From the NCBI GenBank assembly GCA_963813815.1, contig CAWFAD010000008.1, positions 16,900 through 80,899 of the forward strand: DNA of 64,000 bases, written 5' to 3'. The position numbers and the translations under genes are program-made. Source of the stretch: an uncultured bacterium (lineage in GTDB: Bacteria; Krumholzibacteriota; Krumholzibacteriia; Krumholzibacteriales; Krumholzibacteriaceae). Positions 1-64,000 of this stretch are shown here, in pieces. Under the pieces are notes generated by a model. It made no database searches. It was not told where the DNA came from and saw nothing but the letters and a program-made list of their open reading frames with translations. The number at the start of each line of letters is the position of its first letter. Position 1 is the stretch's first letter.

Positions 1-2721
1 CGGAATATCCAACTTTTTTGGCTCTGGAGAAAGGTCGCGGCGATCCGTCGCACGCGCCGGCATCGATCCGAGATCGACCACGGCGTCGAGATCGACTCCG
101 TGGTAGCCCTGCCATCCGCCCGCGTGAAAATCGCTCCCGCCGCGTATCTCGTCGACGAGGCCGAGCGGGCCGCCCGCCGTGTAGAGCGGGCTCGGGGCGG
201 TGTTGAGCTTCACGCGCATCCCTCCCGGCACCTTCTTGAACTCCGCCGAGAGGAGGCGGCTCGGCGCAAGGCCCTCTTTTCTCGCAACGGCCCGGAGAGG
301 GGTCGTCGCGCGGAGCGTGACCGGCTCCGCGAAAATCGCGGACACCGCGTCCGGAGGCGTCTCGGAGAGCGTGTAGGCGATCTCGGCGCCCGGCACGATC
401 GAGGCGAGCGCCACGACGGTCGAATCCGAAAAGATGCGGCTCCCCGAGGCGACGTAGGGCACGGGCGCGATGAGGTGCTCGTCGATGGAGCTTCGCGGCC
501 TGTCGGCGGCGCTCGTTCCCCACGCCGTGTTCGGGCTCGCCCCCATCGTGAAGACGAGCTCTCCCCCGGCCATGATGTCCTTGTGGTCGATGAACCCCTT
601 CGTGTAGGGCTTCCCCCGGAGCGTCGCCTTTTGAATGTGCTTGTTCCCGGCGGACGCGCGCTTGGCCTTGATGACGAAGCGGCGCCCGCCGCCGACGTCG
701 ATCGAAGCCTCGCGGAAGATCGGCGAACCTATGACGTAGGCGTCCTGCCCCGGCGTCACCGGATAGAAGCCGAGAGCGCTCAGGACGTACCACGCGGACA
801 TCTGCCCGCAGTCCTCGTTGCCGCAGAGCCCGCCGGGGCCCGTGCCGTAGAGCTTGTCCATGATCTCGCGGACGCGCTCCTCGGTCTTCCACCGGCGGCC
901 GGCGTAGGCGTAGAGATAGGCCATGTGGTGGCTCGGCTCGTTCCCGTGCGCGTACTGCCCGATGAGCCCCGTGATGTCGGGCTGCTCGCGACCCGTCGTC
1001 TCGCGTGCTCGCCGCGAAGAGCGAATCGAGCCTGCGCGGCGAAGGCCTCGGGGCCGCCCATGAGGCGCGATGAGCCCCTCGACGTCCTGCGGCACGTAGA
1101 AGCTGTACTGCCACGAGTTCGCCTCGGTGTAGTGGCTGCTGACCTCGCTCGGATCGAACGGCTCGACGAAGGCCCCGTTCACGCGGGCCCGCATGAAGCC
1201 GGTCGCGGGGTCGAAGAGGTTCCGGTACTGCTGGGCCCGCTCGAGGTAGCGCGCGTAGTCATCGCTTCGTTGCCCGAGAGCCTTCGCCATCCGGGCGATG
1301 CACCAGTCGTCGTAGGCGTACTCGAGCGTCTTCGAGACCGACTCCCCCTCGCGATCTCCCGGAATGTACCCGAGCTCCCGGTACCAGCGGAGCCCGAGGT
1401 GATCGAGCTCGGCGCTGTGCTTCATCGCCTCGAGGGCCCGCTCGGCGTCGAAGCCGCGGATTCCCTTGAGGTACGCGTCGGCGATGACCGGCACCGCGTG
1501 GTAGCCGATCATGCACATCGTCTCGTTCGCGGCGAGCTCCCAGACGGGAAGGGCGCCGCCCTGCTCGTACTGGGCGAGAAACGTCCGTATGAAGTCCGTC
1601 GTGCGCTCCGGCTCGAGAATGGTGAAGAGCGGATGCGCCGCGCGGTAGGTGTCCCAGAGGGAAAAGACGGTGTAGTTCGTGAAATCGCGCGCCTCGTGCA
1701 CCTCGAGATCGCGCCCGCGGTACCGGCCGTCGACGTCCATGAAGAGGTTCGGCGCGAGCATCGCGTGATAGAGCGCCGAGTAAAAGGCGATGCGCTCGGC
1801 GGCGGTGCCTCCCTTTACCATGATCCTGCCGAGCGACTCGTTCCACGCGTCGGAGGCCGCGCGCCGGGCCGCGTCGAAGTCCCAGAGCGGCGCCTCGGCG
1901 TCGATGTTCTTCCGCGCTCCGTCGACGTCGACCGCCGAAATGCCGACCTTGACGAGCACCGCCTCCCCCGCCCCCGTCGCGAAACGGACGAAGCATTTCA
2001 CGTCGCGTCCGTACGCCTCGTTGAGATCCGGGCGCAGCGTGTCGTCGACGGCGATGCCGTGCGAGAGAAACGGCTTGGAGAATCTCGCGACGAAGTAGAC
2101 GTGCTGGTCCGCCGCCCACGCCCTCGAACGGCGGTATCCTTCGATCTCGGCGTTGCCCGCGATCTTGACGTGCGATTCGATCACCTCGTCGCGGTGCGCG
2201 AGATCGACGATCACGTTCGCGCTGTCGCTCGCCGGGAACCGGTAGCGATGGAGCGCCGTCCGCTTCGTCGCCGTGAGCTCGACCCTGACGCCGTAGTCGT
2301 CCAGCGTCACGGCGTAGTATCCGGCCCTCGCCTCCTCCCGCTCGTGCGAGAATCGCGAGCGGTAGCCGCCGCCGGGATCGTCGGCCGCGCCGGGGTTCAA
2401 GCGCACGGCGCCCACGGTCGGCATGAGGAGCACGTCGCCGTAGTCCGAGCAGCCCGTGCCGCTCAGGTGCGTGTGGCTGAAGCCGTAGACGACGCTGTCC
2501 GAGTGATGGTAACCCGAGCAGCCGTCCCAGCCGGAAAGCCTCGTGTCGGGGCTCGCCTGCACCATACCGAAGGGCGCCTGCGCGCCGGGAAAGGTGTGTC
2601 CGTGCCCTCCCGTGCCGATGAAGGGATCGACGTAGGAGACGACGTCCGATCTCCGTTCGATGGAGCACGAGCCGAGAACGGCGGCCGCCGCGAGCGGCGC
2701 AATCAACGTTACGAAACGCAT
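1..2721 (-). CDS. GH92 alpha-1,2-mannosidase (lipoprotein), running off the left edge; contains indels
   Basis: Manual minus-strand translation gives MRFVTLIAPLAAAAVLGSC...VDPFIGTGGHGHTFPGAQAPFGMVQASPDT, YTEANSWQYSFYVPQD and QYAHGNEPSHH, all GH92 hallmarks. Three compensating +1 insertions lie at ~1003-1065 and one more at ~60. Absent from the ORF track because there is no stop inside the window. Confidence 0.92.
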   Translation of the reverse strand, partial: MRFVTLIAPLAAAAVLGSCSIERRSDVVSYVDPFIGTGGHGHTFPGAQAPFGMVQASPDTRLSGWDGCSGYHHSDSVVYGFSHTHLSGTGCSDYGDVLLMPTVGAVRLNPGAADDPGGGYRSRFSHEREEARAGYYAVTLDDYGVRVELTATKRTALHRYRFPASDSANVIVDLAHRDEVIESHVKIAGNAEIEGYRRSRAWAADQHVYFVARFSKPFLSHGIAVDDTLRPDLNEAYGRDVKCFVRFATGAGEAVLVKVGISAVDVDGARKNIDAEAPLWDFDAARRAASDAWNESLGRIMVKGGTAAERIAFYSALYHAMLAPNLFMDVDGRYRGRDLEVHEARDFTNYTVFSLWDTYRAAHPLFTILEPERTTDFIRTFLAQYEQGGALPVWELAANETMCMIGYHAVPVIADAYLKGIRGFDAERALEAMKHSAELDHLGLRWYRELGYIPGDREGESVSKTLEYAYDDWCIARMAKALGQRSDDYARYLERAQQYRNLFDPATGFMRARVNGAFVEPFDPSEVSSHYTEANSWQYSFYVPQDVEGLIAPHGRPRGLRRAGSIRSSRRARETTGREQPDITGLIGQYAHGNEPSHHMAYLYAYAGRRWKTEERVREIMDKLYGTGPGGLCGNEDCGQMSAWYVLSALGFYPVTPGQDAYVIGSPIFREASIDVGGGRRFVIKAKRASAGNKHIQKATLRGKPYTKGFIDHKDIMAGGELVFTMGASPNTAWGTSAADRPRSSIDEHLIAPVPYVASGSRIFSDSTVVALASIVPGAEIAYTLSETPPDAVSAIFAEPVTLRATTPLRAVARKEGLAPSRLLSAEFKKVPGGMRVKLNTAPSPLYTAGGPLGLVDEIRGGSDFHAGGWQGYHGVDLDAVVDLGSMPARATDRRDLSPEPKKLDIP

Positions 2722-2725
2722 GCGA

Positions 2726-5368
2726 TCACTCCTCCGCGCGGTACGTATCGACGAGCGAGGTGAGCCGGAGGTACGGAAAGACGTCCGCCATTCTCTCGCC
2801 GGTCTCGAACACGACCGTCACCCGTTCCCCCGGAGCGATATCGAAATAGTTGTTCGAAAAATACCCGCGTCCGTCTCCGGCGTCGAGCCAGAGGTTCTTG
2901 ACGAGGACGTCCGACTCGATCTCGATGACGTGCGTGTTTCCCCGCCGCGAGCTGCAGTAGCGGACCTCAGCCGCGGCGCGAACGCCGGATGGATCGGTGC
3001 CGGGGCCGGCCGGCGCCATGGACCGGCGTCCGGTAATAATGACGGTCGGCCGGCAAGAGACGTACTCGACCGGCGGGAGGTCGAGATCCTTCGGAGGCAC
3101 AAAGTAGAAAAGCTTTCTCGCCGCGAGGCCTTCGCCGCCCTCGAGCTTCACGTCGAGGAACACCTCTCCTCCGTCTCGGCCGCGGAGGACGCGCTCGACC
3201 GTTTCCTCGAAATAGAGCGCGCTCGAGAGCCCCGGCGCCTCGACCTCGAGCCATCGCTCCCACACGAGACCCCCGTCGAAATCCCTGATCTCGAGATCGA
3301 GCCCGCCGCGGAACGTTTCGCGGAGATCGGATACGATCCACACGCCGATCTTCCCGTCCTCGACGACCGGCGACACGAGGAGCGGCGCATAGGCCTCACG
3401 CGCGAAGTGATAGAGCGCCTTCGGAACGCCGTCGTAATCGACGCACGACCAGGAAACGGCCGGCCAGCAATCGTTCATCTGCCAGAAGAGGCTCCCCATG
3501 CAGCGCGGCATCGCCCGGCGTTCGGCCTCGATGCCGAACCGCACGCCCTCGGCCTGCACGAGCTGGCTCACGTACGCGAGATGCCGGAAATCCTCCGGCA
3601 CGCGGTACGAGCGCTCCATGTATTCGCGGATGATCGCGTTCCCGCGCGGGTGCTTCTGATGCGTCAGCATCACGTCCGAATCGGCGCTGAGCCCGCCGCC
3701 CCCCGTGAATCGTTCGATCGTTCCGAACGAGGGGAACGATTGAAAACCGAACTCGCTCATGAATCGCGGCACGCGCTCCGCGTATCGTTCGAAAGGCTCG
3801 CCATCGTGCCACACTCCCCAGTCGTGGCAATCCCCCTCCCGAAAACACCGCTCATCGGCGCGGCCGAAGCGTGGAGAGGTTGACACGTACGGGCGGCCGG
3901 GATCGTGCTCCTCGACGACCGCGGGCAGCAGCTCGTGAAAGAGCTTCTCGTAGTCGCGCCATATCCGCGCCGAATCGGCGGGCGCCATGCCACGCTCGCG
4001 CTGCCAGCCCCAGTTGCGCCATCCCTCCTCGATTTCGTTGTTACCGCACCAGAGGGCGAGGCACGGATGATGGCGAAGGCGCTTCACGTTGTCGGCGGCC
4101 TCCCGCTCGACGTTGCGCAGAAACGCCAAATCGCCCGGATACATCGCGCAGGCGAACATGAAATCCTGCCAGACGAGGATGCCGTGCTCGTCGCAGAGAT
4201 CGTAGAACGCGTCGTCCTCGTACACCCCCCCGCCCCAGACGCGGAGCATGTTCATGCCGGCTTCCGCCGCGAGCGCGACGAAATACTCGTACCGCTCGCG
4301 AGAGACCCGGCCGAGGAAGCTGTCGAGCGGGACCCAGTTGGCCCCCTTCATGTACACGGGCACACCGTTGAGCTCGAAATGAAAACCGCATCCGTCCGAG
4401 TCCGGCTCCTCGACGAGGGAGATCGTGCGGATGCCGACACGGCGCTCGGCGCCGTCGATCGAAACCCCGCCGGCGCGAATTTCCCCGCGGATCCGGTACA
4501 AACGCGCCTCGCCGAGGCCGTTCGTCCACCAGAGCTCGGGATCGTCGATCGAGAGCTCGACCCGGCGCCTGTTGAGGCCCGGCGCGAGCGTCGTCTCGAA
4601 GCTCGCCGCCTTCGCTCCGTCCACGGACACCGCGATCGAGACGATCATCGTGTCGCCGGCCTCGATCTCGAAATCCGCGGCGAGCTCGGCGCGGTCCGGC
4701 GCCGCCATCCTCTGCGTCACGGCAAAATCCGATATACGGGCCTCGTCCCACAAGCGCAGGTACACGGGCCGCCAGATGCCGCACGTCACGAGCCGCGGGC
4801 TCCAGTCCCAGCCGTAGTGGTAGGCCGCCTTGCGGGTGAGAACGCGGGGGCCGCCGGGAAGCTCGCAGGGAAGCGCCTCCCACCGTTCCGCGACGGCCGC
4901 AACGGGCGGGCGGAAGCGCACGAGAAGCTCGTTCCGCCCTTCCCGAAGAGCCTCTTCGCAGGGGATCGACCAGCGCCGGAACATGTTGTCCGCCTCGAGA
5001 AGAAGCGAATCGTTGAGGTACACCTCGGCGTACGTGTCGAGCCCCTCGAACACGAGATCGACGCGCCTCGCCGCGAGACGGTCCCTGCCGAGAAAGAACG
5101 TCGTGCGGTACTCCCAGCCGTCGTTTTCGAGGTCCTGAAGCCCCGCCTCGTTCGAGCGGAAGAACGGATCGCCGATGAGCCCGTTCGCGAGAAGGTCCGT
5201 ATGCGCGCATCCCGGAACCCGCGCTCCGCGCCACTCCGAGGTCCCGGCGCGGCGAAACTCCCAGCGGTCGTCGAGATCGATCCTCGAGCCGCCGTCGAAC
5301 ACATAGCAGGAGAGCGAGAGGATCAAGGATGCGAGCGCTGGCGCAAATGCAAAGCGCTTCACTGCCAC
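2726..5368 (-). CDS. GH2 beta-mannosidase
   Basis: RKAAYHYGWDW, KGANWVP, NMLRVWGGG, WQDFMFAC, WCGNNE and RFMSEFGFQS motifs; N-terminal lipoprotein-like signal. The start may be the GTG two codons downstream. Confidence 0.93.
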   Translation of the reverse strand: MAVKRFAFAPALASLILSLSCYVFDGGSRIDLDDRWEFRRAGTSEWRGARVPGCAHTDLLANGLIGDPFFRSNEAGLQDLENDGWEYRTTFFLGRDRLAARRVDLVFEGLDTYAEVYLNDSLLLEADNMFRRWSIPCEEALREGRNELLVRFRPPVAAVAERWEALPCELPGGPRVLTRKAAYHYGWDWSPRLVTCGIWRPVYLRLWDEARISDFAVTQRMAAPDRAELAADFEIEAGDTMIVSIAVSVDGAKAASFETTLAPGLNRRRVELSIDDPELWWTNGLGEARLYRIRGEIRAGGVSIDGAERRVGIRTISLVEEPDSDGCGFHFELNGVPVYMKGANWVPLDSFLGRVSRERYEYFVALAAEAGMNMLRVWGGGVYEDDAFYDLCDEHGILVWQDFMFACAMYPGDLAFLRNVEREAADNVKRLRHHPCLALWCGNNEIEEGWRNWGWQRERGMAPADSARIWRDYEKLFHELLPAVVEEHDPGRPYVSTSPRFGRADERCFREGDCHDWGVWHDGEPFERYAERVPRFMSEFGFQSFPSFGTIERFTGGGGLSADSDVMLTHQKHPRGNAIIREYMERSYRVPEDFRHLAYVSQLVQAEGVRFGIEAERRAMPRCMGSLFWQMNDCWPAVSWSCVDYDGVPKALYHFAREAYAPLLVSPVVEDGKIGVWIVSDLRETFRGGLDLEIRDFDGGLVWERWLEVEAPGLSSALYFEETVERVLRGRDGGEVFLDVKLEGGEGLAARKLFYFVPPKDLDLPPVEYVSCRPTVIITGRRSMAPAGPGTDPSGVRAAAEVRYCSSRRGNTHVIEIESDVLVKNLWLDAGDGRGYFSNNYFDIAPGERVTVVFETGERMADVFPYLRLTSLVDTYRAEE

Positions 5369-5439
5369 CTCTTGGAAGCACGGGCCGAACGGGAGGATTC
5401 AACCGCCGCAGTATACCACAGGATCGCGGCGAAAGTCGC

Positions 5440-5468
5440 TTGACGAAAAGAATCATGAGCGGTATAAG
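5440..5468 (+). promoter_or_regulatory. sigma70-like promoter
   Basis: TTGACG-N17-TATAAG about 100 bp upstream of the Fe-S gene. Confidence 0.55.
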
Positions 5469-5571
5469 GAAATCAGGGCACGTATATTGCTTATTAATTA
5501 ATAGATATTCTTGCTACTGCCCGACGCGGGACCCACGTAACGGCCCCGATACGCCGCGAGAAGGAGCATAA

Positions 5572-6429
5572 ATGGTAGATCGCAAGATCATTCGAATAGA
5601 CGAAGAGCGCTGCAACGGCTGCGGCCTTTGCCTGCCGAAATGCCCCGAGGGGGCGCTGAGAATCATCGACGGCAAGGCCCGGCTCATCGGGGATATTCTC
5701 TGCGACGGCCTCGGCGCCTGCATCGGATATTGCCCCGAGGGCGCCATCACGGTTGAGGCGCGCGAAGCGGAGCCCTACGACGAGAGAAAGGTCATAGCGG
5801 TCATGGCGAAGCTCGGCCCGGGCGTCATATACGCGCACCTCGACCATCTCCGAAGCCACCGGGAGCTCGCGTACCTCGCCGAGGCTCTGAAATACCTGTC
5901 GGAAAACGCCCTTCCCATTCCGCTCGAGTTCCTCGATTCGGGGGGCGCGGCGGAGGATTCTTCATTCAATGCGCCGCCTACCTGTCCGGGCGTCAGCATC
6001 AGGGATTTGACCGGCGAAACCGCCGACTCCCGTCTCGAGGAGGGAGAGAAGGGCCGCTCGCGTCTCGGCCACTGGCCCGTTCAGATAGCGCTCGTGCAGC
6101 CCGCGGCTCCATTCCTCAGGGGCGCGGAGCTACTGATCACGGCCGACTGCGTGCCGTTCGCGTACGCTGATTTTCACGAGCGAATTTTGAAGGGGAAGGT
6201 GTGTCTCGTCGGTTGCCCGAAGCTCGACGACGCGCAGCAATACCTCGACAGGCTCGCCGCGGTCTTTCAGGTGAACGACATACGCTCCGTCACGATCGCC
6301 CACATGGAGGTGCCATGCTGTTTCGGCATGGTGAAGCTCGTCGAAGCGGCGATCGGGCGCTCGGGAAAATCGATCCCCCTCGAGACCCGCGTTCTGAGCG
6401 TGAAGGGCGAGCCGATGGGATGGTCCTGA
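5572..6429 (+). CDS. 4Fe-4S dicluster (ferredoxin-domain) iron-sulfur protein
   Basis: CNGCGLCLPKCP and CDGLGACIGYCP clusters, plus HWPVQ, ADCVP, GCPKLD and MEVPCC motifs of this family. Confidence 0.88.
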   Translation: MVDRKIIRIDEERCNGCGLCLPKCPEGALRIIDGKARLIGDILCDGLGACIGYCPEGAITVEAREAEPYDERKVIAVMAKLGPGVIYAHLDHLRSHRELAYLAEALKYLSENALPIPLEFLDSGGAAEDSSFNAPPTCPGVSIRDLTGETADSRLEEGEKGRSRLGHWPVQIALVQPAAPFLRGAELLITADCVPFAYADFHERILKGKVCLVGCPKLDDAQQYLDRLAAVFQVNDIRSVTIAHMEVPCCFGMVKLVEAAIGRSGKSIPLETRVLSVKGEPMGWS

Positions 6430-6448
6430 TCCTCCCGCCCGGCCCGGG

Positions 6449-6877
6449 CTATCGCTTGAGATCCCACCACCCGTACCAGCCGAGATAGATGGCGAGCTTG
6501 TTGTCGCTGCGGTCCGACTCGAAATAGCGGTCCCAGATGTACTCGACGCCCGCCGTCGCGGAGAGACCCTTCGTCGTGTAGAGATCGAGCGAGAGGCCGA
6601 GCGCCGGACCGACGGTGTTGTTCCAGTCGTACCCTTCCGTATCCACGCGGTAGCGAAGCGCGGCGTAGGTGTTGAGCGTCGCGTGGCGCCATTCGGCCCA
6701 GTCCACGCCCTGCTTCACCCAACCCTGGAGCACGAGGTTATCGGGCAGATCGTCGTGAAACTCCTGCCGGAGGTCGCCCCACGTCGCGCCGCGAAGTCCG
6801 ACGATCGCCTGCGCGCTCGCGGAGAGCAGCACGAGGAACGCCGCCGACACCGATACGAGAATGATCCGTCGAATCAT
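6449..6877 (-). CDS. small secreted, probable outer-membrane beta-barrel protein
   Basis: MIRRIILVSVSAAFLVLLSASAQA signal peptide, amphipathic aromatic strands and a terminal YLGWYGWWDLKR. Its ATG overlaps the upstream stop (ATGA); RBS GAAGGAG. Confidence 0.7.
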   Translation of the reverse strand: MIRRIILVSVSAAFLVLLSASAQAIVGLRGATWGDLRQEFHDDLPDNLVLQGWVKQGVDWAEWRHATLNTYAALRYRVDTEGYDWNNTVGPALGLSLDLYTTKGLSATAGVEYIWDRYFESDRSDNKLAIYLGWYGWWDLKR

Positions 6878-8289
6878 CGTTGTCTCCTTCCATAGATAAC
6901 CGCGTCGGTAAAACCCCATGAATGCCGGATAGTATAGTTCCTGACGAGCCGGAAGTCCCGATCGATGTACGCGCTCCACGCCGCGCACGGGGTCAGCTTG
7001 CCGTAGTAGAGATCCTCGCACACGACGAAGTCGACGTGCTCGGTGAAGGCAGGCTCGTCGCCGTCCACCGCGTCGACGTCCCGCAGGTTGATCCACTTCG
7101 CGCGGGGAAAGCGGTCCTCGAGCGTGTACCGGTAGATGTCGCCGTCCCAGCCGTTCATCGCGACGATCATTCCGTCGAATCCGTTCTCGCCGAAGAACTC
7201 GATGACCGGGCTCACGTCGGGATAGTCCCGCTCGAGCCACTTCAGGTTTCTCGCGCCGTACACTCCGAAGATCAGCACGATGGCCGCCGTGAAAAAGACC
7301 CGGACGGCGCGGCTCCGGGTCCCCGACGAGAAGAGCCTCGCCAGGTGGTCCACGCCGAGCGCGGCGGCCGGCGCGAAAAAGATGACGGCGAAGATCATGT
7401 TCTTGTTGACGCCTTGCTCGGCGCGGGTCACGAGGTGGAGCGCGATGATCGGAGCGCCGAGGGCCATGAGCATCGCCGCTTTCTTCCCGTGCCGCTCGTG
7501 AAAGAGGCCGAACGCGGCGAGCACGAGCACGAGGTCGATCCACCGGAACGCCCTCTCGAAAATGGTTTTGAACGGCACCGTGATGACGCGGTACGTCTCG
7601 ATCTGCCCGCGAACGACCGTTCCCGGCGCGAACTGGTCGAACGCGACATAGAGAGCGCCGAGCGCGGCGATCGGCAGCGCGCAGTAGAGAATCGTCCGCC
7701 TCCAGCCGTGCGAGAAGAGCACGTAGAGCCCGAGCGCGGGCATGAAGATGGGAAGCAGGTATTTCGTGATTCCCGCGATAAAGAGCGCGATCGAACCGAT
7801 GGCGATGGCGAAGGCGCGGTGCCGCCCGGAGGCGACGCGCGTGGAAAGAACGAGCATGCAGAACGACGCGCCGAGAAAGAACGCCGCCGTCATGTCGTAG
7901 GTCGCGAGCTTCGAGAGGTACAGGGTCTGCCCGGTGCATATGAAGAGGATCGCCGACAGGAGCCCGAGCGTTTCGCCGAGCAGGAGGGTCGAGGCGAGAT
8001 ACACGGTCGCGGTGAGCCCGAGCCCGAAGGCGAGGCTCACGATCCGCGCTCCATGGATCCCCCCGAACGAGTCGCCGATCGCGGCGAGCACGGGATGAAT
8101 GCGCGGGTTCCCCGTCGCGTACGGACAGCCGGGGCACGGATCGCCGGCGAGCAGCTCACGGCCCATCATGATGTGGTACGCCTCGTCGATGAAGACCGAG
8201 TTGTAATCGAGATCAAAGACGGTGACGAGAAGCCCGTACAGGAGCACGAGCAGCAGCAGGTAACGTGGCCGTATACTCAAGCGCTTCAT
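6874..8289 (-). CDS. GT-C (ArnT/PMT-like) membrane glycosyltransferase
   Basis: FIDEAY motif after the first TM helix, multiple TM segments, LATYD and TKY motifs. Confidence 0.8.
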   Translation of the reverse strand: MKRLSIRPRYLLLLVLLYGLLVTVFDLDYNSVFIDEAYHIMMGRELLAGDPCPGCPYATGNPRIHPVLAAIGDSFGGIHGARIVSLAFGLGLTATVYLASTLLLGETLGLLSAILFICTGQTLYLSKLATYDMTAAFFLGASFCMLVLSTRVASGRHRAFAIAIGSIALFIAGITKYLLPIFMPALGLYVLFSHGWRRTILYCALPIAALGALYVAFDQFAPGTVVRGQIETYRVITVPFKTIFERAFRWIDLVLVLAAFGLFHERHGKKAAMLMALGAPIIALHLVTRAEQGVNKNMIFAVIFFAPAAALGVDHLARLFSSGTRSRAVRVFFTAAIVLIFGVYGARNLKWLERDYPDVSPVIEFFGENGFDGMIVAMNGWDGDIYRYTLEDRFPRAKWINLRDVDAVDGDEPAFTEHVDFVVCEDLYYGKLTPCAAWSAYIDRDFRLVRNYTIRHSWGFTDAVIYGRRQR

Positions 8290-8290
8290 A

Positions 8291-10504
8291 TTATCGGGAG
8301 GTTGCGAGCGCGGCCGCGATCGCGACGACCCGTCCGATCGCGTCGGCGCCGGTTTCCTCGAACCGGACTCCGGCGAGGCGCTCGGGATACTCGTCCGAGC
8401 CCCGATCGAGAACGCGCACCACGATCCCGCGCAGCGTCACCGCGTCCTCGCGGAAAGCCACTTCGACGACGACCCGATCCCCCTCGGCGAGCGCGTCGCG
8501 CGAGACGAGCAGCATTCCCGTATCCGACACGTCGCGGATCACGCCGACGGAGCACCGCTCCCCGCCCGCTCCGATCGACGCGGGCAGGTAGGCCGGGAGA
8601 CGTCTTGCGCGCTCCCGGCGCTCCGGCTCCTTGGCGAGACGCTTGTCGAGATAGGTCCGGTAGCGCGTCGAATATTCGGAGAGAAACTTCACGACGGACG
8701 ATTCGCGCAGGTAGCGCGAGAAGTTGTCGACCTCGCCCGTGACGCCGGTCACGGCGATGCCGAAGCGTCCGATGACGTCGCCGCCCGCGGCCGCGGTCTT
8801 CGCGTGCTTCACGTGCCCCGAGGCCCGCACCGTGGCGCGCGGCAGATCGAGCTCGAGCGCGAGGTCGCGGTTCTTCGGGATCTCTCCGAGCGAGACGATC
8901 GAGATCCCCGTTTCCGTCGCGTCCTCGGCGACGGCGAGCTGTCGCGCCGTCCGTTTCCCGTCGCCCCAGCTCACCCGCACCGGCACGGCGTCGAGCAGCC
9001 GGAACTCCCCGCGCCGCTGCTCGAGCTTCGAACGCGCGTAGAGAATGATCGCGAGCGCGAGCCCGCTGTTGAAGAGCGCCCAGAGGCTGTTGACCGCGAT
9101 GATGAACTCGTCCGAACGGCGCCCGGCGAGGAGCATCCAGAGGGCGAAGGCTATGCCGAGGACGCTCGCGCCGACGACGATCATCTGCGGCGCGAGGAGC
9201 GCGTTCGGGGCCGTGGGCAGCTCTCCCTTCGGCGTCACCTTGAACTGGCGCGCGCGCTTCGGCAGGAGAAGCGAAAAGAACGACTGCAGGTACGTGACGA
9301 ATTTCCCCATGCTGAACTGCTCGAGGAGGAGATACCCCGCGTACCCGCGCCCCATCTCGTTGTAGGCGAAGAGCGAGAGGGCGTAGTACGGAACGAAATG
9401 CATGAGATAGGTGATGTCGAGCGCCTGCATCGGCAGCACGCCGGTAAAGAGCACGATGGGCGGCGTCGCGTAAAAAACGAGCTTCTGGAATCCCTCAATC
9501 GGATAAATGAGGCTCCCGAGGTAACACAGCCGCTGCGCGAAGGTGAGCCCGCGGACGAAGAGCGGGTTGACCGTGAAAAACACCTGCCATCCGCCGAGGC
9601 TCCACCGGCGCCTCTGAATGTGGAAGGGACGCAGCGTCTCCGCGGCGATGCCGTACGCGAGCGGCTCGAGATGGTACGCCGATTTCCAGCCCTTCGCGTG
9701 TATCTTGACCGAGGTGAGCATATCCTCGGTGATCGATCCCGTCGCGAAACCGCCCACGTCGTCGAGCGCCGCGCGCCGCATGACGGCGCAGCTTCCGACG
9801 AAGTACGCCGCCTCCCATCGATCGCGGCCCGGCTGAATGAGATTGTAAAAAAGGCCCTGCTCCGTCCAGACGTACTTCTTATCGCGATCGACGCGGTGCT
9901 GAAAGGAATCGATGTTGTAGAACTCCTGCGGAGACTGCGCGAAAGCCATCTTCTCGTCGGCGAAGTAGCCGATGAGGCGGTCGATGAACCACGGAAGAGG
10001 CGCGTGGTCGGCGTCGAAGATGGCGACGAACTCGGCCGTCGAATGTTGGAGGCCGAAATTGACGTTGCCCGCCTTCGCGTGCTCGTGCGTCTCGCGCGCG
10101 AGGTACACGCACCCGAGCTCGGCGCAGAGATCTCTCACGGCGGGGCGGTTCTCGTCGTCGAGAACGAGCGTGCGGTGCGGGTAGCGCAAATCGTTGCAGG
10201 CGAGCAACGTCTTGCGGAGCACCGCGGTCGATTCGCTCTTCGTCGGAATGAGAACGTCGACGGAACGGCCGGCGAGCGGGGGCGGCCCGGTGCGCACGCG
10301 CGGTCTCCAGACGGTGAAGAAGAAGAGAAACGTCGTGAGGGCGCCGAAGCATTCGGCGATCCAGAGGGCCCACGAGAATACGAGCGCCTGCTGGTTGAAC
10401 GTCGACGAGACGCGCCAGTAGAGATAGTACAGCGTCACGACCGCCGAAGCGACCGCGACGGCGCGGCGGAGATTTTCACCTCTCGAGCGTTCTGTCTGAC
10501 TCAA
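8291..10504 (-). CDS. cellulose-synthase-like processive GT2 with two C-terminal PilZ domains
   Basis: LDD, HAKAGN, FDADH, TED and QRRRW motifs; FKVTPK; RxxxR motifs (RRGEFR, RRERARR) with DATETG and DVSDTG. Confidence 0.88.
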   Translation of the reverse strand: MSQTERSRGENLRRAVAVASAVVTLYYLYWRVSSTFNQQALVFSWALWIAECFGALTTFLFFFTVWRPRVRTGPPPLAGRSVDVLIPTKSESTAVLRKTLLACNDLRYPHRTLVLDDENRPAVRDLCAELGCVYLARETHEHAKAGNVNFGLQHSTAEFVAIFDADHAPLPWFIDRLIGYFADEKMAFAQSPQEFYNIDSFQHRVDRDKKYVWTEQGLFYNLIQPGRDRWEAAYFVGSCAVMRRAALDDVGGFATGSITEDMLTSVKIHAKGWKSAYHLEPLAYGIAAETLRPFHIQRRRWSLGGWQVFFTVNPLFVRGLTFAQRLCYLGSLIYPIEGFQKLVFYATPPIVLFTGVLPMQALDITYLMHFVPYYALSLFAYNEMGRGYAGYLLLEQFSMGKFVTYLQSFFSLLLPKRARQFKVTPKGELPTAPNALLAPQMIVVGASVLGIAFALWMLLAGRRSDEFIIAVNSLWALFNSGLALAIILYARSKLEQRRGEFRLLDAVPVRVSWGDGKRTARQLAVAEDATETGISIVSLGEIPKNRDLALELDLPRATVRASGHVKHAKTAAAGGDVIGRFGIAVTGVTGEVDNFSRYLRESSVVKFLSEYSTRYRTYLDKRLAKEPERRERARRLPAYLPASIGAGGERCSVGVIRDVSDTGMLLVSRDALAEGDRVVVEVAFREDAVTLRGIVVRVLDRGSDEYPERLAGVRFEETGADAIGRVVAIAAALATSR

Positions 10505-10570
10505 AATGATTCACCCTGCGGCGGGATTGTCTCGCTTTCCGCCGCTACCCTAGCATCAAACTTCTCGTAT

Positions 10571-10586
10571 ATCAAGTTCTATGCCA
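10571..10586 (-). promoter_or_regulatory. possible sigma-54 promoter of the EPS operon
   Basis: Minus strand reads TGGCATAGAACTTGAT: strong -24 box, with GA in place of GC at -12. Confidence 0.4.
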
Positions 10587-10898
10587 GCGGACGAGGCGCC
10601 GGGACGCCATCGAGGAGCCCCTGAGCGGCCGCATATCATTCAATTGTGCAATGGCCCATGCAAAAATGCGCGCCATCGCGGCCGGGCGGCCGCTCCCATG
10701 ATTGCCCATCGCTGCCTCCTCTTCCCGGATGACAAAATCGCAATTATTTCGAAATAGCTCATTCGAGGAGGGGAACCCGCACTCGGCGGCATGGGCTTAC
10801 TTATTGCGCTGTATAATAATGAGTTGCCATTCGCCGTCCGGCGCCGCCCTCCCCCCGTCCGCCCTCCTCCCCGGGCGGAATCGTTCCACCCGCGCCGG

Positions 10899-10914
10899 TG
10901 GCCTATGATTTGCA
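10899..10914 (+). promoter_or_regulatory. sigma-54 (-24/-12) promoter of the minor pilin operon
   Basis: TGGCCTATGATTTGCA = GG-N10-GC, about 40 bp before the ATG. A second GG-N10-GC lies at 10794-10807. Confidence 0.6.
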
Positions 10915-10956
10915 TGAACCGGGCGGGTGATTCATTTGAAGCGCAAGGGGCAGAAT

Positions 10957-11415
10957 ATGAAAAAGGCCGGTTTCACGCTCGTCGAGCTCATGGTGACGGT
11001 ATGCATTATCGGGCTCATCGCCGTGCTCTCGATCCCGGGGTTCACGCGCTTCCGGCAGAGCTGGAAGCTCAACGGCGAAGCGGATCAGATCGCCTCCACG
11101 ATACGTGCGGCCCGCGCCGCGGCGGTGATGAAGAGCATCAACGCGATCTTCACGTTCGACATGGACAACTCGACGTTCTTCTATTTCGAGGACAACGATC
11201 GCGACGGAACGCGCGACAGCGACGAGTACCGGAGCGCGACCTACGACCTCGATCCCGCGATCGTGTTTTCGGCGAGCACGCTACCCGGCACCACCCTCAC
11301 CTTCGGCTCGATGGGAAACACGCCGAACAGCGGCATCATAACGCTGCGCAACACGTACAACCGAACCCGGAATATCCGGGTCTACGGCGGGACCGGAAAC
11401 ATCGCCGTCGACTGA
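10957..11415 (+). CDS. GspH/FimT-family minor pilin
   Basis: Class III signal KKAG|FTLVELM; GspH-like C-terminal part. Confidence 0.88.
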   Translation: MKKAGFTLVELMVTVCIIGLIAVLSIPGFTRFRQSWKLNGEADQIASTIRAARAAAVMKSINAIFTFDMDNSTFFYFEDNDRDGTRDSDEYRSATYDLDPAIVFSASTLPGTTLTFGSMGNTPNSGIITLRNTYNRTRNIRVYGGTGNIAVD

Positions 11416-11425
11416 CAGGAGAGCC

Positions 11426-11815
11426 ATGAACGCGATAAAATCACAGCGGGGCATGGGGCTCATCGAGATCGTTGTCGCGATGATCCTGCTTTCGATCGGG
11501 ATCGCCGCGGCGCTCCGCACTCTACCGGACAGCAACAAAGCCACCTCGCGCGCGCGCAACATCACGATTGCGACGAATCTCGCGCAGGAGCAGGTCGAAC
11601 GCCTCCTCGGATCGGAATACTCCGACGCCACTCTCACGGCCGGTTCGCACACCGATCCCGGGAATCCGATCGATCGCCACTTCAGCAGGGGCTGGACCGT
11701 GGTTGACGACTCGCCGATTTCGGGAATGAAAACGGTTTCCGTCACGGTGAGCTTCAACTCCGGCAGCGCCGACAGCTCCGTGACCCTCAACACGCTACTT
11801 ACCTCGAGGCGGTGA
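11426..11815 (+). CDS. PilV-like minor pilin
   Basis: QRG|MGLIEIVVAM; ATNLAQEQVERL motif. Confidence 0.85.
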   Translation: MNAIKSQRGMGLIEIVVAMILLSIGIAAALRTLPDSNKATSRARNITIATNLAQEQVERLLGSEYSDATLTAGSHTDPGNPIDRHFSRGWTVVDDSPISGMKTVSVTVSFNSGSADSSVTLNTLLTSRR

Positions 11816-11823
11816 CCGATTAT

Positions 11824-14799
11824 ATGACGCGCACGAAACACATACGGGGAACGCCGGGATTCACGCTCGTCGAAATGGTGTTCAGCGTGCTCATCCTGGG
11901 CATCATCTTCATAGCGCTGACCGCGGTCTTCATTCTCTTCCAGAGAAGCTCGTCGGCGACGACCAGCTACGCCGAGGCGCAGCAAAACGCGCGAATCGCC
12001 GTCGATTTCATCTCCGACATCCTCCGCCAGGCCGGATCGCAGACGGACTACTTCCGCGGCCAGCCCGCGATCGCTCACGCCGGGCCCTATCAGATCGTCA
12101 TCAACGCGGACATCGACAACGGGCAGACCATCGACGGGCTGAGCCCGCTCATCGCCGTCAACCCGACGTACAGTCCGAACACGATTCCCGCGGCGGGCAC
12201 CGTGCTCTACACCCCTCTCGTATACGAATCGAACGCCGAAACGGTGGTTCTCACGATCGATTCGAGCGACGACGGCGTCGTCGACAGCTCCGACCGGGGC
12301 GACGATCCCGAGGAATCCGGGGTCAACGTCAACCTCTTCATGCTGCGGCGAGTGATCTACGGCTACGACGGCGCGGGGCAGAATGAAGTGCGCCCGTCGA
12401 ACCTCGCCCTCGTGCGCGGCCCCAATCTCGCGACGGCGATGACCACGCCGGATCCGCTCTTCCAGTACTGGTACGACAACGACGACGATCCCGCGACCGC
12501 CGACATTCTCTGGGGCGACGCGAACGGCAACGGAGCCATCGACGCCGCCGAAGCCGGCTCGGTGGCGCCGGTATCCTCCGCGAATCTGCCCCGCATTCGA
12601 AAGGTTCGGACGACGGCCATCGCCGAATCCAACCGGTTCGACAAGCGCTACGAGGCGAATGACGGCTTTCTCGCGGTTTCCATGAACTCGGAGGTCTTCG
12701 TGCGCAACGCCACGCGCACGAGCTCGAACGTCTACGGACGGGTGTACCACGACGCCAACAGCAACGGCCAGCTCGACGACGGAGAAACCGGTCTCAACAA
12801 CGTCGAGATCACCGTCCTCGGAACGAGCCGCGAGACGTTCACCGACGCTTTCGGCAATTTCTATCTGTCCCTTCCGCCGAGCGATTACTCGATTCAGGAG
12901 ACCGATCCGGCTGGATACATTTCGACGACCTCGAATCTCGTCTCCGTGTCGCTCTCGGCCGGGCAGACCCAGGTGCTCTACTTCGGCGACCGGGCGAGCG
13001 TGCCGATCGGCGTGATTCAGGGCACCGTGTTCGATGATCTGGATCAGAACGGCTCGCAGAGCGTGGATGAGCCCGGCATCCCGGGCGTTCTCATCTCTCT
13101 CGACAACGGCACGGAAGCCTTTTCGAACACCAACGGCTACTACTCGTTCATCGCGCAGCAGGGAATCTATACGGTCATCGAAACGGATCCCACCGGCTAC
13201 AGCTCGACGACGCCCAACTCGGCGCCGGCGAGGATCGATAACGAGGGAGATACCGTCACCGTCAACTTCGGAGATTGCGCGGGCCTCATCTCGGGAACGC
13301 TCCAGGGGTACGTCTTCGACGACGCAAACAACAACGGGATATTCGAATCCGGCGAGGATGGTCTCGGGAGCGTCACGGTCCGCGTCTCGACCGGCGACAG
13401 CACGGTGACGAACGACCAGGGCTATTTCAGATTCAACCTGTCCCCGGGAGTGTACTCCCTCACGGAGACGGATCCCCTCGGGTACACCTCGACGACGCCG
13501 AACACGTGCCTCGACATTCCGATCACCGTCGACACCACCGTCACCCGCATCTTCGGCGACAAGCTCGAAGTGAGCACCAACTTCGTCGAGATTCACATCT
13601 CGAACACCGACCGTGTGCTGTCCGTGTCCATAGCGGATCTCAAAGAGGATTCGTACGGCGACAACGATATCATCCTTGGAACGGCGCTCGTGCCCGGCAT
13701 CGGAAACCTGCTCGTCTTCTTCAACAAATGGACGAAAATAACGACGCCGCTCACGAAGCTCTTCATGCCCAATCCGGACTACCGCCGCAACGCGGGAAAG
13801 AACATCAACGCTTCGAACACGGGAGACCTCAACGGCAACAATGTGCCCGATGTGTTCACGGGACTCGAAAGCGTCACGACCCCCAATATCCAGGCATGGC
13901 TCACGGCAAGCGGCGGATTGCTGGGCAACTCTCCCTTCGCAACATACTTTTCGTCCGGCTCGAGCGTCATCATGGATAGCAAGCTCGTGAGACTCGACGG
14001 CGACAGCAACCTCGACCTCATCGTCGGTCTGAAATCGTCCCTCGGCACCTTCAGCGGCGGCTTTCAGATCTTTATGGGAGTCGGAACCGGCGCGTTCACG
14101 TCGTACCAGTACGTCACGACGGCGGGCGCCGACGACGATATCAGCCTCGGCGAGATATGGGCCATCGAGTCGGCGGACTTCGACGGCGACGGCGATCAGG
14201 ATATCGTGATCGGATCGCACACAAACACATACCTGGGATACCTCGACGTCTACCTCAACGACGGCTCCGGCACCTTCGCATGGCACTCGCGGTACAGCGT
14301 TCCGTACGCGGTGAACGACATCAAGGCCGTCGACATGATGGAGGACGACGCGGGAGACGTGGACATCGTCGCGGCCGTATCCTCCGGAGCGCTAACCGGG
14401 CAGGTCATGCTGTGGCTCAACGACTCTTGTCTTTTCGGGCAGGCCGACACGACGGGATACAGTTTCGGCCACGACGAAACGCCCCACTTGCCGAGCGATT
14501 ACGTCGACGCGCAGGGGGCGGCTCTCTGTCTGGCGATTCTGAATTTCAACAACGACGGCTTTCCGGACATCGCTTTCGGAACGAGAGCCACGCTCCTCTA
14601 TCAAGGCAACCTCTACGTGCTGCCTTCGTACGGCCTCCTGCCGAACAACGGCGAGAAGATCAATGCGGCCCTTATGGGCGAAATCATCACGATGGCCGTG
14701 ACCGATCTGAACAAGGACAACAGCATCGACATCGTTCTCGGAACGCGCAACTCGGCCACGGAGGGAAAGCTCATCGCCTATTTCACGGGGACCCTCTAG
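11824..14799 (+). CDS. giant PilW-like minor pilin fused to SdrD-B-like Ig repeats and FG-GAP repeats
   Basis: PG|FTLVEM and AQQNARIAVDFI; three G-x-V-(Y/F)-x-D-x-x-x-N-G...ETDPxGY repeats; several DFDGDGDxD-type repeats in the C-terminal half. Confidence 0.85.
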   Translation: MTRTKHIRGTPGFTLVEMVFSVLILGIIFIALTAVFILFQRSSSATTSYAEAQQNARIAVDFISDILRQAGSQTDYFRGQPAIAHAGPYQIVINADIDNGQTIDGLSPLIAVNPTYSPNTIPAAGTVLYTPLVYESNAETVVLTIDSSDDGVVDSSDRGDDPEESGVNVNLFMLRRVIYGYDGAGQNEVRPSNLALVRGPNLATAMTTPDPLFQYWYDNDDDPATADILWGDANGNGAIDAAEAGSVAPVSSANLPRIRKVRTTAIAESNRFDKRYEANDGFLAVSMNSEVFVRNATRTSSNVYGRVYHDANSNGQLDDGETGLNNVEITVLGTSRETFTDAFGNFYLSLPPSDYSIQETDPAGYISTTSNLVSVSLSAGQTQVLYFGDRASVPIGVIQGTVFDDLDQNGSQSVDEPGIPGVLISLDNGTEAFSNTNGYYSFIAQQGIYTVIETDPTGYSSTTPNSAPARIDNEGDTVTVNFGDCAGLISGTLQGYVFDDANNNGIFESGEDGLGSVTVRVSTGDSTVTNDQGYFRFNLSPGVYSLTETDPLGYTSTTPNTCLDIPITVDTTVTRIFGDKLEVSTNFVEIHISNTDRVLSVSIADLKEDSYGDNDIILGTALVPGIGNLLVFFNKWTKITTPLTKLFMPNPDYRRNAGKNINASNTGDLNGNNVPDVFTGLESVTTPNIQAWLTASGGLLGNSPFATYFSSGSSVIMDSKLVRLDGDSNLDLIVGLKSSLGTFSGGFQIFMGVGTGAFTSYQYVTTAGADDDISLGEIWAIESADFDGDGDQDIVIGSHTNTYLGYLDVYLNDGSGTFAWHSRYSVPYAVNDIKAVDMMEDDAGDVDIVAAVSSGALTGQVMLWLNDSCLFGQADTTGYSFGHDETPHLPSDYVDAQGAALCLAILNFNNDGFPDIAFGTRATLLYQGNLYVLPSYGLLPNNGEKINAALMGEIITMAVTDLNKDNSIDIVLGTRNSATEGKLIAYFTGTL

Positions 14800-14834
14800 G
14801 CCGGCGGCGGAATCCGGAAGGGACGGTATATACA

Positions 14835-16100
14835 ATGAGAACGTTGGATATCAGAGCGATTCGCGGCGAAAGCGGCAACGCGCTCGTCGTCACGCTCATC
14901 ATCCTCTTTTCGATATCGGTGATTGCCGGGACGCTGGCCATGATATCCTCCCTCGATCTCAAGATCGCGGGAAACCAGAGGGCCACGACCCGGGCTCTCC
15001 CCGTGGCCGAGGCGGGGCTCAACGAGGCGATTCACCGCTTGTCGCTTCCGAACCCGACGGTCTCGACGGTAAGCGGTTGGACGGGAAACGTCGCCGTCAG
15101 CGACAGCCTTCCTTACAATCCGCTCTGGACGGCCCGCATCTATCTGACTGCTCCCGGCTCCGCTCCCTCTTCGGGCGACCCGAACGTCTGCGAGACGGGA
15201 ACGCTGCAGGATCCGAATCAGCCGTATCTCGAGTACAGCGCGGCGGACGGCACGGATGGCGTGCTCACCGTTATGCATAAATGGCGCGACGTCGACGGCG
15301 ACAACGTCAGGGACGCGAACGAGGTCGTCCGATGGGATCCGCTGCAGATGCCGCCGGAAAACCTGACCTGGGGATTCCCCGTCGAGGTCGTCACGGTGAG
15401 GGGATACCTCGGAGACGCCCAGCGGACCATCGAAGCGGAGGTCACGAAGCGCACGATCATAGCCCGCACCCTTGGCGCGGTCTTCTGCAACAATCCGCTC
15501 TGGCTCACGGGAAACGTCGACTTCTGCGGCTACAACCACAGCATCACGACGCCGGCCGGCCTCGTCCCGCCGGCGTGCTACCCATACCACCTCGCCTCGG
15601 GCCACTTGCCCGGCGGGGCGACGACGGGCGACGACATTCACATACAGGGAGGCGTGAACGTGGTCGGCAGCCCAGCCCCCACCAACACCTCCGCGTCGAA
15701 TCCGTGGTACTCGCTCGCCGAGGTGCTCGGCCTCGACCAGAGCGAGGTCGACGCCATACTCGCGGACGCGGATAACACCTCGCTCGTGAACCCGCTGAAC
15801 GGCATCACCTATATCAACGGCGATCTGAACGTCACCTCCAACCTGACCGGAGAGGGCCTGCTCTATGTGACGGGAGCCCTCAAGGGAGCGGGCGCCTTCG
15901 CGTACAGAGGATTGGTTTACGTCGAGGGCGATTTCATGTTGAGCGGAGATCCGTGGATACTCGGCAGCCTGGTCGTGAACGGCACGGCCAACTTCGATTT
16001 CAACTCCGGAAACGCGGCCGTGCTCTACAGCAAGGACGCGCTCTCGACCTATCTCTCCCGGCCCATGCCGTGCATCGTTCTCTCGTGGAGCGAAAAGTAG
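14835..16100 (+). CDS. PilX-like minor pilin
   Basis: ESG|NALVVTL with no Glu5, AEAGLNEA motif, C-terminal G-x-x-Y-V-x-G beta-helix-like repeats. Confidence 0.85.
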   Translation: MRTLDIRAIRGESGNALVVTLIILFSISVIAGTLAMISSLDLKIAGNQRATTRALPVAEAGLNEAIHRLSLPNPTVSTVSGWTGNVAVSDSLPYNPLWTARIYLTAPGSAPSSGDPNVCETGTLQDPNQPYLEYSAADGTDGVLTVMHKWRDVDGDNVRDANEVVRWDPLQMPPENLTWGFPVEVVTVRGYLGDAQRTIEAEVTKRTIIARTLGAVFCNNPLWLTGNVDFCGYNHSITTPAGLVPPACYPYHLASGHLPGGATTGDDIHIQGGVNVVGSPAPTNTSASNPWYSLAEVLGLDQSEVDAILADADNTSLVNPLNGITYINGDLNVTSNLTGEGLLYVTGALKGAGAFAYRGLVYVEGDFMLSGDPWILGSLVVNGTANFDFNSGNAAVLYSKDALSTYLSRPMPCIVLSWSEK

Positions 16101-16137
16101 CGGCGAGCAACCCCGCGGCGATAGACGAATGCGAGCG

Positions 16138-16171
16138 CGAGCCCGGCCCCGCGAGGGGCCGGGCTCGTTTT
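16138..16171 (+). terminator. intrinsic terminator between convergent genes
   Basis: CGAGCCCGGCCCC-GCGA-GGGGCCGGGCTCG followed by TTTT. Confidence 0.75.
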
Positions 16172-16178
16172 CCATCTA

Positions 16179-18905
16179 CTACTTCATTCCGACGAGCTCC
16201 ATCTTCGCCGTGCCGCCTCCGGAGGAGGCCGGCAGGACGTAATCCGCGCGAACCATCACGCGGGGCTCTTTCGCGCTCATGAACGCGGTCGTCGCGCCTT
16301 CGTCGCCGACCGACACGAGCTCGACCCTGAAGCATTCGAACGTTCCGGCCGGCACGGTGACGCTTTCGATCCCGGGCACCGAGAGCTTCATCGCGCGCGA
16401 GCTCGCCATCTGAAAATCGAACACGCGGATCGCCGCCGCGTACCCGGGCGCGAGCGGGAGCGCCCCGAGAAGCGTCTCGAGCGACGATCCGTCGCCGAAA
16501 ACGGGCGCCGCGAGCTCGGCGTTGATGGGCATCTCGTTCCCGCCGAATTTCAGGGCTCCCTTGACGGACGACTCGGCGAAGTCGAGCCGCACCGACGCGG
16601 GTCCCTGCACGCCGACCCAGCTGATCGGCGCGAGCGTTCGGAGATCCAGGTCGAAGGTGTCGACCGCGGAGCCCTGGGACGATTTCTGCTCGGAGGTGAC
16701 GCGCCAGATCTCGACGCCGCCGGAAACGGCCTTCGCGAGGCCGCGGGCGAGCTCGAACGCGATGCCGTTTCCTCCGACCTTCGCCTCGCCCCGGTACGAG
16801 AGCGACACGGGCCGGAGAAGCGAGCCGTCGCAGCGGGGCAGCGGCGCGGTCGTCGCGTCATCGGCGCCGGCGGGAGAGGCGACGAGCTTCACCGTCGCGA
16901 CGTCGACCGTGATGCCGTCGAGCTTTTGCCTGATATTATCGGGCATATCCTCCTGAAGGCGTCCGCCGATGTGCTTCGCGAGGAAGCGCTCCGCCGCGGC
17001 GTAAAAGGCGATGCGGTTCTCGGCGCCACGGAAGCCGTGTCCCTCGTCGGGCGCCACGATGTACTCGACGTGCCGCCCGAGGTCGCGGAGCTTCACGACG
17101 ATCTGGTCGGATTCCGCCTTCTTCACGCGCGGGTCGTTCGCGCCCTGCACGACGAGAAGCGGCGCCACGATCCTGTCGGCCGAGTAGAGGGGCGACTGGC
17201 GCTTGAGCCGCTCGGCGTCCTCCGGCTTATTGGGATCGCCGACGTGCTCGTTGAAGAGGTTGCGCATCACTTCCCAGTACGGAGGAATGGAGCTGAGGAG
17301 CGTGAGCAGACTCGAGGGGCCGACGTACGATATGCCGGCCGCGTAGAGATCCGGCGTGAAGGCGAGTCCCGCGAGCGTCGCGTAGCCGCCGTAGGATCCG
17401 CCGTAGATCACGACCTGCTTCGGATCGGCGATGCCCTCCTCGATGAGGTAGGCCCTGCCGTCGGTGAGGTCGTTCTGCATCGCGTCTCCCCACTGCTTCT
17501 TCCCCGCGTTGAGAAACGCCTTGCCGTAGCCCGTGGAGGCCCGGAAGTTCGGCTGGAACACGGCGTAGCCGCGGTTCGCGAAGAACTGCGCCTCGGAATC
17601 GTACCCCCACTGATCGCGGAACCAGGGGCCGCCGTGGGGCAGGATGATGACGGGAAGGTTCTTCGCCTTCACGCCCTTGGGGACGGTGAGATAGGCGTGA
17701 ATCTTGAGACCGTCGCGGGCCGTGTAGACGACCGGCTTCATGGGAGCGAGATCCTTCACCGGCAGCTTCGGGCGGGGACGGTAGAGAAAGGTGACGGCGC
17801 CCGACTCGACGTCCCAGAGATACGTCGCGCCCGGATCGACGTCGCTCGTCACGCCCACGATCCAGTACCGCTCGTCCGCCGTCCGGGAGCCGACGTAGAG
17901 ATCCCCGCCGGGGACTTTCTTCCGCAGGTTCCGGTAGCGTTTCTCCCAGACCTTGTCCTTGAAATAGATCCTGAGACGATCTCCGAGATAGGAGGTCGCG
18001 ACGATCTCGTCGGTGACCTCGGAAAACACCACGCCGCCGAGATCGACCTCGTTCTCGGGATCCGACTCAACGGGCTCCAACGCGCCCGTCGAGGGATCGA
18101 ACAGCAGGAGCCGGGAGAGATCCACGTCGGGACCCATGTTGGAGTCGAGGTAGATGCGCCTTCCGTCCTTGTGAAACTCGAGCGGCCCGATGTTCTCTTC
18201 TCCGGTGCAGGCGAGCACGCTCATCATCGTGTCGGCGTCGACGCGGAATATCTCCGTGCCGCCGTCTTTCGTCTCCTTCGTCGCGAGGCGGAGAGCTCCG
18301 TCCCGGTCGAATACCCATCCCGACATTCCCTGCTCGTTCACGCGGACGAGCTCCCGCTCGCCGGTCGCGATATCGAGCCGGTAGACGTCATGGTAGCGTT
18401 CGTCGCGGTCGTTGAGCCCGACGTACATGACGCCGGGGCTCTTCCGCGGGAGCGAGTAGATCTGCGCGGCGACCTTCGGAACGGGCGTGAGATCCCGGGC
18501 CGGCGGAACTCCGAGATCGCCCTCGGGCTTCGCCGCGGGATCGACCGCGTACACGTGCCAGTTCTCGTCGCCGCCCTTGTCCTGAACGTAGAGGATGAAC
18601 TTCGAGTCCCTGCTCCAGAAATACCCGGTGACCGGCCGGGTCGTATCGGCGGTCACCGGACGCGCCGCTTCGAAGGGCTCTCCGATCCCCTTGACCCATA
18701 TGTTGAGAATGTCGCGGTACGGTTTGAGGAACGAGATGCGCGCTCCGTCGGGGGAGATTTGCGCCCCCGCGAACTCGGGATTCCCGAAGATCACCTCGCG
18801 GTCGATGATCGGGGGAAGCTTCGAGAGATACGCCTTGTCGATGGCCGACGACGCGCCGGTCGCGAGAAACGCGACGAGCGCGAGCGTCGAAAGAATGCGC
18901 CTCAT
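16179..18905 (-). CDS. S9 family serine peptidase with extra C-terminal domain
   Basis: Signal peptide, propeller region, HGGP, GGSYGGY, GANDPRV and DEGHGF motifs; RBS AGGAGG before MRRILSTL. Confidence 0.92.
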
Positions 18906-19067
18906 GGGGACCTCCTCCTTTTGAATAACGCGAATTTTGATTCTAGTACCGCGCCGAATTCGAGGCAAGCCAAAGAATAACGAGCGGCGTCGGGCCTCCC
19001 CCGGGAGAGCGGCGAGGCGGATAATTGAAGGTTGCGCCCGGCGCGTAACCTGTTATATCGTCGGAGC

Positions 19068-20594
19068 ATGAAACATAAATACCTCTACCTCGCAATCTCG
19101 GTGAGCGGGGCCTCCGTACTCGCCATCGAGATTCTCGGCACGAGAATTCTCGGTCCCTTTTACGGAGTGAGTCTCTTCCTCTGGTCGGCGCTCATCACGG
19201 TGACGCTCGCGGCGCTCGCGGCCGGATACGCCCTCGGAGGCCGATGGGCGGACCGCGGAGCGACGATGGCGAGGCTGTGCATCTTGCTCGCCGTCGCCGG
19301 CGTCTGGCTCATCGCCGTCCCGTGGATCAGGGATCCCCTGCTTCACGCAACGGAGCGGGCGGGTCTTCGCTCGGCCGTTCTTCTCTCGGCGCTCGTTCTC
19401 TTTTTTCCGCCGCTCTTGCTGCTCGGAATGGTGACCCCATACGCCGTGAAGCTCCGCACGGCGAGCCTGAGCGAGGTCGGCCGCTCGGCAGGCAACCTCT
19501 ACGCGATCTCGACCCTGGCGAGCGTCGCGGCCGCGCTCGCGACGGGGTTCTTTCTCATCCCGCATTTCGGCGTCCGGCGTCTCACGCTCGCCGTCGGGGC
19601 GATTCTCGTGGCGACGGCGCTTCCCGGGCTCGTCGGCCGCCGCTCCTCGGCGGCGGCGCGTTCCGCCGCCGCTCTCGTGCTCGTCGCGGCGGCGCTCTTC
19701 GCAGCTCGACTCGACGAAAACGCGGCCGCCCCCGAGGAGGGCCTCGTCTTCAAGACCCAAAGCGTCTACGGCGAGATCCGCGTCGTCGACGATCAGGAGA
19801 TCCGCTACCTCCTCATCGACGGCGGCATTCACACGGCGGTCGACACGTCGTTCTATTTCAACACGATCATGCAATACGCGAACGTCGTCGACCTCGCGAG
19901 ACTCTACTTCGACCGGCCGGGAAAGCTCCTCCTCGTGGGGCTCGGCGGAGGCTCGATCGCGAGGAGCTACACGCGCTCGGGATGGACGGTCGACGCGGTC
20001 GAGATCGATCCGGTCGTCGTCCGGACCGCGACGGACTATTTCGACCTTCGCCCGTCGCACGCGCGCATCTTTACGATGGACGGCCGGCGCTTTCTTTCGT
20101 CCCGCGCCGAGACCTATGAAGTGATCGTGATGGACGCATACGGATCGAGCTCCATCCCCTTTCACCTCGTGACGAAGGAGGCCTTCGCCGTCGCCGCCGG
20201 GCGGCTCGCCGACGACGGCGTGATGGTTCTCAACGTCCAGTCGGTGGGATGGAAGAGCGGGCTCGTCCGCTCCCTCGCGGCGACCCTCGAGACGGCGTTT
20301 CCGAACGTCGTCGTTATGCCCGTCATAGAGCCGCCGAACAAGGTCGGGAACGTGCTGCTATTCGCCTCGCGTCGATCCCTCGATCTCGCCGAGGCTCCTC
20401 CCGTGCCGATCGATCGCTTCGACGCCGATTACGACCGCCGGCACGCCTGGGACAACCGCTTCACACCCGTGACGACGGGGGTCCCCATTCTCACCGACGA
20501 CCGCAACCACGTCGACATCTGGAGCGAGGCCGTCAACATCGCCGAGCGCGACGAGCTGCACTCTCGTTTTGTGAAGCGGGATGTGAGCTGGTAG
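19068..20594 (+). CDS. fused MFS-like membrane domain / spermidine synthase-like methyltransferase
   Basis: TM N-terminus (EILGTRILGPFYG); GLGGG, VEIDP, DAY and LTDD motifs. Confidence 0.88.
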   Translation: MKHKYLYLAISVSGASVLAIEILGTRILGPFYGVSLFLWSALITVTLAALAAGYALGGRWADRGATMARLCILLAVAGVWLIAVPWIRDPLLHATERAGLRSAVLLSALVLFFPPLLLLGMVTPYAVKLRTASLSEVGRSAGNLYAISTLASVAAALATGFFLIPHFGVRRLTLAVGAILVATALPGLVGRRSSAAARSAAALVLVAAALFAARLDENAAAPEEGLVFKTQSVYGEIRVVDDQEIRYLLIDGGIHTAVDTSFYFNTIMQYANVVDLARLYFDRPGKLLLVGLGGGSIARSYTRSGWTVDAVEIDPVVVRTATDYFDLRPSHARIFTMDGRRFLSSRAETYEVIVMDAYGSSSIPFHLVTKEAFAVAAGRLADDGVMVLNVQSVGWKSGLVRSLAATLETAFPNVVVMPVIEPPNKVGNVLLFASRRSLDLAEAPPVPIDRFDADYDRRHAWDNRFTPVTTGVPILTDDRNHVDIWSEAVNIAERDELHSRFVKRDVSW

Positions 20595-20598
20595 GCGG

Positions 20599-20823
20599 TC
20601 AGTCCCGGTCCAACGCGCGGACTTCCCCTATTTCCTCAATCCGTACGCGATGCCCTTCGAGCTCGCCGGGCACGAGCTTCTCGTGCTGGCCGGTTTTCTT
20701 CTCGACGAAAACGAGGATGCAGGGCGTGCCGTTCTCGAGCGCGCCGACGCCGACGCCGACGACGCCGGGGATCGCCATGAGGCGATCGACGTGATCGTTC
20801 ATGACGGCCGAAATATCCCTCAT
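20599..20823 (-). CDS. 74-aa protein resembling the N-terminal domain of the adjacent Nal1-like protease
   Basis: RBS GGGAGG; LMAIPGVVGVGVG...LVFV...VPGELEGHRV...GEVRAL. Confidence 0.75.
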   Translation of the reverse strand: MRDISAVMNDHVDRLMAIPGVVGVGVGALENGTPCILVFVEKKTGQHEKLVPGELEGHRVRIEEIGEVRALDRD

Positions 20824-20845
20824 CGATTCGCCTCCCGAAGAAGAC

Positions 20846-20877
20846 GACGCCCGCCCCGGAGAACCGGGGCGGGCGTC
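20846..20877 (-). terminator. strong hairpin between the protease and the small ORF
   Basis: GACGCCCGCCCCGG-AGAA-CCGGGGCGGGCGTC. Confidence 0.6.
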
Positions 20878-20923
20878 TTACGCTGGCATCGAGCCTTGGA
20901 ATCCGTGAGATTCCAGCTCTCGA

Positions 20924-22024
20924 TTAGATACCGACCATCGTCGCCCCGTGATAGCTGAGCACGGGAGCGATCGGATTGGCGATGGCGCTCGAAGTGCTGC
21001 CCGCGAAGAGGAGTCCCACCGCGCGGGGATTCGTCGCGACATCCTCGACCAGCAGCGAGCCCGAGTCGCCGCCAGCGAGGAACGCGCTGCGTTTCTGGTA
21101 CACCATAACCTGGCCGGTGTAGCTCCGGGTGAACGCGACGCCGTTGCACTCGTCCTCGTAGCCTACGTTGACCGCCACGTTGATCGCGCTCACGTAGCTC
21201 CGGGTGAGACCCGACGTGCGTCCGCTCTTCTTGACGAGGAGCCCGACGTAAGCCTCGAGCGTCGCCGACGAGAGCACGCCGATCTCATAGATCGAGCCGT
21301 CGGTCCGCACCATGCCGGGGATGACCTGGGCAATGGCGCAGTCGACGTTGTGGCTCGTCGGATAGTAGCTCGAAAGGCTCGAGAGATTCGCCACGAAATC
21401 GGCCGAGAGCTTCTGGCAGCTCACATCGATGAGACCCGGCTGGTTGATGGGGTCGCCGAGGACCGCCACGTCCGGATCCCCCGAGCTCGCCGCGACGTCG
21501 CCGCAGAACACGTGCGAGTTGCTGAGGATGTACTGGACTCCGCCCTTCTGAACGAGGGCGCCGAGCGTGCCGCTGCAGCAGTAGTTGTTCGCGAGGTCGT
21601 TGGCGTTGCCGCCGGAGACCCCGAGCTCGATCGGACGCGGCATGCGGGCGGTGTGCGGCGTGGTCGTCGTCTTGAACGCTTTGATCTCGCCCGTGACGAA
21701 GGGCACGACCGGCACGCCGTCGAGCGTCTTGGGAACTCTCACTTTTCCGGCTTCGGATTTGAGGAACACCATGACGGCCGGCTTTCCATCAGCCGTGAGA
21801 CCGGTGCCCGTCCCAACGACTTCAGGATCCTCCATAAGGGCCGGCGTATGCTTGTTCTGGACCGCCATGACCGCGAGGGCCTCGGGACTCGCCGCCGAGA
21901 GAGTGACTCCCGTCTGATCCGACACTGGAGAAGCTGGTGTCTCCTCCTTGTCGGAGCAGCCGACTAGGCCCACGAAGGCCACGACAGCGATGGCGAGAAT
22001 CGCAAGCCGTGAATAACGCTTCAT
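20924..22024 (-). CDS. Nal1-like S1 (trypsin-fold) serine protease lipoprotein
   Basis: Lipobox LVGC; SGTLG, LSNSHV (His), VDCAIA (Asp), KSGRTSG and GDSGS (Ser) motifs. Confidence 0.85.
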   Translation of the reverse strand: MKRYSRLAILAIAVVAFVGLVGCSDKEETPASPVSDQTGVTLSAASPEALAVMAVQNKHTPALMEDPEVVGTGTGLTADGKPAVMVFLKSEAGKVRVPKTLDGVPVVPFVTGEIKAFKTTTTPHTARMPRPIELGVSGGNANDLANNYCCSGTLGALVQKGGVQYILSNSHVFCGDVAASSGDPDVAVLGDPINQPGLIDVSCQKLSADFVANLSSLSSYYPTSHNVDCAIAQVIPGMVRTDGSIYEIGVLSSATLEAYVGLLVKKSGRTSGLTRSYVSAINVAVNVGYEDECNGVAFTRSYTGQVMVYQKRSAFLAGGDSGSLLVEDVATNPRAVGLLFAGSTSSAIANPIAPVLSYHGATMVGI

Positions 22025-22144
22025 GGAAACCTCCTGTGCTGAAGGGGATGAAATGGATTTATAAAGTAGATTGTCCTCCCCGCGGTTTGCGGAGTCAATA
22101 GCATTTTTTGGCCGTTCCGCCGGGGCCCGCCGGCGCGATAACCT

Positions 22145-22174
22145 TTGCAAAACGCCGAAATCGGGGTATATTAT
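22145..22174 (+). promoter_or_regulatory. ssrA promoter
   Basis: TTGCAA followed after 16-18 nt by TATATT/TATTAT, just upstream of the tmRNA. Confidence 0.55.
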
Positions 22175-22198
22175 CTATGGTCTCACCGAGGCCTCTGT

Positions 22199-22556
22199 GG
22201 GGGCGAATGGATTCGACGGGGATGGAAGAGGCAAGGGGAGCGTGCCGAGGCGCCATCAACCTCGTAAATCAGGTGGCACAACACAACTGCCGACAACCAG
22301 TTGGCACTGGCTGCCTAGTACATAGGCAACCCGTCCGCTCCGTCTGCGCAGGCAGGGGCGGAACCCGGGCGTCGATTACTGCCGGCTAGCGTGAATCTTT
22401 GCTCAGGAGATTCACGCGAAACAAACATGAGCTAGTCTCTCGGATCTTCTGCCTGTCGAGGCTCCCCGGGACGAAACAAACTCGATAGGACACGCACGTA
22501 GCAGCCCCTCGCGGAAACATCTTCGGACGCGGGTTCGATTCCCGCCGCCTCCACCA
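22199..22556 (+). ncRNA. ssrA: tmRNA; tag reading frame ADNQLALAA* (22289-22318)
   Basis: 5' GGGGGCG...GGATTCGAC; 3' GCGGGTTCGATTCCCGC-CGCCTCC-ACCA acceptor with G.U pair; internal tag ending LAA. Confidence 0.97.
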
Positions 22557-22594
22557 TTATCAAGTTGGCACGCCACGCGCGGCGCCTCGGAAAT

Positions 22595-23773
22595 CTAGTG
22601 AAGTGTCCCCTCCAGCAGAAGATCGTCGACGTTTGTTGATTCGAGAAGTCTGAGCCCCTTCTCGCGGTCGACGACGAGCGGCATACAGCCGGGATAGCGC
22701 AGCTTGAATTGTTCCAACCCCCGAAGAGTTCTCGAAGCGCTCGACTTTGCCTCGATCGCGTATATCTTCCCTCTCAGCTCAACGACAAAGTCGACCTCGA
22801 ACTTCCCTTCTCGCCAGTAATGAACCCTTCCGCTGGAACGCAACAACGCCGCGCCGACGGCCGCCTCGAAAATCCGGCCATACCACTGAGGATTTGCGTC
22901 GACCTCTTCGGGCGATCGGAAGGCATGTACCAGAGCGTTGTTCAGCGGCAAGAGTTTCGGGCTGGAAGCCCGCGTCCTCACTTCCGAGCCGCTGTATTTG
23001 TGAAGTGTGCGAATGAGGAATGCCCCCTGCAACAGATCCAGGTAGTGCTTGATCGTGTTCACATTCCCGGTTTCCTGAAGTTGGCCCAGGAGTTTCTGGA
23101 GTGACACCTCCTGGGCTGGATATGCCATCGCAAGCTCGAACATCTGGCGGAAGAGCGCCGGCTTCTGGACTGAACTGAGGCCCAGTATGTCTTTGATGAG
23201 CACGGGTTCAATAATCGAGTCCCGCAGATACTTCTGCCATCTCGGAACGTCGTGACACAACGATGCGGCTGCCGGATATCCGCCGAACTTCAGGAACTCG
23301 TCGAGTCCCCATCCAAAAGCCTCCCTGCACTCGCCGAGATTCCAATGATCGGCAGTGATGACCTCGTATCTCCCGGCCAAGCTTTCACCGAGTCCCCGCT
23401 GAAGGGACAGGCTGGCTGATCCCAACAAGACGACTTTGAGTCTCTTGGACTCGCGGTCCTGATCGAACATGTGCTTGATAACCGAGCTCCAGTGGGGAAT
23501 CTTCTGAACTTCATCGATCACGAGAAGGACGCCATCGCCCATTCGCCTGGCCCTTTCCCAATGCGCCGTGAGCCACTCCCTGTCGGGAGTAACGATCTCA
23601 TCCGCCGTGACCATAAGCGAGGGGCCCTCCCAACGTGCGATAATTTGCTGGAGCCCCGTGGTTTTACCGACTTGCCTCGGGCCGATGACCACCTGGATGA
23701 AATTGAGCTGCTCGCGCAGCCGGGATGCCAATAGTCGAGTGAAATGCCGTTCAATTTCCTTCATAGTGGCCAT
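22595..23773 (-). CDS. AAA+ ATPase, AAA_14/DUF4143 type, with C-terminal nuclease-like motif
   Basis: GPRQVGKT, IDEVQ, LGS, ESLAGR, GGYP and EVDFV...AIEAK motifs. Confidence 0.9.
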   Translation of the reverse strand: MATMKEIERHFTRLLASRLREQLNFIQVVIGPRQVGKTTGLQQIIARWEGPSLMVTADEIVTPDREWLTAHWERARRMGDGVLLVIDEVQKIPHWSSVIKHMFDQDRESKRLKVVLLGSASLSLQRGLGESLAGRYEVITADHWNLGECREAFGWGLDEFLKFGGYPAAASLCHDVPRWQKYLRDSIIEPVLIKDILGLSSVQKPALFRQMFELAMAYPAQEVSLQKLLGQLQETGNVNTIKHYLDLLQGAFLIRTLHKYSGSEVRTRASSPKLLPLNNALVHAFRSPEEVDANPQWYGRIFEAAVGAALLRSSGRVHYWREGKFEVDFVVELRGKIYAIEAKSSASRTLRGLEQFKLRYPGCMPLVVDREKGLRLLESTNVDDLLLEGTLH

Positions 23774-23920
23774 AGCATATTCATTTTTGGTAGATTTGTC
23801 TAGTATATTTAGGAGAATAATCTACTAAACTTTGAATTATGCCGCAACAAATTGTTATTATATGAGTTATATAATTAGCACTTCTACGGAAAGCGGGCAA
23901 AAACAGGGGTGTCCCTCCGC

Positions 23921-23945
23921 TTCTTTGCAACAGTGTCCACCATTT
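23921..23945 (+). repeat. att-like repeat copy A
   Basis: TTCTTTGCAACAGTGTCCACCATTT. Confidence 0.7.
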
Positions 23946-24009
23946 TCGAGCATAAGCTTCGATTTCCATGCAACAATGTACACTGTATATCGCATGGCTG
24001 GACGACAAC

Positions 24010-24336
24010 TCACGAGACGAACCGGAAGGCCCCGAACCAGACGACAAACATGAATCCGAGCACGCAGAGAAATCCGAAGGCTATCAAAGCCGCGATTATC
24101 ACGGTGCGCCGGAACATGAGTCGCTTTGCTTCCATGTAGGTTTCCATTGCATCCTCCTTGTTGAGCGGTACAGGCGCATCTCCCGTCGTTTCCATCTTTG
24201 CGAACTCCTTGGCAAGGTCGGCGGTTTCGGGGTCACTCGCCAGGTACGATTCGACAAGCGCGCGCGTATCCGCGCTCGCCTCGTTGGCCACATAGATGGG
24301 TAGAAGATCGAGAATCACGTTTCGAGTGATCTTCAT
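24010..24336 (-). CDS. membrane anti-sigma factor (zf-HC2-like, lacking Zn ligands)
   Basis: NVILDLLPIYVANEASADTRALVESYL plus a C-terminal TM helix; directly downstream of the ECF sigma gene. Confidence 0.75.
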   Translation of the reverse strand: MKITRNVILDLLPIYVANEASADTRALVESYLASDPETADLAKEFAKMETTGDAPVPLNKEDAMETYMEAKRLMFRRTVIIAALIAFGFLCVLGFMFVVWFGAFRFVS

Positions 24337-24337
24337 T

Positions 24338-24823
24338 TCAATACACCTTCCTTTCGATACAGGCCGCAAGGATCATCTTGCGAACGCGATGCACTTTCAC
24401 TTTGGCTGATGCGAGTGTGATTTCCAAGACGCGGGCGATCTCCTCGTAAGGCATATCATGCCGCACGCGCAGGACAAAGGCCGCACGATCGATCTCCGGA
24501 AGCGTTCGCAGGAGCCTCTCAACTCTTACCAGCTCGAGCCGGGATTCGGCTCGATCTTCCGGTCCGGCCGCGGGATCCGGCAGCGTCTCATCGAGAGCGA
24601 TCTCGCGCCGGCTCTTGCGCCGCCGTTCAAGAAACGTGTTGCGAGCGATCGTCATGAGATATGCCTTGAGGGTTTCCGTGCGAATGGCGCTTCTCTTCAC
24701 CCATGCGCGAACGAACGTTTCGGAAGTGATGTCCTCCGCTTCGGCGCGCTCGCCCGCAAGCGAGAAAGCGAAGCGGTAAACCTCCGGGGCGTAGGACTCG
24801 TATAGTTCTTGAAAGCGCAGCAT
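24338..24823 (-). CDS. ECF RNA polymerase sigma factor
   Basis: AEDITSETFVRAW, YLMTIARN and YEEIARVLEITLASAKVKVHR. Confidence 0.92.
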   Translation of the reverse strand: MLRFQELYESYAPEVYRFAFSLAGERAEAEDITSETFVRAWVKRSAIRTETLKAYLMTIARNTFLERRRKSRREIALDETLPDPAAGPEDRAESRLELVRVERLLRTLPEIDRAAFVLRVRHDMPYEEIARVLEITLASAKVKVHRVRKMILAACIERKVY

Positions 24824-24957
24824 TTTTCTCCTCCGGTGATAATAGACATTTGGAGATGGAAAGTTACAAACAAATGGATGTGACATGAGGAGGGATGCGC
24901 TCACTCCGGAGCCGAGCGACAGAGATGGGGTACGGTACGATAGCGTGCAGGTGGCGT

Positions 24958-24982
24958 TTCTTTGCGAGCGTGTCCACCAATT
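24958..24982 (+). repeat. att-like repeat copy B
   Basis: TTCTTTGCGAGCGTGTCCACCAATT. Confidence 0.75.
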
Positions 24983-25005
24983 CAAATCAGACGACAACGT
25001 CAGGC

Positions 25006-25857
25006 CTACGGCCGAATCCCGGCTGATTCTCGAAAGATCGTTCGCGATACCAGCTCGGTTGCACAAGCAGTCAGCGCGAATATCGCGAGAATGATCAGGT
25101 AGATCTGCAGGGCGCTCAGGTCTCCAAAATCCCACCAGTTGTCGCGCATAAGATTCACCGCCGATGTATTCAGCACGGCATGAAAAAACATCGCTATGAA
25201 CAAACTGCCATTGCTCCATCGCCAGAGGTGACCCATGATAAATGCGATGAGAATCGTAGATATCGGATATAGCACGACAAATTGCGACCAGCTCAATCCA
25301 TTGCGGAAATCCGCAAACCTGAATGCGGGGAAATGCCAACACGCCCAAACGAGGCCGACTATGATTGCCCTGGTCACTGATCTCAAGCGGTCCTGCAAAC
25401 GAGATTGGAGAAAACCGCGCCAACCCATCTCCTCTCCCAACGGGCCTACTCCGAAAATAATCCCGCCCAGAAATGCATTCACCGGCACGAGTGCGATCAT
25501 GGTAGCGGCGATTTTCCATAGGGCGATTTTGGCCGAAATCCCCAGAACGAGATAGAATACCAGTCCGATGGCGGGCAGCAGAAAGAAGGCAGCAATATAA
25601 ACACGCCAGTTTACCTTTACGAGAATCAAGCGCTTCAGCAGACCGAGGACAGCCGCGCGCCCGCCGGTTAGGCCAGTCATAATAAGCGCAGCTGCGGTCG
25701 GGCCAAAGCTGCCTGCCAGAAGAAATCCCGCAAATCTCCCGTCGTTGATACCGACCATTCCATTAATCGATGCTATGCCCATCAACCAGATCGCCCACGA
25801 AATAGCGTAGGCAACAGCCACAAAAGCCAAGATGGACTTGATCCCTCGATCCTTCAT
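25006..25857 (-). CDS. CPBP/Abi family intramembrane metalloprotease
   Basis: GEEMGWRGF, WACWH and FHAVLN motifs; multiple TM segments. Confidence 0.92.
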   Translation of the reverse strand: MKDRGIKSILAFVAVAYAISWAIWLMGIASINGMVGINDGRFAGFLLAGSFGPTAAALIMTGLTGGRAAVLGLLKRLILVKVNWRVYIAAFFLLPAIGLVFYLVLGISAKIALWKIAATMIALVPVNAFLGGIIFGVGPLGEEMGWRGFLQSRLQDRLRSVTRAIIVGLVWACWHFPAFRFADFRNGLSWSQFVVLYPISTILIAFIMGHLWRWSNGSLFIAMFFHAVLNTSAVNLMRDNWWDFGDLSALQIYLIILAIFALTACATELVSRTIFRESAGIRP

Positions 25858-26028
25858 TGAGGGCCTCCTCAATCAAGGCGGCATCCGGCCCGTAGGAGAG
25901 TATCATCGCCGAGTGAAGTAAGGCATACCTGGACTGCGTGCATCAATACGGCACAGCGGCGCAGTTGTTTCCAGAAAAGAGCCCGCCTGGATTCGGTCTT
26001 GCATTCCAGCAGTACGTGCGGCGGTCAC

Positions 26029-26250
26029 TCAGTATCTGTCGAGTGCCCAGTTCAGCGCCTTCGCGACAGTCTTTCCCTTAACACCGATATGCCGGGCAAT
26101 AGCCTCGTTACTGAGCGCCAACCGTTTCAAATGCAACGCCTTTCCCGCGATCTGCTGATATTTTGGAGGGATCTCGACCTCCAGAAGTTCCGCTTCGAAT
26201 GTCATCTCCGCAAAGGTTCGAATTCTTTGCGGGCGTGTCCACCATTTCAA
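26029..26250 (-). pseudogene. orphan HTH-containing C-terminal module whose frame begins at att copy C
   Basis: KWWTRPQRIRTF...LSNEAIARHIGVKGKTVAKAL; the only start is a TTG abutting the core, with no clear RBS. Confidence 0.6.
26209..26247 (+). repeat. att-like repeat copy C (most complete)
   Basis: CGCAAAGGTTCGAATTCTTTGCGGGCGTGTCCACCATTT. Confidence 0.8.
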
Positions 26251-26265
26251 CTCAATTGTGTCGGA

Positions 26266-26754
26266 TCATTCTTCGCAGACCGATTTCGAGCGTTTGCGAC
26301 CCTTAATGGTCTTCAGCGCATCGGTGAGGACCTTCAGGACGAGCCTGTCTTTCTCCCTTGCCGCCGCTTCCTTGCTGGCAATGATCCGCTCCAGCTTCAG
26401 AACGAGCACTTTTGTCCGACCGAGAGGCACCTTGATCGCATGTTTCCTTTCCTCGTCGAATTCGCCCAGTCCGTCCATAGTGAGAACGATATCGAAGAGC
26501 TCGATGCCATTGCCGGCGAACATTGGCCCATTCCTCGCCGTCGGAGGAACGTAAACGCCACGAACCTCTTTCAGGGCTTTTTCAAGGCCGGGATCCGGCA
26601 GCGTGCGAAACCACAGGTCGATACCCTGAGTCACAACGGGCGCTCCCTGAAGGGCGGCGGCGGAAAGCCCCACGATCATGAACTCGACTTTCTGGCGAAC
26701 GAGCTCCTTCAGAAACTCCGCTTCCCGATCACCGAATATCAACGAATCGGCCAC
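26266..26754 (-). CDS. nucleotidyltransferase-fold protein
   Basis: IVGLSAAALQG...TQGIDLW and C-terminal IIASK...REKD, typical of this small NTase family. Confidence 0.75.
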   Translation of the reverse strand: MADSLIFGDREAEFLKELVRQKVEFMIVGLSAAALQGAPVVTQGIDLWFRTLPDPGLEKALKEVRGVYVPPTARNGPMFAGNGIELFDIVLTMDGLGEFDEERKHAIKVPLGRTKVLVLKLERIIASKEAAAREKDRLVLKVLTDALKTIKGRKRSKSVCEE

Positions 26755-27097
26755 GACGCAACGCCCTCCTCAAACGCTCGACAGGCTTCTCACTCAAGAG
26801 AAGCAGTGTATGCCTGATATTGTCTCGATCGATCCCTGGATGCAGCCTCGAGATGCGTTCCGATTCGGTGGCCAGGGATTTCATCCGTTCGGCCGGCGTA
26901 TCCGTTTCTTCGAGCAGGGCCGATACGGATATATGCAGGCGCTCCGCAATAAGGATCAGGGATAACGGGACGACGTAATCCTTGCGAGCCAGCGAATAGA
27001 ACGCATTTCGACTGACCCCCGCTTCACGCAGCATCTCTCCGATGTTCAGGCCCCTCCGGCGGCATTCGTATTCGACCTTATCCATGGAAAGCTTCAT
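26729..27097 (-). CDS. XRE-like HTH protein (putative antitoxin or autoregulator)
   Basis: LNIGEMLREAGVSRNAFYSL HTH; overlaps the NTase gene. Confidence 0.72.
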   Translation of the reverse strand: MKLSMDKVEYECRRRGLNIGEMLREAGVSRNAFYSLARKDYVVPLSLILIAERLHISVSALLEETDTPAERMKSLATESERISRLHPGIDRDNIRHTLLLLSEKPVERLRRALRRGRFVDIR

Positions 27098-27103
27098 ATA
27101 CAT

Positions 27104-27132
27104 AATGTACCACTATTTGGTACACTTGTCAA
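27104..27132 (-). promoter_or_regulatory. sigma70 promoter with palindromic operator
   Basis: TTGACA-N17-TACATT, with TGTACCA-N5-TGGTACA (27106-27124) overlapping the spacer and -10 box. Confidence 0.75.
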
Positions 27133-27161
27133 CCGAGAATAGGCCCTTGTGTGACGTTATT

Positions 27162-27263
27162 CTAACCGTTGGGTCGATGCTCGACACGCCGGAGCCAGGC
27201 AGCAGCTTTAGTCGCCGTCTTGTCTGTGATTCCGAGCCTCCTGGCGATCGCCGAGTCGGGCAT
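27162..27263 (-). pseudogene. second, shorter remnant of the att-associated HTH module
   Basis: MPDSAIARRLGITDKTATKAAAWL aligns with LSNEAIARHIGVKGKTVAKALNWA. Confidence 0.6.
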
Positions 27264-27268
27264 AGTCT

Positions 27269-28045
27269 CTATTCGCCAAAAAGAGTTTCCGGCCGCTGCT
27301 CCATCAATTCTCTCATTGCCGCCAAGAAACGCCCGGCATACGCACCGTCCAGCGGACGATGATCGAAGATCAGGGTGGCAGAAATGAATTGCCTGAAAAC
27401 ACACTGCCCCGCCGCATTCCGAACAGCCTTCTCCTGCAGGGCCCCCAGGCACAGCACGGCGATCATCGGCATCGACATTGCCGGAACACCGTTGGTGACG
27501 CCGAAGCTGCCGAGATTCGTGATGACAAAATTGCCATAACGCTTTTGAAGAAAATCTATCGATCGTGACGGGAACCTCATGGCGAGCTTCCGAATAAAGG
27601 CCGGGATGCGCATAAAGCGTTTCAGATAGAGATAGAATTCCCCTTCATCCCGCTGAATTCTTTCGACCTGCCCTCTGCTTTCCTTGACAATCTCATCCAG
27701 CCTTTTCTTGTCGGGGTTGTGCAGTACGACGTACTCCACATGGTTCTCGCTGTCGACCGGAATATTGAAGACCATCTCTTTGGCATCGACGATTTTCTTC
27801 CCATCGAACGAGGCGTAGAGAAACGGAAAATGCAGCAAGGTCTTCGCGGATGCTTTCATGAAAAGATGGGTAAGCGATATTCTGAGGGAAGCCTCACGTT
27901 TGGCATTTGCTTCGCTCCGAAGCGCCAGAAGCCTGTCCATCTCGATATCGATCGCCATCGAAACCGCCGGAACGCGTCGATTCTTGTCGAATTTCATAAT
28001 TTGAAATCTTCGAAAGAGCCGCTCTTTCTCTTCCCGTTGCACCAT
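27269..28045 (-). CDS. stand-alone 2-oxoacid dehydrogenase E2-type acyltransferase catalytic domain
   Basis: FVITNLGSFG and FDHRPLDG motifs; no lipoyl or E3-binding domain. Confidence 0.85.
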   Translation of the reverse strand: MVQREEKERLFRRFQIMKFDKNRRVPAVSMAIDIEMDRLLALRSEANAKREASLRISLTHLFMKASAKTLLHFPFLYASFDGKKIVDAKEMVFNIPVDSENHVEYVVLHNPDKKRLDEIVKESRGQVERIQRDEGEFYLYLKRFMRIPAFIRKLAMRFPSRSIDFLQKRYGNFVITNLGSFGVTNGVPAMSMPMIAVLCLGALQEKAVRNAAGQCVFRQFISATLIFDHRPLDGAYAGRFLAAMRELMEQRPETLFGE

Positions 28046-28143
28046 ACGTGTTTCTCTCTTTCGTGGAGCGATACTGATGAAAGTCAATCTTATGGGCAAT
28101 TCGATTCCGTGTCAAGGTGCCGGCGGGTTGTGCACGCGCCCCC

Positions 28144-29948
28144 CTATTTCCCTTCCTCCAACCGCTTCAGGGCGGCTTGGCCGTTCTTGTTCCCCGGATT
28201 GAGCTCGAGAGATTTTCGGTACCCTTCGATCGCGCGCTCCTTCTGCCCCACCTTCGCGAGGACCTCCCCGAGGCTGTCGTAGGCATTCCAGGAATTTGGA
28301 TAGAGCTCGACGGTCTTTTCGAACACGTAGACGGCGGCCGCGATCTCGTTCTCCTGAAGCAGCCGGTACCCGAGGTTGTTGAAGTCGGCTTCTTCGAACA
28401 CCGGGCCGTCTTTCCCGCGCCGCGCGAGGAGCTCCCGCAGCTTTGCATCGGCGGCCGGGATTCCTCCCTCGGCGAGGGACTTTCCGAGAGTGTCCGCGGC
28501 GGACCCGAGCCTTTGCTTGCGAACCGCCGTTTTCGCCCGTTCGATCTGCGGCTGCTCCCAGGGGAACATCGCCTCGACCTTTTCGCTTTCCTTCAGGATT
28601 TTCTCCGCTGCGGCGACGTCGCCGACGCCGAGATACGCCTGGGCCAGCATGGAGTAAGTGCTGGCGAATTGTGGGAAATCCTCGCGGCATGCGCGCAGAA
28701 GACCGATCGCTTCGGCGTACTGCTTGCTCCCCAAGTATTGAGTGGCCCGTTGCATTGCTTCGTCGACGCCGAAGAAGGACGCGTCGCCTCTCTTCGCGCG
28801 CGCTCCATTGAGACCGGCGACCGCCGCCTCGACGCCCTTCTCACCCGCGTCGCGCACGTACTCTTCCACAAGGGATGTCCTCAGGTTCAACAGGCTGGCG
28901 GATTCGTCCTGCGGGACGGGATTCCCTTTCTCCAGAAGCTGCAGCGCGAATTCCAGAACGCGGTCGGTCCCTGAGGCGATGTCGGCCGGCGTGTTCAGCA
29001 TGCGCAGATCGGGAGGCACGCCGACTCCTTCCCAGGAAACGCCGTTGTAATCGCTCATCACCTTGAAGGCCACCCACAGGGTCCAGCCATTCGGCATCCG
29101 ATCCGGGTATTGCGCCGAGAAGGCGCCCTCGGTGAGATCCCCCACGACGGTGACGTGGGGAAGCACGCGCATGGCCAGCACGAAGACATCGGCGCCGCTC
29201 GCGCTGAGGCGATGCGCGAGAAGGACGCTGGGCCGCGTGAACTGGACTGGACCGCCGGGCTCGACGTTGCGGTACTCCACCGGGGCCAGATCGTCGTGCT
29301 TGGGACCGTAGCGGGTCTGCGTTCGCATATAGTGTCGCTTGCGGTCGGCGAACCGATTCGCCACGAGCTCCGCCACGTTCCCCGTTCCACCCGGGTTGCC
29401 GCGCACGTCGACGATCATCCCCCGAGCGCCGGCGAGCTCCGCGATCGCCATGTCGATCGCCTGACTCGTCGGCCCGGGTCCCGCTTTGAAGTCGCCGAAA
29501 TGCATGTACCCGATCCCGTCCGAGAGCCAGCCGTAGGTGAAGCGACCCTTCAAGGTATCGGTGGCGCCGCCCTTCAAGTATTTCGACTTCACGAGATCCA
29601 GGGAGAAGTCGTCGGGCTCGCGGGCCTCCATCAATCCGCCGCAGTCGCGCCGCGTCCCGTCGGACAGGCAAACGTGCGCGTCGTTCAGGTTCCGCAGCAT
29701 GGAGAGCAGTATGCCCCACAGCTCCTCGTCGGTGGTCGCCGGGGTGACCTGCGGGCGGTATACCTTGTACAGGGCATCCCAGTCGACGTGCTTGACACCG
29801 AACTGGGCGTAGTTTCTATCGAGGCTCTTCCATACGTACTCGAAATTCAATACGGGATCGCGGGGATTTGCGCTCCCCTCGATTCTCGGCAACGGCGGCC
29901 GACGCCCAAAGGCAAGCGGCGGCAAAGACAATCCACATGACGTGCCAT
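28144..29948 (-). CDS. S41 peptidase (tricorn-C1 plus S41) with C-terminal TPRs; signal peptide out of frame
   Basis: LNDAHV, DVRGNPGG, SASGAD, EGVGVPPD and TPR (NAYDSLGE). RBS AAGGAG and signal MWIVFAAACLWASAAVA lie in shifted frames at 29885-29948. Confidence 0.85.
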
Positions 29949-30033
29949 GATCGATAGCTCCTTTCCGTATGCTCCCCAATCTTGTCAACACTCGAATGAT
30001 ACGAGAACGGAATGGAAGTTGTTGCCCGGAATA

Positions 30034-30071
30034 GCGAAGGTTCGAATTCCTCGCGAGCGTGTCCGCCATTT
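30034..30071 (+). repeat. att-like repeat copy D (candidate right border)
   Basis: GCGAAGGTTCGAATTCCTCGCGAGCGTGTCCGCCATTT. Confidence 0.75.
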
Positions 30072-30204
30072 CCTCTTGGCCGACGAATGCCCGCCGCCGG
30101 AAGCGTCCCGGAGATAACATTTTCGCTCTACCCCCGTACGGACGGTTTTGGTATCGTGACGTCGCACGGGACCGCACACGGGCTTGCGGGCAAGGAGGTC
30201 ATCG

Positions 30205-30618
30205 ATGAGGCGGATCGTCATTCTCGCCGCAGCGGCGCTGATCCTCTCCGCCGGCTGCACGAAGATAGACTATGTGGGCAAGGAGTTCCCGCCCACGGCC
30301 GACGTGGATATCTTTTTCGCGCTCGACGACGTCGACCGCGAGTACGAGGTGATGGGTCACCTGACAGCCACCGCCAACGATATAGTGAGCGCGGAGAAGA
30401 TGCAGGAGGAGATACTGAAAAAGGCCCGCGAGAAGGGCGCCGACGCTGTCGTCATCCTCGGGCTCAACCGATTCGAGACTCCCACGCCGGCGACCTGGTC
30501 CGAGACGACGGAAATAGAAGCGACCAAGGCAGGAACGAAGACCACAACGACGGGGACTTCGTCATCCGGCACGAGCGAGCAAAAGGAGATACGCGCGACC
30601 TTTCTCAAGTACCGCTGA
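30205..30618 (+). CDS. lipoprotein, unknown function
   Basis: Lipobox SAGC; KAREKGADAVVI motif; RBS AAGGAGG. Confidence 0.75.
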   Translation: MRRIVILAAAALILSAGCTKIDYVGKEFPPTADVDIFFALDDVDREYEVMGHLTATANDIVSAEKMQEEILKKAREKGADAVVILGLNRFETPTPATWSETTEIEATKAGTKTTTTGTSSSGTSEQKEIRATFLKYR

Positions 30619-30739
30619 TCGCTCGGAGCACGGAGACCGATTACGGGCCGTCGTAGGCGATGCCGCAGGGGATCGACGAGCGATTCGCTGCCGAAGCTCA
30701 GGTTGCGGTAGAAAAAGTAGGGCTCATCGTCGGCGGCCC

Positions 30740-32746
30740 TCATGGCTTTTGACAATCACGCAGCAGCACCGCGAGCTCCGGGTCGTCCGGGACCGAGGAG
30801 AGGCCGACCGTTAGCAGCCTCAGCGCGTCGTCCTTTCTCTTGTCCCGTATCAGCAGGCGGACCACCTCCGCGAGCGCTTTGCCGTTCGATCGATCGAGCT
30901 CGAGCGCGCGAGCGTAGAGGGGAAGCGCTTCGGCTACCCGGTTGGCGCGTAGCATAAGCTTCCCGAGCGCGAGCTGATACTTCGCCTCGTTTGGATTCTG
31001 GAGAATGAGCCGATTCAGAATGTCGAATGCGTCGTCGACCTCGCCGAGCTGATCGAGGGTGACCGCGAGATACCACCGGGCCGTTTCGGCGTTGGGATCG
31101 GCTGCCGCCGCCTCCCTGAAGCACGGAAGCGCCCCGGAGTAATTCCGCTGCTGAAAGCGAACGTATCCGAGCGAGTACATGAAAGTCGAAAAGAACGGCC
31201 GCTTCGATTTCCCGGCGCGCTCCTTCGCCTCGGCGAGCATGCTCTCCGCCTCCGCGTACCGCCCCTGCTTGGCGAGGGCCATGCCCGCGTAGCCGTATCC
31301 CTGCACGTGCAGTCTGTCCACGTTGGGCGGCGTTTGCCAAACGAGCAGGACGCCGCAGACGAGGACCGCGGCGGCGAGCGCGAAGCGCCTGATGTGTCCG
31401 GCCCTCCATTGCCGGTAGAGCCACTCGGCCGCGTGGCTTCCGAGCACAATGAGCGCCATGACGGCGGCAATGCGAAAGCGAGCGTTCGTGAAAAACACGA
31501 CGCTGATCGCCATATAGACGCACACGGTGCCCCACAGGGGGAAGTGAGCGCCCGGTCGGCGGAAGCACAGCAGCATGCCGAGAAGTCCAAGGGGGCCGAC
31601 GAGCCAGAACCCGATGGGCATGAAGCGAGTAACCGAGCCGTACCGCTCGGTGATGAATGCGATATCCTGATCATTCGGAATTTCGTCCCGGCCCCAAAAG
31701 AAAAGGAGCTTCCGCAGCATTCTGCCGAACGCCTCGCGGGGGTTTGCCTCGATATATCGAAACGTTTCGCGGACGTAGTAATCCGAAATCTCCGACGCCT
31801 TGAGGGAGCGGCCCTCGGCCCGCTCGGCCCTCTCGACCTGCGCCTCGTATCCGGCCACCAATTGGGTGGGATCGCCCGGAATAATCGCCGCCGTGCCGTC
31901 GGCGCGCGGATTGTTCCCGATGTAGAAATTCACTCCACCGTTCGCCGTGATCAGCACCGCATCGCGTCCCACCGCGTAGTTGCGGATGCTGACCGGAAGG
32001 ATGGACACCATGCATCCCGCGATGAAGCAGAGCGCATACAATCCGACGCTGCGCCATCGAGCGCGGTGCAGGAACGCGATCCATCCGAGGATCACTGGAG
32101 CAAAGATCAAAATATCCGGCCGCGTGACGGCCGACAGCCCGAGAAAGCCGCCGTTTACGAACCAGAGCGCGGCGCTCGGCCGGGATCGCGATCGGAGCAG
32201 CCCCCATACGAGGAGAAGCGTGAAGAAGATGATGAGAGTCGGGCTGAGCAGCTCCGCGTCGAAGTACGCGAGCGTCCCGTACAACGCGGCGGCGATTCCG
32301 GCAATGATGCCGGCCGTGCGGCCGAACGCGTTGCGGCCGATGACGAAGAGCAGGCCGCAGTTCGCCGCGCCGATTGCCGCCTGCGCAATCCGCGGGGCCC
32401 AAGGTCCCGTTCCGAAAAGCCGGTAGATCAAGCCCAGAAACATCGGATAGAGCGGCGGGCGGAAGTAGGGACCGGATACGAATGGCTCTCCCTTCGCCAA
32501 GGCCTCGCCCCATTGATGGTTATAGAGGGAATCCATCTCGGGACTCGCGAAATACGGGCTCCTGCGCAGCTGGTAGACGTAGACGAGCCTCAGCACGAAG
32601 GCGACGAACGCTATGGCGAGAATCCACTTGCCGTCCGGTCCCTGAATCGAGCGGAGGATTCTCGACGACGCGCTCGGCCGGGGCGGCGCAACGCGGCGCC
32701 CGGCTGTGTGCTTTGATGCCGTCTGCTTGGATACGCCTTCTCTCAT
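30740..32746 (-). CDS. GT-C (ArnT-like) glycosyltransferase with C-terminal TPRs
   Basis: DSLYN, RPPLYP, TRP, RNY, NFYIGNNP and ARFR motifs; TPRs. Confidence 0.85.
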   Translation of the reverse strand: MREGVSKQTASKHTAGRRVAPPRPSASSRILRSIQGPDGKWILAIAFVAFVLRLVYVYQLRRSPYFASPEMDSLYNHQWGEALAKGEPFVSGPYFRPPLYPMFLGLIYRLFGTGPWAPRIAQAAIGAANCGLLFVIGRNAFGRTAGIIAGIAAALYGTLAYFDAELLSPTLIIFFTLLLVWGLLRSRSRPSAALWFVNGGFLGLSAVTRPDILIFAPVILGWIAFLHRARWRSVGLYALCFIAGCMVSILPVSIRNYAVGRDAVLITANGGVNFYIGNNPRADGTAAIIPGDPTQLVAGYEAQVERAERAEGRSLKASEISDYYVRETFRYIEANPREAFGRMLRKLLFFWGRDEIPNDQDIAFITERYGSVTRFMPIGFWLVGPLGLLGMLLCFRRPGAHFPLWGTVCVYMAISVVFFTNARFRIAAVMALIVLGSHAAEWLYRQWRAGHIRRFALAAAVLVCGVLLVWQTPPNVDRLHVQGYGYAGMALAKQGRYAEAESMLAEAKERAGKSKRPFFSTFMYSLGYVRFQQRNYSGALPCFREAAAADPNAETARWYLAVTLDQLGEVDDAFDILNRLILQNPNEAKYQLALGKLMLRANRVAEALPLYARALELDRSNGKALAEVVRLLIRDKRKDDALRLLTVGLSSVPDDPELAVLLRDCQKP

Positions 32747-33082
32747 ACACCGGAGCTCCTGATGCGCGGCGAATCCCGCACGATCATCGAGGCGTCAGGG
32801 GTAAGCAGTATGCCCGCTCTGCTCGGCCGTGTCAAGGTGGGCACTGGTCGGGGTCGTGGGCGACTGCATCCAAAATCGCCGCCTCAATCGGGATTTCCGC
32901 TTGACCTTCCCCCACTACACTCCTCCACACAAAGGGTCAATTGCGGGACATCTCTCTAACCGCCGGTCGATGCCCGAGCCGCGAGGCGCTCCTCTAACCC
33001 GAACAAGCGGGGGTTGCACCCCGCCCGATTATGGATTAAACTGTTAGGTAATTGCTATCATTGAAAACTTCGGGAGGTTCCC

Positions 33083-34246
33083 ATGATTATCGCCAAACGC
33101 AAGCGGTTGGCGTTGATAACCGCGGCCGTATTCGTCGTCCTGATTGTGAGCGGCATCGTCGGGTTCCGCGTGGCCGTCAGGGCTCTGAAGGGTAAGGTCG
33201 TGGAGGCCCTGGGGCCGAACAGCGAGATCAGGGACATTCGGTTGGGCTGGTCCAGCGTGAACATCGAGGGGTTGAGGATCAAGGGACCGAGCTGGTGGCC
33301 TGATGCCGAAGTGTTGCAGGCGGAGCGCGTGGCCGTTGTCCCCAGCCTGCGCAGCCTTTTCTCCCGGCAATACCGGGTCCGCTCCATCACTATCGTCAAG
33401 CCCTATGTTTCGGCACTCCGAACCAAGGAAGGGAAATTGCTGATTCTCCCCGGTCTGCTGACAAAGGAGGCCGACGAAGGCCAAGCGGATACCCTCTCGC
33501 GCCCCGCCGCTGCCTACTCGACAGTATCCATCGGCCGTATCACTCTCAAGGATGGGATCGTGGAACTGTACGATGCCACGGTGACCCAGCCTCCGTTGAA
33601 GATCCGGCTCGAGCAGATCAAGGCCACCATGCGGAACATGGCCGTACCGGGGCTCAAAGGGAAGAGCCGTTTCGAACTCGCGGGCGTCGTAAAGGGCGCC
33701 CAGCGGGACGGGCAGATCAAAATGGCGGGGTGGGTCGAGGTGGGCACCAGGAACTCCTCGGTGAAGACGGAGCTCCGGTCCGTGGACCTCGTGGTGCTCC
33801 AGCCCTATCTCATCAAGGCCGGCGAGAAGGGCGTTCAGAAGGGCACCTTCGACCTCGATCTGCAATCGGACGTGAGCAATAACCAGCTGAAAGCTCCCGG
33901 GAAGGCCACGATCTCGGATATGGAGCTCGTCCAGGCCGAGGGCGGCTTCGACACGTTCATGGGTCTTCCCCGTCGGGCCGTGTTGGCCTTCCTGTTGCGC
34001 AATGAAAATAGGATCACGGTGGATTTTGTCCTGGAAGGGGACATCAATAGTCCCGAGTTCTCCCTCAACCAGACCTTCACCACGCGGTTGGCGTTCGCAA
34101 TGGCGAAGGTCCTTGGGCTCGACTTCAGCGGAATTGTGCAAGGCGTGGGTACGCTGGGACAAAAGGGCGGGGAAGCGGTGGGCCAGGCGGCGAAGAGCAC
34201 GGGGGGCTGGCTGCAACGGCTTTTCGGGGGCAAGAAGAAGCCTTAG
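33083..34246 (+). CDS. DUF748/AsmA-like membrane-anchored protein
   Basis: N-terminal TM helix, beta-rich repeats, LQPY and EGDINSPEFS motifs. Confidence 0.75.
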   Translation: MIIAKRKRLALITAAVFVVLIVSGIVGFRVAVRALKGKVVEALGPNSEIRDIRLGWSSVNIEGLRIKGPSWWPDAEVLQAERVAVVPSLRSLFSRQYRVRSITIVKPYVSALRTKEGKLLILPGLLTKEADEGQADTLSRPAAAYSTVSIGRITLKDGIVELYDATVTQPPLKIRLEQIKATMRNMAVPGLKGKSRFELAGVVKGAQRDGQIKMAGWVEVGTRNSSVKTELRSVDLVVLQPYLIKAGEKGVQKGTFDLDLQSDVSNNQLKAPGKATISDMELVQAEGGFDTFMGLPRRAVLAFLLRNENRITVDFVLEGDINSPEFSLNQTFTTRLAFAMAKVLGLDFSGIVQGVGTLGQKGGEAVGQAAKSTGGWLQRLFGGKKKP

Positions 34247-34262
34247 GCTATTGAGGCCTGCA

Positions 34263-34919
34263 ATGGCAAAGATTCTAATCCTGCTGATTGAAGACAACCG
34301 CTTTCTGCGGGAAGGCATCGCCGCCATGCTCAATAGTGAGAACGATATCGAAGTCGTCGCGCGAGCCGAAGACGGCGATGCGGTGCGTGAGCTGAAGAGC
34401 ATGAAAAAGCCCCCTGACATCATCCTCTTGGATCTTGGGCTGGAAAAGGAAAACAGCCTGAGACTGATGAACATGTTGCAGGAAGAAGCGCCGTCGGCGC
34501 GGATCATCGCCATGGATATATTCCCTGAGCAGATCGACATCGTCGAGTTCGTGAAATCCGGCGGCAGCGGCTTCATCCTCAAGAATGCCCCGTCGAAAGA
34601 TTACATTAAGACCATCAGGACCGTCGCGGCAGGTTCAAAGGTGCTTCCGCCGGCTTTGACCAATTCGCTTTTCACACAGATCATCGAATCCGCGCTCAAA
34701 ACAGGCAACGGCATCCCCAACAGCTCAATAGTTTTGACCAATCGTGAACGAGAGGTTATCGCCCTGATTTCCGAAGGCATGAGCAACAAAGAAATCGCCG
34801 AGCGGCTTCATGTCGCTACATATACCGTAAAGAGCCATATACACAATGTTCTGGAAAAGCTGTCGCTTCACACCCGGCTGCAAATAGCGGCCTTCGTCCG
34901 CAGGGAAGAATCCGAATGA
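34263..34919 (+). CDS. NarL/LuxR-family response regulator
   Basis: Receiver (IEDN, LLDLG, FILK) plus LTNREREV...SNKEIA...TVKSH. Confidence 0.93.
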   Translation: MAKILILLIEDNRFLREGIAAMLNSENDIEVVARAEDGDAVRELKSMKKPPDIILLDLGLEKENSLRLMNMLQEEAPSARIIAMDIFPEQIDIVEFVKSGGSGFILKNAPSKDYIKTIRTVAAGSKVLPPALTNSLFTQIIESALKTGNGIPNSSIVLTNREREVIALISEGMSNKEIAERLHVATYTVKSHIHNVLEKLSLHTRLQIAAFVRREESE

Positions 34920-34957
34920 CCGAATTCGGATCTTGATTTCCCATAAAGCGATACATT

Positions 34958-34982
34958 GGACTAGCTCCGGAGGACTAGCTCC
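34958..34982 (+). promoter_or_regulatory. direct repeat, possible regulator site
   Basis: GGACTAGCTCC-gga-GGACTAGCTCC in the intergenic region. Confidence 0.45.
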
Positions 34983-35137
34983 TTTTCCATCCCTTGGAGC
35001 GATTCACTCGCTGAGGGTTCCCGAGTACACTTCCTTCAAAGAACACTACACCGGACAATATTCCGAAAGGAGCGTTGATGCATTGCTGCGGAGCGGGTAA
35101 CCATTCAGCTCGGTTTCACGCCACGAAAGGGGCAGAT

Positions 35138-35572
35138 ATGTTCAAGCGAACGTCATTACTAGTTGTCGTCATGATGTGTGCCCTTGCTCATGCCGGACTG
35201 GCGGCAGAACAGGACAATGTTCAGAAATACTTCAACGACGCTGCGTGCAAAGTGAAGGCGGCGACCGATCCGTCGCAGAAGCGCGAGATTCTCGAAAACA
35301 AGATCGAGGATATGTCCAAGGCGTTGGGCATGGTTCGGAACTCGCGACTCGTTTCGCAAGCCGATCGCGCGGGCCTTGATCGTCTCGGCGCCTCCCTTCA
35401 GGAGAAACGGGACGAGCTCGCGGGTACGAACGGCTACGCGCGCGTTGCCGATGATCAACTCAACGCGTTCTCCGAATACGTCGTGCAGGACATGGAGCAG
35501 GCAGACAGGACGATAACCCTCAGCGTCGTCACGGCGCTCTTGATCATAATCATCATAATCCTTGTCGCCTGA
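35138..35572 (+). CDS. secreted helical protein with C-terminal hydrophobic anchor
   Basis: Signal peptide; ends TLSVVTALLIIIIIILVA. Confidence 0.7.
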   Translation: MFKRTSLLVVVMMCALAHAGLAAEQDNVQKYFNDAACKVKAATDPSQKREILENKIEDMSKALGMVRNSRLVSQADRAGLDRLGASLQEKRDELAGTNGYARVADDQLNAFSEYVVQDMEQADRTITLSVVTALLIIIIIILVA

Positions 35573-35606
35573 TCTCTCTCTTCCGCGAGGATTTCGTGTG
35601 TTTGGT

Positions 35607-36728
35607 ATGAATGGCTTGTCCAATGGATTTTCTGCGAGCGCCCCACAGGCACAATCGACGCCCGTGGCGCGTTTCGCCTGTGTGGCGCTCACTTTGTTTC
35701 TCTTTTCGTGCAGCTCCGTTCCTCCTGCCCGCCGCGCGGCTTCGCCGGCAGATTATGGCGGGCTCCCCCCGCGCTACTCGATCGTATGCATCATTCATGG
35801 CGATGGCAACTATCTCTATCATGATGCCCGTGGCGACGCGCTCAGCGCGGATGAGGTGACTCTCGCAAAAGCGATAACAGTCGCGGAACGCAACGCGCAG
35901 GCAGAGATGTTCATTTTTCATGAAAGACGCAGAAACAATCTCTTGCTGTTCTTTCCTCGTCGCGACGGAACGTTTTATTACTACCGGAACGGCTTCCTCC
36001 TCGCCGAGGAATCGTACTGGCGGGATCAGGGAGCATTGCGTTTCGATCCTGAAATGGAGCTTTATAACCGCTTCCGCGCGGAGGGCTCACCTGATCCGAT
36101 GAGATTATTCCTGTATTTCGGTCATGAAATCCCCGAGCTCGGCGGAGCCGGTTACGATGCGTCGTACAAGAGCCGAACGTTCAGCGTGGACGACCTCGCG
36201 GACGGATTGAAACGCGTCGCCCGCGATTCCACGAAGATCGATCTCGTCGTGCTTTCTGCATGTTTCAGCGGCACGCCGCGCACGCTGGCCGCGATTGCTC
36301 CCTACGCGCGATACGTCATCGCTTCTCCCGACAATCTTCACCTCTCATACTTCGATCTCCGCCCCTTGGAGCAATTGGATATCGGCCTGCGGGGGGAAGA
36401 CGTGTCCGAATTTGCCGATGCATTCGCTCGCCATGCGTTCGACAGGCTGACGGAGGATACACAGACAGCGGTCAGCGTTGTCGTATACGATGTGGATCGC
36501 GTTCGCGGATTCGTGCGCTCCGTGGACAGTGTCTACGATCATGCCATGGCCACATTGAAGGGGAAACCACCGGCATCCATCGAGCGCTGCGATTGCGCGG
36601 ATGATCCCGCATATATGATGCCGGGGCTCAATGAGGGAATAACTGTGCTCTATCGCGCGCCACGTTTTGGACGCTTGCAGCACAAACAAAGCCATTCGGG
36701 ATGGGAATGTTGGAGGCTTGTGAATTGA
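35607..36728 (+). CDS. lipoprotein with clan CD (clostripain/CHAT-like) peptidase motifs
   Basis: Lipobox LFSC; LYFGHE (His) and LVVLSAC (Cys), YVIASP. Confidence 0.6.
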   Translation: MNGLSNGFSASAPQAQSTPVARFACVALTLFLFSCSSVPPARRAASPADYGGLPPRYSIVCIIHGDGNYLYHDARGDALSADEVTLAKAITVAERNAQAEMFIFHERRRNNLLLFFPRRDGTFYYYRNGFLLAEESYWRDQGALRFDPEMELYNRFRAEGSPDPMRLFLYFGHEIPELGGAGYDASYKSRTFSVDDLADGLKRVARDSTKIDLVVLSACFSGTPRTLAAIAPYARYVIASPDNLHLSYFDLRPLEQLDIGLRGEDVSEFADAFARHAFDRLTEDTQTAVSVVVYDVDRVRGFVRSVDSVYDHAMATLKGKPPASIERCDCADDPAYMMPGLNEGITVLYRAPRFGRLQHKQSHSGWECWRLVN

Positions 36729-36742
36729 TCGAGCGCGGAAGT

Positions 36743-37462
36743 ATGCGGAACGTGAAACTGACAACACACTATTATGTCCTTTCCCTGAGCGAGCACACCA
36801 GCAGGCTCTACGAAGCATTCCGGGACACGCTTATTGATATTCAAAACAAGGAGTTCCCGATTGAATCATCGGAGGTTCCGCGCGGGCCCATCGATACGGC
36901 GCCCAACAACGGTGGATTGCCGAAATTCATCCGCACGACGGACCAGCACTTTGACCACTATTTCGGACAGGATCCGCTTCGATTGGTTGTGGTCGGCGAA
37001 AGCAAATACCTGTCCATCTTCGGGTCCGTGACATCGCATCAAGACGCGTTGATTGGCGTGGTTGAAGGCGACCATACTGCAACTTCTCCGCACGATTTGG
37101 GCAAAATCGTATGGCCAATCGTCAAGGAGGTTATAGCGGGCACACGTAAAAACGCGATGCACGACTTGGAAGCGGCAGAAAACTCGCGGAACGTCGTTTC
37201 CGGAATCGATGCGGTGGCACATTCGGCGGGCTCGGGGAAAGGCGACACCTTGTATGTCGAGGAAGATTATCATATAAAGGGCGGCATTCGCGAAACGGAT
37301 CATTCGCTTATTCGGCCAAAGGATTTAGATATACAAGAGGCAATCGATGACGCCGTGGATGCCATTATCGCAAAGGTGCTGGAAGAGGGTGGAAATGTAA
37401 TATTTCTGACAAGCGGTTCGCTGGCAAGGCTCCAGAGAATCGCTCTCGTTCTAGGTGGCTGA
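36743..37462 (+). CDS. baeRF3-like release-factor-family protein (possibly shortened)
   Basis: YYVLSLSEHTSRLYEA, LVVVG, TLYVEEDY and DDAVDAIIAKVLEEGGNV. Confidence 0.72.
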   Translation: MRNVKLTTHYYVLSLSEHTSRLYEAFRDTLIDIQNKEFPIESSEVPRGPIDTAPNNGGLPKFIRTTDQHFDHYFGQDPLRLVVVGESKYLSIFGSVTSHQDALIGVVEGDHTATSPHDLGKIVWPIVKEVIAGTRKNAMHDLEAAENSRNVVSGIDAVAHSAGSGKGDTLYVEEDYHIKGGIRETDHSLIRPKDLDIQEAIDDAVDAIIAKVLEEGGNVIFLTSGSLARLQRIALVLGG

Positions 37463-37506
37463 TTGCCCATTCGCAACGAGGATATCGATAGGGAGGTGAC
37501 GCAGAA

Positions 37507-37653
37507 ATGCTTTGGACTATAGGAATCATTCTATTAATTCTCTGGCTACTCGGGTTGATCACCGCGCACACGTTCGGCGGGGTCATTCACGCTCTCCTGG
37601 TCATCGCGCTCGTGGTGATTATCATCCGTGTCCTTCAAGGTCGGCGCCTGTAG
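37507..37653 (+). CDS. lmo0937-family small membrane protein
   Basis: Manual translation MLWTIGIILLILWLLGLITAHTFGGVIHALLVIALVVIIIRVLQGRRL; RBS GGAGG; below the ORF-track cutoff. Confidence 0.88.
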   Translation: MLWTIGIILLILWLLGLITAHTFGGVIHALLVIALVVIIIRVLQGRRL

Positions 37654-37700
37654 CGCATCCGAGATACTCTTGGAGAGGAGATAATATCTTGTGCAAGAAC

Positions 37701-38240
37701 ATGAAGAAAGTGTCGCTGATGCTGGGGCTGGCCGCATTGATGGCCACCCAGGTGCACGCACAGAGCATAGGCATCGGCCCGCAGGTCGGCTATTTTCGAG
37801 CCAAGGATGCCGATGAGGGCAATTTTACGGGTGGAGCGGCCCTTCGGCTGAAAATGACTCCGTTTCTCGGCGTCGAGGCGTCCATCGGCTATCGTCAGGA
37901 ACAATATGCGGATGACCTCTTGACGGTTCGCAGCTGGCCGGTGATGATAACTGGTTTGATTTATCCGCTCCCCATAATCTACGGGGCCATGGGCTTCGGC
38001 TGGTACAACACAACGTTCGATTATGACCAGGTCAGCCTGCCGCTTCTCAAAGATGATACGGTGCAGAAAGTCGGCTGGCATTTCGGCGGCGGCATGGAAC
38101 TGCCCATCGGAACAAAGATCAAGCTGACGACCGACATTCGCTATGTCTTCCTGGATTACGATTTTGAGGAAGTCCCGGGCAGCGGTGACATGAGCAGCAA
38201 TTTCTATGTTATCACCGCCGGAATACTATTCGCTTTATAA
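37701..38240 (+). CDS. outer-membrane beta-barrel (OmpA-like TM domain)
   Basis: Signal peptide, amphipathic strands, terminal ITAGILFAL. Confidence 0.82.
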   Translation: MKKVSLMLGLAALMATQVHAQSIGIGPQVGYFRAKDADEGNFTGGAALRLKMTPFLGVEASIGYRQEQYADDLLTVRSWPVMITGLIYPLPIIYGAMGFGWYNTTFDYDQVSLPLLKDDTVQKVGWHFGGGMELPIGTKIKLTTDIRYVFLDYDFEEVPGSGDMSSNFYVITAGILFAL

Positions 38241-38262
38241 TATCTATTCAGGAGGACATGAT

Positions 38263-38381
38263 ATGAGGACTTCTCGGATCGCTCTTGCGACACATTCGAC
38301 CTGGTCGCCGAGGTCGGTATCGGGATCAACGACGACTCGTTTACCTCTGTGGGCGCTGGCATCACGTATTACGTCCATTGA
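38263..38381 (+). pseudogene. internally deleted outer-membrane protein gene
   Basis: RBS and MRTSRIALA joined out of frame to FDLVAEVGIGINDDSFTSVGAGITYYVH*, which resembles the last two barrel strands. Confidence 0.5.
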
Positions 38382-38401
38382 TAGCGAGAGGAGATGATTC
38401 A

Positions 38402-38623
38402 ATGAGTGGAGCAAAGATCCTGGCACTCGTGTTGATCGTGGCCGGCATCATCGGTCTCATGTATGGCAAGTTCGGCTGCGCCAAGGAGACCCACAAAGCC
38501 GACCTGGGCTCGATTCAGCTTTCGGTTAAGGAAGAGCGCTCCGTCAACATCCCCCTCTGGGCTGGCGTTGGGATGATAGCGGTCGGGGGTGTTCTTCTGA
38601 TTGTGCCGCGCAAGAAGAGCTAG
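38402..38623 (+). CDS. small two-TM membrane protein
   Basis: KILALVLIVAGIIGLMYG...NIPLWAGVG; RBS GAGGAG. Confidence 0.8.
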   Translation: MSGAKILALVLIVAGIIGLMYGKFGCAKETHKADLGSIQLSVKEERSVNIPLWAGVGMIAVGGVLLIVPRKKS

Positions 38624-38788
38624 TTCTTGCTGTTAGTGCCAAATGGGGGAACTCTCTTGCATATTAGGCGCGATCGTTGACGCGATTTCAATCAGCTGCT
38701 ACCACGCAGGGAACCAGCCGCAGTGGCCGACCCAGGACGCGTGGAGCCCGGTTCGGGCATCGCCCGTAACACGTAGGAGGTAAGACGA

Positions 38789-39148
38789 ATGAGATGGAAC
38801 GCACTGCTCTTGGCTATCATCGCGGGTGTTTTCGCTTTCACGGTCCAATCTTGTGCCGTTGGATACCAAGGCCCGCCGCGTGCGGCAGCGCACGGTTACG
38901 TCGTGGTCCACCAGGAAAGGGAACTCGTTTTCGACTCGACGCTCGGATTGTATATCGTCACTGGCTACCCCAGCTTGTACTACTATGGGGGGTACTACTA
39001 CCGCGTGTACAGCGGAGGTCGTTTTGCGAGGTGCAGGACGATCAGCGGGGCCTGGAAATCGATCAGCCCTTCGAGATTGCCGCCGGGTCTCGCGAAGAAG
39101 TACGGCGCGCACCCGGGCAAGCATCGCGGCAAGAGGCACAACAACTAA
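38789..39148 (+). CDS. Tyr-rich lipoprotein with LPPGLAKK motif
   Basis: Lipobox VQSC; RBS AGGAGG. Confidence 0.72.
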   Translation: MRWNALLLAIIAGVFAFTVQSCAVGYQGPPRAAAHGYVVVHQERELVFDSTLGLYIVTGYPSLYYYGGYYYRVYSGGRFARCRTISGAWKSISPSRLPPGLAKKYGAHPGKHRGKRHNN

Positions 39149-39277
39149 CCCACCGCGCAGGCAACTTCGCCGTGCCGGCCTGCGTTCGTCGTGCGTGAAG
39201 ACGCCCGTCGCGCTGGGACGATCTGTGATCCGCTAATCGCCCAGTGTGACGGGCTCTTCGATTGTTGGAAGAGAAAC

Positions 39278-39301
39278 GTAAGCTTCCCCGTCAAGTAGAC
39301 A
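39278..39301. mobile_element. possible solo IS terminal inverted repeat remnant
   Basis: GTAAGCTTCCCCGTCAAGTAGACA resembles IS3-family ends and sits at the GH94 truncation point; no transposase nearby. Confidence 0.35.
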
Positions 39302-39310
39302 ACGCCAAAG

Positions 39311-41254
39311 TGGACACTCGGCGAGAACCGCGAGTCCTCCCAGATGCACGTCGTGACCCGATGGGACGATGAAATTCAGACCCTGATCGCTCGAAATAGA
39401 TACCACCCGGAGTATGGAAACCGGGTCGCCTTCGCGGCCATCAGCCCGCCGGCGGATTCGTACAACGGCGACCGCACCTCCTTCCTGGGGCGCAATCGCT
39501 CGATGCGCAATCCTGCGGCAATGGAGCGAGTGAAGCTTTCCCGACGGACGGGAGCGGGATTCGACCCATGCGCCGCGCTGCAGGTCAAGATTGAACTGGC
39601 GCCCGGCGGGCGAGCCGATGTCACGTGCATGCTGGGCCAAGCCGAGTCGATTGATGAGGTGCACGAGCTGGTTCGAACCTACCGGGAAAGCTCGGCTCTC
39701 GAAGACGCTCTCAACAAAACGAAAAGCTGGTGGGACGATCTGCTGGGCGCGATCGAGGTGCATACCCCCGAGCTCGCGGCGGATTTCCTCGTGAACCGCT
39801 GGCTGCTGTACCGGGACCTCAGCTGCCGGATCTGGGGGCGCACGGCTTTCTACCAATCGGGCGGCGCGTTCGGATTCCGCGACCAATTGCAGGACATCAC
39901 GGCCTTCGTCTATGCGTATCCCGAGCCGGCGCGGGAGCACATCCTGCTCGCGGCGAGCCGCCAGTTCAAGGAAGGCGATGTCCAGCACTGGTGGCATCCG
40001 CCGAACGGCGCGGGAATCCGTTCGCGGATCTCCGATGATCTCCTGTGGCTTCCATACGCTGTCGCGCACTACGTCAGGATCACCGGCGATGTGGACATCC
40101 TGCACGCGACGGTTCCGTTCCTCAATGCTCCCGTGCTCGAAGACGGTCAACGCGAATTCCTCTCCACGCCTGAGATCGCGCGGGAACGCGCCACGCTGTT
40201 TGAGCACTGCCAGCGCGCGGTCGCGCGCGGCCTGACTTTCGGGCCCACAGGGCTGCCCCTGATGGGAACGGGCGACTGGAACGACGGGATGAACCTCGTG
40301 GGTGCCGGGGGCAAAGGGCAGAGCATTTGGCTGGCGTGGTTCCTGGCGGATGTGCTTCAGGGCATGGCCGAGATGTCCGACTTGCTCAATCGACCGATTC
40401 TGAGCCTTACCTTCCGGCAAGACAGGAAGGCGTTGATTCAGCGTGTCGAAGAGGTTGCGTGGGACGGGCAATGGTATCTTCGGGCGATTTTCGACGACGG
40501 CACGCCGCTCGGTTTCTCGGCGAACAAGGAAGCGAGCATCGATTCTCTGCCACAATCCTGGGCCTGGCTGAGCGGCGCCGCCGACGCAGATCGCGCCGGC
40601 AAAGCCCTGGAATCGGCGTGGACGCATCTCGTTCGCGAGGATGAAGGTTTGGTGCTGCTCCTCGAGCCTCCTTTCGACATTTCAGAGCCCTCCCCCGGCT
40701 ACATCAAGGGATACCCACCCGGGGTGCGTGAGAATGGAGGCCAATACACTCACGCCGCCCTGTGGCTCGCCATGGCGATGGCGCGTCGCGGAGACGGCGA
40801 GCGGGCGGCCAAGATTCTGCGCCTGCTCAATCCTATCGAGCAGGCACGCGATCCCGAATCGGTCTGGCGCTATGGAATCGAGCCCTATGTGATCGCCGCC
40901 GACGTGTACCGGTTGCCCGGGCGAATCGGCCACGGAGGCTGGTCGTGGTATACCGGTGCGGCCGCGTGGATGTACCGGGCCTGGATTGAGGAAGTCCTGG
41001 GTTTGCAGGTGCGGGGGGATCGCATGCAGTTGAACCCGGTCATTCCCGGATGGTGGGACGGCTTCAGCCTGCGCTATCGTCACGGCGAAGCGATATACGA
41101 GATCAAGGTCGAGAACCCGGAAGGGCGCCAGGGAGGCGTGTCATGGGTGGAGATGGATGGTCAGCGCTTGCCGGGCGGAGTGATTCCTCTGGACAAGGCC
41201 CTCGTGAAGCATCGTATACTCATACGTATGGGGGAGCCGCAGCAGGCGGTCTAG
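39311..41254 (+). pseudogene. 5'-truncated GH94 phosphorylase domain (NdvB/Cgs C-terminal part)
   Basis: Begins mid-domain (WTLGENRESSQMHV); YQSGGAFGFRDQLQD, DWNDGMN, GYPPGVRENGGQYTH and WSWYTG motifs; no RBS. Confidence 0.8.
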
Positions 41255-41278
41255 GATCCGCTGCCTGCGGCTGGATAA

Positions 41279-41824
41279 ATGAAAAAGGCTGTTTTTCTGG
41301 CTGCGCTGCTGACGCTCGCCGCGGGAGCCGCGCAGGGGGCGAGCTATATCGGGCTCTATGCCGATCCCGCTCATCTCGTGTGTCAGATGCGAACCCTTCA
41401 GTACGTGCCCTTCGACTGCTACGTGTTCATGATCAATTCGGACGGCACCGGCATCAAGGGGGCCGAGTACAAGGTCGTCTTTCCGTCCGGATATATCATA
41501 GCCTTTACGGTGGCCAATCCGGACATAACCGTTATTCTCCGCGATCCCTTTTGCGGCACTATTCTTACCTTCGAGACCTGCTGGATGGACTGGGTCTGGT
41601 CTCACAAGTTCACCTGTATTAGCCTGATCGAACCGGCTCCCGCGGTCATCACGGTCGAAGGCAATCCGGACGACTACTACCTCCTCCAGATCGTGAGCTG
41701 CGAGCCGGGGCTGCCGGCGTACCCGCTCACGATACTGAATCCGCTGTTTCTGAATAGTTTCGGGTCAGGATGCGAGATCGCGGTCGAGGAATCGAGCTGG
41801 GGAGCTATCAAGAGCCTCTTCTAG
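41279..41824 (+). CDS. secreted Cys-containing protein with C-terminal SSWGAIKSLF motif
   Basis: Signal peptide, YIGLYAD N-terminus, terminal VEESSWGAIKSLF. Confidence 0.8.
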   Translation: MKKAVFLAALLTLAAGAAQGASYIGLYADPAHLVCQMRTLQYVPFDCYVFMINSDGTGIKGAEYKVVFPSGYIIAFTVANPDITVILRDPFCGTILTFETCWMDWVWSHKFTCISLIEPAPAVITVEGNPDDYYLLQIVSCEPGLPAYPLTILNPLFLNSFGSGCEIAVEESSWGAIKSLF

Positions 41825-42231
41825 GAGCGCCAGTCCCGCATCGCGCTGCAAACGGCCCTCTCGAGACCGGAGATGTCGAGCGGTTTCGGGAGAAAATCCC
41901 TCGCGCCGAGCGAGACCGCTCGTGAGCGCATCTCCACCGTGTTTTCCCGCGTGACGACGATCACAGGGACGTCGGAGCCGACGCGACTCTTTATATAAGA
42001 AAGGATCGCGAGCCCTTCCGCGTCGTCGTCGTCGGCCAGGTAATGCGGCAGGTTGAGGTCGAGAAGGACGAGCGAGGGCACGCCCGTCCGGAGATACTCG
42101 AATGCCTCCTCCCCCGACGAGACGCGGGCGACCGGAAGGGGAGGGCTCCACATGGCGAATAGATCCTCGACAAAGTCACGATCGTCTTCGACGATCAAGA
42201 GCTCGCCGTTCGCTTTTCCGGCAGCATTCAT
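41821..42231 (-). CDS. single-domain response regulator
   Basis: IVEDD, LLDLNLP, VVT and FLPKP motifs. Confidence 0.88.
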   Translation of the reverse strand: MNAAGKANGELLIVEDDRDFVEDLFAMWSPPLPVARVSSGEEAFEYLRTGVPSLVLLDLNLPHYLADDDDAEGLAILSYIKSRVGSDVPVIVVTRENTVEMRSRAVSLGARDFLPKPLDISGLERAVCSAMRDWRS

Positions 42232-42633
42232 AGCTCCGCCTTTCAATAGGCGACCGCTCTCCATCTCTTCCCCTAGGTGCCGGCGCCGGCATGAGCCGAT
42301 ATCCCCCTCCGGTGCCCAAACGAGACCAATCCGTTGTGCGATTCTCGAACCGGATATTCTCGTTTGTCAACAAGGCCAAGAGCAATCGGCGTTCCACTAT
42401 GCCGCGGCGCGGAACAAGCCGGAACGGCCGCCCCTATCTACATCGATTGCAACGAATCACGCGGGGCGACGCCGTCGCGCCGCATCGAAGGGAGTCGAGT
42501 CGCGCGCAACCGCGGTTGCCGCGCCGGGCCGCGGAGAGTAACGGGTAACGAGTTGCTCCATAGTCTGTTGCGGAGGGAAAACCGGTCGAAGGCCAGCGGC
42601 AACTCGCGTTGCCGTTTCCAGAGGGAATGAACC

Positions 42634-43983
42634 TCATTTATTGATTTCGTTCAGCATCTTCTGGAGCCCGAACCGCGTGAGCCCCATGCGCCGCGCGGCC
42701 TCGCAGAGATCCCCGCCGCACGCCGCGATAACCGCTCCGGTGTATTTCCTCTGAAACTCCTTGAGGACGGCGTTCTTCGCGTCGCGATACCCCATTCGGA
42801 ACAGAGCTTCGCCCGACAGGGCTCCTTCCGCGTTCTCCTCGAACACATTCCGGCCCCCGAAGGCGCCGCGCACGACGTACGCCTCGACCATGTTCTCGAG
42901 CTCGCGCACGTTGCCCGGCCAATCCCTGCGGCAGAGATCGATCATCATCGCCTCGTCGATTTCGCGCTTCGGCTTTTTGAGCTCGATCGACTTGCGCTCC
43001 AGAAAATAGCGGGCGAGAGCCGGAATGTCCTCCCTGCGCTCCCTGAGAGCCGGCACGTCGACCACGTTCGCGCCGAACCGGAAGTACAGGTCCTGCCGAA
43101 GCGATCCGGTCTCGAGGCTCTCCTTGAGCGGCCGATTCGTCGAGGCGAGGAGCTTTCCGCGGAAGGGGATCTTCCTCGAGCTCCCGTTCCGCTCGAACTC
43201 CCTTTCCTGGACGACGCGGAGGAGCTTGGCCTGCAGCGAGGAATCGATCTCCGTTATCTCGTCGAGAAAGAGAACGCCTTCTTGAACGAGCTCGAAAATC
43301 CCCGGAATGTCCTCGGCTCCGGTAAAAGCTCCCCGGACGCTTCCGAAGAGCTTCAGGCTGAAGGTCTCGCGGGGCACCGCGGCGCAGTTGAGCGGCAGAA
43401 ACGCCCGGCCGGGACAGAATCGCTTGTGAATCTCCCTCGCCACGAGCTCCTTGCCGGTTCCCGTCTCCCCGGTGATGAGCACCGGCCCCGGACTCCCGGC
43501 TGCGAACGCGATCTCGCGGCGCAGATCGCGCATCTTCGCGCCGTCGCCGACCATTGCGCCGTATATCTCGTCGATTTCCATCCGGAGCGCGTCGTTGAGC
43601 CGGCTGATTCTCTGCTCCTCGATCGCCCGCGATATCCTCCGCTCGAGGTCGCCGAGATCGGGCCTCTTGTCGATGTAATCGGCGGCCCCTTTCTTGAGAG
43701 CGGCGGTCGCCGAAGCCGACGACGAATCGCGCGTCACCATGATGACGGGCAAGCTCGCATCGGATGCGCGCAGCGCTTCGAGGATCTCGAACCCGTCGAG
43801 TCCCCTCCCGAGATCGATGTCGAGCAAAACGGCGTCGAAGCCGAGCCGTTCGTGCGCGGAAAGGGCCTCTTTCGCGTTGTGCGCCATCACGATCTCATAG
43901 CGATCGGTCATGAGCCTCCCGAGATCGCCCAGAAACGTCTCGTCGTCGTCCACGATGAGAATGCGCACCCGTTCGGCGTTCAC
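42634..43983 (-). CDS. sigma-54-dependent response regulator (NtrC family)
   Basis: Receiver, GETGTGKE, GAFTGA, LFLDEI, WPGNVRELEN and Fis-type HTH. Confidence 0.95.
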   Translation of the reverse strand: MNAERVRILIVDDDETFLGDLGRLMTDRYEIVMAHNAKEALSAHERLGFDAVLLDIDLGRGLDGFEILEALRASDASLPVIMVTRDSSSASATAALKKGAADYIDKRPDLGDLERRISRAIEEQRISRLNDALRMEIDEIYGAMVGDGAKMRDLRREIAFAAGSPGPVLITGETGTGKELVAREIHKRFCPGRAFLPLNCAAVPRETFSLKLFGSVRGAFTGAEDIPGIFELVQEGVLFLDEITEIDSSLQAKLLRVVQEREFERNGSSRKIPFRGKLLASTNRPLKESLETGSLRQDLYFRFGANVVDVPALRERREDIPALARYFLERKSIELKKPKREIDEAMMIDLCRRDWPGNVRELENMVEAYVVRGAFGGRNVFEENAEGALSGEALFRMGYRDAKNAVLKEFQRKYTGAVIAACGGDLCEAARRMGLTRFGLQKMLNEINK

Positions 43984-46400
43984 GAAGTCCCCGCTTTCTC
44001 GGATTTTCTGAGAATGGCCCGCATGGTCGTTCCCGAGCCCAGGACGCTGTCGACGACGTAGATCTTTCCCCCGAATCTCGCGAGCTCCTGGCGGGAGTAG
44101 TACAACCCGAAGCCCCCCTCGGCCTTCGTGGTATAGTGCCTATCGAAGACTCGCTCCCAATCCTCGCGCGGAATCCCGCATCCGTTGTCGCGAACGTCGA
44201 TCCGGCAGTAGTTCCCCTCCCATTGCGCCGCGATCGCGATCTCCGCGTCCGGCTTCCCTTCGGTCGCCCGGACGGCGTTCGTGAGAAGCGTCTCGAATAT
44301 CTTGTCGAACGAGACGGAGGAAATAAAAACGGCGGCGCCTCCGGACGCATCCGGCGCGAGCGCGAACGAGATCCCCCCGGTCCCATGATCGTACCGGAAT
44401 TGCGCGATCAAGCGATCGAGATTCTCGGCGACGGGGACGCTGAAAACGGATCGCAGATGCGAGCGAATTCCCGCGATCGACTCATCGACGGCATCGAGGG
44501 CAGAGAGCGTTTTCGCGATCTTCTCCTCCCAGGGGGCGGCCTTTTCGGAGTCGAAAGCGAGGACCTCCCCGATTCCGTCACCGGCGAGCCGAGCCTGCGA
44601 GAGGAGCGTCTCCCAAACTCCTTCCGGAACATTCGCCCTGCGGGCGAGCATAACGAGATGCTCGAGCTCCGGCACGATTGTTTCCCGGTACGTCTGCTGC
44701 AGTCTCGCGAAAAGATCCTCCCTCGTCACCCCATCGGAACGTATCCGCTCCCAGTTCTTCAAATGGAGCCGGAGGCGGTCGAGGGTCTTGAGGGACGATC
44801 CCCCGTGGCCGAAAGCCGACATCGCGGTGAGGAGCTCATTTTGCGCTTCCTGGAAATCGATCTGCTGCTCATGCCGCCGCCTGAGCCGGCGGCGGACGGA
44901 TATCACGGCCCAGCCGCCGAGAAGCACGGCCGCCGACGCGCCGATCGTCAGGCGCCGCGAATGCGCCCTGAGCCGATCCGCGATCGGCGTCCTCGACATG
45001 GCCATGACATGGATCGAATCGCCGACCGCATGCCTGCTGTGCTCCTTGCTCCTGACGCTGCTGCCAGTCCTGAAGACGAAGTAATCCCTTCCCCCATGGC
45101 TGGCGCGCTGTACATCGAGTATGTTCTTGATCGGATGATCAGCGATTATGTTCCCTCTCTGGTCGAGCGCTATGAACCTGCCGGCCATGTAGCCGAGCAG
45201 CCGTTCTTTCCCGTCGCCGGCGAAATCACTCGCTCCATAGAACCGAAAACCCGAACCCCCCACCTGCTTGAAAGAAACGAGTTCCCTTCTCGTTTTGAAA
45301 TCGTGACTGAACAAGGAAAGGCTTCTGCCGACTCCCTCAATGAGAATTTCCGGAATGGAGTCGCGGTCAAGATGCACCGCGTGAATTTCACACACCCGGG
45401 AAGACAATAGAAAGGTGGAGAGCATCTTGCCCTCATGGTTCAGGATCGCTACGTTCCACGGATTCGTCGAATTGATGAAGGTCGAGTCGCCCATCTCCGC
45501 ATACCGAGTGGCGAGAATCTCTTTCAAGCCGTCGTGGTCGATGTCCGCGATCGCAAAGTCGCACCGGCCCGCGTACCCGGACATTTCCATGCTCCAGAGA
45601 CAGCGCCCGTCGCGCCGATCGAGACAGAATAATTGGGATAAGCTGTCGACGTGCCCGTGGCACACAATCCCGGAGGTCAACCCGCCGGTCGCCAGCAAGA
45701 CGCGAGGAACGCCGGCGCCGAAATCTTCGCACTTCATATTCAGCAAATAAGCCCCACAATCGAAGCGCCACAGATCCCGGCCCGTCGCCCCATCGTAAGC
45801 GAGGAGGGAACGGCAAGGCGCTTCGTCCTTGGGCATATTGAGCTGGATAAGAATCGTCGCGCGCGGGTCCCCGTCCGCTTTGAGGCTTCTTACCGTGATG
45901 TTAGAGAAGCATAGCAGAGGATCCTGCAACGCCCCTTTTCTCGGAGGAAGCAAAGGACCGATCGTATAGATGGGCGCCGACGCCTCATTCGGCGAAAACC
46001 ATCTATAGCAGAAAAGATATGGAGCCTCCCGCACGTTCCTGAGGACGAGGAACTCCTGCCGCCCATCGCCGTCAACATCCGCCACGACACGGGTGCTTCC
46101 GACGCCACCGTATACGCGCTCCCCCGCGAGAGTCAGCTCGTTCCCCTGTAACCGGTACCGGAGGAGCCGATCATCCTTGTTGACGAAAAAATCGTCATTG
46201 CCGTCGTGATCGATGTCGGAAGCGATCAAAGGCCGGAACGATACGATTGGTTGGGAAACGACCTTCTCGATTCTGAAAGGGGTCACCCCGGTGTTGGGTC
46301 CCGAGGCTGCGTCCCGCCGGGGCCCCGCGCTCAGCACGAGGAGCACGCCGCCCAGAACGGCGAATGCGATTATGTATCCTATTGGCTTCGTCAGACGCAT
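43980..46400 (-). CDS. sensor histidine kinase with extracytoplasmic FG-GAP/VCBS propeller
   Basis: DIDHDG and DVDGDG repeats between two TM helices; GHKL N/G1/F/G2 boxes (LTNA, DNGCG, GGFGL); atypical H-box AFGHGG. Confidence 0.85.
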   Translation of the reverse strand: MRLTKPIGYIIAFAVLGGVLLVLSAGPRRDAASGPNTGVTPFRIEKVVSQPIVSFRPLIASDIDHDGNDDFFVNKDDRLLRYRLQGNELTLAGERVYGGVGSTRVVADVDGDGRQEFLVLRNVREAPYLFCYRWFSPNEASAPIYTIGPLLPPRKGALQDPLLCFSNITVRSLKADGDPRATILIQLNMPKDEAPCRSLLAYDGATGRDLWRFDCGAYLLNMKCEDFGAGVPRVLLATGGLTSGIVCHGHVDSLSQLFCLDRRDGRCLWSMEMSGYAGRCDFAIADIDHDGLKEILATRYAEMGDSTFINSTNPWNVAILNHEGKMLSTFLLSSRVCEIHAVHLDRDSIPEILIEGVGRSLSLFSHDFKTRRELVSFKQVGGSGFRFYGASDFAGDGKERLLGYMAGRFIALDQRGNIIADHPIKNILDVQRASHGGRDYFVFRTGSSVRSKEHSRHAVGDSIHVMAMSRTPIADRLRAHSRRLTIGASAAVLLGGWAVISVRRRLRRRHEQQIDFQEAQNELLTAMSAFGHGGSSLKTLDRLRLHLKNWERIRSDGVTREDLFARLQQTYRETIVPELEHLVMLARRANVPEGVWETLLSQARLAGDGIGEVLAFDSEKAAPWEEKIAKTLSALDAVDESIAGIRSHLRSVFSVPVAENLDRLIAQFRYDHGTGGISFALAPDASGGAAVFISSVSFDKIFETLLTNAVRATEGKPDAEIAIAAQWEGNYCRIDVRDNGCGIPREDWERVFDRHYTTKAEGGFGLYYSRQELARFGGKIYVVDSVLGSGTTMRAILRKSEKAGTS

Positions 46401-46521
46401 TCTCGAAATGTAGACCGGTTGGCGATCCGAACCGGATGGATGTGTCTTTATATTCTAAAGCACATCCACCATGCCTGTCAACGCGCGAGCGCGGTCGCCG
46501 AGCTTCGGCGCGGCCCGGCAC

Positions 46522-46553
46522 AAAAACGCCCCCCGGCGCATGCGCCGGGGGGC
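46522..46553 (-). terminator. intrinsic terminator of the HU gene
   Basis: GCCCCCCGGCGCATGCGCCGGGGGGC palindrome followed by GTTTTT on the minus strand. Confidence 0.75.
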
Positions 46554-46587
46554 TTCGCTTCACTCGGCAATGAATCCGCGAGCGCTC

Positions 46588-46911
46588 TTAGAGCATGTCC
46601 TTGATGGCCTTCAAGGGACGGACACGCACCGTGCGCGAGGCCGGACGCGCCTTCTGCTTGATCATCTCGCCGGTGAAAGGATTGCGGACGAGCTTGCCGC
46701 CAGCAACCGCGGGTTTCTTCACCAGCGTGAGCTTCATGAGGCCCAGCTGGTTGAAGATCCCGTACTTCTTGACCGACTTGATCATGACGTCGGTCAGCGC
46801 GTCACAGACGGCGACGACGTCCTTCCGGGCGAGGCCGGTCTTCGCGGCGATTTCGCGATAGACCTCGTTCTTGGTCGGCGGCTTGTTTCCGACGGGTTTC
46901 TTCTTCGCCAT
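46588..46911 (-). CDS. HU family DNA-binding protein
   Basis: TKNEVYREIAAKTGL, RNPFTGE and VRVRPLKAIKD. Confidence 0.9.
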   Translation of the reverse strand: MAKKKPVGNKPPTKNEVYREIAAKTGLARKDVVAVCDALTDVMIKSVKKYGIFNQLGLMKLTLVKKPAVAGGKLVRNPFTGEMIKQKARPASRTVRVRPLKAIKDML

Positions 46912-47049
46912 TTTCCTTGCTCCTCCTTCGCCGTAGGGGTGAACGGATACCAACCTCCATAAGCGCTGCGCATCATAGCGCACAATATGCCTGTATGCAC
47001 AGATATTTTTGCGTTTTCAGCCAAAAACTCCAAAGAGGGAGCACGCGGA

Positions 47050-48183
47050 CTATTCGGGGGGAGCGCCGGCGAGCCCCCGCTCCGTGGTCAGGTACACGGC
47101 GAACGAGGCGAGCCAATGCCCGCCCTCGTAATGCTCGCCCGTCACGGCGCGCACGCCGGACGCGGCGTGGACCGCCGCCGCCGCGCGAAGGGCCGGAATC
47201 CGGATATCGTCCGGCGGAAGACCCCGGGCGATCCCCTCGAGCATCCAGGCGCGGCTCAGATTGAGGCCGTCGAGATGGACGAGCTTCCCGTCCGCCGGAT
47301 CGGTGACGGCGCCCGGCTCGAGCCAGTCGCCCCGGCCGTCGCGGGGGATCCCCGGGAGGAATGATTCGAGCCATTTCGCGTACTCCGACGGCTCGAGGAC
47401 CCGCCGCACGAGATCCGCCTCGGCAAGACAGGGGGAAAGAAAGTCCTCGCCCGATGGCTCATAGCCGAGAGGCGCATCTCGGTCGCCGAGAAAGAAATCC
47501 CTGACGCGCGACTCGATGAGCTCCTCCGCCTTCCGGTCGCCCGAAACGCGGGCCCAGTCGAGCGCGAGCCCGAGGGCGAAGGCCGTCTGGCTGTGCTCCC
47601 CCGAGCGAACCGGGCGGGTGAGCTTGGGAAGCCAGCTCCCGAGCCTCTCCATAGCGAGCTTCTCGAGCGGCGCGAGCGCCCTACCCCACTCCGCCGCCCG
47701 CGGATCGTCCCATTCCCTGAGCTCCGCGGCGAGCTGCAAAAGCCAGGCGAGGCCGTAGGGCCGCTCGAAAGAAGCGCGGTCCTCGGCGGAGAGATAAGCG
47801 ACCTCGGCGGCGATATTGCCGGAGGTCAGGCTTCGGCCCAGCGCTTCGCGGGCGGGCTCGACGAACGGAGCCCCGGGATAGAGACGCGCCAGCCGGACGA
47901 GGAGCCAGTGGCCGTGCACGGCGGAATGCCAGTCGTAGCAGCCGCAGAAGGCCGGCGTCAGCCGCCGCGGCGGAAGCGCGTCGGCGTCGCTCGCGAGGGT
48001 ATGGGCGATCTTGTTGGGATACTCCTGATGGACGCACTTCATGGCCAGCGCGGCGAAGCGGCCGGCCGCCGCCTCGTCGAGGCGGCGATTGTCCCCGCCC
48101 GCCGGACGAATCGATGACGACCAAAGAACAATTATCGCGACCGCTCCCGCGGCGAGGAGGATCGATGCCCGCGCGATTCCCAT
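47050..48183 (-). CDS. DUF2891 family protein
   Basis: EYPNK, GCYDWHSAVHGHW, FERPYG and HLDGLNLSRAW motifs. Confidence 0.88.
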   Translation of the reverse strand: MGIARASILLAAGAVAIIVLWSSSIRPAGGDNRRLDEAAAGRFAALAMKCVHQEYPNKIAHTLASDADALPPRRLTPAFCGCYDWHSAVHGHWLLVRLARLYPGAPFVEPAREALGRSLTSGNIAAEVAYLSAEDRASFERPYGLAWLLQLAAELREWDDPRAAEWGRALAPLEKLAMERLGSWLPKLTRPVRSGEHSQTAFALGLALDWARVSGDRKAEELIESRVRDFFLGDRDAPLGYEPSGEDFLSPCLAEADLVRRVLEPSEYAKWLESFLPGIPRDGRGDWLEPGAVTDPADGKLVHLDGLNLSRAWMLEGIARGLPPDDIRIPALRAAAAVHAASGVRAVTGEHYEGGHWLASFAVYLTTERGLAGAPPE

Positions 48184-48393
48184 GAATGGATAGTAGTCCC
48201 ACGCGGCGGAATAAAATCAAGCGGAGGAAAAGACAATTGACGCGGGAGGGCGTTTTGCTGTACGATTTCGCCCGAGCTTGCGAGTTTTTCGAAATCCTAG
48301 GGGTTGCAGTTAGCTCTTATTCCAGACAATGATTTCCTTCGCCATTTCCATGTGGACGAATGCATCCATTTCTTACGCCCGGAGGTGCGGTGA

Positions 48394-49003
48394 ATGCAGG
48401 GTGGCTTGAAACGCATAGCCGTCTTGAGCGTGGTCGTGGTCGTGGTCGTGGCCGTCGCCTACATCCTCGGATCGGCGACCGGCGCTTACCTGAGAGGCGG
48501 GAGCAGAGCAAAATCGAAAATGATGTATCGCAAAGAGGCAGGCCGACACGAGGGCGATGGCCGAGAGCACGGCGGCTGATAAGGTTGGAGCCGTTCTCCC
48601 CAATCATGTTTTCTCCGATCTCGACGGCAATCCCGTCACGCTCGCCGAGGTTCTCACGAAAAAAACGGTGCTGACCGTCTTCTCGGCGAACTGCGATTAC
48701 TGCAAGGAAGAGATGGATCTAGTCCTGCGGCTCGCCGAAAACGACGGCGACTGGAAGACATTCGTCTTCATATCGGGCGACAGCACGCAGGCTCTTCGGG
48801 CGATGCGCGACACGCTGGATTCGAGGATGCGAATCCTCTACGACAAGGACTTCAAGTTCGCCTCGTCCTTCTTTGGCTTCGTGCCCTTCCCCTTCACGAT
48901 CATCACGGACAACACGGGAACGGTTCTGGATTTCATGGTTGGCACGCTCGTCGAGAGAGAGATAAAGGACATTCTCGCCTTCAACAGAAAACAGAAGGAT
49001 TGA
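48394..49003 (+). CDS. membrane-anchored TlpA/thioredoxin-like protein, split by a +1 frameshift near 48500-48556
   Basis: TM anchor ORF (48394-48579) overlaps the catalytic ORF (48557-49003) with DLDG, CDYC and cis-Pro-loop-like PFPFT. Confidence 0.75.
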
Positions 49004-49067
49004 TCGATGAAATCCGATGGCTCCGGCGTCATGGTACAAGGCTGCAAAGCGGAAGGGAGGTGATTTC

Positions 49068-49319
49068 ATGAAGAGCAATTTCCTGGCGATGTTGGCCCTG
49101 GCGTTTCTTTTTGCATTCGTGTTCTCCTTGGCAATGACATTCGCTGTGGATCTGAAGGCAAAAGATCCCTACTTTTGCGGCGGCTGCTGCTATATCCCGG
49201 CAAAGGTGAGGTGCACCGCGGGATGGGGGCGGCTGATTGACAACAAGTGCGACTGCAGAATAATCATCTGCCCGGCAATCGACCCGCCGTGCAGGTACGT
49301 GTGCCCGGTTTGCGGTTAG
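49068..49319 (+). CDS. secreted 10-Cys peptide 1
   Basis: RBS GGAGGTG; hydrophobic leader; CGGCC...CRYVCPVCG. Confidence 0.8.
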   Translation: MKSNFLAMLALAFLFAFVFSLAMTFAVDLKAKDPYFCGGCCYIPAKVRCTAGWGRLIDNKCDCRIIICPAIDPPCRYVCPVCG

Positions 49320-49413
49320 CATCTCAATCGACAGCGGCTCACGCCTGACGCCGGAGCCGGAGGATAGAGGGGTCCCATCCGAGAACGCGAAAGACTCGAG
49401 GGGAGGTGATTTC

Positions 49414-49662
49414 ATGAAGCGTTACCTTCCGACAATGCTGGCCCTGCTGTTCCTGTTCGTGTTCGTGTTCTCAGTGGCCGCGGCGATCACCGGAGAGCTG
49501 ACCGCCGCGACGACGTACAAGTGCGGCGCGTGCTGCTACAAGCCGCCGACGACCAATTGCACCGCGGAGTATGGGCAATTGATCACCGGTATGGGCTGCA
49601 GCTGCAACGCCGTCGTGTGCTACCCGACGAAGTGCGTCTTCATCTGCAAGAGCTGCAGCTGA
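49414..49662 (+). CDS. secreted 10-Cys peptide 2 (paralog)
   Basis: Same GGGAGGTGATTTCATGAAG start context; CGACC...CVFICKSCS. Confidence 0.8.
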   Translation: MKRYLPTMLALLFLFVFVFSVAAAITGELTAATTYKCGACCYKPPTTNCTAEYGQLITGMGCSCNAVVCYPTKCVFICKSCS

Positions 49663-49746
49663 GAGTTCGCTGCGACGTTCGATCATGGGCGGCGCCGGAG
49701 CCCGGCCGATGCGATCGGCCCCAAGGTTCCGGCGCCGCCGTCTCTC

Positions 49747-51039
49747 ATGGGAGGTTCGCGTACGTTGTTTTCCATTCGCCGGTCCGCCTGCTTCGCGGCC
49801 GCAGCGGCGGCCGCGCTCGCGCTCGCGTGGCGCTCCGAAGCGGCCGCTCAGACCGCGTGCGCCGAGGACTCGCTCCTCCAGGCGGGAGCGTCGAAGGTGT
49901 ACCTCGACCTGCCCGAGAAGTATCACGACTACATCAAGGCCGAGATCCCGTGGGTGAACTACGTTCGGGACCGCCATCTCGCCGACGTACAGATCCTCCT
50001 CACGAAAGAGACCACGGGAAGCGGGGGCGACGAGTTCACGCTGACGCTCTTCGGGCGCGGCGAGTTCGATGGGGTGAACGACACGCTCGTTTTTTCACTG
50101 GAGCCCTCGTACACGGAGGACGCGGCGCGGAGCGCCATCGTCACGCATCTCGAGCGGGGTCTCGTGCGGTACGTCGAAAAGACGCCGGTCGCGGACTATC
50201 TCGATATTTCCTACACGAGGCGGTCCGCCCCCGAGGCGATGCGGGACCGATGGGATTACTGGGTATTCGCCGTGAGCGCGCAGGGATGGGCGCAGGGAGA
50301 GAAGAGCTACGACAACGCCTATCTCTGGAGCACCGTGAGCGCCGACCGAGTCACCTCGTCGCTCAAGATCGGTCTCGATCTCGGCTCGAGCTATAACGAG
50401 AGCGCTTTCGACGTGGGCGGGGCGACGATCACGAGCATCTCGCGATCGCATTACCTGAGCGGCACCGCCGTCAAGAGCGCCGGGGAACACTGGTCGTACG
50501 GGATCTTCACGGGGCTCAGCTCGTCGTCGTACGGCAATACCGATCTCGAGCTCTACGCGGGCCCCGCGGTCGAGTACAACGTCTTCCCGTACTCCGAGTA
50601 CACGCGGCGGGAGCTCCGCGTCCTCTACCGCATTCTCTACTATCACGATCGTTATCTGGAAGAAACGATATACGGCTTCACCGAGGAGGACCGCCTCAAG
50701 GAGCGCCTCTCGATCGAGTACGTGGCCAAGGAGCCGTGGGGCTCGATCTCGGCGAGCGTCCTCGGATCCCACTACCTTCATGACTTCGACAAGAACCGGC
50801 TGACCTTCACCTGCGATCTATCCCTGCTCATCGTCCGCGGGCTTTCGCTCACGCTCGCCGGGAGCGCTTCGTTGATCCACGATCTCCTCTCTCCCGCGAA
50901 GGGCGAGGCGAGCACGGAAGAGCTCCTCCTCCGCCAGCAGCTGCTCGACACCCAGTACACCTACTACGTTTCGTTCGGGTTCCAGTACTCGTTCGGCTCG
51001 ATCTACACCAACGTGGTCAATCCGCGCTTCGGGGGCTGA
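49747..51039 (+). CDS. probable outer-membrane beta-barrel protein
   Basis: Signal peptide, aromatic amphipathic strands, C-terminal YSFGSIYTNVVNPRF. Confidence 0.7.
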   Translation: MGGSRTLFSIRRSACFAAAAAAALALAWRSEAAAQTACAEDSLLQAGASKVYLDLPEKYHDYIKAEIPWVNYVRDRHLADVQILLTKETTGSGGDEFTLTLFGRGEFDGVNDTLVFSLEPSYTEDAARSAIVTHLERGLVRYVEKTPVADYLDISYTRRSAPEAMRDRWDYWVFAVSAQGWAQGEKSYDNAYLWSTVSADRVTSSLKIGLDLGSSYNESAFDVGGATITSISRSHYLSGTAVKSAGEHWSYGIFTGLSSSSYGNTDLELYAGPAVEYNVFPYSEYTRRELRVLYRILYYHDRYLEETIYGFTEEDRLKERLSIEYVAKEPWGSISASVLGSHYLHDFDKNRLTFTCDLSLLIVRGLSLTLAGSASLIHDLLSPAKGEASTEELLLRQQLLDTQYTYYVSFGFQYSFGSIYTNVVNPRFGG

Positions 51040-52281
51040 CGGCGGCCGAGCAGCCACACGAAGCCGGCCGCCGCGAGGGCGAGGACGAGGGGCTCGATCG
51101 GTATCCTATAGCGGATGGCGGAAGTGAAAACTGCGTGAACCGCCGTCTGGCTCGCGATGAGGATGACGAAGAGCAGGGTCGCGCCCCGCCGCCATCCGCG
51201 CCGCGCGGCATGAAGCGCCGCCAGCGGCAGGGCGACGCCGAAGCTCCCGATGGTCAGGAGACTCTGCCAGAGCGGAACCCGCGGGGAGTATACCTTCCAG
51301 AGCTGCCCGAGCCGCACGGCGCAGAGCTCGAGAAAGCGGCCGGGATGCGAGCGGATGAACGCCGCGGCGTCCGCCTGATACAGCCTGCCGCGCTGCGCCT
51401 CGTTGGGGTGCAGTTCGCGCGGGTGGATGAGGGACAGCTCTTCGCTGAACAGTCGAAAATCATGGCTCAGGATCCCCGTGGCCCGCGGATTATTCCCGAT
51501 GTAGAGCTCGATCCCTCCCCCCGTCGAGGCCGGCACGAACTCGCCCTGAAGACGCGCGTTTCTCGCGGCCCACGGCGCGAGCACGGCGGCGAACGCGATG
51601 CACGCGAGCGCCGCGGCCTCGATGCGACGCCGCCGGCCCGGCGCGACGAGGAGTATCCAGAGAACGATCCCCGGCACGAACGCCAAGCCGGTCGGCCGGC
51701 AAGAGCGCGCCCGCCCCGCCGAAGAGACCGGCGAGGGCATACCAGCGGAGCGAATTTCTCCGCCATCCCTCGACGAGGGCCCAGGCGAGCAGCCCCGTCG
51801 CCGTCGCGCTCGATAGGTCCGTGAGGAGGTCGCCGCCGTACCGCACCCAGTTCGGAAAAACCGCGGCGGCGAGGGCGCATATCATCCCCGCTCGCCTGTC
51901 GGCGAGGGCGCGCCCGAGGAGATAGCAGACCGGCACGAGAAGAGCGCCCAGCACGCACATGAGGACGCGGCCCCAAACGACGCTGGGTCCCGTAAAGTAA
52001 AAGAGCGCGGCCAGAACGAGGGGCACGCCGGGGGTTCGAGCCGAGCTCGGCCGTCCGTCCGCGCCGGCGACGCCTCGTCCTTCGACGAGACTCACCGCGC
52101 GCGCGTAGTAGTCCGGCTCGTCCCCGTCGAGCGGGCGATCGAGCCCCCCCGCCACCCACTCGGCGGCGGCGATGCGGAGAATAACCGCGACGAGGAAGAC
52201 GCCCGCAAGGAGCACAGGGACGCGCGAGCGCGGGGACGGCGCGCGGGCCGCCGCGCCGAGATCAGGCGATGTGCCGCTCAT
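51003..52281 (-). CDS. GT-C (ArnT-like) glycosyltransferase with +1 frameshift at ~51701
   Basis: GDEPDY and RTPG in ORF 51490-52281; CRPT, PWAARN, LYIGNNP and RYRIP in ORF 51003-51740. Removing one base gives GALCRPTG. Confidence 0.8.
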
Positions 52282-53017
52282 TGCGTTTCTCCGGCCATAC
52301 CCGGCACTTCAGAAGACACCAGACCGCCTCGAAAAAATCACGATAGCCGATCTTCTTTCCCTCGGCGGCCGTCCGGTAGCGGTACGTTATCGGCACCTCT
52401 ATGATCCGATGCCCGCGCCGGATCACTCTCGCCGTGACCTCCGGGCAAAACTCGAACCGCCGGCACTCGAGGCCGATGTCCTTGAGGAGCGAGGTCCGAA
52501 ACGCCTTGTAGCACGTAGCCTCGTCCGTCACCCGTTGCAGGTACAGCACCCTCACGAGGAGATTCAGAGACAGCACCCCGATCTTGAACTTCGTGAAGGG
52601 GAGGTCGTTTTTCTTGCTGATGTAGCGCGAGCCGTAGACGACGTCGCTGTAGCCTTTGCGGATGATCTCCACGAGGAGCGGATAATCGTTCGGATTGTAT
52701 TCGAGATCGGCGTCCTGAACGATGCACACGTCGCCGCGCGCGTGCGCGATGGCCGTCCGAATGGCGGCGCCCTTCCCGAGGTTGCGCTCGTGCCGGAGGA
52801 TCGTGTAGCCGGGTCGCCCGGCGTACTCGGCGAGTATCTCGCCCGTGCCGTCGGTGCTCCCGTCGTCCACGACGATAACTTGTTTCTCGTAGGGGGCCGC
52901 CTCGACGCGGGACAGCAGCTCCCGAATCGTGCGCGCCTCGTTGAACGCCGGAACGAGCACGGACAGCAGGAAATTCTCCTCGATGGCGCGCGACACGGTT
53001 TTTCCTTTGCCGTTCAT
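52262..53017 (-). CDS. GT2 polyprenol-phosphate glycosyltransferase (DPM1-like)
   Basis: VPAFNE, VDDGSTD, GKGAA, QDADLEY and YGSR motifs. Confidence 0.92.
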   Translation of the reverse strand: MNGKGKTVSRAIEENFLLSVLVPAFNEARTIRELLSRVEAAPYEKQVIVVDDGSTDGTGEILAEYAGRPGYTILRHERNLGKGAAIRTAIAHARGDVCIVQDADLEYNPNDYPLLVEIIRKGYSDVVYGSRYISKKNDLPFTKFKIGVLSLNLLVRVLYLQRVTDEATCYKAFRTSLLKDIGLECRRFEFCPEVTARVIRRGHRIIEVPITYRYRTAAEGKKIGYRDFFEAVWCLLKCRVWPEKRNERHIA

Positions 53018-53021
53018 GATA

Positions 53022-53861
53022 TCAGTTGAGCGGGATCGTCATGCCGACGGAGAGCGACACGTCCGGCGACGAATCGGAGAGCCCGATCATCGCCGTTCCG
53101 CCGGCGCCGCGGCCTCCGCTCAGGAGGTAATTGAAACCGACGCCGATCTGGCGCGGCGGCTCCACGCCGGACACGATCTCGGTGCACGAGAGATAGATGA
53201 CGCTCGCGAGCGCTTTGCCGCCGTCGAAAGACCGGCCGAGACTCGCGCTGAGGGAAAGAGGATTCTCGAAGTCGGTATCCGGCAAATCGCCGAGCGCCCA
53301 GTACACCGCCTCGACGAGCAGGAGCGTGCTCCCCGCCGCCTTGGCGAGGGAGATCCCCGCGCCGTAATCCCACTCCCCCGTACCGAGGCCGCTCGACGTA
53401 TCCGCGAAGGGGATCTTCGCCTCTCCGATGAGCGTCACGACCGGGAGATGCTCGTGCGGGCCGATCGCCTCGATATCCACTCTCGCTATCGGATCGCCGA
53501 TGCCGTACACGCCCTCGCTCTCGCTCGTTTGATCGCTCCGGAGATAGACGCTCGCGCTCGACGCGTCGACTTCTCCCCGGGGAATCACTCCGGCGCCCGT
53601 CGTGGATACCCAAGAAGTGCTCTGCGCGATCAGCGGAAACCCCAACGAAACCCTGACCGGGTGTACGGAAAGGTTCAATTCGTTGAGAAAACTGAACCCC
53701 GTGGTGCGCTCCGTGAGGCCGTACGTGCCGGAGCTCAGGAGCACCGATCCGGCGTAGGCGAGATCGGCCGCGCGAACCGGAAATGCGGCGACCGAGACCG
53801 CCATCGCGATCCCGGCCGCCCATTTCACCAAATCAGAAGCTCTATCTTCGATTCGAAGCAC
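53022..53861 (-). CDS. probable outer-membrane barrel or transporter-like protein
   Basis: Signal peptide; GIGD and KIPFAD...GLGTGEWDYG motifs. Confidence 0.65.
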   Translation of the reverse strand: MLRIEDRASDLVKWAAGIAMAVSVAAFPVRAADLAYAGSVLLSSGTYGLTERTTGFSFLNELNLSVHPVRVSLGFPLIAQSTSWVSTTGAGVIPRGEVDASSASVYLRSDQTSESEGVYGIGDPIARVDIEAIGPHEHLPVVTLIGEAKIPFADTSSGLGTGEWDYGAGISLAKAAGSTLLLVEAVYWALGDLPDTDFENPLSLSASLGRSFDGGKALASVIYLSCTEIVSGVEPPRQIGVGFNYLLSGGRGAGGTAMIGLSDSSPDVSLSVGMTIPLN

Positions 53862-53865
53862 GCCG

Positions 53866-54429
53866 TTACTCTGTCGTTTCGGCCTGCCCGAGGCGCTTGT
53901 TCATGCGCTCCATGATCGTGAGCATGTTCTCCACGCTCTCGCCCATGTTCTTGAAGCTCTCGTTGAGCTGGAACATTTCCTGTTCCATGCGCGGGTCGGA
54001 AACCATTTCCTTTTTCTGTATCATCTTCTGGAGCTTTTCCATGGACTTTTTCATGTCCTTGGTCATGGTTCCGACCGACTTGTTCAGGCCTTCCATAAGG
54101 CGCAGCTGCTCCCGCACGCGCACCTGATTCCTCTGGGGGTTCTCGGCCATCTCGTTGCCGAGATTGTTGACGCGCAGTTGCAGGCGGTTCGCGTACTCCA
54201 TCATCTCCTGGTTGCGCTTCATCTGCTGCTGCATGAGCTGCTGGTTCTTCTGGAGCATCTGCTGCTGCATCTGTTGCTGCTGCTGTTGCTGCATCTGCTG
54301 TTGCTGCTGCATCTGCTGCTGCATTTGCTGCTGCTGCTGTCCGCCCTGCTGGGCGAAAAGCGCGGTTGCCGCCGCGGCCAGAACGATCGCGACGACAAAG
54401 ACTGCGATGACTGCCTTTGACAGCTTCAC
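53866..54429 (-). CDS. secreted Gln/Met-rich coiled-coil protein
   Basis: RBS AAGGAGG with GTG start; signal peptide; poly-Q/M tract. Confidence 0.78.
   Translation of the reverse strand: MKLSKAVIAVFVVAIVLAAAATALFAQQGGQQQQQMQQQMQQQQQMQQQQQQQMQQQMLQKNQQLMQQQMKRNQEMMEYANRLQLRVNNLGNEMAENPQRNQVRVREQLRLMEGLNKSVGTMTKDMKKSMEKLQKMIQKKEMVSDPRMEQEMFQLNESFKNMGESVENMLTIMERMNKRLGQAETTE
54220..54350 (-). repeat. imperfect CAG trinucleotide repeat encoding poly-Gln
   Basis: CTG/TTG runs on the plus strand. Confidence 0.85.
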
Positions 54430-54477
54430 TTGGCACCTCCTTGTGCACAAACCCCTATCGGACACAACCGGAAATTC

Positions 54478-54493
54478 GCATAAAACATGCCCA
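54478..54493 (-). promoter_or_regulatory. possible sigma-54 promoter
   Basis: Minus strand TGGGCATGTTTTATGC = GG-N10-GC, about 50 bp before the start codon. Confidence 0.45.
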
Positions 54494-54585
54494 ACATCTT
54501 CTCCCCTAGCGCCTGCGGGGAATTGTACGCCATCGACGACCCGCAATCCAGCACCAATAATAGCGCACGCGGAAACGGGCGGCTC

Positions 54586-55680
54586 TCAAACGTTGAATCT
54601 GAAATCGATGATGTCGCCGTCCCGGACGACGTAGTGCTTTCCCTCGAGACGCAGCAATCCCTTCGAGCGAGCCACGGAGAGGCTCCCGGCCTCGACGAAA
54701 TCGTCGTAGGAGACGACCTCCGCGCGGATGAAGCCCCGCTCGATGTCGGAGTGGATCTTTCCGGCGGCCAGCCGCGCCGGCACTCCCTTTCTCACCGTCC
54801 AGGCGCGCACCTCGTCCTCGCCGACCGTCAGGAAGGAGACGAGCCCGAGCATGTCGTACGACTCGCGGATCATGCGCTCACGCGCCGAGACGGCGACGCC
54901 GAGGTCCTTCAGAAAAACCGCGGCGTCCTCGGGGGGGAGCTGGGATATTTCCATCTCGATCTTCCCCGAGAGAACGATCGGGTCGACGGGCGCGTCCGTA
55001 AAGCGGGCGGTCCTGCCTCGAATCGCCGCGCGCCAGGCGTCGCTCTTCGCGCTCGAGAGATCCTCCTCGGCGACGTTGATGACCGCCATCACGGGGAGCA
55101 TCGATATGAAATCGAGGTGCCGCAGGGCGGCCCGTTCCGCCTCGTCGAGCGCGAGATAGCGGAGCGGCATCTCCCGCTCGAGCGCGTCCCGGCACGTGCG
55201 GACGGCGGCCTCTTCCTCGCGTCTCGCGGGCTTCCCTTTTCTCGCGGATTCCTCCATGGCGGCAATGCGCTTCTCGGCGAGGTCGAGATCGAAGAGCACG
55301 AGCTCGGCTTCGAGCGTATCGAAGTCGCGGACCGGATCGACGGCGCCGAGGGGATGCGCCACGTGCTCCCCCTCGAACCCGCGGAGCACGTACACGAGCG
55401 CGTCCGCGTCCTTGATGAAGCCGATGACCTTCCGGTTCTGCTCGGCGTCTCCCCGCGAGAGCCCGAGGTAATCCATGTATTCGACCCGGGTGCGGGTCGT
55501 CTTCTTCGGCTTGAAAATCTTGGCGAGCTCGTCGATGCGCCGGTCGGGCACGCTGATGACGGCCACGTTGGGCCCCTCCTCGATCGCCGCGTAGTTCGTC
55601 GTCGCGGCCGCCTGGCCGGTCAGGCTGTTGAAGAGGGTCGTCCGACCCGAATTCGAGATGCCCACGAGCGCGAGCTTCAT
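54586..55680 (-). CDS. ychF: YchF/Obg-family ATPase (divergent)
   Basis: VPDRRID, NVAE, FLTVGEDEVRAW, AGKIHSDIERGFIRAE, LEGKHYVVRDGD and FRFNV. Confidence 0.88.
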   Translation of the reverse strand: MKLALVGISNSGRTTLFNSLTGQAAATTNYAAIEEGPNVAVISVPDRRIDELAKIFKPKKTTRTRVEYMDYLGLSRGDAEQNRKVIGFIKDADALVYVLRGFEGEHVAHPLGAVDPVRDFDTLEAELVLFDLDLAEKRIAAMEESARKGKPARREEEAAVRTCRDALEREMPLRYLALDEAERAALRHLDFISMLPVMAVINVAEEDLSSAKSDAWRAAIRGRTARFTDAPVDPIVLSGKIEMEISQLPPEDAAVFLKDLGVAVSARERMIRESYDMLGLVSFLTVGEDEVRAWTVRKGVPARLAAGKIHSDIERGFIRAEVVSYDDFVEAGSLSVARSKGLLRLEGKHYVVRDGDIIDFRFNV

Positions 55681-55809
55681 GACGTCTTTCTCCCGGGGAC
55701 TCCGGAAACGACGAGCCGAGAGATTCTCCATCGGCCCTAAAATACTGAAATCTAACTTCTTTTTCGGAATTCGCAAGCGTTAAGGAAGGCCGCTTCGGGC
55801 GGAGCGGGG

Positions 55810-56997
55810 CTATCCTCCCGACCGTTTTCTCTTGCGGGCGAGAAGCGTCTGGTAGGCCTCGCCGACCCGCCGCGCGACGCTCTCGATGCCGAAACGCTCC
55901 TCGGCTACGGCCGCGGCCGCGGCCCCGAGGGAGCCCCGGAGCGCGGAATCTCCGAGAAGCCGGGATATCGCGTCCGCCGCCGCGACGGGGTCGCCCGGCG
56001 GCACTAGAATGCCGGTCTCGCCGTCCGTGATCGCGTCGGGTATCCCCCCGACGGAGGTCGCGACGATCGCCTTCCCAGCCGCCATCGCCTCGAGGAGCGA
56101 CACGGGAAGGCCTTCCCGGATGGAGGTCAGCGCGAACACGTCGGCCGCCGCCAGAAAATCGGGAATATCGGTCCGGGCGCCGGCGAGAGCGACGGCGCCG
56201 GCGGCGCCGAACCGCTCGATCGCGGCCACCGCGTCGTCCCTCGCGCTCCCCTCGCCGACAATGAGGCACCGCGCGTCGGGGAACCGAGAACGCAGCAGAG
56301 AAACCGCCTCCACGAGGGTCGCGTAGCTCTTCGCCGGCACGAGGCGGCCGACCGCGAGCACGAGCCGGTCATTCGGCTCCCAGCCGAACTCGGCCATGAC
56401 GTCCGCCTTGCCGCGCAGCGTCTTCCGGACGGAGGCCGAATCGACGCCGTTCGGAATGTACGCGAGCTTGTCCGGGGGCGTGCCCTCGCGGCGGCGCCGG
56501 ATCTCGATGATGTCGCGGCTCACGCAGATCCTGAGATCGGTCGCGGGCATGAGGAGCCGCTCGAGGAGAAGGTGCGGTTTCGATTTCCAGAGGTGCTTTC
56601 CGTGCTCGGTCGTGACGACGACGGGGACTCGAGCGATCGCTCCCGCGATTCGTCCCAGCACGTCCGCGAGCGAGAGATGGCAGTGCAGAACGTCGAATCG
56701 CCCGCGCTCGAGGTAACGAGCGAGCCGCAGGAGAGCGAACGGCAGGCTTCTCATGCGGAATTGAAGAACCTCATAGCCGTCCGCGAGCTCGCGCGCCCGC
56801 CTCTCCCACTCGGGGTCGCCCACCTTGAGGCAGCAGAGCGACACGTCGAACCGCGATCGATCGAGCCGCTCGAGGAGCTGCATGACGTGCGTCTCCGCTC
56901 CCCCGATACCGAGCCGCGGCAGGAGCAGGCACACGCGGATTTTTCCGGCGGCGGGGTCCTCCGGCATCGAATCCTTCATTCGTCGTTCGAGAGACAA
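55810..56997 (-). CDS. GT4 glycosyltransferase
   Basis: GGAE, IPNGVD, VGRL..K and EGLPVSLLEAMA motifs. Confidence 0.92.
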   Translation of the reverse strand: MSLERRMKDSMPEDPAAGKIRVCLLLPRLGIGGAETHVMQLLERLDRSRFDVSLCCLKVGDPEWERRARELADGYEVLQFRMRSLPFALLRLARYLERGRFDVLHCHLSLADVLGRIAGAIARVPVVVTTEHGKHLWKSKPHLLLERLLMPATDLRICVSRDIIEIRRRREGTPPDKLAYIPNGVDSASVRKTLRGKADVMAEFGWEPNDRLVLAVGRLVPAKSYATLVEAVSLLRSRFPDARCLIVGEGSARDDAVAAIERFGAAGAVALAGARTDIPDFLAAADVFALTSIREGLPVSLLEAMAAGKAIVATSVGGIPDAITDGETGILVPPGDPVAAADAISRLLGDSALRGSLGAAAAAVAEERFGIESVARRVGEAYQTLLARKRKRSGG

Positions 56998-56999
56998 TA

Positions 57000-59251
57000 T
57001 CAGCGCAACAATATGAGCTTCTTGGCCTCGACTTGACCCTCGGCGATGAAGCTCGCGAAATACACTCCGCTCGCGAGCCGCGTTCCCGCGTCGTTCATTC
57101 CGTCCCAGCTCGCGGTGTGCGGCCCGGCCTCGGTCGTCCTGTCCGCGACGAGCGTTCTCACCCTGCGCCCCGCGACGTCGTAGATCGCGAGCGTCACCCT
57201 GGCGCGCTTCGCCAGATAATATTCGATGGTCGTCGCGGGATTGAACGGGTTCGGATAGGAGCCCCGGAGCATCGTCCGGCTTCCTCCATCGGGAAGATCG
57301 TGGCCCGTCGCGTCATCCGCGATGCCCGCGAGTCGAATGTCCCTGCACCGGAAGCCCTGATCGTCGACCGTAACGACCTCCATGAGGTACAGACCGCCCG
57401 GGAAGGGCGAGGTGTCCCACCGAAGCGTGTCCACGAGACCGTTGCCGCGGACCGGCCCGGAGGCGACAAGCAACCACGGCGCGCGATCGGCCGTCCCGAG
57501 CGAGCTTCTCGCGAGCGGGGAAGGCACCGGCGCGCCCTCGGGCGGCGAAACCTTGATGTACCCGGCCACCTTGGCGTCCCCTCCCGCCCCATTGAGATCG
57601 TACCCCTCGGTCGACGGCTGACCCCCCCCGCCCGCGTCGAGCGGGTAGTCGTTGTCGGCCTGCGCGCCTCCGCCCCACGGATCCATGAAGTCGATACGCG
57701 TCTCGGGCGTTCCGGTGTAGTCCGAGTGCGTCGAGCCGAGGGTCACGGCGTGGGCGCTGGTGTCGCCGGCGGCCGTCGTGTCCTCGAGAATCACGATCAC
57801 GTCCTCGCTGTCTGATTCGAACTCGCGGAACATTTCAGCGAGATCGGTGGCGTCGTCCACCGGGTGCCAATCGACCGCCCAGCCGCTCTCGCCGTGGCCC
57901 TGGAGGTAGCCGCCGATTCCGGCGACCATATTATCGGGGGTCGTTCCTTTACTCGTCGTTCCCATGGCGCCCTGCAGCTCCCTCGCCATATCCTCGCCGC
58001 TCATCTCGGGCCTCGCCTCGTCCCCGCCCACGTTATCGAGACCGGGATACCCCTTGCCGGCGAAGTACTTGAGACACGACGCCGCGGCCGCCGGCCCGCA
58101 CGACACCGAATCGAGATCTGTTCCGAGCCCGAGCTGGTCGACCGGGGTGAGCGCCCTCTCGAAATCCTTCTGCAGCGGGAACACCCAGATCTCGCTCATG
58201 CCGGGCGCCGGGAGCTCGTCGAAGAGCTGGTAGGTGACGTCGAAAAACGAATCGACGTCGTAATGCCCGATCGAGTCGCGTTGATGTCGAAGAACGAAGG
58301 GATCGGCGGAGTCGGATCGACCCAAACGTCGACCGTATCCTTGAAAACCCCGTACGGAGGGATCAGGAGCGCCGCTTCGAACTGAACGCACTGGCCCTCG
58401 AAGGGCTCAGAGCCCGGGTCGAAATACGCGGACCACCCGTCGCCCGAGCCCATCGGTTGAATCGTCGACAAGGCGCGAGCCGAGCCGTCCGTATCGACGT
58501 GGAACGGAACGAAAGGCCCCAAATCGCCGCAGGGCCGGTAGCTGAAAATGGCCTCCTCCGCGCTGTAGTCTCCGGCGAGACCCGCCGACATGTGGATCAT
58601 CCCGTCCTCGCCGACGATCGCCACCTCGGAGAGGTAGGCGGTCGAAACGGAGAGACGGACCTCGGGCTCGTAATGCGGGATCATCTCGTGCTCGATCGAC
58701 AGCACCATGGCGGCGGTAGATCCGTCGCCGCGCAAAAGCGGAACGGGCGGCATGCCCGGCTCCGATTCGAAGCGGTCGAAATAGGGCGGCCAGCCGCGCG
58801 GCAATCCGAAGGTGCGGACCGGGACGCCGAAACTCAGCGTGTCCTTCGGAAAACGCTCGGGAATCACCATCTCGAAGGTGACGTCGAAGAAGCTCTCGAC
58901 CCACGGCTCGGGATCGAGGAGATACGCCTTGCCCATGATGGGAAAGCCGGGAAGCTCCCTTCCCCAAACGCCGCTCCTGTTCCGCAAACGGATGGTATCG
59001 ATTCTCGAGTCGATCTCGAGATGCGGCGGGAAGAGCGGCGAGGGGTAGGGTGCGAGCCATTTCAGCTCGGCCGGCCCCCAGAGCCTGACGGTGTCCTGAA
59101 TGCCGAGCTCCGGGTAATCGATGAGCATCGTCATTCGCCAGTCGACCGTGGTCTCCTGCGGGCGCACCGCGGCCGGGAACAAGGCGCTCTGAAGAATCAA
59201 CATCCCCACTGATGCGGCGAGAACGCAAACGGCCTTTCCCCTGATGTCCAT
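57000..59251 (-). CDS. secreted papain-fold (C39-like) protein with FlgD-Ig C-terminal domain; -1 frameshift at ~58281
   Basis: Signal peptide in ORF 58196-59251; CGPAAAAS, HAVT, MDPW and YPNPFNP...WDG...SGVYF in ORF 57000-58391. Adding one base joins FFDI-x-RDSIGHY. Confidence 0.75.
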
Positions 59252-59459
59252 GGATCGACCTCCCCTAATCGGCGCGAGCCGGACGAAGCCTGCGTGACCG
59301 GCGCAATTATAGCACGGGAAGGGCGGGAAACTCCACCGGTTAACGGCGCATGGCGGACGCGTCCATCGCGTTCATTTGCAACGGGCTCGACGCCCCATTC
59401 TCGTCTTGACTCGCCGCGCGAGGCGGAGCATACTGTCTCCCGGAAAAAGGAGGTCAGAC

Positions 59460-60128
59460 ATGAGAAACGTCATAGTAATGGTCCTTCTCGCCGCGATGCT
59501 GGCCGGCGTCCACGAGTCGTGCGGCCTCAGCAAGACGGTGCAGGGCACGGCCATCGGCGCCGCGGCGGGCGGCGTGGTGGGAGGCATCATCGGCAAGCAG
59601 ACGGGGAACACCGCGGCGGGCGCCATCATCGGCGCGGCCGTCGGCGGAGCCGCCGGAGCCTACATCGGGAACTACATGGACAAGCAGGCGGAAGAGATGC
59701 AGCGCGACCTCGAGGGCGCGACGATCGAGCGCGTCGGCGAGGGCATCATGATCACGTTCGACTCGGGCATCCTCTTCGACGTCGACAAGGCGGCGCTCAA
59801 GGTCGACGCGCAGGCGAATCTCGACAAGCTCGCCGTCATCCTCAACAAGTACTCCGACACGAACATCATGGTCGACGGGCACACCGACGCGACGGGCTCG
59901 GAGGAATACAACCTGAAGCTCTCCCAGAGCAGATCGCAGTCGGTCGCGAACTACCTCGCGGGACTGCAGGTGATCCCTACCCGCATGACGATCATGGGGT
60001 ACGGCGAATCGCGGCCGGTCGCGCCGAACGAGACCGAGGAGGGGCGGACCCTGAACCGCCGCGTCGAGGTCGGCATCATGGCGAACGACAAGCTGAAAGA
60101 GGCGGCCGAAAAGAGCGCCGCGGGCTGA
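59460..60128 (+). CDS. OmpA-family lipoprotein with glycine zipper
   Basis: GAAAGGVVGG zipper; GHTD, YNLKLS and NRRVE motifs. Confidence 0.93.
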   Translation: MRNVIVMVLLAAMLAGVHESCGLSKTVQGTAIGAAAGGVVGGIIGKQTGNTAAGAIIGAAVGGAAGAYIGNYMDKQAEEMQRDLEGATIERVGEGIMITFDSGILFDVDKAALKVDAQANLDKLAVILNKYSDTNIMVDGHTDATGSEEYNLKLSQSRSQSVANYLAGLQVIPTRMTIMGYGESRPVAPNETEEGRTLNRRVEVGIMANDKLKEAAEKSAAG

Positions 60129-60210
60129 CGGTTTCGGAACGCCTTGCATGACGAGCGACGGCCGGGAGCCCTCGGGGCGCCCGGCTGTTCGCATGTTCGC
60201 CATTTCTCGA

Positions 60211-60239
60211 TTGACACGCCGGTGCCCACGTCCTAGCAT
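60211..60239 (+). promoter_or_regulatory. sigma70 promoter
   Basis: TTGACA-N17-TAGCAT immediately before the riboswitch. Confidence 0.7.
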
Positions 60240-60252
60240 TCGACCACACATA

Positions 60253-60411
60253 TTCCTCAGGTGCTCGCGAGGAGCCGAACAGGGAAGAGGGTGAGAATCC
60301 CTCACGGACCCGCCACTGTGAATGGCGAGCCTCCCGCCCGAAACCACTGGCGTAACGCTGGGAAGGGGGCGGGGGCGACGGAGCCACAAGTCAGGAGACC
60401 TGCCTGAGGAA
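60253..60411 (+). ncRNA. cobalamin riboswitch
   Basis: AGGGAA..GGTG.GAATCC, GCCACTG, CCACTG...GGGAAG and B12 box AGTCAGGAGACCTGCC; upstream of a TonB receptor. Confidence 0.95.
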
Positions 60412-60452
60412 TCCAACGGCATCGAAACTCACGATGGTGGAGGTTTCGCCGC

Positions 60453-62339
60453 ATGACTCATCACCGACCCGCTAGAATTCTCTTCGCGCTCGCGCTTCTC
60501 TCCTCCCCCGCCGGAGGAGCGCGCGGCGAGCCCGCCGGCGACGGCGAGAAGACGTACCCCGGCCCCGAGATCGTCGTCACCGCGACGCGCATCGAGTGGC
60601 CCGTCGAAAAGACCGCGGGGTTCATCACCGTCATCACGAGGGACGACATCCGCGCCCGCCGCGCGGAGACCGTCGCCGACGCGCTCCGTGCCGTTCCCTC
60701 CCTCGCCGTGGCGCGATCCGGGAGCGCGGGCAAGGCGACGAGCATCTTCATGAGAGGCGCGGCGAGCAACCACGTCCTCGTCATGCTCGACGGAGTGCCG
60801 CTCAACGATCCGACGACGGGGGCTTTCGACTTCTCCGACCTCTCGACCGCGGGGGTCGAGCGCATCGAGATCGTGCGGGGAGCGCACGGCGTGCTCTACG
60901 GCTCGAGCGCGATCGGCGGCGTGGTCAACATCATCACGCACGCGAAGCGCTCCGGCGCCCGGCGGAGCCTCACCGCCGCGGCGGGCTCGCTCGGGAGCGC
61001 CGAGGGGGCCGTCGCGATCTCCGGGGGCGGCGCCTCGCACAGCTACTCGTACTCGCTCTCCGGCATGAAAACCGACGGCAGGACGGACAACGACTTTCAC
61101 CGCCACGGAGCCTTTTCCGGCTCCGTCTCGACGGCGGTCACGGAGGCCGCGGACGTCTCGCTCAGCCTTCGCTGGAGCAGGGCGAGCACGGGGCTCAGCG
61201 GTCCGAGCTTCGACGGGGATCCCAACGCCCGGCAGGGCGGCGGCTCGTTCGTTTCGGCCGCGAACTACCGCCAGATCGTCAGCGGCTCCTGGAGCCACGA
61301 GGTCCGCGCCTCGTTTCTCTCGCGCGAGATCACGTGGAACGATCCCGTCGACCCGGCGGAGACGGATGAGTACGCGGGCGACGCCTTCTCGGAGATCAGC
61401 TCGAACGCGGCGAGCGCCGCCTGGCAGAACAATCTGCGGCTCGGCGAAGAGCTCTGGATCACCTCGGGCGCCGAATGGCGGGAGGAGCGGACGACGAACA
61501 GCGGTTACTCCCCCTTCGGCACGACGAGCTTCGACGACCGGATACGCAACGCGAGCGCGTTCGCGAACTGCATCGCCGACCGCGAGCGGCTCCCGACCAT
61601 CTCCGCCGGCGCGCGCCTCGACGATCACAGCGAGTTTGGCTCGGTCGCGACGTGGCGGTGCTCCGCCTCGTACGCCGTTCCCCGCGTTGGAACGACGATC
61701 AAGGCCTCGGCCGGCACGGGGCTCCGCGCCCCGAGCCTGAACGAGCTCTACTACCCGGGCTACGGCAACCCCGCGCTCGTCCCCGAGCACAGCCGCGGCT
61801 GGGACTGCGGCGCGCGGCAGGATTTTTTCTCGGGCCGCGCGAGCGTCGAGGCGTCGTACTTCAACAACGAATACCGCGACATGATTTCGTTCGACTTCGC
61901 GACCTTCATGGCGGGCAACATCTACGAGGCCTCGAGCGACGGCGTGGAGCTTCGCGCGGGGCTCCGGCCGAGCGGCGGAATCGCCGTCGAAGGGTACTAC
62001 GCCTACACGCGGACCGAAGACCGCTCCACCGGCGAGTGGCTCCTCCGCCGTCCGCGGCACGCGGGCGGGGCGACCGTGGCGTGGGACGCGGGCCCGGTCG
62101 AGATGTTCGTCTCGGCGGCGGTCTCCGGCAGGCGGCTCGACAACGATTTCGGCGGTCCCCTCGGGGAGCATTACACGGAGGCCTACACGCTCCTCGACGC
62201 GGCGATCGCGTGGCGGCCCGCGCGGGGGTACGAGGTGTTTTGCCGGGGAGGCAACCTCCTCGACGAGCGGTACGACGAGGTCGCGGGGTATCCGGCGCCG
62301 GCGAGGTCGTTCGCCGTGGGGACGACGGTGGAATTCTGA
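60453..62339 (+). CDS. btuB: TonB-dependent vitamin B12 receptor
   Basis: VVTATR, IERIEIVRG..YGSSAIGGVVNII, LLRRPRH, NLLDERY and terminal F; riboswitch upstream. Confidence 0.88.
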   Translation: MTHHRPARILFALALLSSPAGGARGEPAGDGEKTYPGPEIVVTATRIEWPVEKTAGFITVITRDDIRARRAETVADALRAVPSLAVARSGSAGKATSIFMRGAASNHVLVMLDGVPLNDPTTGAFDFSDLSTAGVERIEIVRGAHGVLYGSSAIGGVVNIITHAKRSGARRSLTAAAGSLGSAEGAVAISGGGASHSYSYSLSGMKTDGRTDNDFHRHGAFSGSVSTAVTEAADVSLSLRWSRASTGLSGPSFDGDPNARQGGGSFVSAANYRQIVSGSWSHEVRASFLSREITWNDPVDPAETDEYAGDAFSEISSNAASAAWQNNLRLGEELWITSGAEWREERTTNSGYSPFGTTSFDDRIRNASAFANCIADRERLPTISAGARLDDHSEFGSVATWRCSASYAVPRVGTTIKASAGTGLRAPSLNELYYPGYGNPALVPEHSRGWDCGARQDFFSGRASVEASYFNNEYRDMISFDFATFMAGNIYEASSDGVELRAGLRPSGGIAVEGYYAYTRTEDRSTGEWLLRRPRHAGGATVAWDAGPVEMFVSAAVSGRRLDNDFGGPLGEHYTEAYTLLDAAIAWRPARGYEVFCRGGNLLDERYDEVAGYPAPARSFAVGTTVEF

Positions 62340-62430
62340 CGGGCGCCGTGGTATACTGCCCGAGCCCGCTTCGCGCGGGTCTTCAGCCGGCGCGGCGCCG
62401 GCGTTCGCGAATCACGAAAGGGGGACCGCC

Positions 62431-62634
62431 ATGGCAGTCGCACGGGTAACCGAGATCGTCGCGTCCTCGCCGAAGGGTTGGGCCGAGGCGGCTCAGGAGG
62501 GCTTCAGGCGCGCGGGCAAGACGCTCCGCGGCATCACCGGTCTCGAGGTCGTCAAGCAGACCGCCCACATCGAGGGCGGCAAGATCGTCGAGTACCGCGT
62601 GACGATGCGCTTGATCTTCGTTCTCGAGGAATAG
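62431..62634 (+). CDS. dodecin family protein
   Basis: EIVASSPKGWAEA...KTLRGI...EYRV. Confidence 0.9.
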   Translation: MAVARVTEIVASSPKGWAEAAQEGFRRAGKTLRGITGLEVVKQTAHIEGGKIVEYRVTMRLIFVLEE

Positions 62635-62665
62635 GCGCGCCCGCGTACGGACCGCGGCCTTCGAG

Positions 62666-62694
62666 CGAGCCCGGCCCCTCGGCCGGGCTCGTTT
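62666..62694 (+). terminator. intrinsic terminator between convergent genes
   Basis: CGAGCCCGGCC-CCTC-GGCCGGGCTCG followed by TTT. Confidence 0.7.
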
Positions 62695-63371
62695 CACGTC
62701 TGCGACCGGTAGTCCTCGGCGTGGTGCCTCACGATGACGCCCTCCACCATGTAGATCACGTCTTCGGCGACGTTCGTCGCGTGATCGGCGATGCGCTCGA
62801 GGTGGCGCGAGCACGAGAGGAGATGGATGAGGCTTTCGAGCTGCTCGGGCCTCCGGCGGATGGCCTCCTGGATGCGGACGTACATGTCGCGGTTCATGGC
62901 GTCCACCTCGTCGTCGGCGACGAGCACCTCGCGGGCGAGCACCGAATCGCGGTTGATGAGCGCGTCGAGGCTCCGCCGGAGCATTCCCTTCGTTTTCTCG
63001 GCCATGAGCGGCAGATCGAGCGGGATCTCGGGGCGCTCGCGCGAGGCGAGAAACACCGCGCGCTCGGCGATGTTGACCGCGAGATCGCCCATCCGCTCAA
63101 GGTCGTTGTTGATCTTGAGAATGGCGACGATGAATCGCAGATCCCCGGCGACGGGCTGATGCAGCGCGAGCACCTTGAGACATTCCTCCTCGATGAGGAT
63201 CTCGGTCTGATCGACGTCGCGGTCGTCCGACGCGATGACCTCTTCCGCGAGGGACGAGTCGCGATCGGTGAGCGCGCGGACCGCCTTGTAGACGTTGTCC
63301 TCGACGGTGGCGCTCAGCGCGAGCACCCGCTTTTTGAGAATACTGATTTCACGTTCCAGATGTTTGGGCAC
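62694..63371 (-). CDS. phoU: phosphate signalling protein PhoU
   Basis: QPVAGDLR, DLERMGD and LERIADHATN. Confidence 0.95.
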   Translation of the reverse strand: MPKHLEREISILKKRVLALSATVEDNVYKAVRALTDRDSSLAEEVIASDDRDVDQTEILIEEECLKVLALHQPVAGDLRFIVAILKINNDLERMGDLAVNIAERAVFLASRERPEIPLDLPLMAEKTKGMLRRSLDALINRDSVLAREVLVADDEVDAMNRDMYVRIQEAIRRRPEQLESLIHLLSCSRHLERIADHATNVAEDVIYMVEGVIVRHHAEDYRSQT

Positions 63372-63427
63372 GATTCACTCCGTCCGGTTGGATTGTTTCG
63401 CCGCCGCGGGGCGGCGCCCGCCGCTCA

Positions 63428-64000
63428 TCAGCCGAAGCGGCCCGTGATGTAGTCTTCCGTGTGCTTCTCTTTCGGCTTCGTGAACACCCGATCGGTGTTG
63501 CCGAATTCTATCAGACGCCCCTCGTAAAAGTAAGCCGTCATGTCGGAGACGCGCGCGGCCTGCTGCATGTTGTGCGTGACGATCACGATCGTGTAATCGC
63601 CCCGCAGCTCGCCGATGAGATCCTCTATCCGGGCGGTCGAGCGCGGATCGAGGGCCGAGGCCGGCTCGTCCATGAGGAGAATTTTCGGATTCACGGCGAT
63701 CGCGCGCGCGATGCAGAGCCGCTGCTGCTGGCCGCCCGAGAGCCCGAGGGCGTTATCCGCCAGCCGGTCCTTGACCTCGTCCCAGAGAGCGGCGCGCCTG
63801 AGGCTGCGCTCGACGGTCTCCGCGATTTTCGACCGGTCCCCCGTCCCGTGGATGCGCGGACCGAAGGCGACGTTGTCGAATATGCTCTTCGGGAACGGGT
63901 TCGGCTTCTGAAACACCATCCCGACCATCTTGCGCAGCGACACGACGTCGACGTCGGCGTCGTAGAGGCTCTGGCCGTCGAGGGCGAGCGAGCCGGCCGC
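63428..64000 (-). CDS. pstB: phosphate ABC transporter ATPase (5' part outside window)
   Basis: [34 protein letters not shown] and YITGRFG. Confidence 0.95.

Follow-up and report, generated by a model that had tools for sequence, protein, structure and literature searches.

The tmRNA Gene and Its Downstream Repeats

The window, a 64,000-nucleotide stretch of contig C8 from the assembly of an uncultured bacterium, carries the tmRNA gene ssrA at 22199–22556 on the + strand, which was recognized by ARAGORN and Rfam (RF00023, 187 bits) and encodes the tag ADNQLALAA. Both ARAGORN and Rfam place the tmRNA terminus at TCCACCA (22550–22556), and at the ensuing junction (junction A, 22550–22575, + strand) this core is directly followed by the left end of the first cassette (TTATCAAGTTGGCAC...). 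The core recurs on the + strand as TCCACCA at 23936–23942, 24973–24979, and 26238–26244 (sites B, C, and D) and as TCCGCCA at 30062–30068 (site E). These recurrences, pointed out in the original prediction, are real: a search for the 22-nt arm plus core, TTCYTYGCNNNNGTGTCCRCCA, with at most two mismatches returned four matches in the window, namely the four sites after ssrA, against 0.04 expected, and four matches were reached in 0 of 100 shuffles of the window. Across all 16 contigs of the assembly (2.53 Mb), no sites other than these four were found at 0–2 mismatches, and all four lie downstream of ssrA and are oriented as ssrA. A scan with an nhmmer profile built from 28 sites likewise gave the window sites as the only strong matches (E 1.5e-18 to 3.8e-7; next-best genome match E 0.26), showing that in this genome the sites are confined to the array behind ssrA. 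The tmRNA and the repeats have only TCCACCA in common (7 nt, sometimes plus T). The extension AAGGTTCGAA, claimed for two copies, was present directly before the 22-mers at 26223 and 30047, and the full arm is longer than first described, reaching about 62 nt at site D (26183–26244).

Five Small Cassettes with Signs of Erosion

The window contains five cassettes devoid of a large serine recombinase (LSR). Two of the arms are truncated, one junction is deleted, and two fragments of the LSR tail remain. All main ORFs of the array lie on the − strand, antisense to ssrA as initially described, and the stop codon of the last gene was measured at 38, 67, 26, and 21 nt from the core, in agreement with the proposed ~20–70 bp.

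Cassette 1 (22557–23942, −) encodes an ATPase with AAA_14 and DUF4143 domains (22595–23773; domains by Pfam) that matches the PADLOC candidate defence family PDC-S01 (E 4.8e-139), and this gene occupies the ssrA-adjacent position. The cassette is 93% identical to G003:C24 and 90% identical to G005:C318, and ends in a truncated P arm and core (site B, 23921–23942) without the outer GGTTCGAAT motif and without a recombinase tail fragment. Cassette 2 (23943–24979, −) comprises a putative anti-sigma gene (24010–24342), an ECF sigma factor gene (24338–24823; Pfam Sigma70_r2/r4_2), and another truncated P arm and core (site C, 24958–24979); its counterpart in G013:C259, at 89% identity, retains some of the recombinase tail fragment. 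Cassette 3 (24980–26244, −) carries a CPBP/Rce1-like intramembrane protease gene (25006–25857, assigned by Pfam), an LSR C-terminal tail fragment (26029–26244), and a full P arm and core (site D, with the arm from about 26183 and the 22-mer at 26223–26244). The fragment includes an ORF with its own ATG (26029–26205), aligned with LSR residues 466–533 in tblastn, and scored 67.4 bits in nhmmer.

The remaining DNA up to site E had been regarded as a single block of ~3.8 kb, yet it consists of two cassettes fused by deletion, since a second tail fragment (27165–27263) stands there without arm or core. Cassette 4a (26245–27261, −), whose arm and core are deleted, contains this 3′ remnant and two small ORFs, of which 26266–26754 (162 aa) gave no match in family searches and 26729–27103 (124 aa) gave weak AbiEi/RHH-like matches; it is 96% identical to G005:C318, whose deletion endpoint differs. 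Cassette 4b (27262–30068, −) encodes a 2-oxoacid dehydrogenase-type acyltransferase domain protein (27269–28048; Pfam, NCBIfam) and an S41 peptidase with TPR repeats (28144–29949; Pfam, NCBIfam) of host-like GC composition (0.65), followed by the P arm and core TCCGCCA (site E, 22-mer 30047–30068, AAGGTTCGAA ahead) with no tail fragment. The missing outer motif in arms B and C, the mutated core of site E, and the deleted junction at 27262 are signs of erosion, and together with the missing recombinase they favor eroded remnants of related islands, one of the options originally offered, as the best-fitting one.

A Recombinase Gene That Spans Its Own Attachment Site

The arm corresponds to the left half-site in the attP of a CcrB-like LSR, and this attP is located within the LSR's own gene. 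Rather than being non-coding, the arm and core encode on the opposite (−) strand the peptide WWTxSQRIRTF, the start of a C-terminal helix-turn-helix tail of about 75 aa, and are the 5′-terminal part of a fragment of the recombinase gene. In the congeneric genome G003 (C24), a stop-free frame of 544 codons with a partial Resolvase domain passes through the recombinase, zinc-ribbon, and coiled-coil regions, then the 48-bp near-palindromic site, and finally the tail. Protein P0002 of this LSR family contains Resolvase (4.1e-29), Recombinase (1.4e-22), and Zn_ribbon_recom (3e-8) domains, and its best NCBIfam match is CcrB (E 1.7e-32). Identity with the CcrB equivalog of SCC elements was rejected, as the score of 112.8 bits falls far under the model cut-off of 900 and the target is ssrA instead of rlmH.

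In the window, the LSR is represented only by the two C-terminal fragments at 26029–26244 and 27165–27263. The original statement that no integrase is present therefore holds for the LSR main part, no cognate copy of which was found in the assembly, and fails for these two pieces of an integrase gene. Given that the assembly is 90.8% complete, the LSR could be unassembled. Pfam Resolvase and Phage_integrase gave no match on contig C8; their only matches lie on C16 and C11, the latter holding the sole tyrosine recombinase (Phage_integrase) match of the genome. Among 120 database homologues of the LSR, the C-terminus corresponds to an antisense-translated t(m)RNA 3′ end (WWRRRESNP type) in 93 and to the tail in 2.

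Architecture of the Attachment Sites

The attP is a near-palindrome of about 48 bp, GGTTCGAATTCTTTGCGnnnGTG-TC-CACCATCGCAAAGAATTCGAACC, in the 3′ part of the LSR gene, where its codons read ...GSNSLR/WW/TxSQRIRTF.... It was seen in G003:C24 and, by means of a degenerate 48-nt pattern, in 17 metagenome loci, five of which gave a continuous single tblastn match to the LSR across the site. Judging from a comparison of half-sites, the last ~25 nt of ssrA, GGTTCGATTCCCGCCGCC-TC-CACCA, would act as the left half and centre of attB, and the symmetry of the site points to the central TC as the putative crossover point. In the left halves, the start of GGTTCGA relative to this TC is −23 for the arm and −18 for the tmRNA, offsets that hold in this genus as well as in loci of Actinomycetota, Acidobacteriota, and Gemmatimonadota. 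The 5-bp difference fits the attP/attB rule in the account of Rutherford 2013 (PMC3783163), according to which the zinc-ribbon motif of LSRs is shifted by 5 bp between the two sites. No clear distal motif was found in the right halves of native attB sites.

Relatives, Other Phyla, and Metagenome Contigs

At no more than one mismatch, the 22-mer occurs in 19 of 61 related genomes (a reversed-pattern control gave one match in total), and many of these copies share the orientation of ssrA and follow it at a distance of 1.4–5 kb. In G038 and G040, an LSR main part runs into the ssrA 3′ end, and LSR remnants of 43–56 aa adjoin ssrA in G035, G037, and G015. Beyond the relatives, 40 of 80 homologous GTDB loci overlap a tmRNA 3′ end and 18 overlap a tRNA 3′ end, and the LSR family was found in Krumholzibacteriia, Acidobacteriota, Actinomycetota, Gemmatimonadota, Myxococcota, Arenicellales, Omnitrophota, and others.

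Comparison of ssrA-downstream regions showed that cassettes stand in different positions, with the order breaking at the core. In the window, the ATPase cassette comes after ssrA, and in G003:C24 it comes after a full P arm; the CPBP cassette follows a P arm in the window and stands directly at ssrA in G009. The blocks are delimited by recombination-site scars anchored at the ssrA 3′ end, as proposed. Two Logan contigs, which derive from other populations and are not excision reads of the source population, display further joints: in run X1, a P arm is followed by six letters unlike the window and then by the core and left end of the ATPase cassette, and in run X5, a P arm and core are joined directly to 27262, the start of the acyltransferase cassette. 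Of the intervals bounded by sites, 4 from the window and 18 from relatives, just one of the 22 contains an LSR main part, and the cassette left ends start cleanly after CACCA and are T-rich, with no decaying LSR pseudogenes. Some arrays lie far from a full ssrA (in G023, the array is at 0.62 Mb and ssrA at 1.76 Mb), and homologues of cargo genes also occur at loci of relatives without any site. The CPBP gene, together with pepT, may be a native neighbour of ssrA rather than cargo.

Origin of the Array

With a probability of about 0.8, the region 22550–30068 is an accretion array of small integrative elements that inserted at the ssrA 3′ end through a CcrB-like LSR, and the five LSR-less, partly eroded units in this genome are probably immobile. 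The tmRNA end would serve as attB, with the T-loop GGTTCGATT as the distal recombinase-binding motif placed 5 bp nearer the centre than that of attP. Integration would cut the LSR gene in two, so that the main part adjoins ssrA and reads into it and the last ~75 codons, the helix-turn-helix tail, stay at the opposite end of the element beside the left attP arm and its core. Serial insertion beside ssrA followed by loss of the LSR main part would then leave units composed of cargo, tail fragment, arm, and core. Some observations count against this account. Simple random decay of complete elements would not lead one to expect that only 1 of the 22 intervals retains an LSR main part and that the left ends are clean and T-rich. 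Canonical LSRs recombine only attP with attB, and serial insertion would consequently require a tolerant right half of attB. The arrays far from ssrA, the cargo-gene homologues at loci without a site, and the possible native status of CPBP with pepT weigh in the same direction. The sites, the gene fragments, the LSR linkage in relatives, and the half-site geometry were observed, and from them catalysis, crossover at the central TC, the sequence of insertions, and the way in which the LSR parts disappeared are inferred.

The same cassettes could instead belong to a live integron-like system, in which a cognate LSR, supplied in trans by another element or encoded in DNA missing from the assembly, excises LSR-less, non-autonomous units and inserts them at the ssrA-proximal site. 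Ccr-less SCC elements offer a precedent. The 21 of 22 intervals without an LSR main part, many of them just 1.0–1.8 kb long, their clean ends, and the variable cassette order among genomes and metagenome contigs all speak for such mobility, and cis-mobilisable islands were proposed for 15 LSR-less ssrA islands in the Dehalococcoides account of McMurdie 2011 (PMC3146451). Against it, the assembly lacks the cognate LSR, the outer binding motif is gone from two of the four arms, and the array includes a deleted junction and a mutated core. Moreover, the truncated site of the ATPase cassette is only ~77–82% alike between genomes (22 nt, compared by eye) versus 90–93% for the cassette itself, and the alternative joints all come from contigs of other populations instead of reads of excision in this one, which leaves a currently active system improbable.

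The reshuffling of cassettes could alternatively stem from homologous recombination between the ~250-bp tail-plus-arm repeats, or from transfer of the whole ssrA region from strain to strain, in which case the sites would be no more than old scars. The repeats are 72–96% identical over 70–220 nt, which suffices for unequal crossing-over, and their homology stops at the core, so that the products would appear broken exactly there; ordinary deletions do occur, as the G005 junction looks microhomology-like by eye. Nevertheless, the junctions of the ssrA end with a cassette share only TCCACCA with the P-arm sites, as seen for the ATPase cassette (against G003) and the CPBP cassette (G009), and this is too short for homologous exchange, making the explanation very improbable. 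Least credible of all is that the repeats serve the antisense cargo genes as regulatory elements or as RNA elements similar to tRNAs or terminators, or that a tyrosine recombinase acts on them as on Xer/dif modules. Every repeat is intergenic, and the arm can fold into a T-arm-like hairpin, GCAAAGG-TTCGAAT-TCTTTGC, but Rfam detected the tmRNA alone in 20000–33000 at E up to 1, the arm lies in the LSR reading frame as half of a palindrome, and the only tyrosine recombinase match of the genome is on a different contig.

Comparison with Known Systems

The accretion array is a further example of an island kind already described, and its closest precedents are the ssrA islands of Dehalococcoides and the SCC composite islands. 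The Dehalococcoides islands, with the serine recombinase DsiB, are described by McMurdie et al. 2011 (PMC3146451) as lying in tandem behind ssrA, where repeats of the ssrA 3′ end form the boundaries and a conserved non-ssrA motif immediately precedes each repeat. In that description, a CcrB-like LSR gene lies beside ssrA on the reverse strand with its 3′ end always overlapping attL, an arrangement paralleled here by the LSRs or LSR remnants reading into the ssrA end in G038, G040, G035, G037, and G015 and in 40 of 80 loci elsewhere, and the integration module is missing from many islands. The same authors guessed that the recombinase gene may be whole only in the circular form or next to an adjoining island (PMC3146451); here, the displaced 3′ piece was shown to code for the conserved ~75-aa helix-turn-helix tail. 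The reported repeat is 20 bp with an inferred T-loop insertion (PMC3146451), whereas here only TCCACCA is shared and the centre would lie at the acceptor/CCA end. Those islands are large, with a six-gene integration module of DsiB, DsiA, RecF-like, ParB, Mom, and a large protein (PMC3146451), which cannot fit into the present cassettes of 1.0–3.8 kb with one to three genes. The LSR is likened to DsiB by its published description (PMC3146451), not by sequence.

Resemblance to SCCmec/SCC elements (CcrAB/CcrC at rlmH/orfX in staphylococci) lies in the best NCBIfam match of the LSR, CcrB, and in the insertion target, the 3′ end of an essential gene present in single copy. SCC elements also accrete in tandem, including ccr-less pseudo-SCC units between att repeats. 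They differ in their target (rlmH there, the tmRNA gene here) and in using a CcrA/CcrB pair, whereas one recombinase was seen here and its attP lies inside the recombinase gene. Like integrons, the array is a one-directional series of small cassettes, each with its own recombination site, on one chromosomal anchor. In the strict sense, the label integron-like does not apply, as the sites are LSR half-sites instead of attC/attI and there is no platform gene: the array lacks an IntI tyrosine recombinase, an attI, and a common promoter, its sites are double-stranded and overlap coding sequence in contrast to folded attC, and its cassettes bring their own upstream regions.

SSV-type archaeal integrases (cf. 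PMC8371274) likewise have attP in the integrase gene, which is split by integration into tRNA genes. They are tyrosine recombinases that are inactive once split, whereas here only the C-terminal tail is removed. Tycheposons also gather cargo at tRNA and tmRNA genes; according to the preprint (10.1101/2020.12.28.424599), these Prochlorococcus elements mostly use tyrosine recombinases, with a large serine recombinase in 27 of 937.

Implications

The puzzle of a seemingly integrase-less array is accounted for by a concrete enzyme family and site architecture. The LSR family is widespread, its gene spans its own attachment site, and it targets the 3′ ends of tmRNA and tRNA genes, which serine recombinases were not known to target according to a 2014 database paper. 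Given the high conservation of the half-sites and a target that occurs universally, LSRs of this family could be candidates for integration tools.

A broader and distinctly speculative suggestion, more doubtful than not by a wide measure, is that the family constitutes a cross-phylum, LSR-based counterpart of integrons on tmRNA and tRNA genes, with ssrA as a capture platform, the tail swap as a switch of integration state, and mini-cassettes mobile in trans. If so, replacement of the C-terminal DNA-binding tail by t(m)RNA-antisense residues would switch the activity or direction of the LSR, and the clean mini-cassettes lacking an LSR, with a P arm on the left and an attB-like end on the right, would be made and moved in trans, for example through excision-type attL × attR reactions or pseudo-sites. 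The split C-terminal tail offers a testable route by which recombinase activity may be coupled to the integration state.

Core-bearing repeats downstream of ssrA

The tmRNA gene (ssrA, 22199-22556, + strand), whose last letters are the core TCCACCA, is followed by four core-bearing repeats in the same orientation, in agreement with the original prediction. The 22-nt arm plus core TTCYTYGCNNNNGTGTCCRCCA lies at 23921-23942 (site B), 24958-24979 (site C), 26223-26244 (site D), and 30047-30068 (site E), all on the + strand; these four copies in the window compare with 0.04 expected, and no shuffle reached four. A motif scattered over the genome would have pointed away from ssrA, and the four are the sole matches with up to 2 mismatches in the assembly (16 contigs totalling 2.53 Mb, 90.8% completeness); a profile of 28 sites, run over the same assembly, likewise returned only these four as strong matches. 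The observation of ssrA-downstream repeats is thus confirmed. The antisense orientation of the cargo relative to ssrA holds for all main ORFs, whose stop codons are 21-67 nt to the right of a core. The GC content is 0.46-0.58 from 22.4 to 28.1 kb and about 0.65 elsewhere, and that of the S41 peptidase gene is host-like. Another GC dip, to about 0.50, was seen at 34400-35200, roughly 4 kb beyond the right end of the array.

Five cassettes, all on the - strand, occupy 22557-30068. Cassette 1, ending at site B, encodes a PDC-S01/DUF4143 ATPase and retains a truncated arm, as does cassette 2, which carries an ECF sigma factor with its anti-sigma factor and ends at site C. Cassette 3 contains a CPBP protease, a fragment of a recombinase C-terminal tail, and a full arm at site D. 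Cassette 4a, whose arm and core are deleted, has a pair of small ORFs together with what is left of the 3' part of a tail fragment at 27165-27263, and cassette 4b encodes an acyltransferase and an S41/TPR peptidase and ends at site E with the core TCCGCCA. The 4a/4b boundary was placed at 27262, where a contig from the public run X5 joins an arm and core to exactly that position, the shorter side being just 22 nt.

The arm as half of an attP site

At up to 1 mismatch, the 22-mer was found in 19 of 61 related genomes, and a reversed control pattern gave one match in total. The identical reading TTCTTTGCGACAGTGTCCACCA occurs in nine copies from seven genomes of several genera, and where the contig also has ssrA, the copies lie 1.4-5 kb downstream of it in the same orientation. 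Alignment of 28 sites showed that conservation reaches about 62 nt left of the core, and the opposite strand of the arm is an open frame of about 75 codons starting WWTLSQRIRTFAEIP..., with no start codon in most copies. In the congeneric genome G003 (contig C24), this frame closes a single stop-free open frame of 544 codons, in which a partial Resolvase domain precedes recombinase, zinc-ribbon, and coiled-coil regions; the site there is a near-perfect 48-bp palindrome, GGTTCGAATTCTTTGCGACGGTG-TC-CACCATCGCAAAGAATTCGAACC. This makes the arm the left half (P arm) of an attP lying inside a large serine recombinase (LSR) gene. Full-length LSR relatives combine Resolvase, Recombinase, and Zn_ribbon_recom domains, and in NCBIfam they match CcrB best, with a score that falls far short of the equivalog cut-off. 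The palindromic site had 0 loci in a scan of viral contigs, and terminal overlaps of a circular form were present in 0 of 17 metagenome loci with this site.

In the window and in other phyla, the distance from the start of GGTTCGA to the central TC is 23 nt in the arm and 18 nt in the tmRNA, where the motif is the T-loop. Rutherford et al. 2013 (PMC3783163) showed for LSR half-sites that a 9-bp zinc-ribbon motif is 5 bp nearer to the crossover in attB than it is in attP, and the same shift explains the tRNA-like look of the arm by a binding motif common to arm and target. Where an attB appeared to be empty, its right half showed no clear distal binding motif. In L066 (G003:C4, ~3097-3150), L115 (G015:C20, 6401-6425), and L118 (G005:C10, 1451-1475), a segment resembling a hybrid 3' end, GGTTCGATTCCCGCC-GTGTCCACCA, fuses the tmRNA T-arm to the inner P arm, and may be a site altered by recombination or gene conversion; the G003 copy is 49 nt beyond the true tmRNA terminus, where ARAGORN predicts two overlapping tmRNAs. 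The tmRNA genes of G005 (L078, G005:C318, 1-70) and G007 (L067, G007:C201, ~2090-2120) end in ...GCCTCCA followed by A/T-rich sequence, indicating that the CCA end is not encoded there, in contrast to the window.

Recombinase at tmRNA and tRNA 3' ends

In relatives, LSR main parts or remnants adjoin ssrA; in the window's own assembly (at 90.8% completeness) no cognate LSR main part was found. LSR main parts run into the ssrA 3' end in G038 and G040, the match ending at the WW codons; remnants of 43-56 aa from the LSR C-terminal region adjoin ssrA in G035, G037, and G015; and in G045 an LSR with a stop is situated just past a palindromic site that is itself 2.5 kb 3' of ssrA. Immediately 3' of TCCACCA, the right attP half TCGCAAAGAATTCGAACC is present in G015, G035, and G038. 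In a metagenome contig (L211, 9262-10515), ssrA is separated by only ~580 nt from a palindromic site that is complete and accompanied by a remnant of an LSR, the shortest 'cassette' seen. An LSR on contig C16 of the window's assembly (L084, G000:C16:312650-316087) was rejected as the source of these sites, being unrelated to them (23% identity over the catalytic domain). It is frameshifted, with an apparent split into ORFs of 310 aa and 257 aa, and is adjoined by a 336-aa ORF that is replication-initiator-like by eye, so that it is probably another decayed integrative element.

A database search at E <= 1e-20 gave 536 homologous proteins. Among the 120 listed and checked, 93 have as their last residues what the antisense strand of a t(m)RNA 3' end encodes (WWRRRESNP type), the tail is present in 2, and most of the remaining 25 are, by eye, variants of the WWRRRESNP type or end at WW. 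In GTDB species genomes from many phyla, the LSR overlaps a tmRNA 3' end at 40 of 80 loci and a tRNA 3' end at 18, whereas 5 break off at a contig end and the other 17 show neither. The tRNA targets are Ala, Met, Glu, and Ser, and the family members that overlap such genes in place of tmRNA (L145, L159-L162, L166, L172-L173, L177, L179-L180, L183-L185, L191, L193-L196) come from Arenicellales, Holophagae, Omnitrophota, and others. A P arm precedes an upstream tail fragment in 13 overlapping loci, reading GGTTCGAATTCTTTGCG or a 1-2-letter variant in 11 and a different, analogous arm, GGTGCGAATCAAT..., in the two tRNA-Glu loci.

The tail (about 75 aa) is conserved over phyla (21 sequences) and is confidently predicted to form a small helical domain (pLDDT 85.9). 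Its Pfam HTH matches stay under the cut-offs (HTH_23, 22.9 bits vs 24.6), a profile search against PDB sequences was weak (best E 3.7e-4), and Foldseek with the tail model gave no match at E <= 0.001, the best rows being HTH DNA-binding domains. Weak as these matches are, the tail's nearest structural neighbours are helix-turn-helix (HTH) DNA-binding domains.

Reshuffling, erosion, and the origin of cassettes without recombinase

As anticipated, synteny in relatives breaks at the cores, and the same cassettes recur elsewhere. The ATPase cassette, 93% identical in G003:C24, follows a full P arm (...TCCACCAgtatctggttggcac) there and ssrA (...TCCACCAttatcaagttggcac) in the window; the CPBP cassette, 90% identical in G009, stands directly after ssrA there and after site C in the window; and cassette 4a, 96% identical in G005:C318, lies behind a D-like site. 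Logan contigs from other samples contain further combinations, including an ATPase cassette followed by a right attP half; as read-level evidence, these contigs, in several of which the short side measures 22-28 nt, attest alternative cassette neighbours in other populations rather than excision in the population of the window. For an empty-site comparison, the gene to the right of site E was tried; it lies near ssrA in G032 and G024 on the other side and inverted, which gives no support for such a comparison.

Arms B and C are without the outer motif and the tail fragment, a longer remnant is retained beside the ECF cassette in G013, one and the same junction is deleted differently in G005 and the window, and the site of the ATPase cassette diverges more between genomes than the cassette itself; erosion of the array is plain. 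Against simple decay alone, the LSR main part occurs in just 1 of 22 site-bounded intervals (4 in the window and 18 in relatives, 1.0-7.5 kb), and the cassettes start cleanly after CACCA with T-rich left ends that are closer to the native ssrA-downstream region than to LSR pseudogenes. Homologues of the cargo genes were also found at loci without sites, and some arrays lie apart from a full ssrA, with displaced tmRNA 3' fragments. Cassettes without LSR might arise through deletion at an LSR pseudo-site, mobilisation in trans, or selection against a gene antisense at ssrA.

CPBP, accompanied by pepT in relatives, may be a native neighbour of ssrA or a cassette. A 6.4-kb contig (L106, G007:C215) has both of its ends within one CPBP gene (1-568 and 5554-6396, ~455-nt overlap) and yielded no att site; it suggests a tandem duplication or a circular/variable form of the CPBP-pepT segment. 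The complete 4.1-Mb genome G023 has a second array (L073, G023:C1:610000-629999; 8358-11358 and 13421-14461), 1.14 Mb from ssrA, in which two sites flank an S41/TPR peptidase and a displaced tmRNA 3' fragment carries the right attP half. It adjoins a 346-aa ORF, an IS transposase by eye, and may have been relocated by rearrangement.

Relation to known systems

Tandem ssrA islands are known in Dehalococcoides, where, as described by McMurdie et al. 2011 (PMC3146451), a CcrB-like serine recombinase gene has its 3' end always overlapping attL, each repeat has a conserved non-ssrA motif next to it, and 15 islands are without an integration module; the recombinase gene was suggested to be perhaps whole only in the circle. 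On that description, the window array belongs to the same kind. It differs from the Dehalococcoides islands as described in the crossover position (7 nt common here vs 20 there), in how small its cassettes are, in having a conserved tail fragment that can be demonstrated, and in the host phylum. SCC composite islands are a further analogue. So, as far as the sources describe them, are tycheposons and SSV-type split integrases. The proposed integron-like character did not hold, failing on both the recombinase and the site type. A limited literature search found no other paper in which the gene of a serine recombinase extends across its own attP.

The repeats are real and specific, and represent attR-type scars left by a family of LSRs that targets ssrA; the window array is LSR-less and partly eroded. 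The points of interest are an LSR family that crosses phyla, a C-terminal tail split from its gene, and the clean mini-cassettes.

Follow-up and report, generated by a model that had tools for sequence, protein, structure and literature searches.

The window that we analyzed, a 64,000-nucleotide stretch of DNA, contains a tmRNA gene (ssrA; 22199..22556, plus strand; tag ADNQLALAA) that was called by ARAGORN and matched Rfam RF00023 at 187 bits. Downstream of this gene lie four direct copies of a repeat core that has TCCACCA in common with the last 7 nucleotides of the tmRNA gene; no others were found in the 2.53-Mb assembly, in which the reversed pattern, used as a control, occurred zero times. 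Copy A (23921-23952, plus strand) and copy B (24958-24989, plus strand) retain the inner 16 nucleotides of what we refer to as the P arm, which in copy A is followed by CCACCA and by no HTH-encoding tail. Copy C (26215-26254, plus strand) has the full 24-nucleotide P arm, GGTTCGAATTCTTTGCGGGCGTGT, followed by CCACCA, and copy D (30039-30068, plus strand) has a full-length, degenerate P arm (CCGCCA). Counted to the end of CCACCA, copies A, B, and C occupy 23921..23942, 24958..24979, and 26215..26244. The arms of copies A and B are cut at the same base, directly after GCAAAGAA in the middle of the arm's GAATTC, with unrelated sequence beyond, and a locus in another genome (L046:7566) has its arm cut in the same way, upstream of the same ATPase gene.

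The core copies bound a series of small cassettes in which every gene is on the minus strand. Cassette 1 (22557..23936, by Pfam and translation) contains an AAA_14/DUF4143 ATPase gene (22595-23773), and the stretch from the 3′ end of this gene to the crossover is conserved in L006 and L046, which looks as though the cassette had moved together with its own junction. The same type of ATPase recurs in ssrA arrays elsewhere (L006 8784-9962 and 14919-16148; L021 11166-12533). Cassette 2 (23943..24973) contains an ECF sigma-70 gene (24338 to ~24901; Pfam Sigma70_r2 and r4_2) and a 119-aa ORF (24010-24369) that has no Pfam family and that, guessing from the adjoining sigma gene, may encode an anti-sigma factor. 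A CPBP/Rce1-like protease module follows (24980..26021, gene 25006-25872, assigned by Pfam), and after copy C comes a cassette (26255..27261) with a 162-aa ORF (26266-26754) and a 124-aa ORF (26729-27103), for both of which Pfam returned no family, and a second HTH tail that is truncated at its 5′ end. This second remnant (27162..27280, ending in AIARRLGITDKTATKAAAWLRRVEHRPNG, within an ORF at 27162-27452) lacks a core, resembles database protein P0045, and has a profile match at G000:C8:44061-44162. The last cassette (27269..30062) contains genes for a 2-oxoacid_dh acyltransferase (27269-28099) and an S41 peptidase-TPR protein (28144 to ~30000), both assigned by Pfam. Elsewhere in the window, at 60242-60421, there is a Cobalamin riboswitch (RF00174, 117 bits).

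Pfam searches found neither a recombinase nor a tyrosine integrase among the genes of the window array, and no large serine recombinase (LSR) body was found in the window. The only Recombinase-domain match in the assembly was an LSR on contig 16, which we rejected as the missing body of the window's tail, as it is without this tail and lies in two ORFs. That LSR (G000:C16:312344-315574, L063), with overlapping ORFs of 310 and 257 aa adjoining a 336-aa ORF, may belong to a separate small element.

The frame under study (26029..26250, minus strand) runs through copy C for 73 codons from a TTG, or 78 codons from stop to stop, and our translation was identical to the one in an earlier sequence-only reading of this DNA. 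That reading had found the frame to have no convincing start, and indeed its only start-type codons are the TTG at 26250 and an ATG at 26205. Re-translation likewise reproduced its frames through the other sites, which read KWWTLLQR in copy A, NWWTRSQR in copy B, and WWRRRESNPRP at the tmRNA end, where two stop codons precede the peptide in the window; in copy D the frame reads KWRTRSRGIRTF, and the tail is gone after IRTFA. Residues 3–15 (WWTRPQRIRTFAE) are encoded by the P arm, and residues 30–72 (about 26035-26163) form a three-helix HTH, modeled by AlphaFold2 from a 28-row alignment with helices at residues 30–43, 48–55, and 59–72 (pLDDT 96–97), preceded by a low-confidence stretch (residues 1–29) that was modeled as a disordered linker. 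The window tail had no Pfam match at E ≤ 0.01, and its relatives matched HTH_23 weakly. A Foldseek search of the tail model against the PDB gave no match at E ≤ 0.001, and the best rows (E 0.6–3) were all HTH DNA-binding domains (NarL, DeoR, sigma region 4), a generic and non-diagnostic result. A sigma-70-like promoter match (TTGAAA, 17 nucleotides, AAGAAT; 26222..26250, minus strand), which as a consensus match serves as a lead only, crosses the window junction and points into the tail; one such match was found, compared to a mean of 0.2 in shuffled sequence. Separate expression of the tail is possible in the window, not as a design of the family. The TGA stop of the 162-aa ORF (26266-26268) lies in the frame of the tail, eight codons before the WW, as does a corresponding stop in L046.

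Sequences related to the tail form a genuine and widespread family. Each of 55 candidate small proteins (40–128 aa) matched it, and a profile search of 1.84 billion representatives returned 1258 representative clusters at E ≤ 1e-3, of which 510 reached ≤ 1e-10. Among the best 150 of the 1258, the match was C-terminal in most, and the longest representative was no more than 330 aa. Fused forms of body and tail in the databases are mostly fragments. A genome scan yielded 58 tail loci from many phyla, ranging from Krumholzibacteriia to Arenicellales and Solirubrobacterales, none of which carried the label Dehalococcoidia. Across members, conservation starts sharply at the WW encoded by the CCACCA of the core, with a conserved run WWT[RL]SQRIRTFAE followed by the three-helix domain, and the N-terminal sequences are unrelated between members; wherever an LSR body is present, conservation continues upstream through the core into that body. 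Word-index searches aimed at long proteins bearing the tail matched 1 of 46 candidates, which by eye had no recombinase domain, and, in a further attempt, 0 of 25. These searches were uninformative as a consequence of the index, because HMMER and tblastn did find fused forms. Plasmids and phages yielded only distant LSRs (≤33% identity, with alignments not covering the tail), and none of 70 pattern matches in viral contigs was confirmed as a relative.

In other genomes, the linker and HTH form the in-frame C terminus of a large serine recombinase. At L051:8342-10225, one 627-aa ORF extends from the N terminus with the catalytic serine to SWWTRHDSIRT and the HTH, and is homologous over residues 21–575 to the LSR of L058, described below. 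At L006:12184-13584, a single 466-aa ORF has Recombinase (4e-23) and Zn_ribbon_recom (9e-8) domains and then GSNSLRWWTPSQRIRTFAE, which precedes an HTH_23-like end (5.5e-5, below the Pfam cut-off). Of 203 database relatives, 20 aligned to the L006 ORF in one stretch that covered 40 aa or more on each side of the WW; the majority of these 20 aligned from their first residues, as expected of gene fragments. The sequence-only reading had suggested that an upstream gene, plausibly an LSR, would read across the core into the HTH tail. This is the arrangement in these relatives (L051, L006, and the 20 of 203), and it is not found in the window, which has no body.

The attachment site is a 48-bp near-palindrome, with GGTTCGAATTCTTTGCGATGGTGG on one side of its center and ACACnGTCGCAAAGAATTCGAACC on the other. 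It is part of the ORF, in frame, where it codes for the linker GSNSLRWWTxSQRIRT between the zinc-ribbon/coiled-coil region and the C-terminal three-helix HTH; we take it to be attP. Wherever a partner arm exists, the sequences flanking the crossover repeat each other in inverted orientation, and at L006:13359 the arms agree at 22 of 24 positions. The outer arms agreed at 12 or more of 18 positions at five junctions, whereas random 18-mers scored that high in only 2 of 5000 trials. The partner arm to the right of copy C is degenerate (10/24).

The core does not duplicate the tmRNA 3′ end. What the two have in common is limited to TCCACCA and a T-loop-like motif, GGTTCGA(A)TTC, between which the core has five extra bases. 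The T-loop-like motif lies 24 nucleotides from the center in the core and 19 nucleotides from it in the tmRNA gene. The description of serine integrases by Rutherford et al. (2013, PMC3783163) places the zinc-ribbon motif 5 bp nearer to the center in attB than in attP, and the difference between 24 and 19 nucleotides equals this offset. The center of the palindrome, between TGG and ACA, corresponds to the step between T and CC in the tmRNA sense. Because of the symmetry of the arms and the point at which identity starts in hybrid junctions, we infer that strand exchange takes place there, which would put the crossover between T22550 and C22551 in the window tmRNA gene and between 26238 and 26239 in copy C. 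The core gives the crossover to the base, with the exact dinucleotide deduced. In L083/L094 (G003:C4) and L079 (G002:C71), a second tmRNA-like 3′ fragment stands ~25 nucleotides after the tmRNA gene; it consists of GGGTTCGATTCCCGCC and then GTGTCCACCA, which is to say a tmRNA-type T arm joined to core-type inner bases, and is followed by a flank like that to the right of window copy C.

At other loci the recombinase gene is found in two parts. At 7 of the 58 loci, the tail is followed downstream by a tmRNA gene on the other strand, the geometry seen in the window; in L054 and L042 this place is taken by tRNA-Ala and tRNA-Glu, respectively. Recombinase bodies or their remnants were found at 10 loci, the window not among them, and at L027 the partner arm alone is retained. 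At L058 (600 aa) and L021 (638 aa), a complete LSR with Resolvase (PF00239), Recombinase, and Zn ribbon domains adjoins ssrA. The L058 frame crosses the junction into tmRNA antisense sequence, with LRQW before the junction and RRRELHPRP after it; the frame of the L030 remnant does the same (SLHWW, then RRRESNPRP), and that of L021 runs from SLRQW into RRRE across an older tmRNA fragment. Thus, in L058, L021, and (as a remnant) L030, tails lie at the distal end of ssrA islands with a proximal recombinase, the arrangement for which the sequence-only reading had proposed to look. Its expectation that the integrated LSR would end in an ssrA-derived peptide was borne out at the same three loci and failed in the window, where an ATPase gene occupies the corresponding position and no ORF reads into ssrA because two stops stand directly before the tmRNA end.

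The two parts can be rejoined in silico. Excising the L058 island, which comprises 9,070 bp between two junctions, fused body and tail in frame, as had been predicted for the circular form, and generated a 639-aa ORF that aligned to residues 4–623 of L051; the rebuilt attP had arms agreeing at 19 of 24 positions, and the tmRNA end was left intact. L021 is a counter-case. There, the sequence preceding the tmRNA gene recurs at the junction upstream of the tail, and the recombinase-type frame, which is not in register with the tail, meets a stop 5 bases short of the core.

Several neighboring observations bear mention. A recombinase at L054 (10679-12423) that is 71% identical to that of L058 adjoins tRNA-Ala(TGC), not tmRNA, and its P′ arm has a 1-nucleotide deletion that shifts the frame into the tRNA. 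Two intact islands have kept a MerR_1-like protein of ~200 aa (L058 14466-15059; L021 10262-10864), which is a candidate regulator or directionality factor. At L049 (8384-10221) and in protein P0197, the ORF of a tyrosine integrase continues, uninterrupted by a stop, into the core and HTH tail; these ORFs are probably neighbors that stem from other ssrA islands, with readthrough in GC-rich sequence. Open frames upstream of the tails in L035, L056, L009, and L022 were considered as bodies and discarded, as they have no recombinase domain.

Among close relatives, cassette content varies at this crossover. Tails were found in 9 of 15 genomes of the same genus, often several per genome, and in none of the 15 genomes searched outside the genus. 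In G009 (C12, L095), the CPBP block (window 24973-26021) stands directly after the tmRNA gene, with 90% identity to the window by BLASTN and with homology that begins at 24973, the T of TCCACCA. The tmRNA genes of the window and G009 are themselves 81% identical, and the higher identity of the block suggests that it was transferred. Beyond the position equivalent to 26021, G009 and a contig of public run X3 have other DNA, and the tail is absent. In G020, G022, and G025, the tmRNA gene is followed by a remnant of the partner (P′) arm, and in G001 it is followed by a terminator, with the contig ending 208 nucleotides later. Contigs from public runs lack single cassettes, joining 24922 to 26286 (X2) and 26246 to 27262 (X19), which we regard as weak hints because these contigs are only 90% alike. 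Two further contig joints, 22556 to 26118 and 23815 to 26216, have sides under 30 nucleotides. An X1 contig joins a P arm to the ATPase cassette, and its spacer differs from that of copy C; it therefore represents the arrangement of another strain and not a circle of the window strain.

From the unsplit and split genes of relatives, the in-silico excision, the palindromic site and its register, the boundary of conservation at the WW, and the accretion of cassettes in related genomes, we conclude that the window frame is very probably the displaced, orphaned 3′ end of an LSR gene that spans its own attachment site. The architecture of that gene, its split state, the rejoining in frame, and the variation of single cassettes at the crossover are seen directly in the sequences. 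In the mechanism that we propose, the LSR would act on attP and on the final bases of the tmRNA gene, recombining the two. On integration, the body of the LSR would stay beside ssrA and would now end in tmRNA-antisense codons (WW RRRESNPRP), and half of the linker together with the HTH would end up at attR, on the distal side of the island. A later excision, or the arrival of a second element in tandem, would then rejoin body and tail in frame. On this reading the window preserves attR-type scars alone: four P-arm copies bound small cassettes, with one intact tail, one truncated tail, and no LSR body. For the window copy itself the claim rests on homology, because it has no upstream recombinase, its partner arm agrees at just 10 of 24 positions, two stops precede the tmRNA end, and the one LSR of the assembly is tail-less. 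The window tail is an orphan in a decayed, recombinase-less stack of small cassettes, and with the body gone, nothing toggles there any more.

One alternative is that the frame is a stand-alone small HTH regulator of 58–73 aa, such as an excision or regulatory factor, which would be expressed from the att junction and the 5′ end of which would simply overlap the core. The window ATG at residue 16, the promoter-like match across the junction, about a dozen 58-aa database entries that start at residue 16, and the shortness of most database entries are all in its favor. However, the residue-16 codon is ATG at only 1 of 49 distinct junctions, that of the window itself, and GTG or TTG at 4 of 49, any in-frame start-type codon in the flank occurs at 19 of 49, and the promoter scan produced a consensus match only; a stand-alone gene with its own conserved start, the outcome that the sequence-only reading had named as refuting it, is thus absent. 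The N-terminal 29 residues are moreover modeled as a disordered linker, and amino-acid conservation extends through the core into the LSR body where one is present. We therefore regard a stand-alone regulator as unlikely. Another alternative, that these are classical tyrosine-integrase islands in which the repeats are duplicated tmRNA 3′ ends and the frame is an accident, draws on ssrA being a known hotspot (PMC3146451), on the tyrosine integrase ORFs that adjoin some tails (L049, P0197), and on the tmRNA-like fragments near several junctions. This explanation is contradicted by the repeats, which have only TCCACCA and the T-loop motif in common with the tmRNA end, offset by 5 nucleotides, rather than being duplicates of it, by LSR domains, and by a palindromic site inside the LSR ORF, and no tyrosine integrase occurs in the window array, which together make it highly improbable. 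Integron gene cassettes were also considered and rejected; the array has no IntI, and its repeats are LSR half-sites, not attC.

More difficult to judge is what the exchange of endings does. Our best guess assigns the HTH to the free, full-length enzyme, for additional DNA binding or for autoregulation; integration would then remove it and leave a tail-less recombinase under different regulation. A stronger version holds that replacing the HTH with an ssrA-encoded ending is adaptive, a built-in switch that alters the action of the enzyme such that, for example, the full-length form integrates or represses itself and the tail-less form is locked or limited to excision. The same idea was raised for DsiB by McMurdie et al. 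(PMC3146451), discussed below. In keeping with it, the tail has been kept across many phyla (58 loci, 1258 clusters), its HTH fold is predicted at high confidence, the split is exact and in frame, and tandem junctions regenerate body-plus-tail ORFs, as at L006. However, a role in the free form alone would account equally well for conservation of the tail, orphan tails decay (truncated copies occur at window 27162-27280 and in L046, L055, and G002), and typical LSRs function without such a tail. We accordingly consider a built-in switch doubtful. With similar reserve, we raise the possibility that this family of serine integrases uses an attP within its own gene as a sensor of integration state. 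Taken as a whole, that proposal would have the free element make integrase with the extra HTH and the inserted element make a tail-less enzyme with a tmRNA-antisense end, tandem neighbors supply tails to each other's enzymes, recombination itself set directionality or expression, not (only) a separate directionality factor, and recombinase-less cassettes like those in the window be shuffled in trans at the same crossover.

Genome engineering has in LSRs one of its leading tools, and the control of their one-way reaction is under active study. A natural family of integrases that cut and rejoin their own gene would keep a record of integration state within that gene and offer a new way to regulate the reaction. 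On the split-gene reading, more than 1000 clusters of "hypothetical small HTH protein" near ssrA are gene fragments that mark island boundaries. For the genome of the window, the result is modest, a decayed stack of cassettes without a recombinase.

Two of the nearest known systems use tyrosine integrases. SSV1-type ("suicidal") integrases of archaeal viruses and plasmids have attP inside the integrase gene, and integration into a tRNA-type gene partitions that gene to both ends of the provirus. Our recombinases resemble them in the in-gene attP and in the parting of the gene on integration. They differ in that the SSV1-type enzymes are tyrosine recombinases, archaeal, and mostly disrupted by the event, whereas here the enzyme is a serine recombinase (PF00239) of which the catalytic body remains whole and a C-terminal accessory domain is removed. 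Mycobacteriophage BPs has integration-dependent immunity (PMC4557955). In that phage, the gene that is split is that of the repressor, the integrase is of the tyrosine type, and the effect is reported to be removal of a degradation tag. Like our recombinases, BPs has an attP within coding sequence, such that integration alters a protein C terminus. The analogy is conceptual only, as the split gene here is the recombinase itself, of the serine type. To our knowledge, the canonical LSRs A118/LI, Bxb1, and phiC31 have attP outside the gene and no C-terminal HTH tail. They do have the same order of Resolvase, Recombinase, and Zn ribbon domains and the same kind of short att sites made of inverted half-sites (PMC3783163).

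Another close system is that of the ssrA islands of Dehalococcoides (McMurdie et al., 2011, PMC3146451). There, dsiB, the gene for a CcrB-like LSR, adjoins and always overlaps attL and does not meet a stop codon until past the island, and the authors speculated that it would be complete only on the circle or with a neighboring island's "requisite 3′ gene fragment". Like the islands studied here, those islands stand in tandem downstream of ssrA, some of them without an integrase. They have in addition a DsiA partner and a six-gene integration module, and they insert in the T-loop with a 20-bp direct repeat (PMC3146451), whereas here such a repeat is absent and the identity is limited to TCCACCA, 7 nucleotides at the very 3′ end, with the boundary 6–7 nucleotides from that end. 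The passages on DsiB describe no conserved 3′ fragment, HTH, palindromic attP within the ORF, or unsplit gene. Full-text literature outside subscription journals and supplements likewise returned no serine-integrase HTH tail, palindromic in-ORF attP, or unsplit genes of this kind. Overlap of the recombinase gene with attL was noted for DsiB in 2011; in the literature covered, the conserved HTH tail and a palindromic attP inside the recombinase gene appear undescribed.
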